Below, piece after piece: positions 1-64,000 of a DNA stretch of 64,000 bases. Origin of the DNA: Mobula hypostoma (taxonomy: Eukaryota). The translations under genes and the position numbers were made by a program. The DNA is taken from contig NC_086108.1 in NCBI RefSeq assembly GCF_963921235.1, positions 63,428,001 to 63,492,000 on the forward strand, in the 5' to 3' direction. The notes below the pieces were generated by a model, which was not told where the DNA came from, did not search any database, and saw only the letters and a program-made list of their open reading frames with translations. Every line of letters starts with the position of its first letter. The first letter of the stretch is position 1.

Positions 1-1778
1 CTTGCATCTCATTTCTGAATATATTATTTATTTTCTAAGATAAGAGCCTGAAAATATTGAGGAAACAGACTATTTTGAAAAAGGATCTAGTGCTTTCCTG
101 GTGTATGTGACAAACAAACTCACTCTTTTTGGGTTTCCCGGTACAGTTATTGATTATAACTGATATTTCAATGACAGACTCTGCCATCTTCATCAGGGAT
201 GATACCTGGGCTTGTCTCGTCCCGTGGTATTTATGTTGTTTATTAAATAGATTATTTTTGCTTGATCATTTACCAACTTCTTTGGTTTGTTATGATATTA
301 TCCAATTGATATAATCCTTCCAGGAAGTGTTTACATGAATAGTCTTTGGCCTTCTAGGTACCAGGTGGTGTTCCAGAAAGTGGAACCATTTCACTTTCCC
401 CAATACCGTGACTGTAATATGCCTGCTGTGCTGTTCAAACCACATACCTCCTTCCAATACACTCTGGATATGGTCAGATATGAGCTGCCGTTATATATGA
501 AGCATTTGATCATGCTTATTTATCTGCGTTGTATTAGTTCCTTCAGGATAATTCTCCCATCCAGACCAAACTATTACCATTGAAAACGTGAAGTTTAGTT
601 TGGCTTAAGAACAACTGCTTTTTTCACTTAAAGCGTTCAATATATTCACTTTTTTTGAGAAATGGTATTAAAATTAAACTGATGGGGATATCAGAAGATG
701 GATTTGCTTGACATCTTTTTAATGGATACAAATTAAAATGAATGTGTATTAAAAATTAAGTTAAACCAACTTTCTGCATTTGCAGTAATATACATGCATT
801 CATGTTTTTAAATGGTGTTCATAGTGGAAACCAAGCAAATTATTTCTAGGCTCCATTCCTTTCTAATCTAAGTAATGCATTCTGAGGGAATTGCTGATCC
901 AATTGATTCAAATCCAGCCCAAGGTCAGCCAATGAAAGAAACTCTTCTCCACTTGTGAAGATATTTTCTGAATCTTATTCAGGAACCACTGATTGCAAGG
1001 ATTATACCTCAGCCCCCAAAATTATGTTATGATTGAGCAGATAAAGAGAAGATTGTGCTGGGTACTTATACTTGGGGTGCTTCAATATTTATTCTCGACC
1101 CCGGTGAATAGAAAGATTATTTCACATGCCTGTAATTATATAATGCATATGTCTATTCATTTGCAGGAAAACGCAACTGCATGGGAGAACCACTGGCTAG
1201 AATGCAATTGTTCCTTTTCTTCACTTCTTTAATGCAGAAGTTCAAATTTGTTTTTCCTGTGGGTGTCAAGCCAAGTTTTGAAGCTGTAATGTATGTATTA
1301 CATAGCCCTCAGCCATACAAGATATGCGCAGTTCCACGCTGAACCAAGGGAGCAGTAGTATCTATTGTATGACACAATACCTTGGCTCCTTGGACCAGCT
1401 TTCTATCTTTCCTCTTTGCAAAACTGAATCCTCTTTAATTCAAGATCACTAAGAAATCTCCCTTTTAAAATCAATGTTTCAATAAATGTGTTATTCTAAT
1501 GCTTTGTGGAAACACGAGGAAAGGAAGCATTCAATTGTAAAGAAGATCAGAACATTCCCTCGATTTAACACTCCTGAAGTAACTAAGTATTTCTTTCTGG
1601 GTCAGCTCTTCCTGCTAATCAAGGCTAAGAACAACCATCTAACTTCTCTTTAGTCTCTCCCTCACATCTTTCCATCCAACAACTGTTCATTGACAGCATC
1701 ATCTGAAGGCATAAGTCAGTTTTCACGTAGAAGCCCATGACACATTACAATATCTCTAAATACTCATATCTTCTGTAT

Positions 1779-1907
1779 GTCCTGATGAAGATGTTAGTCC
1801 ATTAACTCTTTATTCCTCTTCATAGATGCTGCCCGGCCTGCTGAGTTCCTTCAGCATTTTCTGTGTGTTACTCTAGATTTCCAGCATCTGCAGAATCTCT
1901 TGTATTT
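1779..1907 (+). mobile_element. Penelope-like element 3' end remnant (hammerhead partly deleted)
   Basis: gtcctgatgaag followed by gatgctgcccggcctgctgagttcc...ccagcatctgcagaatctc. This is the same terminal motif found on the GIY-YIG-bearing copy at 47408-48698. Confidence 0.7.
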
Positions 1908-3003
1908 AGTTGTTCCTTCACTACTGTATAAGCAGAAATTTCACAATTTCACAAATCAGTCTTGCTACAAGTTCTTCAGCCAATGCCAATTCCACTTCCT
2001 TCTCTAATACTTGTCTGAATTAGACCATTTTTTAAACCTTCGAATAGATTACTTAGATGTTCCTAAGCAAAAATACTTACTTCTCCTGTAGAACAATAAT
2101 ATTGAGGCCAACAGAGAAGATTTGAATAACTCACAATTGACCAGAGTCATTACTAGAATTATAAACTAACTTGAAGCCATTAGAAGCTAATCATCTCTAC
2201 CCTGATTCTTGCCCAGAACAGAATCAGGGGAATGTTTTGGGCGTAAACATCTTCAAATGCTTAATTCTTAATCATCCTTACATGCAAATTCAAATTGCAT
2301 TTGAATCCTCTGAGATTAGTGTAGTGTGTATGTGCTTGCATAAACTTGGACAGCATTCAGCCTTGGGCAGGTATGTAGCATGTTATATTCACAATGCACA
2401 AACTTGTGGCTATAAAAATCTACAAGAGAAAGTCTCACTGCTGTTCTTTGACTTTCAACAAAATCACTACTGTTAAATCCTCGATTATCAAGATACTTGG
2501 AAATACAGATTGGATTGGCTAAAACTTCACTGGATTGGTTAACTAAATACTGTGGTTACAAGAATAGGTGAAAGACAGGTTATGTTATGATGCATGACTC
2601 CCATTTTGGTTCTCTCAAGACAGAACTCAGGGGAGTGATAGAAGGCAAAATTAGTGTCTCTCTCCCATCATTAAGACATTTAAGACTATCCCATATATGC
2701 AACTCATTTGCTTGTCACCACATCCCCCACTCTTGTACATTTATTCTCTCCACTATCAGCAAACACATCTTGACTATAATGTACAACATTACAAAATCAT
2801 TATTCTGACTTACAAGGCTTGTTTGGTAACACTTACCATATCCCTCGCTGCTATCTACCTCAAAAGAGAAAATTAGAGATTTTATAAGAATATCAACACC
2901 AAATAGCTTCCCATCAAGTTTCATGTCATTCTGATTCAGAAAGTTTTTTTATGTTCCTTGGTTCATCAAAATTCTGAACTCCCTACCTGACAGTACAGTT
3001 GGT

Positions 3004-4525
3004 AAACACAAGAAATTCTGCAGATGTGGAAAATCCAAAGCAACGAACACAATGCTGGGAGGAACTCAGTAGGTCAGGCAGCATCAATGGAAATGAACAA
3101 ACAATCAACATTTTGGGCTGAGACTCTTCTTCAGGACTGGAAAGGAATGAGGAAGGTATTGGTTGGGGCAGTTTGTTTCGAGAGGTTGAGACAGAAATTG
3201 AGAAAGGACAAGGAGATATCAGAAATAAATCAGGTGAATTTAAGAGTAGGGTGGAAGCTGAAGACGAAGTTGGTGAACTTGACGAGCTCAGCACGGGCAC
3301 ATGAAGCAGCCCAAAGCAGGTATCAACGTAGTGGAGGAAGAGTTGGGGAATGTTACCAGGGAAGGCATGGAACATTGACTGTTCTACATAGCCAATTAAA
3401 AAGCAGGCAAAGCTGGGGCCCATGTGGGTGCCCATGGTCACCCCTCAAGTCTAGAGAAAATAGGAGCTGAAGGAGAAATTGTTGAAGGCGAAGACAGTTC
3501 TGCCTGATGAAGGAGGGTGGTGATAGAGCGAAACTAGTTGGTCCTTTTATTGACAAAGAAGCAGAAAGTTTTAAGGCCTTCTTGTTGGGGAATAGAAGTG
3601 TATAGGGACTGGACAACCATGGTGAAAATAAGGTGGTCAGGGCAAGAGAATTGAAAGTTATTGAGGAGAGCGGGAGCATGAGTAATGTCATGGATGTTGG
3701 TGGGAAGGGACTGAACCAAGGAGGATAGAATGGTGTTGAGGTATGAGGACATAAGTTCAGTGGGGCAGGAGCTTGATGAGATCTGTGATGGTCTTGCAGA
3801 CAGTTTTCTGATGGTTCTGAGTGGAGTCCTCTTCAAGGGGTAGGCATGAGGAGGTGGCTGAGGATTTTTGCCAGGCTTCATCAAGATAGAGTTCAGTGTG
3901 CCACACTGCAGTGTAACCCCTTTCACTGCAGGTTTGATGGCAAGATTAGGACTGGTGTATAGAGAGTGGAGAACAGTGTATTCAGAGGGAGTAAGTTTTG
4001 AGGAGGAGAGAGGAGTGCTGAGGTTGAGCCGGCTGATATCTTATTGGCAATTAGAGACTAAAAGATGCAGTGAAGGCAGGGAACCAATGTGGGGAATCCA
4101 AGAAGAGGAGGAGCATCGGAGATGGGAGAAGGGATCATCAGTGCGGGGTGGGAAATTCTTGCCGAAAAAGTGGGCTTGGAGATGGAGGTGATGGAAAAAC
4201 AGCTTGGTGTTGGTGTGGGCAAAGGGGGACAAAGTCAAGGCCTTTGCTGAGGTCATCTCAGAGAAGGAAATGGTGAAGGCACAGCAGAGATTAGATCTGG
4301 CATGAGAATTGGAGGTGTCATAGGAGAAGGGAATTTTGTGGTGTTCAGGGAAGGTAGGGTGGGACGAAGATGGTGGCTCCGAGGACCCAAGAAGTGACCT
4401 TGGATCCTGAGGGACCTGGAATTGGAGGGTGGTGGTGGGGGAAGGGGAGACGGGAGGCCCAGCAGCAGCGAGGTAGGTTGAGGCTGGAGCAAGATCTAAA
4501 CACTGCACGTTTTGCAGTCTGATAG
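3004..4525 (-). mobile_element. Degenerate Penelope-like element: RT region joined to the 3' end by an internal deletion
   Basis: Frameshifted minus-strand ORFs carry PLE RT motifs (MVVQSLYTSIPQQEG, MGTHMGPSFAC, LHYVDTCFG). The PLE terminal repeat lies at 3004-3150 and the GIY-YIG region is missing. Confidence 0.8.
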
Positions 4526-6095
4526 CATCTAGGGTCACAGGAACCAGCATTGGTGATGAGAGAATCTGAGGTCTGGATCCCCTTCGATCCAGTACAATCG
4601 GTATATTTTTATCACAATTCAATTATGGGATATGGTTCAAAACCATGCATTACCATCACTTTCTCAAACGTCTCTCTGGGGTAAGCATGATATGCTGGAC
4701 CTGCTGTCAATACCCATATCCCATAACTGCATTTTAAAGAAGAATGGCTTCATCACTTGCATATTTATCCGCTTTACTTAATGCTGTCCTGCCCCTTCTT
4801 TCACCAACTCCAATATGCAATGTGTTGCCATGTGCATCTTGTCTACTTGAGCACTCAGTCATTGTGATTCAGTCCCAATGATCCACATCAGCTCATGGCA
4901 TATTGAATAAATAGCCTTAAATCTTCTTGCGCTTTCCCCCTGCCCTGTTCCTGCATCCCACTCCACCTGTCTGCCCTCTCCATCCTGTGTTTCTTTAGTT
5001 CCCACATTTTATACATCCAGTCCACTCTTGGTATTAGCCATCCAGGCCCAAATATGTGGAATTTTCTTTCTTAATGCCTACAATTCCTTCTCCAATCTGT
5101 TATAAAAATAAATATTGCTGTTCCTCTGTTCTGAGAATTCTTTGGTCACTCGCAATCTCTCCTGCAAGAGCATCATATTCTTGATAACAGTCAGTGAAGC
5201 AATTCCAGACAGTTAACTGGAAACAAATATTATAAGTTTCAGCATATCACCCTTATTACGTTATAACATTTAACTGGTCACATGAAGGATCTTTTTTAAT
5301 TGTTGTGAGTAGATTTTAAAATGTAGCATTCCTAACATAAGGACTACAGTAGAAACTTTGAATTTGGGTATGGAAATCATTTTTAATATATAAGCATACA
5401 ATTTCTGAGGAGAGCATACATTATTTTCCAAGTATTCACTTCAGTATGCAATGAATCCCATGTCTGGCTTCCAGCTGCAATGTGGAATCTGGTTTTGAAA
5501 ATCCTGACATTTAAAATGTAGCTGATATTGTGTTCTGAAGAATTTATGTTAACAGTAAGTGCCAATAGAACAGAATACAGCTTATTTTAGATGAATCTTT
5601 TTGTCTACATGTTAAATGAGAACAAAAGCAAAGCTAATTCCTGCGCATAGGGTAGCTATCTATAGAATGGGAAAACATTACTATAAAGAATCAACCATCA
5701 TAACTGCAGTGTTTCCCATTGCTGTGTGAAAATTGGACAACAGCTTTTGAGCACGATATTTGACAATTAAATGCATAAATCAAAAAAATTATGTGTAAGC
5801 TCTTCTCAAAACTTGAATCTAGTTCTTCACATACTGTATATTGAATCATGTGAAGTCGTAGATATTGCCTTGCAGATTGAACGTATTAGTATATTTGGGC
5901 CTTCTGTAAGTACCCATATAATATTATTATGAGGTGTCATTTATAAAAGTGAAATAATCTCTCTAGCAATGAAAATCAAATTTTTCAGGTTTTAACAATT
6001 GTGTGTGATTAAAAAACATCAAAGAAGCAAAAGCCTCAAATTTACATCTTATCAGTTAATTTTAAATAACTTGTTCTTTCTTTACCACTCTTCAA

Positions 6096-8317
6096 GGGCA
6101 AGAGGTAGAAGAAAGGAAACTATAGGCCAGTTAGTCTGACCTCGTTGATGGAGTCAATTATTAAGGACGGGGTTTCAGGGTACTTGGAAGCACATCATAA
6201 AATAAGCCATAGTCAGCATGGTTTCCTCAAGGGGTAATCTTGCCTGACAAATCTGTTGGAATTCTTTAAAGAAATAACAAGCAGGAACATCGGTTGATTT
6301 TGTATCCTTGAATTTTCAGAAGGCCTTTGACAAGGTGCCACACATGAGGCTGCTTAACAGGGAAAGATTCTAGCATGGATAAAGCAGTAGCTGATTGACA
6401 GGAGGCAAAGAGCGGAAATAAAGGGAGTCTTTTCTGGCTGACTGCCAGTGACTGGTGGTGCTCCACAGGGGTCTGTACTGGGACTGATTCATTTATTTTG
6501 TATGTCAGTGATTTGGATGATGGAATTGATGACTTTGCTGCAAAGTTTGTAGACGATATGAAGGTAGAGTGCCCATAAAAACTATTGCCCCTCCCCCTGG
6601 AAGTTTTCATGTCTTATTGTTTTACAACATTGAATCAGTGGATTTAATTTGGCTTTTTAGACACTGATCAACAGAAAAGATTCTTTTGTGTCAAAATGAA
6701 AACAAATTTCTGCAAATTGGTCTAATTATTAAACCCACACTAATTGATTGTATAATTACTCAACCCCTTCAAGTCAGTATTTAGTAGATGCACCTTTGGC
6801 AGCAATTGCAGCTTTGAGTTTGTGTGGATAGGTTTCTATCTGGACACGCAATTTTTCCCCATTCTTTACAAAACTGCTCAAGTTCTGTCAGATTGCTTAG
6901 GGATCGTGAGTGAACAGCCGTTTTCAAGTCCATCCACAAGTTGTCAATTGGATTGAGGTATGGACTCTGACTTGGCCACTCCAGGACATTAACTTTGTTG
7001 ATTTTAAGCAATTCCTGTGTAGCTGTGGCTTTATACTTGGGGTCATTGTCTTGCTGGAAAATAAATCTCCTCCCAAGTCGCAGTTCGCTTGCAGATTGCA
7101 TCATGTTTTCTTCCAGGATTTCCAGGTAAAATTTTGCTGCATTAATGTTACCTTCTGGTTTCACAAGTCTTCCTGAGCCTGCTGCTGTGAAGCATCCCCA
7201 CAGCATGATGCAGCCACCACCTTCCTTCTACGGTAGAGATGGTGCATCCTTCTGCAGACTCATGCTTCCTCAGAACTACTTGTCCCTCCCCCTATGTTTG
7301 TATCATCTGAAAAGATGGCCACACATCATCAATTCTGTCATCCAGATCGTTGACATATAATATGAAAAGTAGCGACCCAACACCAGCGACTACAGAAATC
7401 TTCATCTGCAGGCAAACAGAAACGTTCCCTTTATTTACACTCTTTGCATTCTGCCAGGCAGCCAATTTTGTGTCCATGGTAGTATCTTTGCTGTAGAGAA
7501 TGGGCAAAGAAATGGCAGATGGAAGACACTGTAAGGTAATGTATGGCCATGCATTTTGATACAAAGAATAAAGGCATAGATAATTATCTAAATGGGCAGC
7601 GTATTCTGAAATCAGAGGTGCAAAGGGACTTGAGAGAACCAGTACAGGATTACCTAAAGGTTAACTTGACTTGCAGGTTGAATCAGTAGTAAGGAAGGCA
7701 AATATAATGTTATCATTCACTTCAAGAGGACTAGAATATAAAAACAATGATGTAATGCTGAGGCTTTATAAGGCATTGGTCAAACCACATATGGAGTATT
7801 GTGAGCATGTTTGGGCCCCATTTCTAATACTGGCACTGGAGAGGGTCCAGAGGAGGTTTATGAAAACTATCATAGGAATGAAAGGGTTAATGTACGAGAC
7901 GTATTTAATAGCTGTTGGCCCATATTCACTGGATTTCAGAAGAATGAGGGGAATCTCTTTTAAACCTACTGAATATTGAAAGGCCTAAATAGAGTAATGG
8001 GAGAGCCGAGGACTGGAAGACACAGCATCAGAATATGAGGACATAACTTTACAACAGAAGTGAGGAGGAATTTCTTTAGCCTGAAGGTTGTGAATCTGTA
8101 GAATTTATTGCCATGGACAGCTGTACAGGTCAAGTCATTGAGTATATTTATAATCGCAAGTCAATAGGTCCTTGATTATTAGGGGGTTTCAAAATTAATG
8201 GGAAGTAGTGGAGAATGGGTTGACAGGGAAAATAATCCAGCCATAACTGAATGGCAAAGCAGACTTGATGGCCAAATGGCCTAAATCTGCTCCTGTGTCT
8301 TGTGGTTTTATGGTCAA
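6096..8317 (+). mobile_element. Degenerate CR1 LINE (RT to 3' tail), interrupted by Tc1 and an inverted CR1 piece (about 7235-7480)
   Basis: NYRPVSLTS-type DNA at 6117. ORF 7671-7979 (LRLYKALVKPHMEYC). Tail tgctcctgtgtcttgtggttttatggtc. Confidence 0.8.
6566..7232 (-). mobile_element. Tc1/mariner DNA transposon remnant (one IR/DR end plus transposase C-terminus)
   Basis: ORF 6781-7206 contains WGCF, FIFQQDNDPKY and WPSQSPYLNPIDNLW, a degenerate DD34E domain. TIR-like agtgcccataaaaactattgcccc at about 6568. Confidence 0.85.
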
Positions 8318-9227
8318 TTAGAATAATTCAAAAACACAATTAAAAGAAATCTAGATTAGATTAACTGAATTAAAACTGGTGGTTTAGTAGACACTGAAGT
8401 GGGTGGTCTAAGATTACAGTGGGATCTAGGCCAACCTAATGAAGTGGGCCTAGGAACGGCAGATGGAATTTAACTTGGACAAGTGTGAGGTGTTATACTT
8501 CGGTAAGTTAAACCAGTGCAGGATTTGCACAGTAGGTGCCATGGCTCTGAGGAGTATTGTAGAATGAAGAGACAAAGGGATACAAGTTCATAGATTCTGA
8601 TCATAACATGCTAATGAATGAATCACTGATCTGTTCATTGCAATTATTTTCATTGACGTGGATCTTGCAAGGACACAGAATGACAGGGAAGCTGCAGAAC
8701 TTAGTCATGGAAACATAGTTCATTGAATATTTTAAAAAATTTTTTGAGGATGTGACTAAACACATTGATGGAGTTAGAGCAGTAGATGTAGTGTATATGG
8801 ATTTCAGCAAGGCATTTGATAAGGTACACCGTGCAAGGCTGATTGAGAAAGTAAGGAGGCATGGGATCCAAGGGGATATTGCTTTGTGGATCCAGAATTG
8901 GCTTACCACAGAGTGGTTGTAGACGGGTCATATTCTGTTTGAAGGTTGGTGACCAGTGGTGTGCCTCAGGGATCAGTTCTGGGACCCCTACTCTTCGTAA
9001 TTTTTATAAATGACCTTGATGAGGAAGTGGACGGATAGGTTAGTAAACTTGCTGATGACACAAAGGTTGGGGAGGTTGTGGATAGTGTGGAGGGCTGTCA
9101 GAGGTTACAGCGGGACAATGATAGGATGCAAAACTGGGCTGAGAAGTGGCAGCTGCAGTTCAACCCAGGTAAGTGTGAGGTGGTTCATTTTGGTAGGACA
9201 AATATGACGGCAGAATATAGTATTAAT

Positions 9228-12200
9228 AGAACATAGAACATAGAATATTACAGCACAGTACAGGCCCTTCGGCCCACAATGTTGTGCTGACCTTCAAACC
9301 CTGCCTCCCATATAAGTCCCCAACTTAAATTCCTCCATATACCTGTCCAGTAGTCTCTTAAACTTCACTAGTGTATCTGCCTCCACCACTGACTCAGGCA
9401 GTGCATTCCACACACCATAGGACTATAGAACCATAGAAACTACAGCACAGAAACACACCTTTTGGCCCTTCTTGGCTGTGCCGAACCATTTTCTGCCTAG
9501 TCCCACTGACCTGCACACGGACCATATCCCTCCATACACCTCCCAACCATGTATCTGTCCAATTCATTCTTAATGTTAAAAAGGAACGCGCATTTACCAC
9601 CTTGTCTGGCAGCCCATTCCATACTCCCACCACTCTCTGTGTGAAGAAGCCCCCCCAATGTTCCTTTTAAACTTTTCCCCCCATGCTTAACCCATGTCCT
9701 CTGGTTTTTTTCTCCCCTTGCCTCAGTGGAAAAAGCCTGCTTGCATTCACTCTATCAATACCCATCATAATTTTATATACCTCTATCAAATCTCCCCTCA
9801 TTCTTCTACTCTCCAGGGAATAAAGTCCTAACCTATTCAACCTTTCTCTGTAACTGAGTTTCTCAAGTCCTGGCAACATCCTTGTAAACCTTCTCTGCAC
9901 TCTTTCAACCTTATTTATATCCTTCCTGTAATTTGGTGACCAAAACTGAACACAATACTCCCGATTCGGCCTCACCAATGCCTTATACAACCTCATCATA
10001 ACATTCCAGTTCTTATACTCAATACTTTGATTAATAAAGGCCAATCTACCAAAAAGCTCTCTTTACGACCCTATCTACCTGTGACGCCACTTTTAGGGAA
10101 TTTTGTATCTGTATTCCCAGACCCCTCTGTTCCACTGCACTCCTCAGTGCCTTACCATTAACCCTGTATGTTCTACCTTGGTTTGTCCTTCCAACATGCA
10201 ATACCTCACACTTGTCTGTATTAAACTCCATCTGCCATTTCTCAGCCCATTTTTCCAGCTGGTCCAATTCCCTCTGCAGGCTCTGAAAACCCTCCTCACT
10301 GTCTACTACACCTCCAATCTTTGTATCATCAGCAAATTTGCTGATCCAATTTACCACATTATCATCCAGATCATTGATATAGATGACAAATAACAATGGA
10401 CCCAGCACTGATCCCTGTGGCACACCACTAGTCACAGGCCTCCACTCTGAGAAGCAATTCTCTACTACCACTCTTTGGCTTCTTCCATTGAGCCAATGTC
10501 TAATCCAATTTACCACCTCTCCATGTATACCTAGCGACTGAATTTTCCTAACTAACCTCCCATGCCGGATCTTGTCAAAGGCCTTACTGAAGTCCATGCA
10601 GACAATATCCACTGCCTTCCCTTCATCCACTTTCCTGGTAACCTCCTCGAAAAACTCCAATAGATTGGTCAAACATGACCTACCACGCACAAAGCCATGT
10701 TGACTCTCCCTAATAAGTCCCTGTCTATGCAAATGCTTGTAGATTCTGTCTCTTAGTACTCCCTTCAATAACTTACCTACTACTGACGTTAAACTTACTG
10801 GCCTATAATTTCCCAGTTTACTTTTCGATCCTTTTTTAAACAACGGAACAACATGAGCCACTCTCCAATCCTCCGGCACCTCACCTGTAGACAGCGACAT
10901 TTTAAATATTTCTGCCAGGGCCCCTGCAATTTCAACATTAGTCTCCTTCAAGGTCCGAGGGAACACCCTGTCAGGTCCTGGGGTTTTACCTACTTTAATT
11001 TTCCTCAAGACAGCAAGGACCTCCTCCTTTTCGATCTGTACAGATCTGCACCAACTGCTCTCTGAGTAAAAATCCTTCCTCTGATATCACCCTTGAACTT
11101 CCCACCCCTTACCTTAAAGCCATGTCCTCTTGTGTTGAGCAGTGGTGCCCTGGGGAAGATACGCTGGCTATCCACTCTATCTATTCCTCTTATTATCTTG
11201 TACACCTCTATCATGTGTCCTCTCATCCTCCTCTCCCAAGAGTAAAACCCTAGCTCCCTTAATCTCTGATCATAATCCATACTCTCTAAACCAGGCAGCA
11301 TCCTGGAAAATCTCCTCTGTATCCTTCCCAATGCTTCCACATCCTTCCTATAGTGACGCGACCAGAACTGGACACAGTACTCCAAGTGTGGCCTAACCAG
11401 AGTTTTATAGAGCTGCATCATTACATCGAGCTCTTAAACTCTATCCCTCGACTTATGAAAGCTAACACCCCATAAGCTTTCTTAACTACCCTATCCACCT
11501 GTCAGGCAACTTTCAGGGATCTGTGGACATGTACCCCCAGATCCCTCTGCTCCCCACACTAGCAAGTATCATGCCATTTACGTTGTACTCTGCCTTGGAG
11601 TTTGTCCTTCCAAAGTGTACCACCTCACACTTCTCTGGGTTGAACTCAATCTGCCACTTCTCAGCCCACTTCTGCATCCTATCAATGTCTCTCTGCAATC
11701 TTTGACAATCCTCTACATTATCTTCAACACCACCAACCTTTGTGTCATCTGCAAACACGCCAACCCACCCTTCTACCCCGACATCCATGTCGTTAATAAA
11801 AATCACGAAAAGTAGAGGTCCCAGAACAGATCCTTGTGGGACACCACTGGTCACAATCCTCCAATCTGAATGTACTCCCTCCAGCATGACCCTCTGTCTT
11901 CTGCAGGCAAGCCAATTCTGAATGCACCTGGCCAAACTTCCCTGGATCCCATGCCTTCTGACTTCCTGAATAAGCTTATGGTGTGGAACCTCGTCAAATG
12001 CCTGACTAAAATCCATATAGATCACATCCACTGCACTACTGTCATCTATATGCCTGGTCACCTCCTCAAAGAACTCTATCAGGCTTGTTAGACACGATCT
12101 GCCATTCACAAAGCTATGCTGACTGTCCCTGATCAGACCATGATTCTCTAAATGCCCATAAATCCTGTCTCTAAGAATCTTTTCCAACAGCTTTCCCACC

Positions 12201-14275
12201 ACAGACATAAGGCTTACTGGTCTATAATTACCCGGACTATTCCTACTACCTTTTTTGAACAAGGGGACAACATTCGCCTCCCTCCAATCCTCCGGTACGA
12301 TTCCCGTGGACAACGAGGAAATAAAGATCCGAGCCAGAGGCTCAGCAATCTCTTCCCTCGCCTCGTGGAGCAGCCTGGGGAATATTCCGTCAGGCCCTGG
12401 GGACTTACTCGTCCTAATGTATTTTAACAACTCCAACACCTCCTCTCCCTTAATATCAACATGTTCCAGAACATCAACCTCACTCATATTGTCCTCACCT
12501 CCATCAAGTTCCCTCTCATTGGTGAACACCGAAGAGAGGTATTCATTGAGGATCTTGCTCATTTCCACAGCCTCCAGGCACATCTTCCCACCTTTATCTC
12601 TAATTGGTCCTACTTTCACTCCTGTCATCCTTTATTTCTTCACATAGTTGAAGAATGCCTTGGGGTTTTCCTTTACCCTACTCGCCAAGGCCTTCTCATG
12701 CCCCCTTCTTGCTCTTCTCAGCCCCTTCTTAAGCTCCTTTCTTGCTTCCCTATATTCCTCAATAGACCCATCTGATCCTTGCTCGCTAAACCTCATGTAT
12801 GCTGCCTTCTTCCACCTGACTAGATTTTCCACCTCACTTGTCACCCATGGTTCCTTCACCCTACCATTCTTTATCTTCCTCACCGGGACAAATTGATCCC
12901 TAACATCCTGCAAGAGATCTCTAAGCATCGACCACATGTCCATAGTACATTTCCCTGCAAAAACATCATCCCATTTCACACCCGCAAGTTCTAGCCTTAT
13001 AGCCTCATAATTTGCCCTTCCCCAATTAAAAATTTCCTGTCCTCTCTGATTCTATCCTTTTCCATGATAATGCTAAAGGCCAGTGAGCAGTGGTCGCTGT
13101 CCCTCATTTGCTCATCCACTGAGAGATCTGTGGGTGACCTGGTTCATTACCTAGTACTAGATCTAGTATGGCATTCCTCCTAGTCGGCCTGTCCACATAC
13201 TGTGACAGGAATCCATCCTGGACACACTTAACAAACTCTGCCTCATCTTAACCCTTGGAACTATTCAGGTGCCAATCAATATTAGGGAAGTTAAAGTCAC
13301 CCATGATAACAACCCTGCTATTTTTGCACCTTTCCAAATCTGCCTCCCAATCTGCTCCTCTGTATCTCTGCTGCTACCAGGGGGCCTATAGAATACCCTC
13401 AATAGAGTAACTGCTCCCTTCCTGTTCCTGACTTCCACCCATATTGACTCAAAAGAGGATCCTGCTACATTACCCACCCTTTCTGTAGCTGTAATAGTAT
13501 CCCTGACCAGTAATGGGATACTATTACCCTTCCTCCCCTTTTTCCACCCTCTCTATCCCTTTTGAAGCACTGAAATCCAGGAATATTGAGAATCCATTCC
13601 TGCCCTGGTGCCAGCCAACTCTCTGTAATGGCCACTACATCATAATTCCATGCATGTATCCAAGCTCTCAGTTCATCACCTTTGTTCCTGATGCTTCTTG
13701 CATTGAGGTACACACATTTCAGCCCTTCTACCTTACTGTCTTTACACCGTTTATTCTGCTTCTCTTTCCTCAAAGCCTCTCTATATGTTAGATCTGGCTT
13801 TACTCCATGCACTTCTTTCACTGCTCTATCGCTCTGGGTCCCATTCCCCTTGCAAATTAGTTTAAACCCTCCCGAACCATGCTAGCAAACCAACCTGCAA
13901 GGATATTGGACCCCCTCGAGTTCAGGTGCAATCCATCCAATCTGTACAGGTCCCACCTTCCCTGGAAGAGATCCCAATGATCGAAAATCTGAAACCCTGC
14001 TCCCCGCACCAACTCCTCAGCCACGCCTTCAACTGCCATCTCCTCCAATTCTTACCATCACTGTCACATAGCACTGGCAGCAATCCTGAGAACGCCACCC
14101 TTAAGGTCCTGTTCTTCAGCCTTCTGCCTAGTTCCCGAAACTCACACTTCAGGACCTCATCCCTCTTCCTGCTTATGTCGTTGGTCCCAACATGTATCAC
14201 GACTTCTGGTTGCTTTCCCTCTCGTACCAGGATGTCGTGCACCCGGTCAGAGACATCCCAGACCCTGGCACCCTC
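9228..14275 (-). mobile_element. CR1 LINE B, near full length (ORF1 SGNH esterase, APE endonuclease, RT), frameshifted
   Basis: ORF1 has VIHVGTND and DGLHLN (13857-14242). EN has YLNARSI and VAITESW (13465-13821). RT with FADD spans 11513-12628. (agaacat)n tail at 9228. Confidence 0.9.
9414..11046 (-). mobile_element. CR1 LINE C, 5'-truncated, nested in the 3' region of CR1 B
   Basis: RT ORF 10046-11008 ([14 protein letters not shown]). It has its own tail at 9414. B sequence resumes at about 11047. Confidence 0.88.
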
Positions 14276-15074
14276 TTAATGGTAAGACTCTCAGCAGTGT
14301 GGAGGATCAGAGGGATCTTGGGGTCTGAGTCCATAGGACACTCAAATCCGCTGCGCAGTTTGATTCTGTGGTTAAGAAGGCATACAGTGCATTAGCCTTC
14401 ATCAATCATGGGATTGAGTTTAGGAGCTGAGAGGTAATGTTGCAGCTATATAGGACCCTGGTCAGACCCCACTTGGAGTACTGTGCTCAGTTCTGGTCAC
14501 CTCACCACAGGAAGATTGTGGAAACCATAGAACGGGTGCAGAGGAGATTTACAAGGATGTTGCCTAGATTGGGGGGCATCCCTTATGAGAAGAGGTTGAG
14601 TGAACTCGGCCTTGTCTCCTTGGAGCAACAGAGGGTGAGAGGTGGCGTGACAGAATTGCATAAGATAATGAGAAGCATTGATCGTGTGGATAGTCAGAGG
14701 CTTTCTCGCAGGGCGGAAATGGCTAACATGAGAGGGCACAGTTTTAAGGTGCTTGAAAGTGGGTACACCGGAGAGGTCATGGGTAAGTTTTTTACGCAGA
14801 GAGTGCTGGGCTGCCAGCGATGGTGGTGGAGGTGGACATGATAGGGTATTTTAAGAGACGCCTGGACAGGTAGATGGAGCTGAGAAAAATAGAGGGCTAG
14901 AGGTAGTCCTAGGTAATTTCTAAGGTAAGGCCATATTCGGCACAGTTTTGTGGGCCGAAGGGCCTGTATTGTGCTGTAAGTTTTCTATGTTTTCTGAGAG
15001 TACCTGGTTGTACACTAATTTGGTCATTTCCAGGAGGGTTCCCCATTCTGACCAGGCCCACAATGCCACTAACC

Positions 15075-15765
15075 CAGTACACAAATGTTAGCTAGAAAAC
15101 AGATAGGGAGCATACTCTGATGAGTGATAGTCAGCATGGCTTTGTGAGGGGGAGGCCATTCCTCATGAGCCTTATTGAATTCTTTGAGGAAGTGACAAGA
15201 CAAATCGATGAAGTGGTACCTTTGGGATTTTAGGAAGGCATTTGACAAGGTTCCCCATGGTAGGCTCATTCAGAAAGTCAGGAGGAATGGGGTCCAAGGA
15301 AACTTGGCTGTGTGCATTCTGAATTGGTTGCCCACATAAGGCAGAAGGATATAAATGAAGAATATTCTACTTGGAGGTCGGTGACGAGTGATGTTCCGCA
15401 GGGATCTGTTCTTGGATCTTTGTGATTCTTCTAAATGATTTGAATGAGGAAGTGGAAGGATGGGTTAGCAAATTTGCAATCGACACAAAGGTTAGTGGAA
15501 TAGGGAATAGTGTAGAAAGTTGTTTTAGGCTGCAGTGGAGCCTTGATTAGGAAGCTGGGCTGTGCTGAAAAGTGACAGATGAACTTCAATCTGGAAAAAT
15601 TGTGAAGCGATACCCTTTGGAAGTTCAAACTTGAAGGCAAAACAATGTTAATGGCAGAATTCCTGGCACTGTGGAGGAACAGAGGGATCTTGAGATTCCA
15701 TAAAACTGCCATGCAAGTTGATAGGGAGTTAAGAATGTGTATGGTGTATTGGCTTTCATAAGCCG
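15075..15765 (+). mobile_element. Degenerate CR1 RT fragment
   Basis: agtcagcatggctttgtg, aaggcatttgacaaggttccccatgg and gttccgcagggatctgt motifs, with stop codons. Confidence 0.75.
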
Positions 15766-15789
15766 TCCAGATGTACCCAGCGAACTGCA

Positions 15790-16079
15790 GTGCCCAACAG
15801 CCCACCTAGCCCACACAAGCCTAATCACAGGACTATTTACAATGTCCAATTAACCTATTAACTGGTATGTTTTTGAATTGTGGGAGGAAACCAGGCAGAC
15901 TCGCTGGGTCAAATGGCCTAATTCTGCTCCTATATCTTATGATCATCCAAAGGATTCACCCACATGATTCAGAAGGAGAATGTACAACTGCTTACAGATG
16001 GCACCAGAATTGATCTCCAAACTCTGGAACACTCCAAGCTACAACAACATCACCCTAACCTCTAAGCTACTGTTGTGCC
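15790..16079 (-). mobile_element. tRNA-derived V-SINE/HE1-like SINE with a short CR1 tail inserted at about 15893-15942
   Basis: Reverse complement begins ggcacaacagtagcttagaggttag. Central domain tgtgggaggaaacc...acccacatg...ggagaatgtacaact. Confidence 0.6.
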
Positions 16080-16435
16080 AATTAGGTCCTGCGCTGTGGT
16101 TATAAAAATATAGTTTCATTAACATCAGAAGATATACTTTTAAACTACTGAAGAATTCTTGACGAATAAAATTTCATTGCACATTGATGTAATTAGTTGT
16201 TGGGAAACAAATTTTCACATCAACCCAAGTAGAAAAATTTGGCACAGAATTAACATTGAGAAAACTAAAATCCTATTTAAAATGTAAAAAATTGCAGAGC
16301 CATAATTTTTTGATTTTTTTTCTTTATATAAGTTCCATAGAATTCTAAAAATCTTTTAATTGTGGTTACGAGGTTGAAACCTTTAACAATTATGATCAGT
16401 TAGGCAAACAGAGAACCTATATTTACTGACAGGTA

Positions 16436-16655
16436 AACAACAGGAATTCTGCAGATGCTGGAAATTCAAGCAACACAAATCAAAGTTGCTGGTGAACGCA
16501 GTAGGCCAGGCAGCATCTCTTGGAAGAGGTACAGTTGACGTTTCAGGCCGAGACCCTTCGTTAGTCCTGACGAAGGGTCTCGGCCTGAAACGTCAACTGT
16601 ACCTCTTCCTAGAGATGCTGCCTGGCCTGCTGCGTTCACCAGCAACTTTGATGTG
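16436..16655. mobile_element. 220-bp palindromic PLE-derived non-autonomous element with 14-bp TSD
   Basis: Arms 16479-16561 and 16570-16652 differ by 2 mismatches. TSD tttactgacaggta at 16422-16435 and 16656-16669. Confidence 0.9.
16563..16598 (+). ncRNA. Minimal hammerhead ribozyme motif (PLE type), one helix I mismatch
   Basis: agtc-CTGACGA-agg gtctcgg cct-GAAA-CG-TC-aact. Confidence 0.7.
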
Positions 16656-16977
16656 TTTACTGACAGGTACCTTCTTTGGTTCAGTTCACGTGCACGTAAA
16701 TTTAGACAACTGAGTACTTATGGGTGTACTCACTTTGTTTCTCTGACCCTCCATGATCAGTTAAAGATGAGAAACGTAATATCTAGGAAAAGAAGTCTAC
16801 ACTGGTCTTCTTCATCCCAACGTAATCTCCACATTTTCGACTGAGGATCATCCACTTCTGCCATGGTTGCTTTCCACAGAGTTGTTGGTGCCTGTGCTCC
16901 TCAAATCCTCCATTCTTATTCTTTTTCCTCATCAGATCAATCTATTACCTTTCAATTTAATCAGCTCAGGATCATCT

Positions 16978-17950
16978 GAGACAAAATGCTGGAGGAACTG
17001 AGCAGGTCAGGCAGTATGAATGGAAAAGAGTAAACAGTCTACGTTTCAGGCTGAGACTCTTTGTCAGGACTGGAGAAAAAGATGAGAATTCAGAGTAAGA
17101 AGGTGGGAGGGAGGGGAGAAAGAAGCACAAACTGGTAGGTGATAGGTGAAACTGGGAGAGGAGGAGGCGTGAGGTAAAGAGCTGGGAAGTCAATTGGTGA
17201 AAGAGATAAAGGGCCAGAGAAGGGGGAATCGGATAGGAGAGGGTAGAAGGTCATGAAAGAAAGAGAACAGGGAGGAGCACAAGAGGGAAGTGATGGCAGG
17301 TAAGAAGATAAGCTGAGAGAGGGAAATGGGAAGGAGGGATGGTGAAGGGGGTGTGGGCATTATGGGAAGTTTGAGAAACCAATGTTCATGCCATCAGGTT
17401 GGAGGTTACCCAGACGGAATATAAGGTGTTGTTCCTCAACCTGAGTGTGGCCTCATTGCGGCAGTAGAGGAGGCCATGGACTCACATGTAGGAATGGGAA
17501 TGGGAAGTAGAATTAAAATGGGTGGCTACCGGGAGATCCTGGTTTTTATACTCCAAGTAGGTGCTCGGCAAAGTGATCTCCCAATTTATGTTGGGTCTCA
17601 CAAGAGGCCCAATACAAGAGGCCTCATTGGAAGCACTAGATACAGTATATGACTCCAAGAGACTCACAGGTGAAATGTCACATCACTTGGAAGGACAGTT
17701 TAAGGCCCTGAATGGTAGTGAGGGAGGAGGTGTAGGGGAAGATGTGGTGCCTGTTCCACTTGTGAGGATACCCCTATTGCTGGTGGGGTGGCAGATAGAT
17801 GGGGTAAGGGTAGATGTGTGTGAAATGGAAGAGATATGGGTGAGGGCTGTGCTGATGTTGGAGGATGGAAGTAGAGCCCCTTCCTTTGAAGAAGGAGGGC
17901 ATCTCATTCGGTCTGAAATGAAAAGCCTCATCCTGAGAGCATATGTGGCG
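16978..17950 (-). mobile_element. Penelope-like element 3' portion (degenerate)
   Basis: PLE terminal repeat. Minus-strand peptide QDLPVATHFNSTSHSHS. Collinear with 47408-48698. Confidence 0.85.
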
Positions 17951-18149
17951 CAGGGCACAGAAAGTCGAGACTTTACGTTACTGGTTATGCCTCAACTGTG
18001 TGCCCCTGTGCTATTGGGGCTCGACTTCCAGAGCCACCTGAAAAGCGTGACAATGAAGTATGATGGGCCCCTCCCACCAATTACTGTCGTAAAGCCCCAG
18101 TTTTGTAGAGATATGTCACATATCCCGCTACTGACCACACACACACATA
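17948..18149 (+). mobile_element. Gypsy-like LTR retrotransposon protease fragment
   Basis: Peptide QGTESRDFTLLVMPQLCAPVLLGLDFQSHL resembles the C-terminal (I/L)LG.DF motif of retropepsins. Confidence 0.55.
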
Positions 18150-18343
18150 GAAGAATAATGATCAACAAAAGTCAAAGTAACAAGGGGTTTAATAGAGAAT
18201 TTAAAAACTGGCAGTCATGCTGAGACAACTTTGAGCTGAAGATTTCTTCACATGTATGAGTGAGAACAAGATATTTTGCTTTTGACTTCTGCCTGACCAT
18301 AAATATAATTTTTATTTTCCAATAAATTAGTATCCTCTGACAT

Positions 18344-21300
18344 GAGACCATAAGACATAGGAGCAGAATTAAACCATTGGCCTATCGAGTCTGCTTCATT
18401 ATTTCATTACAGCTGATCCATTTTTCCTCCTAGTCCCATATCCTGCCTTCTTCCCGTATCCCTTCAATCCCTGATCAATCAAGAACCTATCAAACTCTGC
18501 CTTAAATATACATACAGTCTTGGCCTCAACAGCTGCCTGTGTAACGCATTCCACAGATTCACCACTCTCTGGCTAAAGAATTCCTCTTCATCTCCATTCA
18601 AAAAGGATGACCCTCTATTCTGAGGTTGTATCCTCTGGTCTTAAACTCCCCCACCATAGGAAACATTCTCTCCACAAAGCTTTTCAGTATTCGATAGGTT
18701 TCAATGAGGTCAGCTCTCATTCTTCTGAATTCCAGTGAATACAGATCCAAAGCCAACAAACACTCTTCATGTGACAAGCCATTCAAACATGGAATCATTT
18801 TCGTGAACTTCCTTTGAACCTTGTCCAGTTTCAGCACATGTTATCTAATATAAGGGCCCAAAACCGCTCACAACGCTCCAGTGCTTTATAAAGTGTCGAC
18901 ACTACATCCTTGCTTTTATACTCTAGTCCTCGAAATTGAATTGAATTGACTTTATTTCTTGCATCCTTCACATACATGAGGAGTAAAAATCTTTACGTTA
19001 TGTCTCCAGCTAAATGTATAACATGCAATCATAGTAATTTATAATAATTTATAATAAATTGAACAGTCAATGTAACATAGAGTACACTCAAATCAGCGTG
19101 AGTTCACCAATCTGATGGCCTGGTAGAAAAAGCTGTCCCAGAGCCTGTTGGACCTGGCTTTTATGTTGCGGTACCGCTTCCTGGATTGTAGCAGCTGGAA
19201 TAGATTGTGGTTGGAATGCCTTGGGTCCCCAATGATCCGGCGAACCTTTTTTACACACCTGTCCTTGGAAATGTCCTGAATCATGGTAAATTCACAACTA
19301 CAGATGCGCTGGGCTGTCTGCACCACTCTCTGCAGAGTCCTACGATTAAGGGAAATACAGTTCCCATACCAGGCAGTGATACAGCCAGTCAGGATGCTTT
19401 CAATTGTGCCCCTGTAGAAGGTTCTTAGGATTTAGGGGCCCATACCAAACTTCCTCAATCGTCTGAGGTGAAAGAGGCACTGTGCCCTTTTCACCACACA
19501 GCTGGTGTGTACAGACCACATGAGGTCTTCGGTGATGTGGATGCCGAGGAACTTGAAGTTGTTTACCCTCTCAACCACAGATCCATTGATGTCAATAGGG
19601 GTTAACCTGTCTCCATTCCTCCTGTAATCCACAACCAGCTCCCTTGTTTTTGCAACACTGAGGGAGAGGTTGTTTTCTTGACACCACTGTGTCAGGGTGA
19701 TGACTTCTTCCTTGTAGGCCACCTCATTATTGTTTGAGATAAGGCCAATCGATGTATTGTCATCGGCAAATTTAATCAGCAGGCTGGAGCTGTGGGTGGC
19801 AATACAGTCATAGGTATACAGGGAGTAAAGGAGGAGACTCAGTGCACAGCCCTGAGGGGCTCCTGCATTGAGAGTCAGAGGGGTGGAGGTGAGGAAGGCC
19901 GCTCTTACAACCTGCCGACAACCTTCCAGGATCTGACAGGAAGTCCAGAATCTAGCTGCACAAGTCAGGGTTAAGGCCGAGGTCTCTAAGCTTCTTGTCG
20001 AGCCTGGATGGAACTATGGTGTTGAATGCTGAACTGTAGTCCAAGAACAGCATTCTCATATAAGCATCCTTCTTCTCCAGATGTGTAAGGACGGTATGTA
20101 GAGCAGTGGCTATTACGTCATCTGTCGATCGGTTGTGTCGGTAGGCGAATTGTAAGGGGTCCATTTTGGGTGGTAGCAAACTGCAGATGTAATCCTTGAC
20201 CAGCCTCTCAAAACATTTGCTTATTATTGAGGTGAGTGCGACAGGATGCCAGTTGTTCAAGCATGTTACCTTGGTCATTTTTGGTACAGGGACAATGGTG
20301 GATAATTTGAGGCAGGAGGGCACTCTACACTGGGAGAGGGAGAGATTAAAAATGTCTGTAAACACACCTGCCTAAGTACTCACTCTGGGATGCCATCTGG
20401 TCCCGCAGCCTTGGAAACATCTGTGTACCTCAGCCTCAGAGATGACCAGGTTGCAGGTTATAACAGTGGCTTTCCTCGGAGCTCAGAGTTAGCAACATCA
20501 AACCTCGCATAAAAGTGAATGAGTTTATCTGGGAGAGAGGCCGTGATGTTTGGCCTTCCTCACCACAGACTCAACATGCAAATTAACCTTCAGGGAATCC
20601 TGCACAAGCACTCCCAATCCCTTTGCACCTCAATTGTTTGTATTTTCTCACCATTTAGAATATAGGCAACACTTTAATTTCCTCTACCAACGTGCATGAC
20701 CATGCACTTCCCAACCCTATGCTCCACGTGCCACTTCTTTGTCCACTCTCCTAATCTGTCTGTCCTTCTGTAGCCTCTCTACTTCCTCAAAACTACCTGC
20801 TCCTCCAACAACTTTCGTATTTTCTGCAAACTTTGCATCAAAACCATCAATTCCATCATCCAAAGTCATTGACATATAACATAAAAAGAATCAATCCCAA
20901 CACAGACCCCTATGGAACACCACTAGTCACCGACAGCCAACCAGAAAGGGCTCCCTTTATTCTCACTCTTTGCCTCCTGCAAGCCAACCACTGCTTTAGC
21001 CATGCTAGAATATTCCCTGTAATACCATGTGCTCGTAGCTTGTTAAGCAGCCTTGTGTGATGCCTTGTCAAAGGCTTTCTGAAAATCCAAACACACGACA
21101 TCAACCGATTCTCTGTTGTCAATCCTGTTATTTAAACATAGAAAGCATAGAATTCAAAGAATTCTGACAGCTCTGTCAGGCAAATTTCCCTTGAAAAAAC
21201 CATGCTGACTGCAGCCTATTTTATCATGTGGCTCCACGTACCCTGAAACCACATCCTTAACAATCAACTCCAATATCTTCCCAACCACTGAGGTCAGACT

Positions 21301-22146
21301 ATCCGGCCTATAATTTCCTTTCTTCTGCCTCTCACCCTTCTTGAAGTGTCAGGTGATATTTGCAATTTTCCAGTCTTTTGGAACTATTGCAGAATCTGGT
21401 GATTCTTAATAGATCAGTGCTAATGCCGCCACAATCTCTTCAGACAGCTCTTTCAGAACCCTGGGCTGTGTACCATCTGGTTCAGCTGACTTACCTACCT
21501 TAAGACCTTTCAGTTTCCCAAGAACTTTCTGTGTAGTTATGGTAACTTCACACACTTCATGACCCCTGACACTTGGAACTTCCACCACACTGCTAGTGTC
21601 TTCCACATTGAAGGATGATGCAAAGTACTTAGCTCATCTGCCATTTCCTTGACCCCTTTACTACCTCTCTAGCATCGTTTTCCAGTGGTCCGATATCCAC
21701 TCTTGCCTCTCTTTTATATTTTATGTATATAAAGAAACTTTTGGAATCTTTAATATTATTGGCTAGCTTACTTTAGAATTCCAACTTTATCTTCTTAATG
21801 ACTTTTTATTTTCCTTCTCTTGGTATTTGAAAGCTTACCAGTCCTCCAACTTCCCACTAATTTTTGCTCTATTATATGCTCTCTCTTTGGCTTTGTCTTT
21901 ATCTTTACTTTAGCTTTGACTTATCTTATGAGCCACTGCTGTGTCATCATGCCTTTAGAATACTTCCTCTTTGGGATGTATTTCTCCTGTGCCTTCCGAA
22001 TTGCTTCCAGAAATTCCAGCCATTGCTGTTCTGCTGTCATCCCTGCCAGTGTTCTTTTCCATTTAATTCTTCTCAGCTTCTCTCTCATGCCTCCGTAATT
22101 CCCTTAACTCCACTGTAAAACTGATACATCTGACCTTAGCTTCTCA
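18344..22146 (-). mobile_element. Degenerate CR1 LINE, split by a Rex1-like insertion
   Basis: gaccataagacatagg tail at 18345. ORF2 fragments at 18598-18837, 20910-21122 and 21406-21606. Confidence 0.85.
18934..20553 (-). mobile_element. Rex1/Babar-like LINE, 5'-truncated
   Basis: ORFs contain [36 protein letters not shown] and WCQENNLSL. (aattg)n tail. Confidence 0.85.
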
Positions 22147-22645
22147 TGTTGAAATAATTGAACATGTTGAAATTATTTTAACACTTTCCACAACAGTATA
22201 GTTAAAATTACATAGAATTAACTGCGTAAGATGGTATTTCTTAACTTTGGCCCCAATATTGTATATTACCACATGTACAGAATTAATAGCTCAATCTTGA
22301 AGCAGGAAATTCGAGCCAAATAAATATCTGAAATAAAACATGAAATGTTGGAAACATTCATCAGGTCAAGCAGCATCTGTGGAGAGAGAAACAGAGATAA
22401 TCAGATCTGGGCATTTCTAGCATTTTATTTTAGAAAGCAAGTTAATTTGAATTCATTGAAACACTAGGAGAAAGATGGATCGGGCAAACGAAAAAGCACA
22501 GATTCAGTGAGGCCAGGGTGTAATTGAGGTTGATTTTTAATAAAGTTGTATAGTTAAAAGATTAATGAGTGCCATTTGAAAAAGAGAGAGGAAGAATAAA
22601 GGACCATATGAAAGTTGTGAAATGTAGATCACAGCTGCAGCTTTG

Positions 22646-23210
22646 TAAGTAGGATGCCGTGCACAATTCTTATTTGATGGAGACAGCCGTGAGAGCACAG
22701 AGGAACATCTGGATTAACTTCTGAAATGCCCGGTTTCGCTGCCGCTGCTGCTGTGCGATTCAGAATCTCTGGAGGGAAGGCCTCAAAATCCTCGGCTTTG
22801 CCTGCTGCTGGCGACCGGGACTAAGGTCAAAGCGTTCAGCAGAGATGGTGCTCAGTGCTCGGTGTTGGAGGGCTGGTCGGAGCTCAAAGTTTTCGGACGA
22901 CTCAGAGTCGGACTGTGGTCAGGTATGGCAGGGAGAGTTTTCTTCCTTCTCCCGTCTGCGTGAGATGTGGGACTTTAGAGAGACTTTGAACTTTTTGCCG
23001 TGCTCATGGCTTGTTCTTCGTCAAGTTACGGTATTGTTTGCACTGCTGTAACTATATGTTATAATTATGTGGTTTTTGTTAGTTTCTCAGTCTTGGTCTG
23101 TCCTGTGTTTCTGTGATATCACACCGGAGGAATATTGTATCATTTCTTAATGCATGCATTACTAAATGACAATAAAGGAGGACTGTGTGTCCTCATAATC
23201 TAATAATCTA
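22646..23210 (+). mobile_element. Unclassified non-coding retroposon-like insertion
   Basis: CpG-rich 5' part, AT-rich 3' part with aataaa and a (taatc)n tail. Possible TSD agcttt. Confidence 0.5.
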
Positions 23211-23299
23211 AAGCTTTACCTGAAATCAACTGAGAATGCTTGAAATGTGCACCACATCAGGCAGTGTGTCTGGAGAGAAAAGACTGAATTAATATTACA

Positions 23300-24845
23300 G
23301 ATCAAATTTCAAAGCTACTTATATGCCACCTTTATATAACCCTGAGATGTACTTTCTTGTGGCCATTCACAGAAAATATAAGAAACTCAGTAGAATCAGT
23401 GAAAGCTCACCCCCAACAGGATGGACAAACAATGAATATACAAAAGACAACAAATGGCACAAATGCAAAAGAAAAAAAAGTATGAAATATGGAGAACCTG
23501 AAATGAAAAGTCCTTGAAAGACAGTCCATTGGTTGTGGAAGCCATTCAGCGATGGGACAAGTGAAGTTATCCCCTCTGGTTCAAGAACCTGGTGGTTGAA
23601 GGGTACTAACTGTTTCTGAATCTGGTGGTGTGATCCTGAGGCTCCTGTACCACCTTCCTGATGACAGCAGTGAGAAGAAAGCATGGTTGCTGCTCCATGT
23701 AGATGTACTCTGTGGTGCTGAGAGCTTTACCCACATTGGACTGGGCAGTTTCCACTACTTTTTGTAGTTTTTTCATTCAAGAGCATTCGTGTTCCCAGAC
23801 CAGGCTGTGGTGCAACCAGTCAATATTCTCTCCACCACACATCTGTAGTTTGAAACAGCAGTTACATCTGAGCACGATGAAGGAAGTCTCCAGCCGGGAC
23901 TTGCATGACTAACTGTAGTGTAAATGACAGAAAGCTACTAACACGATGAAGGAAGCACTGAATACCACCAAAGGTGGAGGATCTTTATTGCTGCCCTAAA
24001 TTCCAGTAGCATTACAGGATGTATTATATATCTATAGAAATTTGTCAAAGTTTTAGATGACATGCCAAATCTTCGCAAACTTTTAAGAAAGTAGAGGTGC
24101 TGCCTTGCTTTCTTCATAATGACACTTGCTTGCTGGAACCAGGGCAAACCCTCTGAAATGATAACATTGAGAAATTTAAAGTTGCTGGCCCTCACCACCT
24201 CTGATTCCCCCCAGTGAGGACTGGTTCATGGACCTGTAGTTTCCTCCTCCTGAAGTCAATTGTCATTTTCTTCGTCTTGCTGACATTGAGTGAGAGGTTG
24301 TTGTTGTGGCACCACTCAGGCTGATTTTCAACTTATTTCCTATATGCTGATTCATTACCATCTTTGATTTGGCCAACAGCAGTGGTATCGTCAGCAAATT
24401 TAAATATGACATTCGAGCTGTACTTAGCTTCACAGTCATAATTATAACGTGAGCAGGGGGATAAGCACACAGCCTTGTGGTGCACTTCTGCTGATGGAAA
24501 CTCTGGAGGAGTTGTTGTTGATAACTCAAACTGACTGGCCTGCAAATGAAGAAACCTAGGATCCAGTTGCATAAGGAGGTATTGAGGCTAAGGTCTTGAA
24601 CTTTTGATGGATGATAGTATTGAATGCTGAACTTTAGTCAATGAAGAGCATCTGGATATATGCATCTTGGCTGTCCAGGTGTTTCAGAGTTGAGTGAAGA
24701 ACCAATGAAATAACATCTACTGTTAATCTGTTGTGATGGTTGACAAATTAGAGTCAATCCATTTCACTTCTTAGGCAGTTAATATGTATCATCATTAGCC
24801 TTTTAAAGAACTTCATCACAGTGGATGTAAGTGCTATTGGATGAC
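23300..24845 (-). mobile_element. Degenerate Rex1/Babar-like LINE, with a probable RTE 3' fragment inserted at about 23850-24022
   Basis: IFKFADDTTAVG and KKARQHLYFLKSLRRFG peptides on the minus strand. Confidence 0.75.
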
Positions 24846-24999
24846 CTTAAAACCTTACAGCAGAACTGCCTCATTCTGATACAGAGTCCTGAAGGTTGCA
24901 ACATGCCAAGACAGGGGTTGAGGTATTGTTCTTCAAGTTCACATTGGACCTATCTGGAACAGTCTCAGAGCCTATTATGTTTTTAGACTTGATTGTGAA

Positions 25000-27122
25000 A
25001 GTAGAAGTGTAGGCTCATGTAGGCACTGAATCTCAAGAGAGAGAATTTGTAGAATGTCTACGAGATGGCTTTTTAGAACAGATTGTTGCTGAGCCCACTA
25101 GGGGATCGGCTGTACTGGATTGGGTATTGCGTAAAGATCCAGAGGTGATTAGAGAGATTGCGGTGAAGGAACCCTTAGGAGGCAGTGATCAAAACATGTT
25201 TGAGTTCACTGTGAAATTTGAGAAAGAGAAGCCGAAATCCGATCTGTCGGTATTTCAGTGGAGTAAAGGAAATTACAGTGGCATGAGAGAGGAACTGGCC
25301 AAAGTTGACTGGAAAGGGACACTAGCGGGAAGGACGGCAAAGCAGCAGTGGCTGGAGTTTATGCGAGAAGTGAAGAAGGTGCAAGACAGATATATTCCAA
25401 AAAAGAAGGAATTTTCGAATGGAAAAAGGATGCAACCGTGGCTGACAGGAGAAGTCAAAGCCAAAGTAAAAGCAAAGGAGAGGGCATACAAGGAAGCAAA
25501 AATTAGTGGGAAGACAGGGGATTGGGAAGTTTTTAAAAACTTACAAAAGGAAACTAAGAAGGTCATTAAGAAGGTCCTCGTGTTCTGAAGGAGATAGCTG
25601 TGGAGATTGCGGAGGCATTAGCAATGATCTTTCAAAAGTCAGTAGATTCTGGCATGGTTCCGGAGGACTGGAAGATTGCAAATGTCACTCCGCTATTTAA
25701 GAAGGGGGCAAGGAAGCAAAAAGGAAATTATAGACCTGTTAGCTTGACATCGGTGGTTGGGAAGTTGTTGGAGTCGATTTTCAAGGATGAGATTACGGAA
25801 TACCTGGAGGCATATGACAAGATAGGCAGAGCTCAGCATGGTTTCCTTAAAGGAAAATCCTGCCTGACAAACCTATTGCAATTTTTTGACGAAATTACAA
25901 GTAGACGAGACAAGGGAGATGCAGTAGATGTTGTGTATTTGGGTTTTCAGAAGGCCTTTGAGAAGTTGCCGCACATAAACAAGATAAGAGCCCATGGAGT
26001 TTAGGAAAAGTTACATACGTGGATAGAGCATTGGGTGATTGGCAGGAAACAGAGAATGGGAATAAAGGGATCCCATTCTGGTTGGCTGCCGGTTACCAGT
26101 GGTGTTCCGCAGGGTCCGTGTTGGGGCCGCTTCTTTTTATGTTGTACATCAACGATTTGGATTATGGAGTAGATGGCTTTGTGGCTCAGTTTGCTGATGA
26201 TACAAAGATAGATGGAGGGGCTGACAGTGCTGAGGAAACGGAGTCTTCAGTGAGACTTGGATAGATTGGGAGAATGGGCAAAGAAATGGCAAATGGAATA
26301 CAATGTTGAAAATTCTATGGTCATTTACTTTGGTAAAAGAAATAAATCGGAAGACTATTATTTAAATGGGGAGAGAATTCAAAGTTCTGAGATGCAACGG
26401 GACTTGGGAGTCCTCGTGTAGGATACCCTTAAGGTTAACCTCCAGGTTGAGTCGCTGATGAAGAAGGCGAATGCAATTTTGGCATTCATTTCTAGAGGAA
26501 TAGAGTATTGGAGCACAGATGTGATGTTGAGGCTTTATAAGGCACTGTTAAGGCCTCACTTGGAGTACTGTGTGCAGTTTTGGGCTCCTTATTTAAGAAA
26601 GGATGGGCTGACTTTGGAAAGGGTTCAGAGAAGATTCACTACAATGATTCTGGGAATGAGAGGGTTAACATATGAGGAATGTTTGTCCGCTCTTGGACTG
26701 TACTCCTTGGAGTTTAGAAGAGTGAGGGGGGACCTCATAGAAACATTTCGAATGTTGAAAGGCATGGACAGAATGGATGTGGAAAAGTTGTTTCCCATGG
26801 TGGGGGAGTCTAGTACGAGAGGGCATGACTTAAGGATTGAAGGGCGCCCATTTAGAATAGAGATGCGAAGAAATTTTTTTAGCCAGAGGGTGGTAAATCT
26901 GTGGAATTTGTTGCCATGGACGGCAGTGGAGAACAAGTCATTGGGTGTATTTAAGGCAGAGATTGATAGGTATTTGAGTAGCCAGGGCATCAAAGGTTAT
27001 GGTGGGAAGGCAGGGGAGCGGGACTAAATGGGAGAATGGATCAGCTCATGATAAAATGGCAGAGCAGACTCGATGGGCCGAATGGCCGACTTCTGCTCCT
27101 TTGTCTTATGGTCTTATGGTCT
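25000..27122 (+). mobile_element. CR1 LINE (partial ORF2 with internal deletion, intact 3' tail)
   Basis: ORFs 25127-25588, 25600-26004 and 26458-27027. Tail (tcttatgg)n. Confidence 0.9.
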
Positions 27123-27320
27123 AAGAGCTAATTTGGAAATATGTTTCCAAATAAGGCTATGTTGGGAACCAAAATACCCAAAAATAAATAAGAATGAATG
27201 CAGGGAATATGAACTGAGAACAAATAAATTTAAGTAAGGAACCTAAACAGCAGGAAGGTCCAAAGTAATAATTTGTTTAAACAAGCAATTTTCTGTCTGT
27301 TTTTCTTCAAATATATGCAG

Positions 27321-27408
27321 ACTTAAACATCAGCGTGTGCAGGAACTGCAACATCAAGTGGAAGATCTCCAGCGATACTTGCAGGAGCAAGGCACTAAGC
27401 CCGAAGAT
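27321..27408 (+). CDS. HOOK1: HOOK1 internal exon (LKHQRVQELQHQVEDLQRYLQEQGTKPED)
   Basis: cag acceptor and gtgagt donor. Peptide resembles HOOK1 LSKERIRELQQQIEDLQKSLQEQGSK (recalled from memory). Confidence 0.9.
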
Positions 27409-27534
27409 GTGAGTGAGTGAAAGTAAATTAAGATTAAATTACGTTTAAAATAGAAAATATAGTTTATTGGACTTACCTTGTTGGAGAACATTTTTCAGAA
27501 TTTATGACAGAGCAAGTGTTGAATCGATGTGTGA

Positions 27535-28212
27535 TGTTGGGTGGAGATGTGTCTCTACCAAAGGAGGTGGGAGGCATTCCTTCCCTCCACTAGCCTGCAG
27601 GTCACCCATGAGGAAGTTAGCCCTGCTTAGTCCCTCTGATCAGGGTCACATGAAGCCGTGGGAACAGGTGGTGGACAGGCGAATGAGCAGCTGTTGCATA
27701 TCGCAAGTGCTGGTCATGCTACCACTGATGCCAGGCAGTCAATCTCTGAAGAGTACTGATAATGGTTCTGTCACCTGTTTTCTAAAGCCACTACCCAGAA
27801 GAAAGTAATGGCAAATGACTTCTGTAGAAAAACAAACATGAAAAAATTTGCAGATGCTGGAAATCCAAGCAACACACACAAAATGCTAAAGGAACTCAGC
27901 AGGTCAAGCAGTGTCTATGGAAAAGAGCAAGCACTCGACGTTTTGGGCCAAGACCCTTCATCAGGACTGCAAAGAAAGAGGAGAAGTCAGGGCAAGATGG
28001 TGGGGAGTAAAGAGTGGGAAAGTTGATTGGTGAAAGAGATAAAGGGCGAGAAAAGAGGGAATCTGATAGGAGAGGATAGAAGACTATGGAATAAAGGGAA
28101 AGATGAGGAACACCAGAGAGAGGTTATGGGCAGATAAGGAGAAAAATTTGCCAAGAACAATCATAAACATGGAAAAACCATGATCGCCCATGTCATATTA
28201 CACAGCGCATAA
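27535..28212 (+). mobile_element. RTE-related non-autonomous element interrupted by a PLE 3' fragment (27833-28139, minus)
   Basis: RTE/Bov-B-like 3' motif aatggcaaatgacttctgtagaaaa|atttgccaagaacaatc is split by the PLE. agaaaaa is duplicated at the junctions. Confidence 0.6.
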
Positions 28213-29844
28213 CGTACCAACAATATGTGATGTTGGATGCTGACTATTGTGAATCTTTAGAATGGTAATAACAAATTGGGTGCCAGAGGAAGTCTCAACT
28301 TTTTACAATCTATATTAATTATTTAGATAATGGAACCAAGTCTTTTAGAGCCAAATAGGCTGATGATGCAATTCTATCCACTTACCTTTGATCTCCTGCT
28401 ATCTCCTTTTGTTGTCCTCACTGCTTGCAGAATCATCAGACTTCACAGATATTTTATTCTGCGTGTCCATATACAAATCATTAATCTATATCAGAGCAAT
28501 AGTGGCCATCACACTATCACTGCTCTGTACCAACCCACATTCAAAACACAGAACTAGAATCATACAGCGTAGTATAGACACTTAGGCCCATGCTAGTCAT
28601 TTAAACTCTATTGTGTCTTGAAGTTCAACCTTCCAAAGTGAATCACTTCACACTTTTATTGGACTGAACTTCATCTGACTCCTCTCAGCCCAGTTCTGCT
28701 TCCTATCGATGTTCCATTTTAACCTACAACAAGCCTGCTAAACATTCCACACCAGCACCAACCCTTGTGTCATTGTAAATACAGCCATATATCTTTTTAT
28801 TAAGTAAATTATTTGTCCATTTTGTCATTGTCTCATTTATTTCCTGGGCTTTAGTATTGTTAACCAACCATTTTATATGAGAGATTGTCTTCCGACAAGG
28901 CAGTATTCGAGAGCACATGCAGACAGTAGGTATTGTGCCCTTTTCATATAACTTGTATACAATGAGGAGAAACCTCATATAGATTTGTCACATGTGACAC
29001 ACCTGTTGTGGCTCTCTATAATTCGCTCAAAATTTGTAAGTGCCTGTTTTCTTTCCTTCACTTGTGGTAGGCAAACTTTAAGCAACATAGTTACAATCAC
29101 CAGCTAGAGTTTCCAGATACGGACTTCTACCCTTGTGTGACCACTGGTGATGTCTGTTAGTTGCCAGACCTGATTTGTCTTCCATGTTTATTGACATCTA
29201 TTAGTCGATTTATGATGAAGGAAGTAGACCTGCACTACTTTTATATAACACAGAAATGAGTAGAATTACAAACGTACATCAAATGCACATTGTCGCAGGA
29301 TTCATTTTGCAGCAGTGTGCATTTTATATGGTTGACAGCAGTATGTATTGATGAGTGTATATTGAAATGTTCATAAAATATATCTTGGAAATTCTAAAAC
29401 ATGAGGAAGGTATTTGAATTAAAATCAACTCTCTGGGGAATTTAATTATTTTCATATTGCAAGTACGCAATCTTGATGTCCTTCAGCAGCCTATGTTTTC
29501 CTATCATTTGCCATTGACCTTAAGAAAGAGGTATAGGAAAAGTAGATAGTTTAGTTATAATTACATCTGAAGTTGGTACATTTTCACTACTTGTATTAAT
29601 CATGACATGTTTCTGCATTTGTAGCTTTTGTGATAACTGCTTTATGAATGACTGCAGTCTGTAGGATGACTGTAAACATAACTATTTCATCTTATTCTGC
29701 TTTGTATAGCTATAAAATCAATGTTGACTTGTTCATTAGCACACATTTGTGTCCATTAGCATAGATTTGATTAAATGTATTTGAATTACACACTCCAAAG
29801 TCAGGGTGTATCATTTAAAGTACTTGCATTTTCCTGTTTTACAG

Positions 29845-29876
29845 TGTAGTGAACTAAAGAGATTGGATGCACATCT
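29845..29876 (+). CDS. HOOK1: HOOK1 micro-exon (CSELKRLDAHL); donor ambiguous (GA at 29877 or GT at 29881)
   Basis: Strong ttttcctgttttacag acceptor. Peptide resembles HOOK1 SSKLKQKLEAHM. Confidence 0.75.
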
Positions 29877-30202
29877 GAAAGTAAACTTTTTAAAATGTTA
29901 TTGTCTATTTAGTAGTTCCCAAACTATCACTGTGTCTAAAAGTATGTAGATTTAATTATAAAGGAGACATTATATACTGCAGATGCTTACAAAAAACAAA
30001 CTGCTGTAAGAACTCAGTGAGTTAGGCATCATCCGTGGAGGCAGAGGTACAAATGACATTTCAGGTCAAAATCCTGCATCAGGGCAGATTCAATTACAGT
30101 ATTGGAATCCGGTTTAATATCATCGGAATATGATGTGAAATTTGTAGTTTCGCGGCAGCAGTACATTGCAATACATAATAAAAACTGTACATTACAATAA
30201 AT

Positions 30203-30225
30203 GTATGTATGTATTAATGTGTGTC

Positions 30226-30291
<66 letters not shown>

Positions 30292-30304
30292 GACACACTC
30301 ACAC
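30203..30304. repeat. Compound microsatellite (TG)n(TA)n(CA)n
   Basis: Directly visible in the sequence. Confidence 0.95.
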
Positions 30305-30896
30305 GTTTCCTCTGTTCCTTATCTAATATTATGTCTGGTTGGTTTGCCAGTACTGCTGATCAGTCTGTATATGGAAGTCCCACAGGATCTTAGCTCTGCA
30401 ATTCTCCATTACTTTCTCGGGTATTTCCCGTTCGGACTTGAGAGTGCCCAATCCATACTCAGCGCAGATGTTCCCGCACACAATTCCTGCAACTTGGTTT
30501 GCCGTTCGGTGTACCTGTATGCTGTCCCTGCCTGCATCTTGCTACTATGTGTTGGATAGTTTCACTGGATTCCCTGCACAATCTGCATGTTGGTTCTTAT
30601 CTGGTGTGATCGAGCCCTGCTTCTTTGTCTCTGGTGCTCAGCACCTGTTCTTGTGCAGCCATGAGCAGAGCCTCAGTGCTGTCCCTCAGCCCTGCCATTT
30701 CCAGCCATTGGTAGGACTTTCATACGTCAGCCACCTCTGATCTGGCAATGGTACATCCCGCGCAGTGGCTTGTCCTGTCAGGCCTCTGGAACAGCGAGGA
30801 TACTGCACTGAATCCTCAAGCTCCCAGCCCTAGGAAGAGGACCTGAGATTGAAGGGAAAGTACACGTACACACCACCCTTAAGGGGTGAGAAAAAA
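30300..30896. mobile_element. R4/Dong/Rex6-like (RLE-endonuclease) LINE fragment with 5' inversion
   Basis: Minus 30300-30789 translates with frameshifts to KSYQWL, STEALLMAAQEQ, CRLCRESSETIQHIVA, KILWDFHIQTD and NQPDII. Plus 30788-30896 gives the C-terminal GTARIL..LKLP and a 3' end. Confidence 0.8.
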
Positions 30897-31062
30897 TTTT
30901 TTAAATTAAATAAATAGTGCAAAGAGAGAGGAAAAAGAAAATCGTGTCATATGTTCTCCATCCATTTGGAATTCCGATGGTGGAGGGAAAGAAGCACTGA
31001 CTGTGTATGTTCAGGTTCCTGTAGCACCTCCTTGATGGTAGTAATAAGATGAACACATGTCT

Positions 31063-32092
31063 TAGTCATAGTCATACTTTATTGATCCTGGGGGCAATTG
31101 GTTTTCGTTACAATTGCACCATAAATAATTAAAGAGTAATAAAACCATAAATAGTTAAATAGTAATATGTAAATATGTAAATTATGCCAGGAAATAAGTC
31201 CATGACCAGCCTATTGGCTCAGGGTGTCTGACCCTCCAAGGGAGGAGTTGTAAAGTTTGATGGCCACAGGCAGGAATGACTCCCTATGACGCTCAGTGCT
31301 GCATCTCGGTGGAATGAGTCTCTGGCTGAATGTATTCCTGTGCCCAACCAGTACATTGTGTAGTGGATGGGAAACATTGTCCAAGATGGCATGCAACTTG
31401 GACAGCATCCTCTTTTCAGACACCACCGTGAGAGAGTCCAGTTCCATCCCCACAACATCACTGGCCTTACAAATAAGTTTGTTGATTCTGTTTGTGCCTG
31501 CTACCCTCAGCCTGCTGCCCCAGCTCACAACAACAAACATGATCACACTGGCCACCACAGACTCATAGAACATCCTCAGCATCATCCGACAGATGTTAAA
31601 GGACCTCAGTCTCCTTAGGAAATAGAGATGGCTCTGACCCTTCTTGTAGACAGCCTCAGTGTTCTTTGACCAGTCCAGTTTATTGTCAGTTCTTATCCCC
31701 AGGTGTTTGTAAACCTCCATCATGTCCACACTGACCCCCTGGATGGAAACAGGGGTCTCCAATGCCTTAGCTCTCCTCAGGTCTATCACCAGCTCCTTAG
31801 TCTTTTTCACATTAAGCTGCAGATAATTCTGCTCACACCATGTGACAAAGTTTCCTACCGTAGCCCTGTACTCAGCATCATCTCCCTTGCTGATGCATCC
31901 AACTATGGCAGAGTCATCAGAAAACTTCTGAAGATGACAAGACTCTGCGCAGTAGTTGAAGTCCGAGATGTAAATGGTGAAGAGAAAGGGAGACAAGACA
32001 GTCCCCTGTGGAGCCCCAGTGCTGCTGATCACTCTGTCGGACACACAGTGTTGCAAGCACACGTACTGTGGCCTGCCAGTCAGGTAATCAAG
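31063..32092 (-). mobile_element. Younger Rex1/Babar-like LINE 3' portion with open RT frame
   Basis: ORF with GAPQGTVLSPFLF and KFSDD, stop at 31211. (tagtca)n tail. Confidence 0.88.
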
Positions 32093-34029
32093 GGAGTCCG
32101 TAATGATGGATGCCGCCTTTTTGAAGCATTGCCATTTGAAGGTGTCTTGGATGCTGAGGAGGCTAGCACCCATGGTGAGACTGACTGAGCTTACAACTTT
32201 CTGCAGCTTTTTCCAGTCCTGTGCAGTGGCCTCTTCATACCAGTTAGAATGCTCTCCATGGTACATCTAGAGAAATTTACACGTTTCTTTGCTAACATGC
32301 CAATTCTCCTGAAACTCCTAATGAAATATAGCCACTGTCTGTTTCCTTTGTAATTGCATCAATATGTTGGGCCCAGGATAAATCCTGAAGAGATGTTGAC
32401 AGCCAGAAACTTGAAACTGTTCGCCCTTTCCACTTCTTATCCTTCAATGAGGATTGGTGTATGTTCCCTTGACTTCCCAATCCTGAAGTCCACAGTCAAT
32501 TCCTTGGTCTTACTGACGTATTGCTGTGACACCACTTAGCCAGCTGATCAATCTTGCTCCTGTATGTCTCCTCATCAGCATCAGAAATTCTGCCAACAAT
32601 AATAGTGTCACCAGCAAATTTATAGTTGGTATTTGAGCTGTGCCTAGCCACACAATTGTGGGTGTAGAAAGTCGAGCAGTGGACTAACCACACATCCTTG
32701 AGGTGTGCCAGTGTTGATTGTCAGCGAGGAGATGTTCTTTCCGATCTGCACAGATTGCATAAGTCAAGGATATAGTTGGGTTGGGTGGTACAGAGGCCCA
32801 GGTTTTAGATATTGTTGATTAGAACAGAGGGTATGATTGTGTTAAACGCTGAGCTTTATCCAATCAATAGTGGCCTGATGTAGATATTGCTATTGCCCAG
32901 GTGACCCACAGCTGAGTGGAGAGCCAGTGAGATTGTATCTGGGGCAAACCTATTGTGGCAATGGGAGAATTGCAGAGGGTCTAGGTCCTTGCTTAGGAAG
33001 GAATTGATTATAGCAATGACCAATCTCTCAAAGCCCTTCATCAAAGTAGATGTGAGTGCCACTGGGTGATAGTTGTTGAAGCAGCTCACCCTGTTCCTTC
33101 TTGGGCACTGGTATGATTGTTGCTCTTTTGAAGCAGTGAGAGATTAAAGTTGTCTTTGAAAACTGTCGCCAGTTGGTTGGCACAGGTTCTCAAAGCCCTA
33201 CCAGGTATACCATCAGAGCATGACACCTTGGAAGGGTTCACCCTCTTGAAATGTGTTCTAAAGTTGGCTCCTGAAACGTAGATCATAAGGTCACCAGATG
33301 TCTGTAGTTTCAATTTTTTTTGCCTTGTCATAATCCAATCACTACAATATTTCTTCTTGCACATATGCACCCATAAGCAAAAAGCACAACTAAAGAAGCC
33401 ATGTTCTCTGCATTTCTCATTCCTATATAACTTCCATGGTCAGGGAAAGCTCAAACTAGGCTGATCTCAATTGCTTTCTGCTTTATGTGGAAATGAGTAA
33501 GTCTCATAGCCTGCTGATAAATATTTAATTGCTCTGCATTCACATTTGTCCAAGCCTTTGACTTTAAAAGTTGTTTGTTGTCCAGCTGGACAGAATTGAA
33601 CATGTGTCAAGCAAACTAGCCATCAATTCACCCAACATTTAGAAAACTAGTTTCTAAAGCTAGTAGAATGGATTTGTTTCACAGAATGAAGAAGAGTTTG
33701 AAATTTGTTTAAATATATAGGAGGTACTGGATGAAAAGTTGGAGTTTAATTTATCTTTCATATGGGTTCTTAATGTTGAGGCATTGAATAAAACACAAAT
33801 TGTTTTATGTACACTCTGTGTGATTTTTATCCATTAACACCTTTTGTCAGTGAGATTATATTGAGCAAGCAATGTTTTTCTCACCCGGTTCCATTACCCT
33901 TAGAAACTAAAGGACATAATATCAAGATAAAACATTGGTTTTTTAGGACACAGATTAGGAGACTGTGCATCTCTGTCGTTCAGTATGACAGAGGGCTGTG
34001 GATTTTACGTTCAAGGTTATGATTGATCA

Positions 34030-35258
34030 GATATTAACAAATAGGGTGGACAAAGGGGAGGCAGTGGATGTTATTTAGTTGGCTTCTCAGAAGGCGTTTG
34101 ATAAGGTGTCACACATGAGACTGCTTAACAAGATAAAATCCTGTGGCATTACAGGAAAGGTACTGGCATGGATAGCAGAATGGCTGACCGGATGCAGGCA
34201 GCAAGTGGGAATAACTGGGGCCTTTTCTCGTTGTCTGCCAGTGACCAGTGGTGTTCCTCAGGGGTCTGTGTTGGGATTGCAGATTTTCACATCGTTTGAC
34301 AATGATTTGGAAAATGGAATTGAAGGCTTTGTGGCAAAGTTTGCGGATGATACAAAGATAGGTGCAGGGGTAGGTAGTGCTGAGGAAGCAATGTCATTGC
34401 ACTAGGACTGAGACTAATTGGAAAAATGGGCAAACAAGTGGCAGATGGAATACAGTGTTGGGAAATGTATGATAATACACTTTGGTCAAAGGAGCAACAA
34501 TGTGGACTATTATCTAAATGGGAAGAAGGTTCAAACATTAGAGGTGCGAAGAATCTTAGGAGTCTTCACGCAAGACTCCCAGAAGGTTAATTTACAGCTT
34601 GAGTTTGTGGTAAAGAAGGCAACTGGGGAATAGAAAATAAAAGCAAGAAGAATAGAATATAAAAGCAAGGAGATAATGTTGAGCCTTTATAAGGCACTAG
34701 TCAGGCCACACTTGTTCTATTGTCAACATTTTTATGCCCCATGGCTCAGAAAGGATGTGTTGTCATTGGAGAGAGTCCAGGGGAGGTTCAAGAGGATGAT
34801 TCTTGGAGTGAAGTATTTAATATATGAGGAGCGTTTGGCAGCTTTGGGCCTGTACTCACTGGAATTTAGAAGAATGCTGCGGGATCTCATTGAAACCTAC
34901 TGAATGTTGAAAGGACCAGTTAGGGTGAATGTGGAGAGAATGTTTCCTATGGTGGGGGTATCCAGAACTAGAGGGCACAGCCTCAAAATTGAGGAATGAC
35001 TCTTTAGAACAGAAGTAAGGAGGAATTGGTTTAGCCAGAGAATCTGTGGAGTGCTCTGCCACAGCCTGCCGTGGAGGCAAAGCTTGTACATATGTTTAAG
35101 GCAAAAGTTAATCGTTTCCTGATCAGTCAGGTCATCAAAGGATACGGCGAGAAGGCAATTGTATGGAGTTGAGTGGGATCTGGGGTCAACCATGATGGAA
35201 TGGTAGAGCAGACTCGATGGGCTGAATGACCTAATTCTGCTCCTATGTCTTATGGTCT
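34030..35258 (+). mobile_element. Degenerate CR1 3' portion
   Basis: ORF 34079-34405 ([13 protein letters not shown]). Tail tgtcttatggtct. Confidence 0.88.
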
Positions 35259-35503
35259 AAAAGGATCAAAACATTTGTAACTTTTCACCTGCTTTCAGTT
35301 TAGTTTGTTGCACCTTGCAGCTACTGATAAAGTCAATAGGTTTGATGGTTTTTTCACAACTTGCTGCTGACAGTACTGAAAATGAAATTGGCATGCGTGA
35401 TGCAGATCAATGGCGATTTAAACTGAAAAAATTGTGGAGTAAATAGCTAAGTTCCAAGCAAGACTTTTTCATAGTTTAAATTGTTCAATATTTTGTTTTA
35501 TAG

Positions 35504-35586
35504 AGAGAAGTTGCATGATGCTCAAGATGAGCTACAGAAAAAGAATGAGCTTATTAAAGAATTACAGCATAAAATACAGCAGAGAT
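35504..35586 (+). CDS. HOOK1: HOOK1 internal exon (EKLHDAQDELQKKNELIKELQHKIQQR)
   Basis: ttttgttttatag acceptor and gtaaaa donor, 83 bp. Phase-compatible with the next exon. Resembles EKLTEVHEELQKKQELIEDLQ. Confidence 0.9.
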
Positions 35587-35619
35587 GTAAAAGTATAAAC
35601 AGCACTATATTAGAGAGAT

Positions 35620-35918
35620 GTGTTGGCGCGTGGCCAAGTGGTTAAGGCGTTCATCTAGTGATCTGAAGGTCGCTAGTTCGAGCTTGGCTGAGGCAACATG
35701 TTGTGTCCTTGAGCAAGGCACTTAACCACACATTGCTCTGCGACGACACCGGTGCCAAGCTGTATAGGTCCTAATGTCCTTCCCTTGGACAACATTGGTG
35801 GCGTGTAGAGGGGAGACTTGCAGCCGGTCTTCCATACAACCTTGCCCAGGCCTGCGCCCTGGACACCTTCCAAGGTGCAAATCCATGGTCTCACGAGACT
35901 AATGGACGCCTTAAAAAA
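35620..35918 (+). mobile_element. tRNA-derived SINE with A-tail and 11-bp TSD
   Basis: A box tggccaagtgg, B box gttcgagc, central gtgtccttgagcaaggcacttaac. TSD attagagagat at 35609-35619 and 35919-35929. Confidence 0.9.
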
Positions 35919-36040
35919 ATTAGAGAGATCTAATCTTCCAAATAAATTGTCATAATATTAACAAGAGTAAGCAAACTATTGGAGTAATGGAACAAAATAA
36001 GGATTGATAACAATTGTGCAAAAAGGAAAGCAGATATGTC

Positions 36041-37876
36041 CATAAGATCATAAGACCATAAGACACTTCACTACTGACTCAACCTGGAGGTTAACTTTAA
36101 GGGTGTCCTGTACGAGGACTCCCAAGTCCCGTTGCATCTCAGAACTTTGAATTCTTTCCCCATTTAAATAATAGTCTGCCCGTTTATTTTTTCTGCCAAA
36201 GTGCATAACCATACACTTTCCAACATTATACTTCATTTGCCACTTCTCCGCCCATTCTTCCAATCTATCCAAGTCTCTCTGCAGAATCTCCATTTCCTCA
36301 GCACTACCAGCCCCTCCACCTATCTTCGTATCATCAGCAAACTAAGCCACAAAGCCATCTATTCCATAATTTAAATCGTTGATGTACAATGTAAAAAGAA
36401 GCGGCCCCAACACTGATCCCTGTGGAACACCACTGGTAACCGGCAGCCAACCAGAATAGGATCCCTTTATTCCCACTCTCTGTTTCCTGCCAATCAGCCA
36501 ACGCTCTATCCACGTATGTAACTTTCCCGTAATTCCATGGGCTCTTATCTTGTTAAGTAGCCTCATGTGTGGCACCTTGTCAAAGGCCTTCTGAAAATCC
36601 AAATATACAACATCTACTGCATCACCCTTGTCTAGCCTACTGGTAATTTCCTCAAAAAATTGTAATAGATTTGTCAGGCAGGATTTTCCTTTAAGGAATC
36701 CATGCTGAGTTCTGCCTATCTTGTCATATGCCTCCAGGTACTCTGTAACCTCATCCTTGACAATCGACTCCAACAACTTCCCAACCACCGATGTCAAGCT
36801 AACAGGTCTATAATTTCCTTTTTGCTTCCTTGCCCCCTTCTTAAATAGCGGAGTGACATTTGCAATCTTCCAGTCCTCCGGACCCATGCCAGAATCTATC
36901 GACTTTTGAAAGATCATCGCTAATGCCTCCGCAATCTCCACAGCTACTTCCTTCAGAACACGAGGGTGCATTCCATCTGGTCCAGGAGATTTATCTACAT
37001 TTGGCCTATTCAGCTTCCTGAGTACTTTCTCTGTCGTAATTGTGACTGCGCACATTTCTCTTCCCTGCCACCCTTGAGTGTCCGACATACTGCTGTCTTC
37101 CTCAGTGAAGACTGATGCAAAATACTTGTTCAGTTCCTCTGCCATCTCCTCATCTCCCATTACAATTACTCCAGCAACATTTTCTATCGGTCCTATATCT
37201 ACTCTCACCTGTCTTTTACTCTTTATATACTTGAAAAAGCTTTTAGTATCCTCTTTGATATTATTTGCTAGCTTCCTTTCATAGTTAATCTTTTCTCTCT
37301 TAATGACCTTCTTGGTTTCCTTTTGTAAGGTTTTAAAAACTTCCCAATCCTCTCTCTTCCCACTAATTTTTGCTTCCTTGTATGCCCTCTCTTTTGCTTT
37401 AACTTTGGCTTTGACTTCTCTTGTCAACCACGGTTGCATCCTTTTTCCACTCGAAAATTTCTTCTTTTTTGGAATATCCCTGTCTTGCACATTCCTCATT
37501 TCTCGCATAAACTCCAGCCACTGCTGCTCTGCTGTCTTTCCCGCCAGTGTCTCTTTCCAGTCAACTTTGGCCAGTTCCTCTCTCATGCCAGTGTAATTTC
37601 CTTTACTCCACTGAAATACCAACACATCAGATTTCGGCTTCTCTTTTTCTAATTTCACAGTGAATTCAATCATGTTATGATCACTGCATCCTAAGGGTTC
37701 CTTCACCTCAATCTCTCCAATCACCTCCGGTTCATTACACAATACCCAATCCAGTACAGCCAATCCCCTAGTGGGCTCAACAACAAGCTGTTCAAAAAAG
37801 CCATCTCGCAGACATTCTACAAATTCTCTCTCTTGAGATCCAGTGCCGACCTGATTTTCCCAATCTACTCGCATGT
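36041..37876 (-). mobile_element. CR1 LINE with 510-aa open ORF2 segment; 3' region deleted up to the tail
   Basis: ORFs 36342-37874 and 36048-36293. Same subfamily as 25000-27122. Confidence 0.9.
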
Positions 37877-37952
37877 CTTTGATTTTTCGCTAGGATTGGG
37901 AAGTGTTTTGTATGAGATCTGGAAAAGAAGGTGCAGAATAGAATAAAAACAC

Positions 37953-38514
37953 AAAGTTCAAAGTATAATTTATTAACAAAATACATACATGTCACCACAT
38001 ATAACCCAGAGATGTTATTTCTTTTTCTGCAGGAATACTTAGTAAATCTATAGAAAAGTAACTATAAACAAGATCTATAAAGTGTAAGCATCAGGAACTG
38101 TAAACTAATCAAACTTCTAATACAGATATAAATAAATAAATAACAATAAATAATGAGCGCAAAATAACAATTTAGGAGTCCTTAAATGAGTGTAGCTGTC
38201 CTCTGTTGTTCAAGAGCCCAATGGTTGAGGGGTAGAAACTCTCCTTGAACTTGGTAGTGCAAGTCCTGAGGCATCTGTACCTCCTGCCTGATGGCAGCAG
38301 TGAGAAAAGAACATGACCTGTGTGGTGAGGATCTTTGATGATAGATGCTGTTTTTCTACGACAATGTTTCACATACATGTGCTCAATGGTTGGGAGGCTT
38401 TTACCCAGGAGGTACCAGGCAAATCCACTGCCTTTTATAGGATTTTCCATTCAAAGACATTAATGTTCCTATATCAGGCTGTGATGCATATTTCCACCAC
38501 ATATCTATCGAATT
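37953..38514 (-). mobile_element. Rex1/Babar-like LINE 3' fragment
   Basis: IIKDPHHTGHVLFSLLPSGRRYR. Same subfamily as 57714-58899. Confidence 0.8.
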
Positions 38515-39334
38515 CTTAAGGCATTATAACACATGAACATGTTAAGAAAATGATCTTTCAAATAAATTGCCAAGTTAAGAGTGTAGTCTTTAAAATGAAT
38601 AAGCAGCAAACAGAAAATTAGTAAATCATTTGTGATAAAGGAAAACAATGAAAAGAAACATTAATGACAGGAAGAAAGGAAGAAATATGTTGGGATGCCA
38701 TGAAGTTGTGTAAGTTGCTATATAAAGTTCTCTCTTCTATTAAGGTGCTTTATCAGAATTACATGAAATAAATACATTTAAATTCATATTCACTGAGAGA
38801 TATGTTCCTACTACTTAAAAGTAAATTAGTTCTCTGAAGCATTCTGACCCATGCTTGGTCTTTATAAACTATTCAAATCCTCTGCATGTAGTATTCAATA
38901 GGAATTTAATGCACTTCATATAAAAACAATTTTTAGAATTCAAGTTGCTGTTCAACTTCCTTTCTTTCTTTCTTTCTTTCTTTTTAAATCTTTTTATTGA
39001 GTAAGTATACAAAAAAGGTAAGCCATATAAAGATTAATACAATGCTAAAGTATAATAAAATTCCAAAAGATATCAATACCAAAAAGAAATTACTACAAAC
39101 AATGTAATTTAAACATAAGAAACCAAGATAACATAATAGTATACTAAATTTTATATATATCAATGGAAAAAAAAGAAAAAAAAAAACCCCCCAAAAAAAA
39201 CCCACCATGCAGCTAACTAAAAGCAAAGCAAAGCAATGGGCTAACTTGAAACCAAACAGAGTTAAACTTAAAATCACGTCCTCAATCCCGACCTCCATTA
39301 AAAACAGTGAAAAAAAAAACAAGAAGGGTAAATA

Positions 39335-42300
39335 TTACATTAAATGAAAATATCGAATAAAAGGTCCCCAAATCTGTTCAAATTTAAATGAAGAATCATA
39401 AAGGTTACTTCTAATTTTCTCCAAATTCAAACATAAAATCGTCTGAGAAAACCAAAAAAAGGTAGTTGGAGCATTAAGCTCTTTCCAATGTTGTAAAATA
39501 CATCTTTTTGCCATTAAAGTAAGAAATGCAATCATTCTACGGGCTGAAGGGGAAAGATTACTAGAAATTTTAGGTAGTCCAAAGATAGCAGTAATAGGGT
39601 GAGGAGAGATATCTATATTTAATACCTTAGAAATAATATTGAAAATATCTCTCCAAAAAGTTTCCAAAGCAGGGCAAGACCAAAACATATGAGTTAAAGA
39701 GGCTATCTGCCCCGAACATCTATCACAGAAAGGATTAATATGCGAGTAAAAACGCGCTAACTTATCTTTGGACATATGTGCTCTATGAACCACTTTAAAT
39801 TGAATTAGGGAATGTTTAGCACAAATAGAGGAAGTATTAACTAATTGTAAAATCTGCCCCCAATCATCCACAGAAATGGTAAGCCCCAATTCCTGTTCCC
39901 AATCTACCCTAATCTTATCAAATGGAGCTTTCCTAAGTTTCATAATAATATTATAAATCATAGCCGATGCACCTTTCTGACATGGATTAAGGTTAATTAT
40001 CGAATCTAAAATATATGTAGGAGGAAGCATTGGAAAGGAAGAAAGTATAGTACTTAGGAAATTTCTAACTTGTAAATATCTAAAAAAATGTATTCTTGAT
40101 AAGTTATATTTATTAGATAATTGTTCAAAAGACATAAGGGAACCATCTAAAAATAAATCCAAAAACCGTAAAATACCCTTAGTCTTCCAAGTTTGAAAAG
40201 CGCGATCCGTAAAAGAGGGAGGAAAAAATATGTTACCTAAAATAGGAATCGCTAACCCGAATTGATTAAGATCAAAAAATTTTCTGAATTGAAACCAAAT
40301 GCGCAAAGCATATTTAACTATCAGGTTAGAGACCTGCTTAAGACGTTTCGAATCAAAAGGGAGAGAGGAGCCTAAAATAGAACCCAGTGTATAACCCTGA
40401 ACCGATTGTAATTCCAATGCTACCCATTTAGGAATAGATAGTATGTCCTGGTCAAGTAACCAAAATTTCATATGTCGAATATTAATAGCCCAATAATAAA
40501 ATCTAAAGTTAGGTAATGCTAAACCTCCATCTCTCTTAGCTTTCTGTAAATGTATTTTACCCAGTCTCGGATTCTTATTCTGCCAAATAAATGAAGAAAT
40601 TTTAGAGTCGACTTTATCAAAAAAAGATTTAGGAACGAAAATTGGTAATGCCTGAAACACATATAAAAATTTTGGCAAAAAAAACATCTTAACTGCATTA
40701 ATACGACCAATCAAAGTTAAATATAAAGGAAACCATTTAGATGAAAGTTGAGTAATATGGTCTATTAATGGTAAAAAGTTAGTCTTAAATAAATCTTTGT
40801 ATTTACAAGTAATTTTAATCCCAAGATATGAAAAGTAATTATTAATCAATTTAAATGGAAATTTATAATATAAGGGAAGATGTTTATTAATCGGAAAAAG
40901 TTCACTCTTACTAAGATTTAATTTATAACCTTTAATCTTGTCCACAATTACCATCTCCTCCTGCTTCTGTTTCTTCCTCAAAGCAACGGAATACGAAATA
41001 ATCTGACCCCGAATATAGGCTTTAAAAGTGTCCCAAAGAGTGTTAACCGAAATATCTTCTGTATGGTTAATTGTAAAAAAAAGCTCAATCTGTTCATTCA
41101 TAAAATTAACAAAGTCCGAGTCCTGAAGCAACAGCGAATTAAAACGCCATTGTCTATTGTTTGGTATATTGGCCATAATTTTAATAGAAAGCTTAAGTGG
41201 AGCATGATCCGAAATGGTTATAGAATCATAATCACATTTAATCACTGAAGGAATGAGACGAGAATCAATGAAAAAATAATCAATTCTTGAATAGGAATGA
41301 TGAACATGTGAAAAGAAGGAAAAATCTTTTTCCTGAGGATGCAGAAAACGCCAAATGTCCGTCGACCCAGAATCAGAAAGGAAAAAATTAATCAAATTTG
41401 CAGATTTATTAGGTAAAGTCCGTAAAGGAGCCGAACGGTAATATTTACCCTTCTTGTTTTTTTTTTCACTGTTTTTAATGGAGGTCGGGATTGAGGACGT
41501 GATTTTAAGTTTAACTCTGTTTGGTTTCAAGTTAGCCCATTGCTTTGCTTTGCTTTTAGTTAGTTGCACGGTGGGTTTTTTTTTTGGGGTTTTTTTTTTC
41601 TTTTTTTCCATTGATATATATAAAATCTAGTATACTATTATGTTATCTTGGTTTCTTATGCTTAAATTACATTGTTTGTAGTATTTTCTTTTTGGTATTG
41701 TTATCTTTTGGAATTTTATTATACTTTAACATTGTATTAATGTTTATATGGCTTACCTTTTTTGTATACTTACTCAATAAAAAGATTTAAAAAGAAAGAA
41801 AGATTTAATTTATAACCTGAGAAAAGACCAAATTGTGCTAATAACTCTAAAACAGCAGGAATGGATCTCTCAGGATTAGAGATATATAAAAGTAAATCAT
41901 CAGCATAGAGTGATAATTTATGGGACTTTAATCCCCGAGTTATCCCAGTAATATTTGAAGATTCTCGAATAGCAATTGCAAGAGGTTCTAATGCAATATC
42001 AAATAATAGGGGACTAAGAGGACAGCCTTGTCGAGTACCACGAAAGAGAGGAAAAAAAGGTGAGTTTAAAGAGTTAGTGCGAACCGAGGCTACAGGGGAG
42101 TGATATAACAGTTTAATCCAGGATATAAATCTCAAGCTAAAATTAAACATTTCAAGCACCTTAAATAAATAAGGCCATTCTACTCTATCAAAAGCTTTCT
42201 CGGCATCTAAAGAAATAACACACTCAGGAACATTTTGTGAGGGAGTATAAACGATATTTAACAATGTACGAATATTATAAAAAGAGTAACGACCTTTAAT

Positions 42301-43998
42301 AAAACCCGTTTGGTCCTCCGAAATAATAGAAGGAAGTACTTTTTCTAGTCTATTTGCTAATAACTTAGAAAAAACTTTAGAATCAACATTTAATAAAGAT
42401 ATTGGTCTATAAGATGCACATTGAGCAGGGTCTTTATCCTTCTTTAGTATTAGAGAAATTGATGCTCTATTAAAAGATTCAGGAAGTTTACCAAGTTTCA
42501 AAGAAGCCTCAAAAACCCTACCGAGCCAAGGAATCAATAAAGAAGCAAAACATTTATAAAATTCAACGGTAAACCCATCAGGGCCAGGAGCTTTCCCCAG
42601 ATTCATAGAAAAAATAACATTCTTAATCTCACCCATTGTAATGGAAGTATCTAATAAGGAAGACATATCCTGTGAAATCTGAGGGAAGTCTAACTTATCT
42701 AAAAAATCATTCATATATTTAGAATCTCGAGGAGACTCTGATTGATATAAAGAAGAATAAAAATCACAAAAGGTTTGATTAATCCCCACATGATCCAGTA
42801 TCAATCGATCATTTTGGTTATAAATCTGATTGATTTGAGATTTAACATAATTAGATTTCAATTGATTAGCCAGCAGCTTGCCAATTTTGTCACTGTGAAC
42901 ATAAAAGTCACTTCTTGTTTTCTTTAATTGGTTTACAATCGAGGACGAGAGTAGTAAACTGTGTTCCATTTGAAGTTCAGTTCTTTGTTTATATAACTCC
43001 TCAGAAGGAGCCATAACATATTTCTTATCAATTTCTTTAATCTTGTCCACAATTACCATCTCCTCCTGCTTCTGTTTCTTCCTCAAAGCAACAGAATACG
43101 AAATAATCTGACCCCGAATATAGGCTTTAAAAGTGTCCCAAAGAGTGTTAACCGAAATATCTTCTGTATGGTTAATTGTAAAAAAAAGCTCAATCTGTTC
43201 ATTCATAAAATTAACAAAGTCCGAGTCCTGAAGCAACAGCGAATTAAAACGCCATTGTCTATTATTCGGTATATTGGCCATAATTTTAATAGAAAGCTCA
43301 AGTGGAGCATGATCCGAAATGGTTATAGAATCATAATCACATTTAATCACTGAAGGAATAAGACGAGAATCAATGAAAAAATAATCAATTCTTGAATAGG
43401 AATGATGAACATGTGAAAAGAAGGAAAAATCTTTTTCCTGAGGATGCAGAAAACGCCAAATGTCCGTCGACCCAGAATCAGAAAGGAAAAAATTAATCAG
43501 ATTTGCAGATTTATTAGGTAAAGTCCGTAAAGGAGCCGAACGGTCCGAAGCTGGAGACAAACAGGTATTAAGATCTCCGCCCCAGATCAATGAAAACTCG
43601 TTCAAATTCGGAAACTGATCAAACAATGATTTATAAAATTCCGGACAATCCATATTAGGAGCATAAACATTAACCAAAACTACTTTTTTATTAAATAGTA
43701 AACCACTAACCAATAAAAATCTACCATTCGGATCAGAAATAATATCCTGTTGTATAAAAGTAACTGAGGAATCTATAAAAATAGAGACGCCTCGAATCTT
43801 AGCATTGGAGTTCGAATGAAATTGTTGACCCTTCCAGAATTTGAAAAAACGTAGTCTGTCCCCCCTCCGTACATGGGTCTCTTGTAAAAATAAAATTTGT
43901 GCTTTAAGTCTCCGGAACACTTTAAAAACTTTTTTCCTTTTAATAGGATGATTAAGACCATTAGTATTCCAGGAGACAAAATTAATAATAGACTCCAT
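39335..43998 (-). pseudogene. L1 ORF2 (APE endonuclease, RT, CCHC knuckle), interrupted only by an 887-bp nested insertion
   Basis: SWNTNGL, LQETH, GDLN, SRID, SDH, QGCPLSP, YADD and CDRC..H....C motifs. Removing 887 bp leaves 3777 nt in frame (1258 aa). Confidence 0.92.
40932..41799. mobile_element. Nested 5'-inverted L1 copy of the same family
   Basis: TSD aagatttaatttataacct at 40913-40931 and 41800-41818. Minus-strand ORF2 piece at 40931-41439. Plus-strand 3' UTR and tail at 41438-41799. Confidence 0.9.
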
Positions 43999-44717
43999 AA
44001 ATCCTAAAGTCAACCCACAACAAGGAGGATTGACGATAGGCGCGACCCACAAACCCGGAGAGGAAACAGAACATACAAAAGATACCGGGAAAAAGGACGC
44101 AACCAGTACTTCAATAATGTATATAGCCCAAAGAGAAACAAACTAAAACGTGAAGCCCCTCCCACCACCCCCCACCCCAAGACCCCAGGGCAAAATCTAA
44201 AGCAGACCCGCCAGAAAGAAGCAAGCGCTAAAACTACCCCCGTGACTTCCGGTATACGCTCCCTAAAAAAAAAGGTATAAATATGAAAAAGGATCAGCTA
44301 ATTGTAAAACAGTAAAAAAGTAAAAAAAAGGTAGCTCAATTAAAATACACACAGAACAGAACAAAAGCCGGAAAATATATATTAAAAAAAAACCACAATA
44401 AACCTCAAACCCATGAATAGACACAGCAACAAGAAACAATAAGATTATTGACATAAAGTGGTTATAAAAAGCAAAACAGAATAAAATTTAAAAAAAACTA
44501 CAAAATTTAAGGCCACACAGGAAATACGTAAGATGACAAAAGGGAAGTAACCACCCAGAATCCCCTGGGAAAAGAAAGAAATGACGCAGTTAAAAAGAAA
44601 GTTTAGCAACCATATTAAGAAATCAAAAGTAAACTTTTCTGCCCAAATAGGGCACGAAAAAGTTAAAACCAACCAATTCACAGCCTCCGATCAACGGAGA
44701 TAATTAAAAAAAAGCAA

Positions 44718-45372
44718 TTAAGATGTTGAAGATGAAAGTTGATCCAGATAACTCTGGGCATCCGATGGAGAATCAAAAAAACGAAGGGCTCCATCTGACA
44801 TGCGAATCCTTAGACGTGCAGGGTACAGCAGCGCTGGTCTTAAATCCATCTTATAGAATTCCGACATCACGGATCTGTAACGAACCCGTTGGTCCCAGAT
44901 TGGTTTACTGAAATCTTCCACGAATCGGAACCTAAGATCCGAAAAATCAATGAAACCTTTAGATCGAGCGAATCGAAACAGTCTCTCCTTGTCTTGAAAA
45001 TAATGAAAACGTAAAATAACATGCCTAGGTCTATCTGACCTAGACGAATATGATGGGATTCTGTGAACATGATCCAGTAGCGGTGGTTGGTCAGGAAATA
45101 CAGTAGGGAATGCATCTTTTAAAAGTTGAGAAAAATATTTCATGGGATTGTTGGATTCCACGGCTTCCCTCACCCCTATCATTCGTAAATTCTGCCGTCG
45201 CATTCTAGATTCCAAGTCAGAGTTTTTAAAAGTCAAAAAGTCAAGTTTCTTCTTCATTACATTAATTGTTTCTTCGATTTTCCCCATCTTAAGCTCACTT
45301 TGTTGCGCGAATTTTTGAAGATCAGATATAGCCGACTGATGTTCCGCAATACATGTTTGCATCTTATCAATT
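44718..45372 (-). pseudogene. L1 ORF1 (Transposase_22-like), 5'-truncated
   Basis: Coiled coil followed by DLESRMRRQNLRMIGV, PRHVILRF and LLYPARL. Confidence 0.9.
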
Positions 45373-45555
45373 AAGTTGCTGTTCAACTTCCTATTGCATG
45401 ATGCTTGTATAATTTATTTCATAAAACATGAAAATATAATGACCCTTTACTAATAATTTAATGTAACAGAAATCAGACTTGTATCATTTGCCCTCAAATG
45501 CAATTAAATTTTATTGCAATTAAACAAGTTTAAATTGCAAATCTTATCATTCTAG

Positions 45556-45656
45556 CTCAAAGTAGTGAGGAATTGCAACGTGGGTTAACTAAAAAAGATG
45601 AAGATATGCGGGCAATGGAGGAAAGGTACAAAATGTACCTCGAGAAAGCTCGTAAT
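45556..45656 (+). CDS. HOOK1: HOOK1 internal exon (QSSEELQRGLTKKDEDMRAMEERYKMYLEKARN)
   Basis: tctag acceptor and gtgagt donor. Contains the hallmark KKDEDM.AMEERYKMYLEKARN. Confidence 0.96.
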
Positions 45657-47407
45657 GTGAGTGCACGTTTCAAGATTACTTGTGGATTCTGACTTGCCAG
45701 TTCTTCTGCATTTTTTTACATTGATGTTCCCCATTGCTTCTTTTTCACTTTAGTCTGAGAGTTGCCTGATGGTAAATATACATTTTAAAAAATGCCAGAC
45801 TGAATGGATCTGAGATGATATATGGAAAATAATTTCAGTAATTTATCTTACTGATAACTGATTTTTTCATAGTAAATAGTAGATCTTATAGGTGCTGGAG
45901 ACATTTTATTTTTGATTTTCATGTTACTTTTTCCAAGTTGAACATATCAATTTCTCTACTTTTTCCTCTCACTTCCTGCCTGATGTTGGGAAAAATACAC
46001 TTATTTTGTTGTTTATAATTAAAACACTCCAGACCAACTAGCCCATCAACTGTGCTTCATTAAATAGTTCCAATAAAACCATCCAAAATCTCAACTCCAT
46101 GTAACTTTAGTATTTGGCATTGAAAATAGAGCTTGTTAAGGTTTTGTGAAGAATACAACTTTCAAAAAGAGTTACTTATCTGATGGGACTGTTGTCTTCA
46201 ACTTCAGTTGTGGGAGCTAAGATTAAATAGAATATACACTAGATAATCATAAAATTAACTCTGTAGAGTCAGTTTTTTGTAAATAATAGTGGATTAAAAT
46301 AATTCTGGCTGTTTGTGCTTCAAGTCTTCTGCCAGGAGGACTATGAATTGAAACCCAGATATGAGTTGTGGCACTTTGCTACATGTTTATGTTATGCTAA
46401 ACATGTCCAGGATATGTGGGAACCGAACTGAAGAGACGGAGGAAGGGGCAGCTGGCTCATAAATCGAGAAAGTTTGTAGACAGTGTGAAAGGGAGGATAG
46501 GTAGGTGATAGAGAAAGGATGCACCCAGACTGATGGTTTGAGATGTGTCTATTTTAATGCAAGGAGTGTCATGAACAAAGCAAATGAGCCTTGAGCGTGG
46601 GTCAGAACTTGGAGCTATGATGTTGTGCCCATTACAGAGACTTGGGTGGCTCAGGGGCAGAATTGGCTACTTAGAGTGTCAGGCTTCAGATGTTTCAGAA
46701 AGGACAGGGAGGGAGGCAAAAGATGTGGGGGCATGGCACTGCTGATCAGAGATAGTGTCACGGCTGCAGAAAACGAGTAGGTCATGGAGGGATTGTCTAC
46801 TGCATCTCTTGTGAGTGGAAGTTAGAAACAGGAAGGTGTCAATAACATTACTGTGTGTTTATCTTAGTAGATCATCCAATAGTAACAGGGTCATCGAGGA
46901 GCAGATAGGGAGACAGAGTCTGGAACAGTGCAATAATAACAGGGTTGTCGTGATGGGAGATTTTAATTACTCTAGTATTGATTGGCTTCTCCCTGGAGCA
47001 AAGAGTTTAGATGGGGTGGAGTTTGTTAGGTGTGTTCAGGAAGGTTTCTGGACACAATATGTAGATAAACCTACAAGAAGAGAGGCTGTACTTGATCTGG
47101 TATTGTGAAATGAACCTGTTCAGGCGTCAGGTCTCTCAGTGGGAGAACATTTTGGAGATAGTGATCACAATTCTATCTCCTTTACCAGACCATTGAAGAT
47201 GGATAGAAGCAGACAAGTTAGGAAAACGATTAATTGGAGTAAGGGGAATATTAAGCTATCAGGCAGGAACTTGGAAGCATAAGTTGGGAACAGATGTTCT
47301 CAGGGAAATGTACCGCAGAAATGTGGCAAATGTTCAGGGGATATTTGCGTGGTATTCTACGTGGGTGCGTTCCAAGGAGACAGGGAAAGGAAGGTAGGGT
47401 ACCGGAA

Positions 47408-48698
47408 ACACACAAAAGATGCTGGTGAACGCAGCAGGCCAGGCAGCATTTCTAGGAAGAGGTACAGTCGACGTTTCAGGCCGAGACCCTTCGTCAGAAC
47501 TAACTGAAAGAAGAGCTAGTAAGAGATTTGAAAGTGGGAGGGGGAGGGGGAGATCTGAAATGATAGGAGAAGACTGGAGGGGGAGGGATGGAGCCAAGAG
47601 CTGGACAGTTGATTGGCAAAAGGGTGTGAGAGGATCATGGGACAGGAGGCCCAGGGAGAAAGAAAAGGGGGAGGGGGGGGAAGCCCAGAGGATGAGGGAC
47701 AGAGGGAGAAAAAGAAGAGAGAGAAAAAGAATGTGTGTATATAAGTAAATAAATAACAGATGGGGTACGAGGGGGAGGTGGGGCATTAGTGGAAGTTTGA
47801 GAAGTCAATGTTCATGCCATCAGGTTGGAAGCTACCCAGACGGAATATAAGGTGTTGTTCCTCCAACCTGAGTGTGGCTTCATCTTGACAGTAGAGGAGG
47901 CCGTGGATAGGCATATTAGAATGGGAATGGGATGTGCAATTAAAATGTGTGGCCCCTGGCAGATCCTGCTTTCTCTGGCGGACAGAGCGTAGGTCTTCAG
48001 CGAAACGGTCCCCCAGGCTGCGTCGGGTCTCGCCAATATATAGAAGGCCATATCGGACGCAGTATATCACCCCAGCCGACTCACAGGTGAAGTTTCACCT
48101 CACCTGGAAGGTCTGTCTGGGGCCCTGAATGGTGGTAAAGGAGGAAGTGTAAGGGCATGTGTAGCACTTGTTCCGCTTACAAGGATAAGTGCCAGGAGGG
48201 AGATCAGTGGGGAAGGATGGGGGGTACGAATGGACAAGGGAGTCGCGTAGGGAGCTATCCCTGCGGAAAGCAGAAAGTGGGGGGGGGAGGGAGAAATGTG
48301 CTGAGTGGTGGGATCCCGTTGGAGGTGGCAGAAGTTACGGAGAATTATATGTTGGACCCGGAGACTAGTGGGGTGGTAGGTGAGGACAAGGGGAACCCTA
48401 TTCCTAGTGGGGTGGCAGGAGGATGGAGTGAGAACAGATGTGCGTGAAATGGGGGAGATGCATTTGAGAGCAGAGTTGATGGTGGAGGAAAGAAAGCCCC
48501 TTTCTTTAAAAAAGGAGGACATCTCCTTCGTCCTGGAATGAAAAGCCTCATCCTGAGAGCAGATGCGGTGGAGATGGATGAATTGCAAGAAGGGGATGGC
48601 ATTTTTGCAAGAGACAGGGTGAGAAAAGGAATAGTCCAGATAGCTGTGAGAGTCAGTAGGCTTACAGTAGACATCAGTAGATAAGCTGTCTCCAGAGA
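47408..48698 (-). mobile_element. Penelope-like element (RT C-terminus, GIY-YIG endonuclease, 3' repeat)
   Basis: IYCVRYGLLYIGETRRSLGDRFAE and STDVYCKPTDSHSYL peptides. TSD-like tac(c/a)ggaa on both sides. Confidence 0.92.
47466..47501 (-). ncRNA. Minimal hammerhead ribozyme, core intact
   Basis: Reverse complement reads agtt-CTGACGA-agg gtctcgg cct-GAAA-CG-TC-gact. Confidence 0.8.
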
Positions 48699-51304
48699 TA
48701 CAGGAACCATGGGCTGTTGAGAATCTAGTCAAGAAGAAAAGAAAAGCTTATGAAAGTTTCAAAAAACTAGGTAATGATAGAGATCTAGAAAATTCATAAG
48801 GCAAGCAGGAAGGAGCTTAAGAATGAAATTAGGACAGCCAGAAGGGGCCAATGGAGACCTTGGCGAGCAGGATTAGGGAAATCACCAAGGCATTCTATAA
48901 GTATGTGAAGAGCAAGAGGATAAGGTGTGAGAGAATAGGACCAATCAAGTGTGACAGTGGAAAAGTGTGTAACGAACCGGAATAGATAGCGGAGGAATTT
49001 AATGAATACTTTGCTTCAGTATTCATTACAGAAAAGGATCTTGGCGATTGTAGGGACGACTTACAGGAGACTGAAAAGCTCGAGCTTATAGACATTAAGA
49101 AAGAGGATGTGCTGGAGCTTTTGGAAAGCATCAAGTTGGATAAGTCACTGGGACCAGAGGAGATATACCCCAGGCTACTGGGGGAGGCAAGGGAGGAGAT
49201 TGCTGAGCCTCTGGCAATGATCTTTGCATCATCAATAGGGACAGGAGAGGTTCCTGAGGATTGGAGGGTTGCAGATGTTGTTCCCTTATTCAAGAAAGGG
49301 AATAGAGATAGTCCAGGAAATTATAGACCAGTGAGTCTTACTTCAGTGGTTAGTAAGTTGATGGAGAAGATCTTGAGAGGCAGGATTTATGAATATTTGG
49401 AGAGGCATAATATGATTAGGAATAGTCAGCATGGCTTTGTCAAGGGCAGGTCATGCCTTACGAGCCTGATTGATTTTTTTGAGGATGTGACTAAACGCAT
49501 TAAAGAAGGTAGAGCAGTAGATGTAGTGTATATGGATTTCAGCAAAGCATTTGGTAAGGTACCTTATGCAAGGCTTATTGAGAAAGTAAGAAGGCATGGG
49601 ATCCAGGGGGACATTGCTTTGTGGCTCCAGAACTGGCTTGCCCACAGAAGGCAAAGAGTGGTTGTAGACAGGTCATATTCTGCATGGAGGTCGGTCACCA
49701 GTGGTGTGCCTCAGGGATCTGTTCCGGGACCCCTTCTCTTCGTGATTTTTATAAATGACTTGGATGAGGAATTGGAGAGATGGGTTAGTAAATTTGCTGA
49801 TGACACAAAGGTTGGGGGTGTTATGGATAGTGTGGAGGGCTGTCAGAGGTTACAGCGGGATATCGATAGGATACAAAACCTGGCTGAGCAGTGGCAGATG
49901 GAGCTCAATCCAGAAAAGTGTGAGATAATTCATTTTGGTAGGTCAAATATGATGGCAGAATATCGTATTAATGGTAAGACTCTTGGCAGTGTGGAGGATC
50001 GGAGGGATCTTGGGGTCCGAGTCCATAGGACACTTGAAGCTGCTGCGCTGGTTGAATGTGTGGTTAAGAAAGCATGTGGTGCATTGGCCTTCATCAATCG
50101 TGGGATTGAGTTCAAGAGCCGAGAGGTAATGTTACAGCTATATGGGACCCTATTCAGACCCCACTTGGAGAACTGTGCTCAGTTGTGGTCACCTCACTAC
50201 AGGAAGGATGTGGAAACTATAGAAAGGATGCAGAGGAGATCTACAAGAATGTTGTCTGGATTGGGGAGCATGCCTTATGAGGATAGGTTGAGTGAACTTG
50301 GCCATTTCTCCTTAAACTGACGGAGGATGAGAGTTGACCTGATAGAGGTGTATAAGATGATGAGAGGCATTGATCATGTGTATCGTCAGAGGCTTTTTCC
50401 CAGGGCTAAAATGGGTAACATGAGAGGGCACAGTTGTAAGGTACTTGGAAGTTTGTACAGAGGAGATGTCACGTGTAAGTTTTGTTACGTGGAGAGTGGT
50501 GAGAGCGTGGAATGGGCTGCTGGTGACAGTGGTGTAGGCGGATACAATAGGGTCTCTTAAGAGACTGCTGGATAGGTACATGGAATTAGAAAAATAGAGG
50601 GCTATGGGTAACCCTAGGTAATTTCAAAAGTAACTACACGTTCGACACAACATTGTGGGCCGAAGGGCCTGTATTGTGCTGTCGGTTTTCTATGTTTCCA
50701 TATCAAAATGTCCAAAGACATTGCTGAGTACATATTTGGGCTATGGCCTTCAGCTGCCTCTAAGTTTTCTAAGTATATTTCTCAGCTCCTCTGCAAATGA
50801 ATCATTGGACAAAGTATTGTTTTTCTACCGTAGAAGAGAAGAAGTAATGATTGCCACCCCTCACTCATCCAACTGGGTTAAACATCTGGACTCTCATCTT
50901 TAGCAGCAGATGGGCACTGTAAATGAGTCCACGATGGTATAGACTTCTATTGCCATGACTAAAATGAATTAGTAACCCCTAACTGTATGGACTTTGTCAT
51001 GGACAATTGCAGGAATTAGTTGTATAGCAGGCCCTTGGATAACAACAGAGTAAGTCTGAATGAAGTCTGGAATAATCTTTAATTTGAAAGATGAAGAACA
51101 TTAGAAGCCATAGTGATATTTTGGGATGAATATATTCTACTTTATGGAAAGAGTAGATATCTGTCACAGTGCAATTTCCTAAGCTGTCTCTGGGGGCTGA
51201 GAGCCTTTTCTACCAACAGTAAGCATCAGAAAATGCTACATTGTCTCTTCATTTTTAAAAAATATATATTTAGGACAAAGTTCATCAGCAGATTCTTGCT
51301 GAAA

Positions 51305-51511
51305 AATTGCTGTTGAACGCAACAGGCCAGGCAGCGTCTATAGGAAGAGGTACAGTTGACGTTTCGGGCTGGGACCCTTTGTCAGGACTAATGAAAGAAG
51401 AGATAGCAAGAGGATTTCTTACTAGCTCTTAGTATAGTAATCTCTCACTACTTCTTCCTTTCAGTTAGTCCTGACAAAGGGTCCCAGCCCGAAAAGTCGA
51501 CTGTACCTCTT
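51305..51511. repeat. PLE-derived inverted-repeat (hairpin) element
   Basis: Arms at about 51346-51410 and 51444-51511. The hammerhead core is mutated (ctgacaa) in both arms. Confidence 0.8.
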
Positions 51512-51829
51512 ACTCTTGGTTTTTGCCATTTTTTATGTTCCAGGTTAGCAAGGAAATTCAGCAAGACTTTGGGGGTAATATTCCCATCGAGCAATTTTAA
51601 TTGTGGAACAATCTGAGATATTTATTGTTGCCTTTACTGATTTTACAATTTAATGTCATAGTAAATGCAATATTCTCCCATCAAAATAGATTAACATGTA
51701 TAATGTGTAGAAAATAACTGTACATTTCCATCTGCAGAGCTCCAACTTTGAAATACATTATTTGTACATTGGAAATACACTATCTTTCAAAGAAAACTTG
51801 AGTACTTTCTCTTTCTGTGTTTATACTAG

Positions 51830-51898
51830 CATGATTGTGAGCAAGCAAAACTTCGTGAGCATGAGGAGAACCTGTTAGTAACAGCTTGGTACAATAAG
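51830..51898 (+). CDS. HOOK1: HOOK1 penultimate exon (HDCEQAKLREHEENLLVTAWYNK)
   Basis: tag acceptor and gtaaat donor, 69 bp. Resembles SECKVAKFRDYEEKLIVSAWYNK. Confidence 0.95.
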
Positions 51899-53865
51899 GT
51901 AAATCATTAAGTAAAGGTGACATACCACATTGCAACTTAGCAAAGAGTCTGTGGATTTCTTACTCTTTCCTGAAAACCCTTATGATTTTTCTGTAGATTT
52001 AAATCTAACTTCCTCTTGAAAACTGAAATTGCTTCTGTCCTTAAGCAATAACTTTCAAATTTAAACTCATTTTTAATTTAAAATAAAGCATCTCAATGCA
52101 TGTAATAATTTATCTTGGTTTGCTTTTTGATCCTTAGCCAATTATTAACTATCTGTGACCTTTGGTAATGGCTCCTCTACTACTGGTAAAAATATTCCTT
52201 CTGTAAAAGCTACTTTTGAACACCCCTCTCTACTTTCTCTGGTCAATTCCTGTGTTTTGACTCTCTCTGAGTTTATTGAAGTCCCTCATTCATTTATAAA
52301 TCTCATGTGATGAAAATCTAATCTCTTGGTTTATAAAGATTGCCCAGGTTACCTGTTTCAATGCTCCATACTTTTGTTTATAAACCTAAGAATCTCATGT
52401 TGCCTTTAATAAATTATCAACTTCCTCTACAATTTACAAATGTATGAGTCCTTCTCATGCGCTGGCCTTCAGTTACGAACACTTGATTTATGGACTCCCC
52501 TTCATATAAGTAAGCTTCCTTAATATTAAATTCAAAAGTCCAAAATACATACTTACATACATGCATACATACATACATTCATTCCAAGGAATTTCATAAC
52601 TAATTTCTACTTTTAGTATTTGTTCTTTCTTATCAATCTTATGTACAGCTGATGCCATTCATTACAAATCTCTGGAGCTGGTTACCATATAGGGAGTGAT
52701 TTTTGTGTATTGAGGACAAAATCAACTTGTAGATATCTGTGTAAAAAAACCTGTTTGTTACTTGGGATGGCCTGTAATTTGTTTCATTCTGCTCTGTAAA
52801 AATCTTTACTTTGCACCTTTATGGCTCATATTTCATTTCCTCATTTTTGCATTCTATCCATATCATCCTAACATCTGCTTATGTCTCTTCAGTTGTTTAC
52901 TAAACATCTGAGTTTGGCGTCATCTGAAACTCGAAATACTGTCCTCCTTACTCTCCTGGTTATGAATAGCAATTAATATTGATTCCCAGAACTACTTTAT
53001 AGCTGTTTCTTCCAAATTGAAAAGCAATTCATCACTCCTCTTGTTCATTTCTGTGTATATGATGTCCCTCCCTTCTTTGTTATGGGTTTCAGTTTTGCCA
53101 ACGATGAGCTACTTTTAACTCTCCTTTCCAATGCACCTCTATATTAGCTTTCTCTCCTATTTTACGAAAGAAATCCAAATTATTCAAATAATACATGCAC
53201 TTAGGAAATCCATGTGGACTGCATTTTTTGTCTCAAACCTTCCAATCTTTAAGTCTTGTTTAATTGAACACAGTTATTCCACAAAACTGACACTTATGGA
53301 ATATTTTATGCTTTTGAGACACCCCCCCCCCAAAGTTTTGACAGAAGGAATAAACAAAATTGTTTCTATACCAAAGTTCATAGCTTATTTTATAAAGATT
53401 AAATTCTTTTCCATATGTGATGTGCTATGCTGATCTTAAGAAATAATGGACTGCCATAGTAAGTCTATGCTGACATTTCTCCAGTCATTGGTCTCGAACC
53501 CTGTGGGTCACTCAGCTCAGTACAAGTTTTTGTATATCATAAGAAGAATAGAAATGGAAGCAGGAATAATGCATACAATTGGTCAATTCTGCTCAGCAGT
53601 TGCGTGAGACCTGGTTGATGTACCTAATTTTTGTCTGATTTCCCTGGCATTCACAGACCTGTGAGGTATAGCATTCCACAGGTTTACGGTCCTCTCCAAA
53701 TTCACATTAGAATCCCAAACGTTTGAGCTATTTTCTTGAAATTATCATTCTTAAGTTCTGGAATTTTAATATGTTCTTTGCACCTGCCCTCTCAATTCCC
53801 TTGAAATCTTGTTCTGTTGTTTTCCATTTCTCAATATAAAACAAATAATTGTGCACTACTTTCAG

Positions 53866-54012
53866 AGTTTGGCTTTTCAGAAGATGGCAATTGAAGCTCG
53901 ACTTGAAGGCCTCAGTTCAAATAAAAATCGGTCCTTCTCAGCACAACAACGACAGGTTACCAGTTCACAGAAAGCACCTACAGTTGCCGTGGCTGCAGCA
54001 CCTCCCAAATAG
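53866..54012 (+). CDS. HOOK1: HOOK1 last coding exon (SLAFQKMAIEARL...RSFSAQQRQVT...PPK*)
   Basis: ttcag acceptor. SLAFQK and RSF.AQQR motifs. TAG stop. Confidence 0.95.
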   Translation, partial: SLAFQKMAIEARLEGLSSNKNRSFSAQQRQVTSSQKAPTVAVAAAPPK

Positions 54013-56035
54013 AACGACTTGGAATCTATCGAATATGTACAGAATGTGTCTACATTAAAAAAGCTCAAGAGTAGAAAGAAAAATTATGATATACATCAGT
54101 GTTTAGTAATTCTGCTCCTTCTAAGAATAGATTTCCTTTCTAACGGAAATGATTACCTTTAACGTGTAAAGAATTGCTTTTCTTTTTGAATATAGTAGCA
54201 CAAAGCGGTAAGGGCTAAAGATGGGGGAGAAAAAGCATTTTCCTAAGATTTAAACGTATGTAAAATTGGTATATATCATATTTTAAAATAGGTGACAATG
54301 TAATCATAAGTTCAAAGTTCATCTGTTCTGTATAACAAATTTTCACATGTTTTAATTTTTTATTAAGAGAATTGCACTTATTGAGATCATATGAAGCTTA
54401 ATTATAAATTCTAAATCTTGTTTCTATAGTAACATTTAAAATGCCTGAGGTTTTATTAGTTTCATATTTTCATTTTTACTTCAGAAAATAATAATTTAAA
54501 CTTGACTGATTATTATTGTTGAGTCTTTACTGAAGTTGATTATTCCATTAATCTGAGTAGACTGCAATTAAGGGATTGCTCAATATTTGTGTTTGTATTA
54601 TATCAATATAACTGAATAGTTTTTGTAATTTTTGATATATAATGGGTGTTAAAATTGATGAACAGATTGCATAGATCTCAAACAAATAAGTAATATATTA
54701 TTTAAACTTACTTATCTGTGAAATTTGTTCATATTGGATGCTTACAAGAAGCAACAAATAATCCTGGATTGAAAAATTTGATTCATTTTTTTTCTGAATT
54801 GGACTCGGAGTACTTACCTATTCTTTTATCTCTGGTATTTTAAGAGATTTTAAGAGAAAACAATGGACAATGTGGATACTTTCTATATTTGCATGTAATG
54901 AAATTTTAAATTACTCTTCTTTCAAACTTAATGGTGTCTGTAGCCAAAATAATGTGGTTGTTGTTTTGTTATTCAATTGCCAGTAGAAGGTCATTTTGAG
55001 ATATTTAATTTATACTGGGGCAAAATAGAAGTATGAATTGGTAATAATGACATTGCATATACCTACAAAAATTATATATATTTTTGTTTGATTTGAGCAA
55101 CGTTGTACAACAATTCTTGACTTGCTTTTGCATTATTATCGATACCCTGACTCCAGAACTAAGTTTCTGAGTCTAAAATATGGCTCGGTTACAGATCTGG
55201 GTGGTTCATCCTGAAACATGCATATAGTTTGTGATATTGCACTAAGTATTACAAGCAACATGTTATAAAAGGTGATTAACATGGGTGGATCTATTTTATG
55301 ATCCAGTGTGTCCAATTTTAGTTTTCAAGAAAAATAACTTGATGAGCTGCATAGAGATGGGGAAGGTAACAATTAAGTTGTTGTCTACAGGCAGGTCCAT
55401 CTTTTAAATCAAATCAAATTCAATTTAATAATTATTCAACCATAGATGAATACAGCAAAAAGAAAATGAGGCTGCTTGCCTCAGAGTTAACCTTTGTTTA
55501 ACAAACAGTTCCTAAGGCTCAAGTTTCTTGAGCAATGGGCAACATGGTAACTGAACAAAAACACAAATGACCAAACCAGTCGGGGAAGTTGATATACTTG
55601 TTCTTAAAGAAGACAAACTTAGCATGGGTAAAAACGCCAGCTTATTTTTTTCTCAACTGTGTTCAGCACTCCAGACCAACCGTGTGCATGTCAGCACCTC
55701 ACCCATGTCCCTTTTGGTCCTGACTGACCCACGGGCATTGCACACTGTGAACTGAAATTCTTTATTATGTATGCACGTAGTAACAAAAACGTGTTTGGAA
55801 TGAAAGGAGTAATCATGCTTCACTTCACACTAAGCAAATCCAGGTCAGCTAGGAGCAGACTGATGTGGAACATCATGCAGCAAAAGAATCAGCAGCCAGA
55901 CTTGAGTAGGAGTTGAGTTGGACATCGGCATGGGTTTATTATTGTTGTATATTGAGATATGGTTAAAAGCTTTTATTTTGCATTTGATCCAAACAGATAA
56001 TGAAATGCATAATTACAATGAGGCAGTTAAAATTG

Positions 56036-56953
56036 GTTGTGAGAAACTATAGAAAGGTTGCAGAGGAGATTTACAAGGATGTTGCCTGGAGTGGGGGGCA
56101 TGTCTTATGAGAATAGGTTGAGTGAACTTGGCCATTTCTCCTTAGAGTGACGGAGGATGAGAGATGACCCGATAAAGCTATATAAGATGGTACTTTATAC
56201 TTTATTGTCGCCAAACAATTGATATTAGAACGTACAATCATCACAGCGATATTTGTTCTGGCGCTTCCTGCTCCTGGATTACAAATATTAAATATTAAAA
56301 GTAGTAAAAATTAGTAAATATCAAAATTTTAAATTGTAAATCATAAATAGAAATAGAAAAATGGAAAGTAAGGTCGTGCAAAAAAACCGAGAGGCAGGTC
56401 CGGATATTTAGAAGGTATGGCCCAAGTGATGAGAGACATTGATCATGTGTATAGTCAGAGGCTTTTTCCCAGGGCTGAAATGGCTAACATGAGAGGGCAC
56501 TGTTTTAAGGTGCTTGGAAGTAGGTACAGAGGAGATGTCAGGGGTAAGTTTTTTATGCAGAGAGTGGTGAGTGCGTGGAATGGGCTGCCGGTGAAGGTGG
56601 TTTAGGCGGATACAACAGGGTCTTTTAAGAGATTCCTGGATAGGTACATGGAGCTTAGAAAAATAGAGTGCTATGTAATTTCTAAAGTAAGTACATGTTT
56701 GGCACAGCACCGTGGGCCGAAGGACCTGTATTGTGCTGCAGGTATTCTATGTTTCTATATCAAAATCTCCAAAGACATTGCTGAGTACATATTTGGGCTG
56801 TGACCTCCAGCTGCCCCTAAATTTTCTAAATATATTTTTCAGCTTCTCTGCAAATGAATCATTGGACAAAGTATTGTTTTTCCATCAAAGAGACTAAGGC
56901 ACAGCATTGTGGGCCGAAGGGCCTGTATTGTGTTGTAGGGTTTCTATATTCCT
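56036..56953 (+). repeat. Duplicate of the CR1 3' end plus unique flank from about 50207-50826, with a later insertion (about 56190-56426) and an extra CR1 tail (56897-56953)
   Basis: About 125 bp of post-tail flank is shared (9 differences by eye), along with distinctive CR1 variants. Confidence 0.85.
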
Positions 56954-57223
56954 ATCACCATCCTAAATCTTCATTCTCTGAACCATTGGCTAGTGAGTGT
57001 ACCATCAAAAATGCTATAATTACACACCTAGGCCTCTTTGGTAGCATCTCTCAAATTGTTATTGCCAACATGAGAACTAGGTCAGCAAGTGTATGAGATC
57101 ACCTCCACCTGCAGATTTCCCTCCAGATTATACACTGTTGAGATTTGAAAAATCATCACTTGTCTTGTATCATTGCTGGGACAAAACATGGTCACCAACA
57201 GCATGAGAGAATACGATTACCAA

Positions 57224-57423
57224 GAACACGAGAAAATCTGATGATGCTGGAAATCCAAAGCAACACACACAAAATTCCGGAGGACCTCAGCAGGCCAGGC
57301 AGCATCTAGAGAAAGGAGTAAACAGTCAATGTTTGGGTCTCGGACTGAAATATCAACAATTTACTCTTTTCCATGGATGCGGCCTGGCCTGCTGAATTCC
57401 TCCAGCATTTTGTGTGTGTGGTG
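57224..57423. mobile_element. Older PLE-derived hairpin element
   Basis: cacacacaaaattccggagg... pairs with ...cctccagcattttgtgtgtgtg. ttacca is present on both flanks. Confidence 0.75.
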
Positions 57424-57713
57424 CTTACCAGGAAGCAGCTCACCAGCACCTTCTCGAGTAATTTCAGATAGACAATAAATATGGTTCATAGCCAGAAAAT
57501 GGTTTGTTTGTACTCAACCTTGGAACTGAATTATCAGATTCATTGTAGTCCCTGGAACTGTTCTCCAATATTTTTTACAGGTGATATCCCAGGGCAGTGA
57601 AACATGATTTTAAAATAATCCAGCTATGAAGCAGCAAATCTTGAATGAATTTGAGTAATAACTTCAGCAAAAGTAATTTCAATCAAATTCATTTCCATTT
57701 TTAAATAATAGGT

Positions 57714-58899
57714 AACCTGGAACATCTGGACAGCAAAAATGCATATTTCAGGATGCTATTTATCGATTATTTCTCAGCATTTTACACCATCATCCTCTCA
57801 AAACTAATCAGTAAACTCCAAGACCTGGGCCTCAATAGCCCCTTGTGCAATTGGATCCTGGATTTCCTCATTTGTAGACCCCAGTCAGTTCAGATTAGCA
57901 AAATCTTCACCACACAATCTCCATCTGTACAGGAGCACTGTGGGGATGTGTACTTACCCCACCTCACCCCCGCTGCATTCCAGTTACGCCTATGACGGTG
58001 TGGTTAATTACACCATGTACTAGTTTGCTGACAACACCACTGTTGTAGGCTGTATCAAGGGGGTGATGATCAGTATACAGGAGGGCAATTGAAAACTTGG
58101 CTGAGTGGTGTATTAACAACAACCTCTCACTCAATGTCAATAAGTCCAAGGAACTGATTGTAGAATTCAGGAGAGGGAAACCAGAGGTCCATGAGCCAGT
58201 AATCATCGGAGGATTACAGGAGGAGAGTGTCAGTAACTCTAAGTCCCTGGGTGTCACTATTTCAGAAGACCTGTCCTGGACCAATCATATAAATATTATT
58301 GTGAAGAAAGCATGGCAGTCCCTCTAATTCCTCAGGAGTCTGCTGAGGTTTGGCATGTCATCAAAAACCTTGGCAAATTCCTTTCAGATGTGTGGTGGAA
58401 AGTGTGCTGACTGGCTGTATTACAGACTGGTATGGGAACATCAATGCCTTGTGAGCAGAAAATCCCACAAAAGGTAATGGATTCAGCCCAGTACATCACA
58501 GGTAAAACCCTCCCAACTATTGAGCATATCTATGTGAAATGTTGCTGTAGAAAAGCAGCATCCATCATCAAGGATCCTCACCACCAAGGCCATGCTCTTT
58601 TCTTGCTGCTGCCATCAGGTAGAAGGTACAGGTGATTCAGAACTTGCACCACCAGGTTCAAGAACAGTTACTACCCCCCAACCATCAGGGTCTTGAACAA
58701 AAAGGGATAGCTACACTCATTTAAGGGCTCTGTTATATGTTATTTTATGCTCGTTATTTATTGCTATTTATTTATATCTGCATTTGCACAGTTTGTTTAC
58801 AGTTAACAGTTCCTGATGTTTATGGTTTACAGTTACCATTCCGTAGATTTGCAAAGTATGCCTGCAGAAAAAAGAATCCCAGGGTTGAATGTGGTGATG
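57714..58899 (+). mobile_element. Degenerate Rex1/Babar-like LINE
   Basis: LFIDYFSAFYTI, WCINNNLSLNVNKSKEL and LLPSGRRYR peptides. Confidence 0.85.
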
Positions 58900-59567
58900 T
58901 GTAGCCCCCTGGTAAGTCTCAGGCTTGCTCGGCTCGCTTTCGTCTGGGGGGGCAGTCCTCAGCCCTGCCAAACTGGGTAATCAAGTTTGTGTAAATGCTG
59001 TGTGATGTACCCCAGCATACCAAATAACAGACAGTACACCATATGCAATTAAATGATTATACTTTATAAGTGTTTCTTGGTGATGGGTAGTAGAAACAAA
59101 TATAATGAAGGCGCCAAGTCAGTAACTCTATCAATTTTGCGCACAAATAATTCATTGGATCTCTTACAGAACCAGGTCCCCCTTCCTCCAGTTGATGTCC
59201 TCCTTACTCCAGTCAACCCACAAATGGGACCACCCCCGGTGCTCGACCGAACGCTCCACAGGAGTCTGTCCTCGTCTCCCCTCCTCGCCGAAGACCCTGG
59301 GCCTTGGACTCCCGCTCGGGGTCCATTCCATCGCCCAGCTTACAGCATCGCGTCTCCTCTGTCTGACTCCATCGCACATTCTCCTTAAAGCCCGCAAAAA
59401 CAACAGCTTACAGACACACGAGTAAGAATAACATCTATCTCAATTGGTTAGCAAATGAATACAGTTCCTGTTATCAGTAGTTATAACCCAAACAAGCTGC
59501 TAGAGAGAGAAACACTGTCTCAGCAGTTAACATCACAGAGAAGCCTTGCATTGCCATTTTAATGACA
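58900..59567 (-). mobile_element. Probable solo LTR inserted in the Rex1 3' end
   Basis: About 670 bp non-coding, bounded by TGT...ACA, with a CpG-rich core. It interrupts the LINE tail. No clean TSD seen. Confidence 0.5.
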
Positions 59568-59947
59568 TGTTATATCTTCATAAACCTTTCAACTTGGCAG
59601 AGTTTCAGCAGCATTCCATTTTTCTTGGCATTAGCTTTTGCCAAGTCAAATCAAGAATGCTGATTGGACAGTGTCAAAGGAAAACAAGTTTAGCCTCATT
59701 TTAGTTCATGGAAAATGACCAGAAAGTACAATTATCTGTGAAAGGACTTCCAGTTTAAGCCGGGATCTCATCACACTAGTTACAGACTTCTGGAATTCAC
59801 AAAGGCTCTTGAGTTTCTCTTGCTTTCTGCATGATCTAAAACAGTTAATAACTGAGTGATCTTGTAAGTTGGGTAATCTAAGTTCGGCAGTTTTTCTGAA
59901 CAGCTTTTTAATCTGTTGGAGAGACTGTACAACGGTGCTAGCCTGGA

Positions 59948-60151
59948 ATGGAAGTTCAGAATCTTTCCTTTTTAAATCTGTTCTCAAGAGAGGTGTGGAC
60001 CGTTGCAGTGTTTTTATTTGTTTTCTTGATTGTGTTTGATGTTCTCCACACTCGTGTTCCCAAGAATTTTCCACCTGGTCCCTTCGGACTGCCGTTTTTC
60101 GGTAATACCTTTCAGCTGGACCTAAAGAATCCTCATCTCCAGTTTTGCAAG
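59948..60151 (+). CDS. Cytochrome P450 family 2 (CYP2J/2N/2P-like) exon 1
   Basis: Hydrophobic anchor followed by PKNFPPGPFGLPFFGN. aag|gtaatg donor, phase 0. Confidence 0.95.
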
Positions 60152-60357
60152 GTAATGTACAGCATCGAGGAAATTTGTTCAGAAATGTAACTGTGCTTGT
60201 ACTGCTGCCACAAGACAGCAAATTTCACATTATGTGTCAGTGGTAATAAATCTGTTTCGGTTTCCAGAAGTATTTAGTAGTTATAAGATAATTGCAATAA
60301 AAATGGTGACAATGTTGCAAGTCTGTCAACACCTGTTAGGAATATACCATTTTATTT

Positions 60358-60929
60358 AAACACAAAATAATCTGCAGATGCTGGGGTCAAAGCAACACTC
60401 ACAACACACTGGAGGAACTCAGCAGGTCGGGCAGCATCCGTGGAAACGATCAGTCAACGTTTCAGGCCAGAACCCTTCGTCAGGACTGAAGAGGGAAGGG
60501 GCAGAGGCCCTATAAAGAAGGTGGGGGGTAGGTGGGAAGGAGAAGGCTGGTAGGTTCCAGGTGAAAAACCAGTAAGGTGAAAGATAAAGGGGTGGGGGAG
60601 GGATAGGCAGGAAAGGTGAAGAAGGAAAAGGGGAAAGCCCAATGGGTAGTAGAAGGAGGCGGAACCATGAGGGAGGTGATAGGCAGCTGGGGGAGGGGGC
60701 AGAGTGAAATAGGGATAGAGGAAAGGACGGGGAGGCAATTACCGGAAGTTGGAGAATTCTATGTTCATACCAAGGGGCTGGAGACTACCTAGACTGTACA
60801 TGAGGTGTTGCTCCTCCAACCTGAGTTTAGCCTCATCATGGCAGTAGAAGAGACCATGTTTGGACATATCTGAATGGGAATGGGTAGCAGAGTTGAAGTG
60901 GGTGGCTACCGGGACCTATGTGAATGGGA
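60358..60929 (-). mobile_element. PLE 3' fragment with 9-bp TSD
   Basis: PLE terminal repeat. TSD attttattt at 60349-60357 and 60930-60938. Confidence 0.85.
60451..60488 (-). ncRNA. Minimal hammerhead ribozyme, core intact
   Basis: Reverse complement reads cagtc-CTGACGA-agg gttctgg cct-GAAA-CG-TT-gactg, with a perfect 5-bp helix I. Confidence 0.8.
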
Positions 60930-60954
60930 ATTTTATTTTGTGAAACACATACTT

Positions 60955-61415
60955 AGCTGATGGCATGAACCTCAATTTCTCAAATTTCCAAAATTTCCAG
61001 TAATATGACCCCGGCCTTCACCATTCCCCATTACCCGCTCCCTGTTCACCATTCCCTTTTCCCTCTCTCACCTTATCTCCTTGGTGCCCATTACCTCTCT
61101 CTGATGCTCTGATGTTCCTTCCCACTCTTCTTTCTTCCATGGCCTTCTGTCCTCTCTTATTAGATTTCCTCTTCTCCAGCCCTGTATGCCTTTCATCAAT
61201 CAACTTCACAGCTCTTTACTTCACCCCTCCAACTCCCAGTTTCACCTATCATGTTGTTTCTCTGTCCTCTTCCCCCACCTTTTAAATCTACTCCTCATCT
61301 TTTTTTTCTCCACTGCTGCTGAAGGGTCTTGATCCAAATCATTGACTGCACTCTTTGCCATAGCTGCTGAATAGCCTGCTGAGTTCCTCTAGCATTTTAT
61401 GTGTGTTATTTCCAA
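60955..61415 (+). mobile_element. Older PLE 3' fragment
   Basis: ctgatggcatgaac..., a pyrimidine-rich tract, a degenerate hammerhead and cctgctgagttcctctagcatttt. Confidence 0.8.
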
Positions 61416-61889
61416 GAATATACCATTTTGTTTTGTGACACACATATTTGCCATTTACTATAAATTGTAATTCACAAGTGTAGAACGTGTAGATTATTGG
61501 GTACCTCACTACGAATAAACAAAAATATGGCAATTATTTTTAATCTATGTGTAGGTCTTTTTTATTTTGCTCCACGTTTGAGTTTAGCTGTTGACCAATT
61601 AGATCTTTGTATCATTTCATTAATTTGAGGATTGAAGAAGAGTAGCAATAACAGATGAAGATCAAGATGTTCCAATTTTCAATAGTAGATTAACTCATTA
61701 ATAACTTGCTGAATAAAATCCGGGTCCAGTGTTTTCAAGTGTTTAAAGATTGGTTTAAAATTACACATCTTACGAAATAATGTTCAGAACTATTTTCATT
61801 TGGGACATGTAAGCTCTTCCTCGCAAGTATATCCAAAATTTTGTGACTGACATAACAAGCCAAATACTAATAGAGTATATCTTTTACAG

Positions 61890-62052
61890 TTTGCAGAGAA
61901 GTATGGAGATATTTTTAGCCTGAGGATTGGATATTCTTACCTTGTTGTCATAAATGGTTTAAATGCTTTTAAAGAGGCTATAGTTCACCAGACAGATGTT
62001 TTTGCGGGAACAGCAGCATTTCCAGTTTTTGATGATATTGTCAAGGGACACG
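61890..62052 (+). CDS. CYP2 exon 2 (FAEKYGDIFSLRIGYSYLVVINGLNAFKEAIVHQTDVFAGTAAFPVFDDIVKGH)
   Basis: ttttacag acceptor and gtaagt donor. 163 bp, phase 0 to 1, the typical CYP2 exon 2 layout. Confidence 0.95.
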
Positions 62053-63490
62053 GTAAGTAATATGTTTAATTGTTTTATTTCTTTGCTCAGAACTGGATAA
62101 TTGTAGGACCTTCTAATTTATGAAATATGTTATCTGTTATAGAATGATGTAAGCAGGATTTTCACCAAAACGTAAAATGAAAATCTTTATACTTGAGGAG
62201 TATTCTAGTTCTTCAGTGTGCATATTTTTAACACAGCAATGAAACCATTAGAGACAGGAAAGTATGTGTTCACATCTCCAAGAGCAGTACTGAGTTGCAA
62301 ATAATGTTTGGCTGCTTTGACTTGTTTTAGGCATCAGAGTTGTTCCTTTCAGTTTTTGACATTGTACTACGAGATTCAATTTCTATTTTATCGAAATTCA
62401 CTAAGTACTGTGGTCAAATATCAAGACTGTCTCAAAGAAGAAACGAAGGGATGAAATAGAAAATCAGTTGATTCTTAAGACTCTTTCACAAAGATGTCAA
62501 CAAAAAAATACTTGCAATTTTAAAGGAACATATGTTGCATATAAGTTAATTGGTCTCCTTGGCGATACAGGGGAGTGAAAAGAATGCTTGTGTGTGAATC
62601 TAAAAGCACACAACAAAGGTTTCAATTGCAAACATTATTTTCTGGTATAAACAAGAAAGTGGAATAATTCAAAAATGCTAAAAACAACAGATGCTTGAAA
62701 TCTGACATAAGAATGGACAATGTTGGCACTATACCGCATGCTAGACAACATCTGTGCAGAGAGAAAGGACTGTGATGAATCATGTTGAAGACCTGTTATC
62801 AGAACTCAGAAATGATGCAAGTTGAACAAGTTTGAGTCGCACATAAACAGGAGTGATGGAGACATGGAAAAGATTGCCGAGAAAAGGGTGAAAATTGGGG
62901 AAATAAACAATGAACAATCTCTCTTGCTCTTATCCCTTTGTTCACTCTGCTCATTCTTCTCCTCTGCAACCCAAAACATGTTCAACTTATGGTATTTTCT
63001 AATTCTGTTGTTTAGGTCTACAAAGTAAAATGTTAATGCCATTTTTTCCCAGAAATATTGCATAATTCCCATGTTTTCTGGTTTTTACTTACAGTGAGTA
63101 GAATTATTCCACATGAAGTTGAAATGAGTGTGGTATATATACTTTCTCTATGCTGGGATATGCAGATAATTCCTTATGCTTTTCAGAACTCACTGAGCAA
63201 ATGAAGATTTTTGAAGCAAGTTTCTACAGAGCCCATAAAATCCACTGTTTTTTCATAATATTTTAATATGTTATGAAGTTGAACAGCAAATTGAAGATAA
63301 GAAATTTCGTCCATCACAGGATTGTAAATCTCTGCAGTTTTCTCCCCAAGAAGCAGTAGACGCAAAGTTACGAAGTATATTCCAGAAAAAGATTAATAGA
63401 TATTTGCAGGCAAAGGGAATCAAAAATATAAGACTTCAATGAAGGAAGGAGACACTGGTTCTCGAACAAGGGCCCATTGTTTAGAAATAA

Positions 63491-64000
63491 GATCTTGAAA
63501 ATCGATCGAGAAGACAAAACTTACGTCTTATTGGTCTACCCGAGGATGTTGAGGATGGAGACCCTTTGATATTCTTTGCTCAACGTTTAAAGGATACGTT
63601 CAGTTCAGTTTTTCCCAACGAGCCTCCATTACTTGACCGTGCGCACCGTATACCGCGGCCAAAGTCAGCATCGGCTGTATCCAAACCGAGACCAATTATT
63701 CTTCGTTTCCATTATGTTAATGTTAAAGAACAGCTTCTCCAGATTGCTCCTCGGCAAGGGATGATCAATTATCGCCAACATTCCTTCAGGATAGTTCAAG
63801 ATTACAGTCCCGAAGTGATGAAAGAGCGACTGACTTTTAAACCTCTGATGTCGGAATGTTATCAAAAAAATCTCAAACCGGCATTATTGTACCCTGCATG
63901 TCCAAGAATTTCTCTTCCTGATGGATCTCGTCGCATTTTCCATTCCATAACCGCCGCTCGAGGGTTTTTGGAAGATAACTACCCATCTGATACGGACACC
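63491..64000 (+). mobile_element. Second L1 family: ORF1 C-terminal part, open to the window edge, in CYP2 intron 2
   Basis: Manual translation gives DLENRSRRQNLRLIGLPE...LDRAHR...PRPIILRF...KPALLYPA with no stop. It is absent from the ORF track. Confidence 0.9.

Follow-up and report, generated by a model that had tools for sequence, protein, structure and literature searches.

A 5′-inverted, most likely twin-primed L1 insertion nested within a copy of its own family

Results

The window analysed here, a stretch of 64 kb, contains on its minus strand an L1 copy (38962-45372; hereafter the host L1), within which lies a second, smaller insertion (40913-41818). The host L1 is framed by a 20-bp target site duplication (TSD), the copy on its 3′ side (38942-38961) being identical to that on its 5′ side (45373-45392; nicked strand ...TTCCT/AT). 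Between these, all on the minus strand, lie a 3′UTR (38962-39334) that carries AATAAA and an (AAAG)5 tail (38962-38985), an ORF2 (39335-43998) of 1,258 codons, which is open when the insert is set aside and comprises APE endonuclease, RT and a zinc-knuckle region, and an ORF1 remnant of 218 codons (44718-45372) that is truncated at the TSD and matches Pfam Transposase_22 (E 4.7e-10). The insert breaks ORF2 at about codon 727, 30 codons past the YADD motif. We took as diagnostic of the L1 clade an ORF2 of about 1,250-1,280 aa with APE endonuclease, RT and a C-terminal Cys-rich region, accompanied by a Transposase_22-type ORF1. ORF2 contains the Pfam domains Exo_endo_phos and RVT_1, with zf-RVT at 26.8 bits, below the cut-off of 27.5, and its best solved match is human L1 ORF2p (467 bits, against 87 bits for R2). 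Together with its length and the ORF1 domain, these features support assignment of the element to the L1 clade, as the preliminary description had proposed.

That description also held that the insertion had inactivated a sibling. The promoter of L1 elements lies in the 5′UTR, and the host L1 has no such promoter because its own TSD abuts ORF1: the first in-frame ATG of the remnant follows the TSD after 10 nt, which leaves no space for a 5′UTR. The 218 codons compare with lengths of 204, 216 and 290-324 aa in the four L1 ORF1 clusters of the Atlas that were listed. Judging from this arrangement, the host L1 was very probably 5′-truncated and dead before the insertion, so the proposed inactivation is not supported, though an open ORF2 was indeed broken.

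Downstream of the L1 pair lies an exon of a HOOK-family gene (45556-45656, plus strand), which is bounded by AG...GT, matches Pfam HOOK (E 4.4e-10, profile positions 388-417 of 514) and resembles Hook3 chains. The two L1 copies would thus sit in the intron upstream of this exon. The host L1 is antisense to the gene, and the insert brings a sense AATAAA (41776-41781) into the intron; premature polyadenylation of the HOOK-family gene at this signal is a possible, candidate effect.

Other repeats are present in the window. A second L1 family is represented by an ORF1 fragment (63491-63973, plus strand) that is 48% identical to the host ORF1 and reaches the window end, and nearby a segment on the minus strand (63275-63295) resembles the host L1 target site at 20 of 21 positions (E 0.002 in the window), which may reflect an old repeat or chance. 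A near-perfect palindrome (16475-16656), consisting of two 90-nt arms that are 96% identical and separated by 2 nt, belongs to a dispersed SINE-like repeat with further copies at 47408 and 51296. Decayed copies of other LINE families occupy 8700-15800, 20500-27100, 34000-37900, 48700-50900 and 56000-56900; their RT similarity to the host ORF2 is 22-30%, and some pairs are about 90% identical to each other.

The insert had been described as a TSD, an inverted ORF2 piece, a sense 3′UTR with an (AAAG)n tail and a second TSD. The assembled sequence confirms this order: a 19-bp TSD, an inverted ORF2 piece of 510 nt (piece A), a sense 3′UTR of 366 nt with a short (AAAG)n tail (piece B) and the TSD again. 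The duplicated sequence, AAGATTTAATTTATAACCT, occurs exactly at 40913-40931 and 41800-41818, with a spacing of 887 bp, and cannot be extended on either side; a given 19-mer is expected by chance at about 1e-10 per position. Both insertions have an endonuclease-type nick site of pyrimidines followed by a purine, ATCTT/AG for the insert (nicked strand, at the downstream TSD copy) and TTCCT/AT for the host L1, a loose match.

Piece A (40930-41439, minus strand; element coordinates 1829-2338) corresponds to ORF2 codons ~151-321. The preliminary description counted about six substitutions between it and the host, and the count stands: 504 of 510 nucleotides are identical, gaplessly, to the homologous host segment (43035-43544, minus strand), the six differences (98.8% identity) all being transitions. 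The start had been placed one nucleotide too far in, and falls at 40930/43035 once the microhomology is included. Piece A keeps the orientation of the host and so forms a direct repeat with its homologous segment 2.1 kb away. Piece B (41438-41803, plus strand) is homologous to the host 3′UTR, matching host 39338-38971 in reverse complement at 355 of 368 positions (96.5%). The claimed (AAAG)n tail (41789-41803) is present, though short, consisting of AAAAAG and about two AAAG units against five in the host. Piece B begins (41438-41442) a single nucleotide ahead of the stop codon of ORF2, perhaps by chance. An open frame of 763 codons (39335-41626, minus strand) spans both junctions and joins the antisense 3′UTR, piece A and the C-terminal part of ORF2 in frame; this chimeric frame is probably fortuitous, as it lacks the YADD motif.

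The two 2-nt microhomologies that had been noted are also found, CT at the junction of the TSD with piece A (the last 2 nt of the upstream TSD copy) and GT at that of piece A with piece B. A 2-nt microhomology is expected at 18% of random junctions, and at both junctions together in about 3%, which makes these matches weak evidence for twin priming. A third short overlap, AAGA, is common to the insert tail and the first 4 nt of the downstream TSD copy. Piece A lies 5′ of piece B on the RNA, the 3′-most end of piece A is at the upstream TSD, and the two pieces are joined by their 5′ ends, which is the geometry of twin priming. With piece A ending at element coordinate 2338 and piece B starting at 5148, 2,809 nt of the element are skipped, in agreement with the earlier estimate of about 2.8 kb.

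The differences between piece A and the host indicate where the piece came from. Five are synonymous and one is a replacement (pS 4.7% versus pN 0.25%; Fisher p = 0.002), and the excess of synonymous changes persists against a neutral expectation of transitions only (p = 0.017). Because five of six differences are synonymous, the source would be a sibling lineage and not local DNA or a local mis-assembly, consistent with the earlier proposal of a same-family source. Outside a homopolymer block, 8 of 326 sites (2.5%) distinguish piece B from the host UTR, a value compatible with the pS of piece A (p = 0.32), so that on these divergences both pieces can derive from one active sibling lineage, about 2.5-5% diverged at neutral sites. 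The lone replacement, E/K, falls in a column that varies among the homologues (132 of 149 aligned).

These substitutions bear on a reading in which the upstream end of the break was extended by DNA-templated repair. In that case 510 nt would have been copied onto the upstream end, either from the host itself, 1.2 kb away, or from a sibling locus, before a 5′-truncated cDNA of 366 nt was attached to it. Piece A does run parallel to the host segment at a distance of 2.1 kb, and locally templated additions are known from human L1 insertions, with 3 cases in the portion of PMC11702581 available and 22 templated insertions in that of bioRxiv 2024.08.27.596794. However, changes acquired after copying from the host should be neutral, yet five of six are synonymous (p 0.017 or 0.002); moreover, neither TSD pair shows a mismatch, and the host ORF2 has kept its open frame. 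For an ectopic sibling as donor, homology-driven invasion would be expected to begin at the homologous site instead of 1.2 kb from it. We consider DNA-templated repair unlikely.

Read contigs were mapped on 39339-43034 in 4 of 23 runs (X1 and X2, which are from one sample that may be the source of the assembly, X5 and X17), with 19,987 contigs in X1. The family is very abundant, the summed X1 contig depth over 39339-43034 being 1.7e5-9.1e5, whereas many single contigs have a depth of about 10-30; this measure is not a copy number. Amid these swamping family copies, no junction-spanning contig was found among the matches listed (15 of 22 joints and 32 of 43,365 pieces). Joints that skip ~887 bp are present in the contigs; these are expected from any sibling copy and do not demonstrate an empty allele at this locus. 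Loose ends at 40930 and 41439 correspond to the normal continuation of the family in the 24 of 1,803 rows that were listed. A separate SINE consisting only of the 3′UTR was considered as the origin of piece B and rejected, as the summed depth over piece B is not above that over the adjoining ORF2 end, a weak indication. At least 5 host positions are contradicted by at least 97% of the X1 depth among the 40 of 128 variant rows listed, 2 of them synonymous and 3 replacements, and host-private decay is at least 0.2%; the six sites at which piece A differs are not among the same 40 of 128 rows.

The abundance of the family and the lack of a junction-spanning record among those listed speak for an assembly artefact in a high-copy repeat. 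An assembler could not generate an exact 19-bp TSD together with a tail and a nick-site motif, neither piece, with 6 and at least 8 substitutions respectively, duplicates its neighbour, and the window contains no N; we therefore regard an artefact as very unlikely.

Close relatives that could serve as siblings at the DNA level were sought in several ways. No further copy of the host L1 family was found within the 64-kb window, and a metagenome scan for close family copies yielded only 12 loci with 24-45% protein identity, none of them usable as a DNA sibling. A protein search with the ORF1 remnant gave 0 matches, while protein searches otherwise gave 22 distant long proteins and representatives with up to 71% identity over a fragment, none of which is a DNA sibling. 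The named protein matches are amphibian, at 28-37% identity. Taken with the microsatellite tail and the presence of several distant LINE families in the window, these low values point to a probable non-mammalian origin.

The skipped stretch had been called much longer than is usual in mammals. It is rare and far above the median, but lies within the human range. According to the available text of bioRxiv 2024.08.27.596794, the median internal deletion in human is 14.5 bp, and the accessible part of PMC12016303 places the arms within 20 bp of each other in 46% of 287 human inversions. In our own count of PMC12016303 Table S12, the gap is at least 1 kb in 17 of 287 rows and at least 2 kb in 7 of 287, which amount to 5 distinct breakpoint sets, two somatic rows carrying inconsistent flags, with a maximum of 4,201. 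One of the cases in that table, G_9048, has an inverted arm of 540 nt, a sense arm of 745 nt and a gap of 2,606 nt. The 2.8-kb gap is thus rare, with human precedent, and ranks with the largest ~2% of human gaps.

Two further readings account for the gap without a long skip. In the first, the insert derives secondarily from an older parent, twin-primed or rearranged in some other way, that had a long inverted arm and whose read-through transcript was trans-mobilised and 5′-truncated in the ordinary way, the gap reflecting truncation of the arm. The abundance of the family means that such parents could exist, and the unit has its own AATAAA. Against this, two rare steps are needed (promoterless transcription and trans-mobilisation), the parent itself requires 5′ inversion in the same family, comparable gaps arise directly in about 2% of human inversions, and the loose ends at 40930/41439 are normal family continuation in the 24 of 1,803 rows listed, a weak counter-argument; this course of events seems improbable. 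The second reading is twin priming with a short gap on an RNA that already lacked its middle, from a spliced or internally deleted element. This would bring the priming points close together, like most human cases (the 46% within 20 bp, as given in the available part of PMC12016303). The gap ends, however, have neither a GT start nor an AG end, and no AG occurs in the 30 nt before piece B; we regard a pre-deleted or spliced template as highly improbable. SpIRE-like splicing as the cause of the gap was rejected on the absence of GT...AG at the deletion ends.

Discussion

The insert is most likely a well-formed 5′-inverted L1 insertion that was twin-primed. We put the probability of a single L1 integration resolved by twin priming, in the broad sense that allows for one RNA or two, at about 0.74. 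The twin-priming model reportedly goes back to Ostertag and Kazazian in 2001, and nested L1 copies in zebrafish are said to have been described by Ichiyanagi and Okada in 2006.

On this model the insertion would have proceeded in four steps. First, ORF2p would have nicked the bottom strand at ATCTT/AG, a site that is present in the ORF2 of the resident 5′-truncated sibling, antisense to it. The nicked end would then have annealed to AAGA in the (AAAG)n tail and been extended by reverse transcription over 366 nt, as far as the ORF2 stop codon, as the observed structure of piece B suggests. The top strand, cut 19 nt away, would have primed a second cDNA internally through CT, extending 510 nt towards the 5′ end of the RNA; the polarity of piece A is observed and agrees with such priming. 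Finally, by analogy with the human model, the two cDNA ends would have been joined at GT, with the loss of 2,809 nt, and fill-in would have yielded the TSD. The template RNA would stem from a sibling with a neutral-site divergence of about 2.5-5%, and copying from one molecule would be indistinguishable from copying from two. As the insert has neither a promoter nor an RT, it is a dead fossil of the integration pathway.

Several points count against twin priming. The evidence consists of one insertion only, no junction-spanning contig appears among the matches listed, the gap far exceeds the human median, each microhomology by itself is unremarkable, and human L1 gave no 5′ inversion in chicken DT40 cells (PMC4245944). 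In addition, the RNA offered the second primer a site of perfect complementarity over 19 nt, at the position homologous to the target, which was bypassed. Because the insert is antisense to its sibling, the top-strand overhang would be fully complementary to the incoming RNA at this site (element ~3536-3555), which falls inside the skipped stretch; the antisense strand of the element contains a single match to the final 6-8 nt of the TSD, at the target site itself. It may be that second priming is not directed to the best match, or else that a hybrid formed there led to RNA cleavage and to priming on the 5′ fragment. The latter alternative belongs to a wider proposal, that twin priming is old and general in the LINE integration of jawed vertebrates and that antisense self-nesting provides a special route, which we consider doubtful. 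Along that route the 19-nt overhang would hybridise at ~3536-3555, RNase H would cut the RNA, nucleases would trim it and priming would occur 1.2 kb upstream on the freed 5′ fragment, resulting in a long skip. A skip this large would include a random position about half the time. If the self-nesting route were true, antisense insertions into the same family should be inverted more often, with gaps that span the homologous position of the target. RNA pairing that would draw the priming sites together gave no pair above random in a comparison of 4 pairs with random pairs.

For the twin-primed insertion that we favour, the mechanism is already known, the gap and the nesting stay within known ranges, and the lineage is apparently new, represented by one case. 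So far 5′ inversion has been described almost only for mammalian L1. Treatments of twin priming in the available portions of PMC4476161, PMC13174262, PMC11702581, PMC11484939 and PMC6895275 concern mammals or mention it incidentally; in the accessible text of PMC5389967, PMC6007223 and PMC11371274 the topic terms occur in the reference list only, and priming is not mentioned in bioRxiv 2026.06.26.733778. A full-text literature search, from which most subscription papers and key zebrafish studies were out of reach, found no report of genomic 5′-inverted L1 in fishes. A case as clear as this one, from a distant L1 lineage whose tail is a microsatellite, suggests that neither poly(A) nor a mammalian host is required. 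Were a genome-wide count to bear this out, twin priming would go back to the early jawed vertebrates, and single insertions in genomes of this kind would be split in two by repeat annotation; one dead insertion alone changes little.

Human twin-primed L1 insertions, as presented in the available parts of PMC2912911, PMC12016303, PMC11702581 and bioRxiv 2024.08.27.596794, provide the closest parallel, sharing the order of TSD, inverted arm, sense arm, tail and TSD, the polarity and an internal deletion. The TSD of 19 bp here (mostly 10-20 in human), the 2-nt microhomologies and the arm lengths near human medians are likewise similar, and in the excerpted text of PMC2912911 microhomology of 2-5 nt is given for about 70% of human 5′-inverted L1. 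In contrast, the L1 lineage here is distant and apparently non-mammalian and has a short (AAAG)n tail where the human element has poly(A), and the target belongs to the same family and lies in antisense, which gives the second primer full complementarity to another part of the RNA. Two-template chimeras (antisense U5/U1/U2-L1, 5S/tRNA-L1 and mRNA-L1), according to the available parts of PMC4476161, PMC13174262 and PMC11702581, also involve a second DNA end that primes on a distant or separate RNA and pieces of opposite orientation within one TSD, and inserts of opposite orientation from two RNAs are described in the last of these; both pieces here, however, are L1, which leaves one RNA and two RNAs indistinguishable.

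Outside mammals, the comparison is with the cell-culture assays of PMC4245944, the available text of which reports that human L1 was inverted in human cells, with none in chicken DT40 cells and none for ZfL2-1, while one 5′-inverted insert of zebrafish Nimb-2_DR was obtained in DT40 cells. Its conclusion is that 5′ inversion depends on host and element alike, and the absence of human L1 inversion in DT40 implies that the pathway is not automatic outside mammals. The Nimb-2_DR insert resembles the present one in combining a non-mammalian LINE, a non-mammalian host and a 5′ inversion; it differs, as far as that text goes, in being one event, from a different clade, in an engineered assay.
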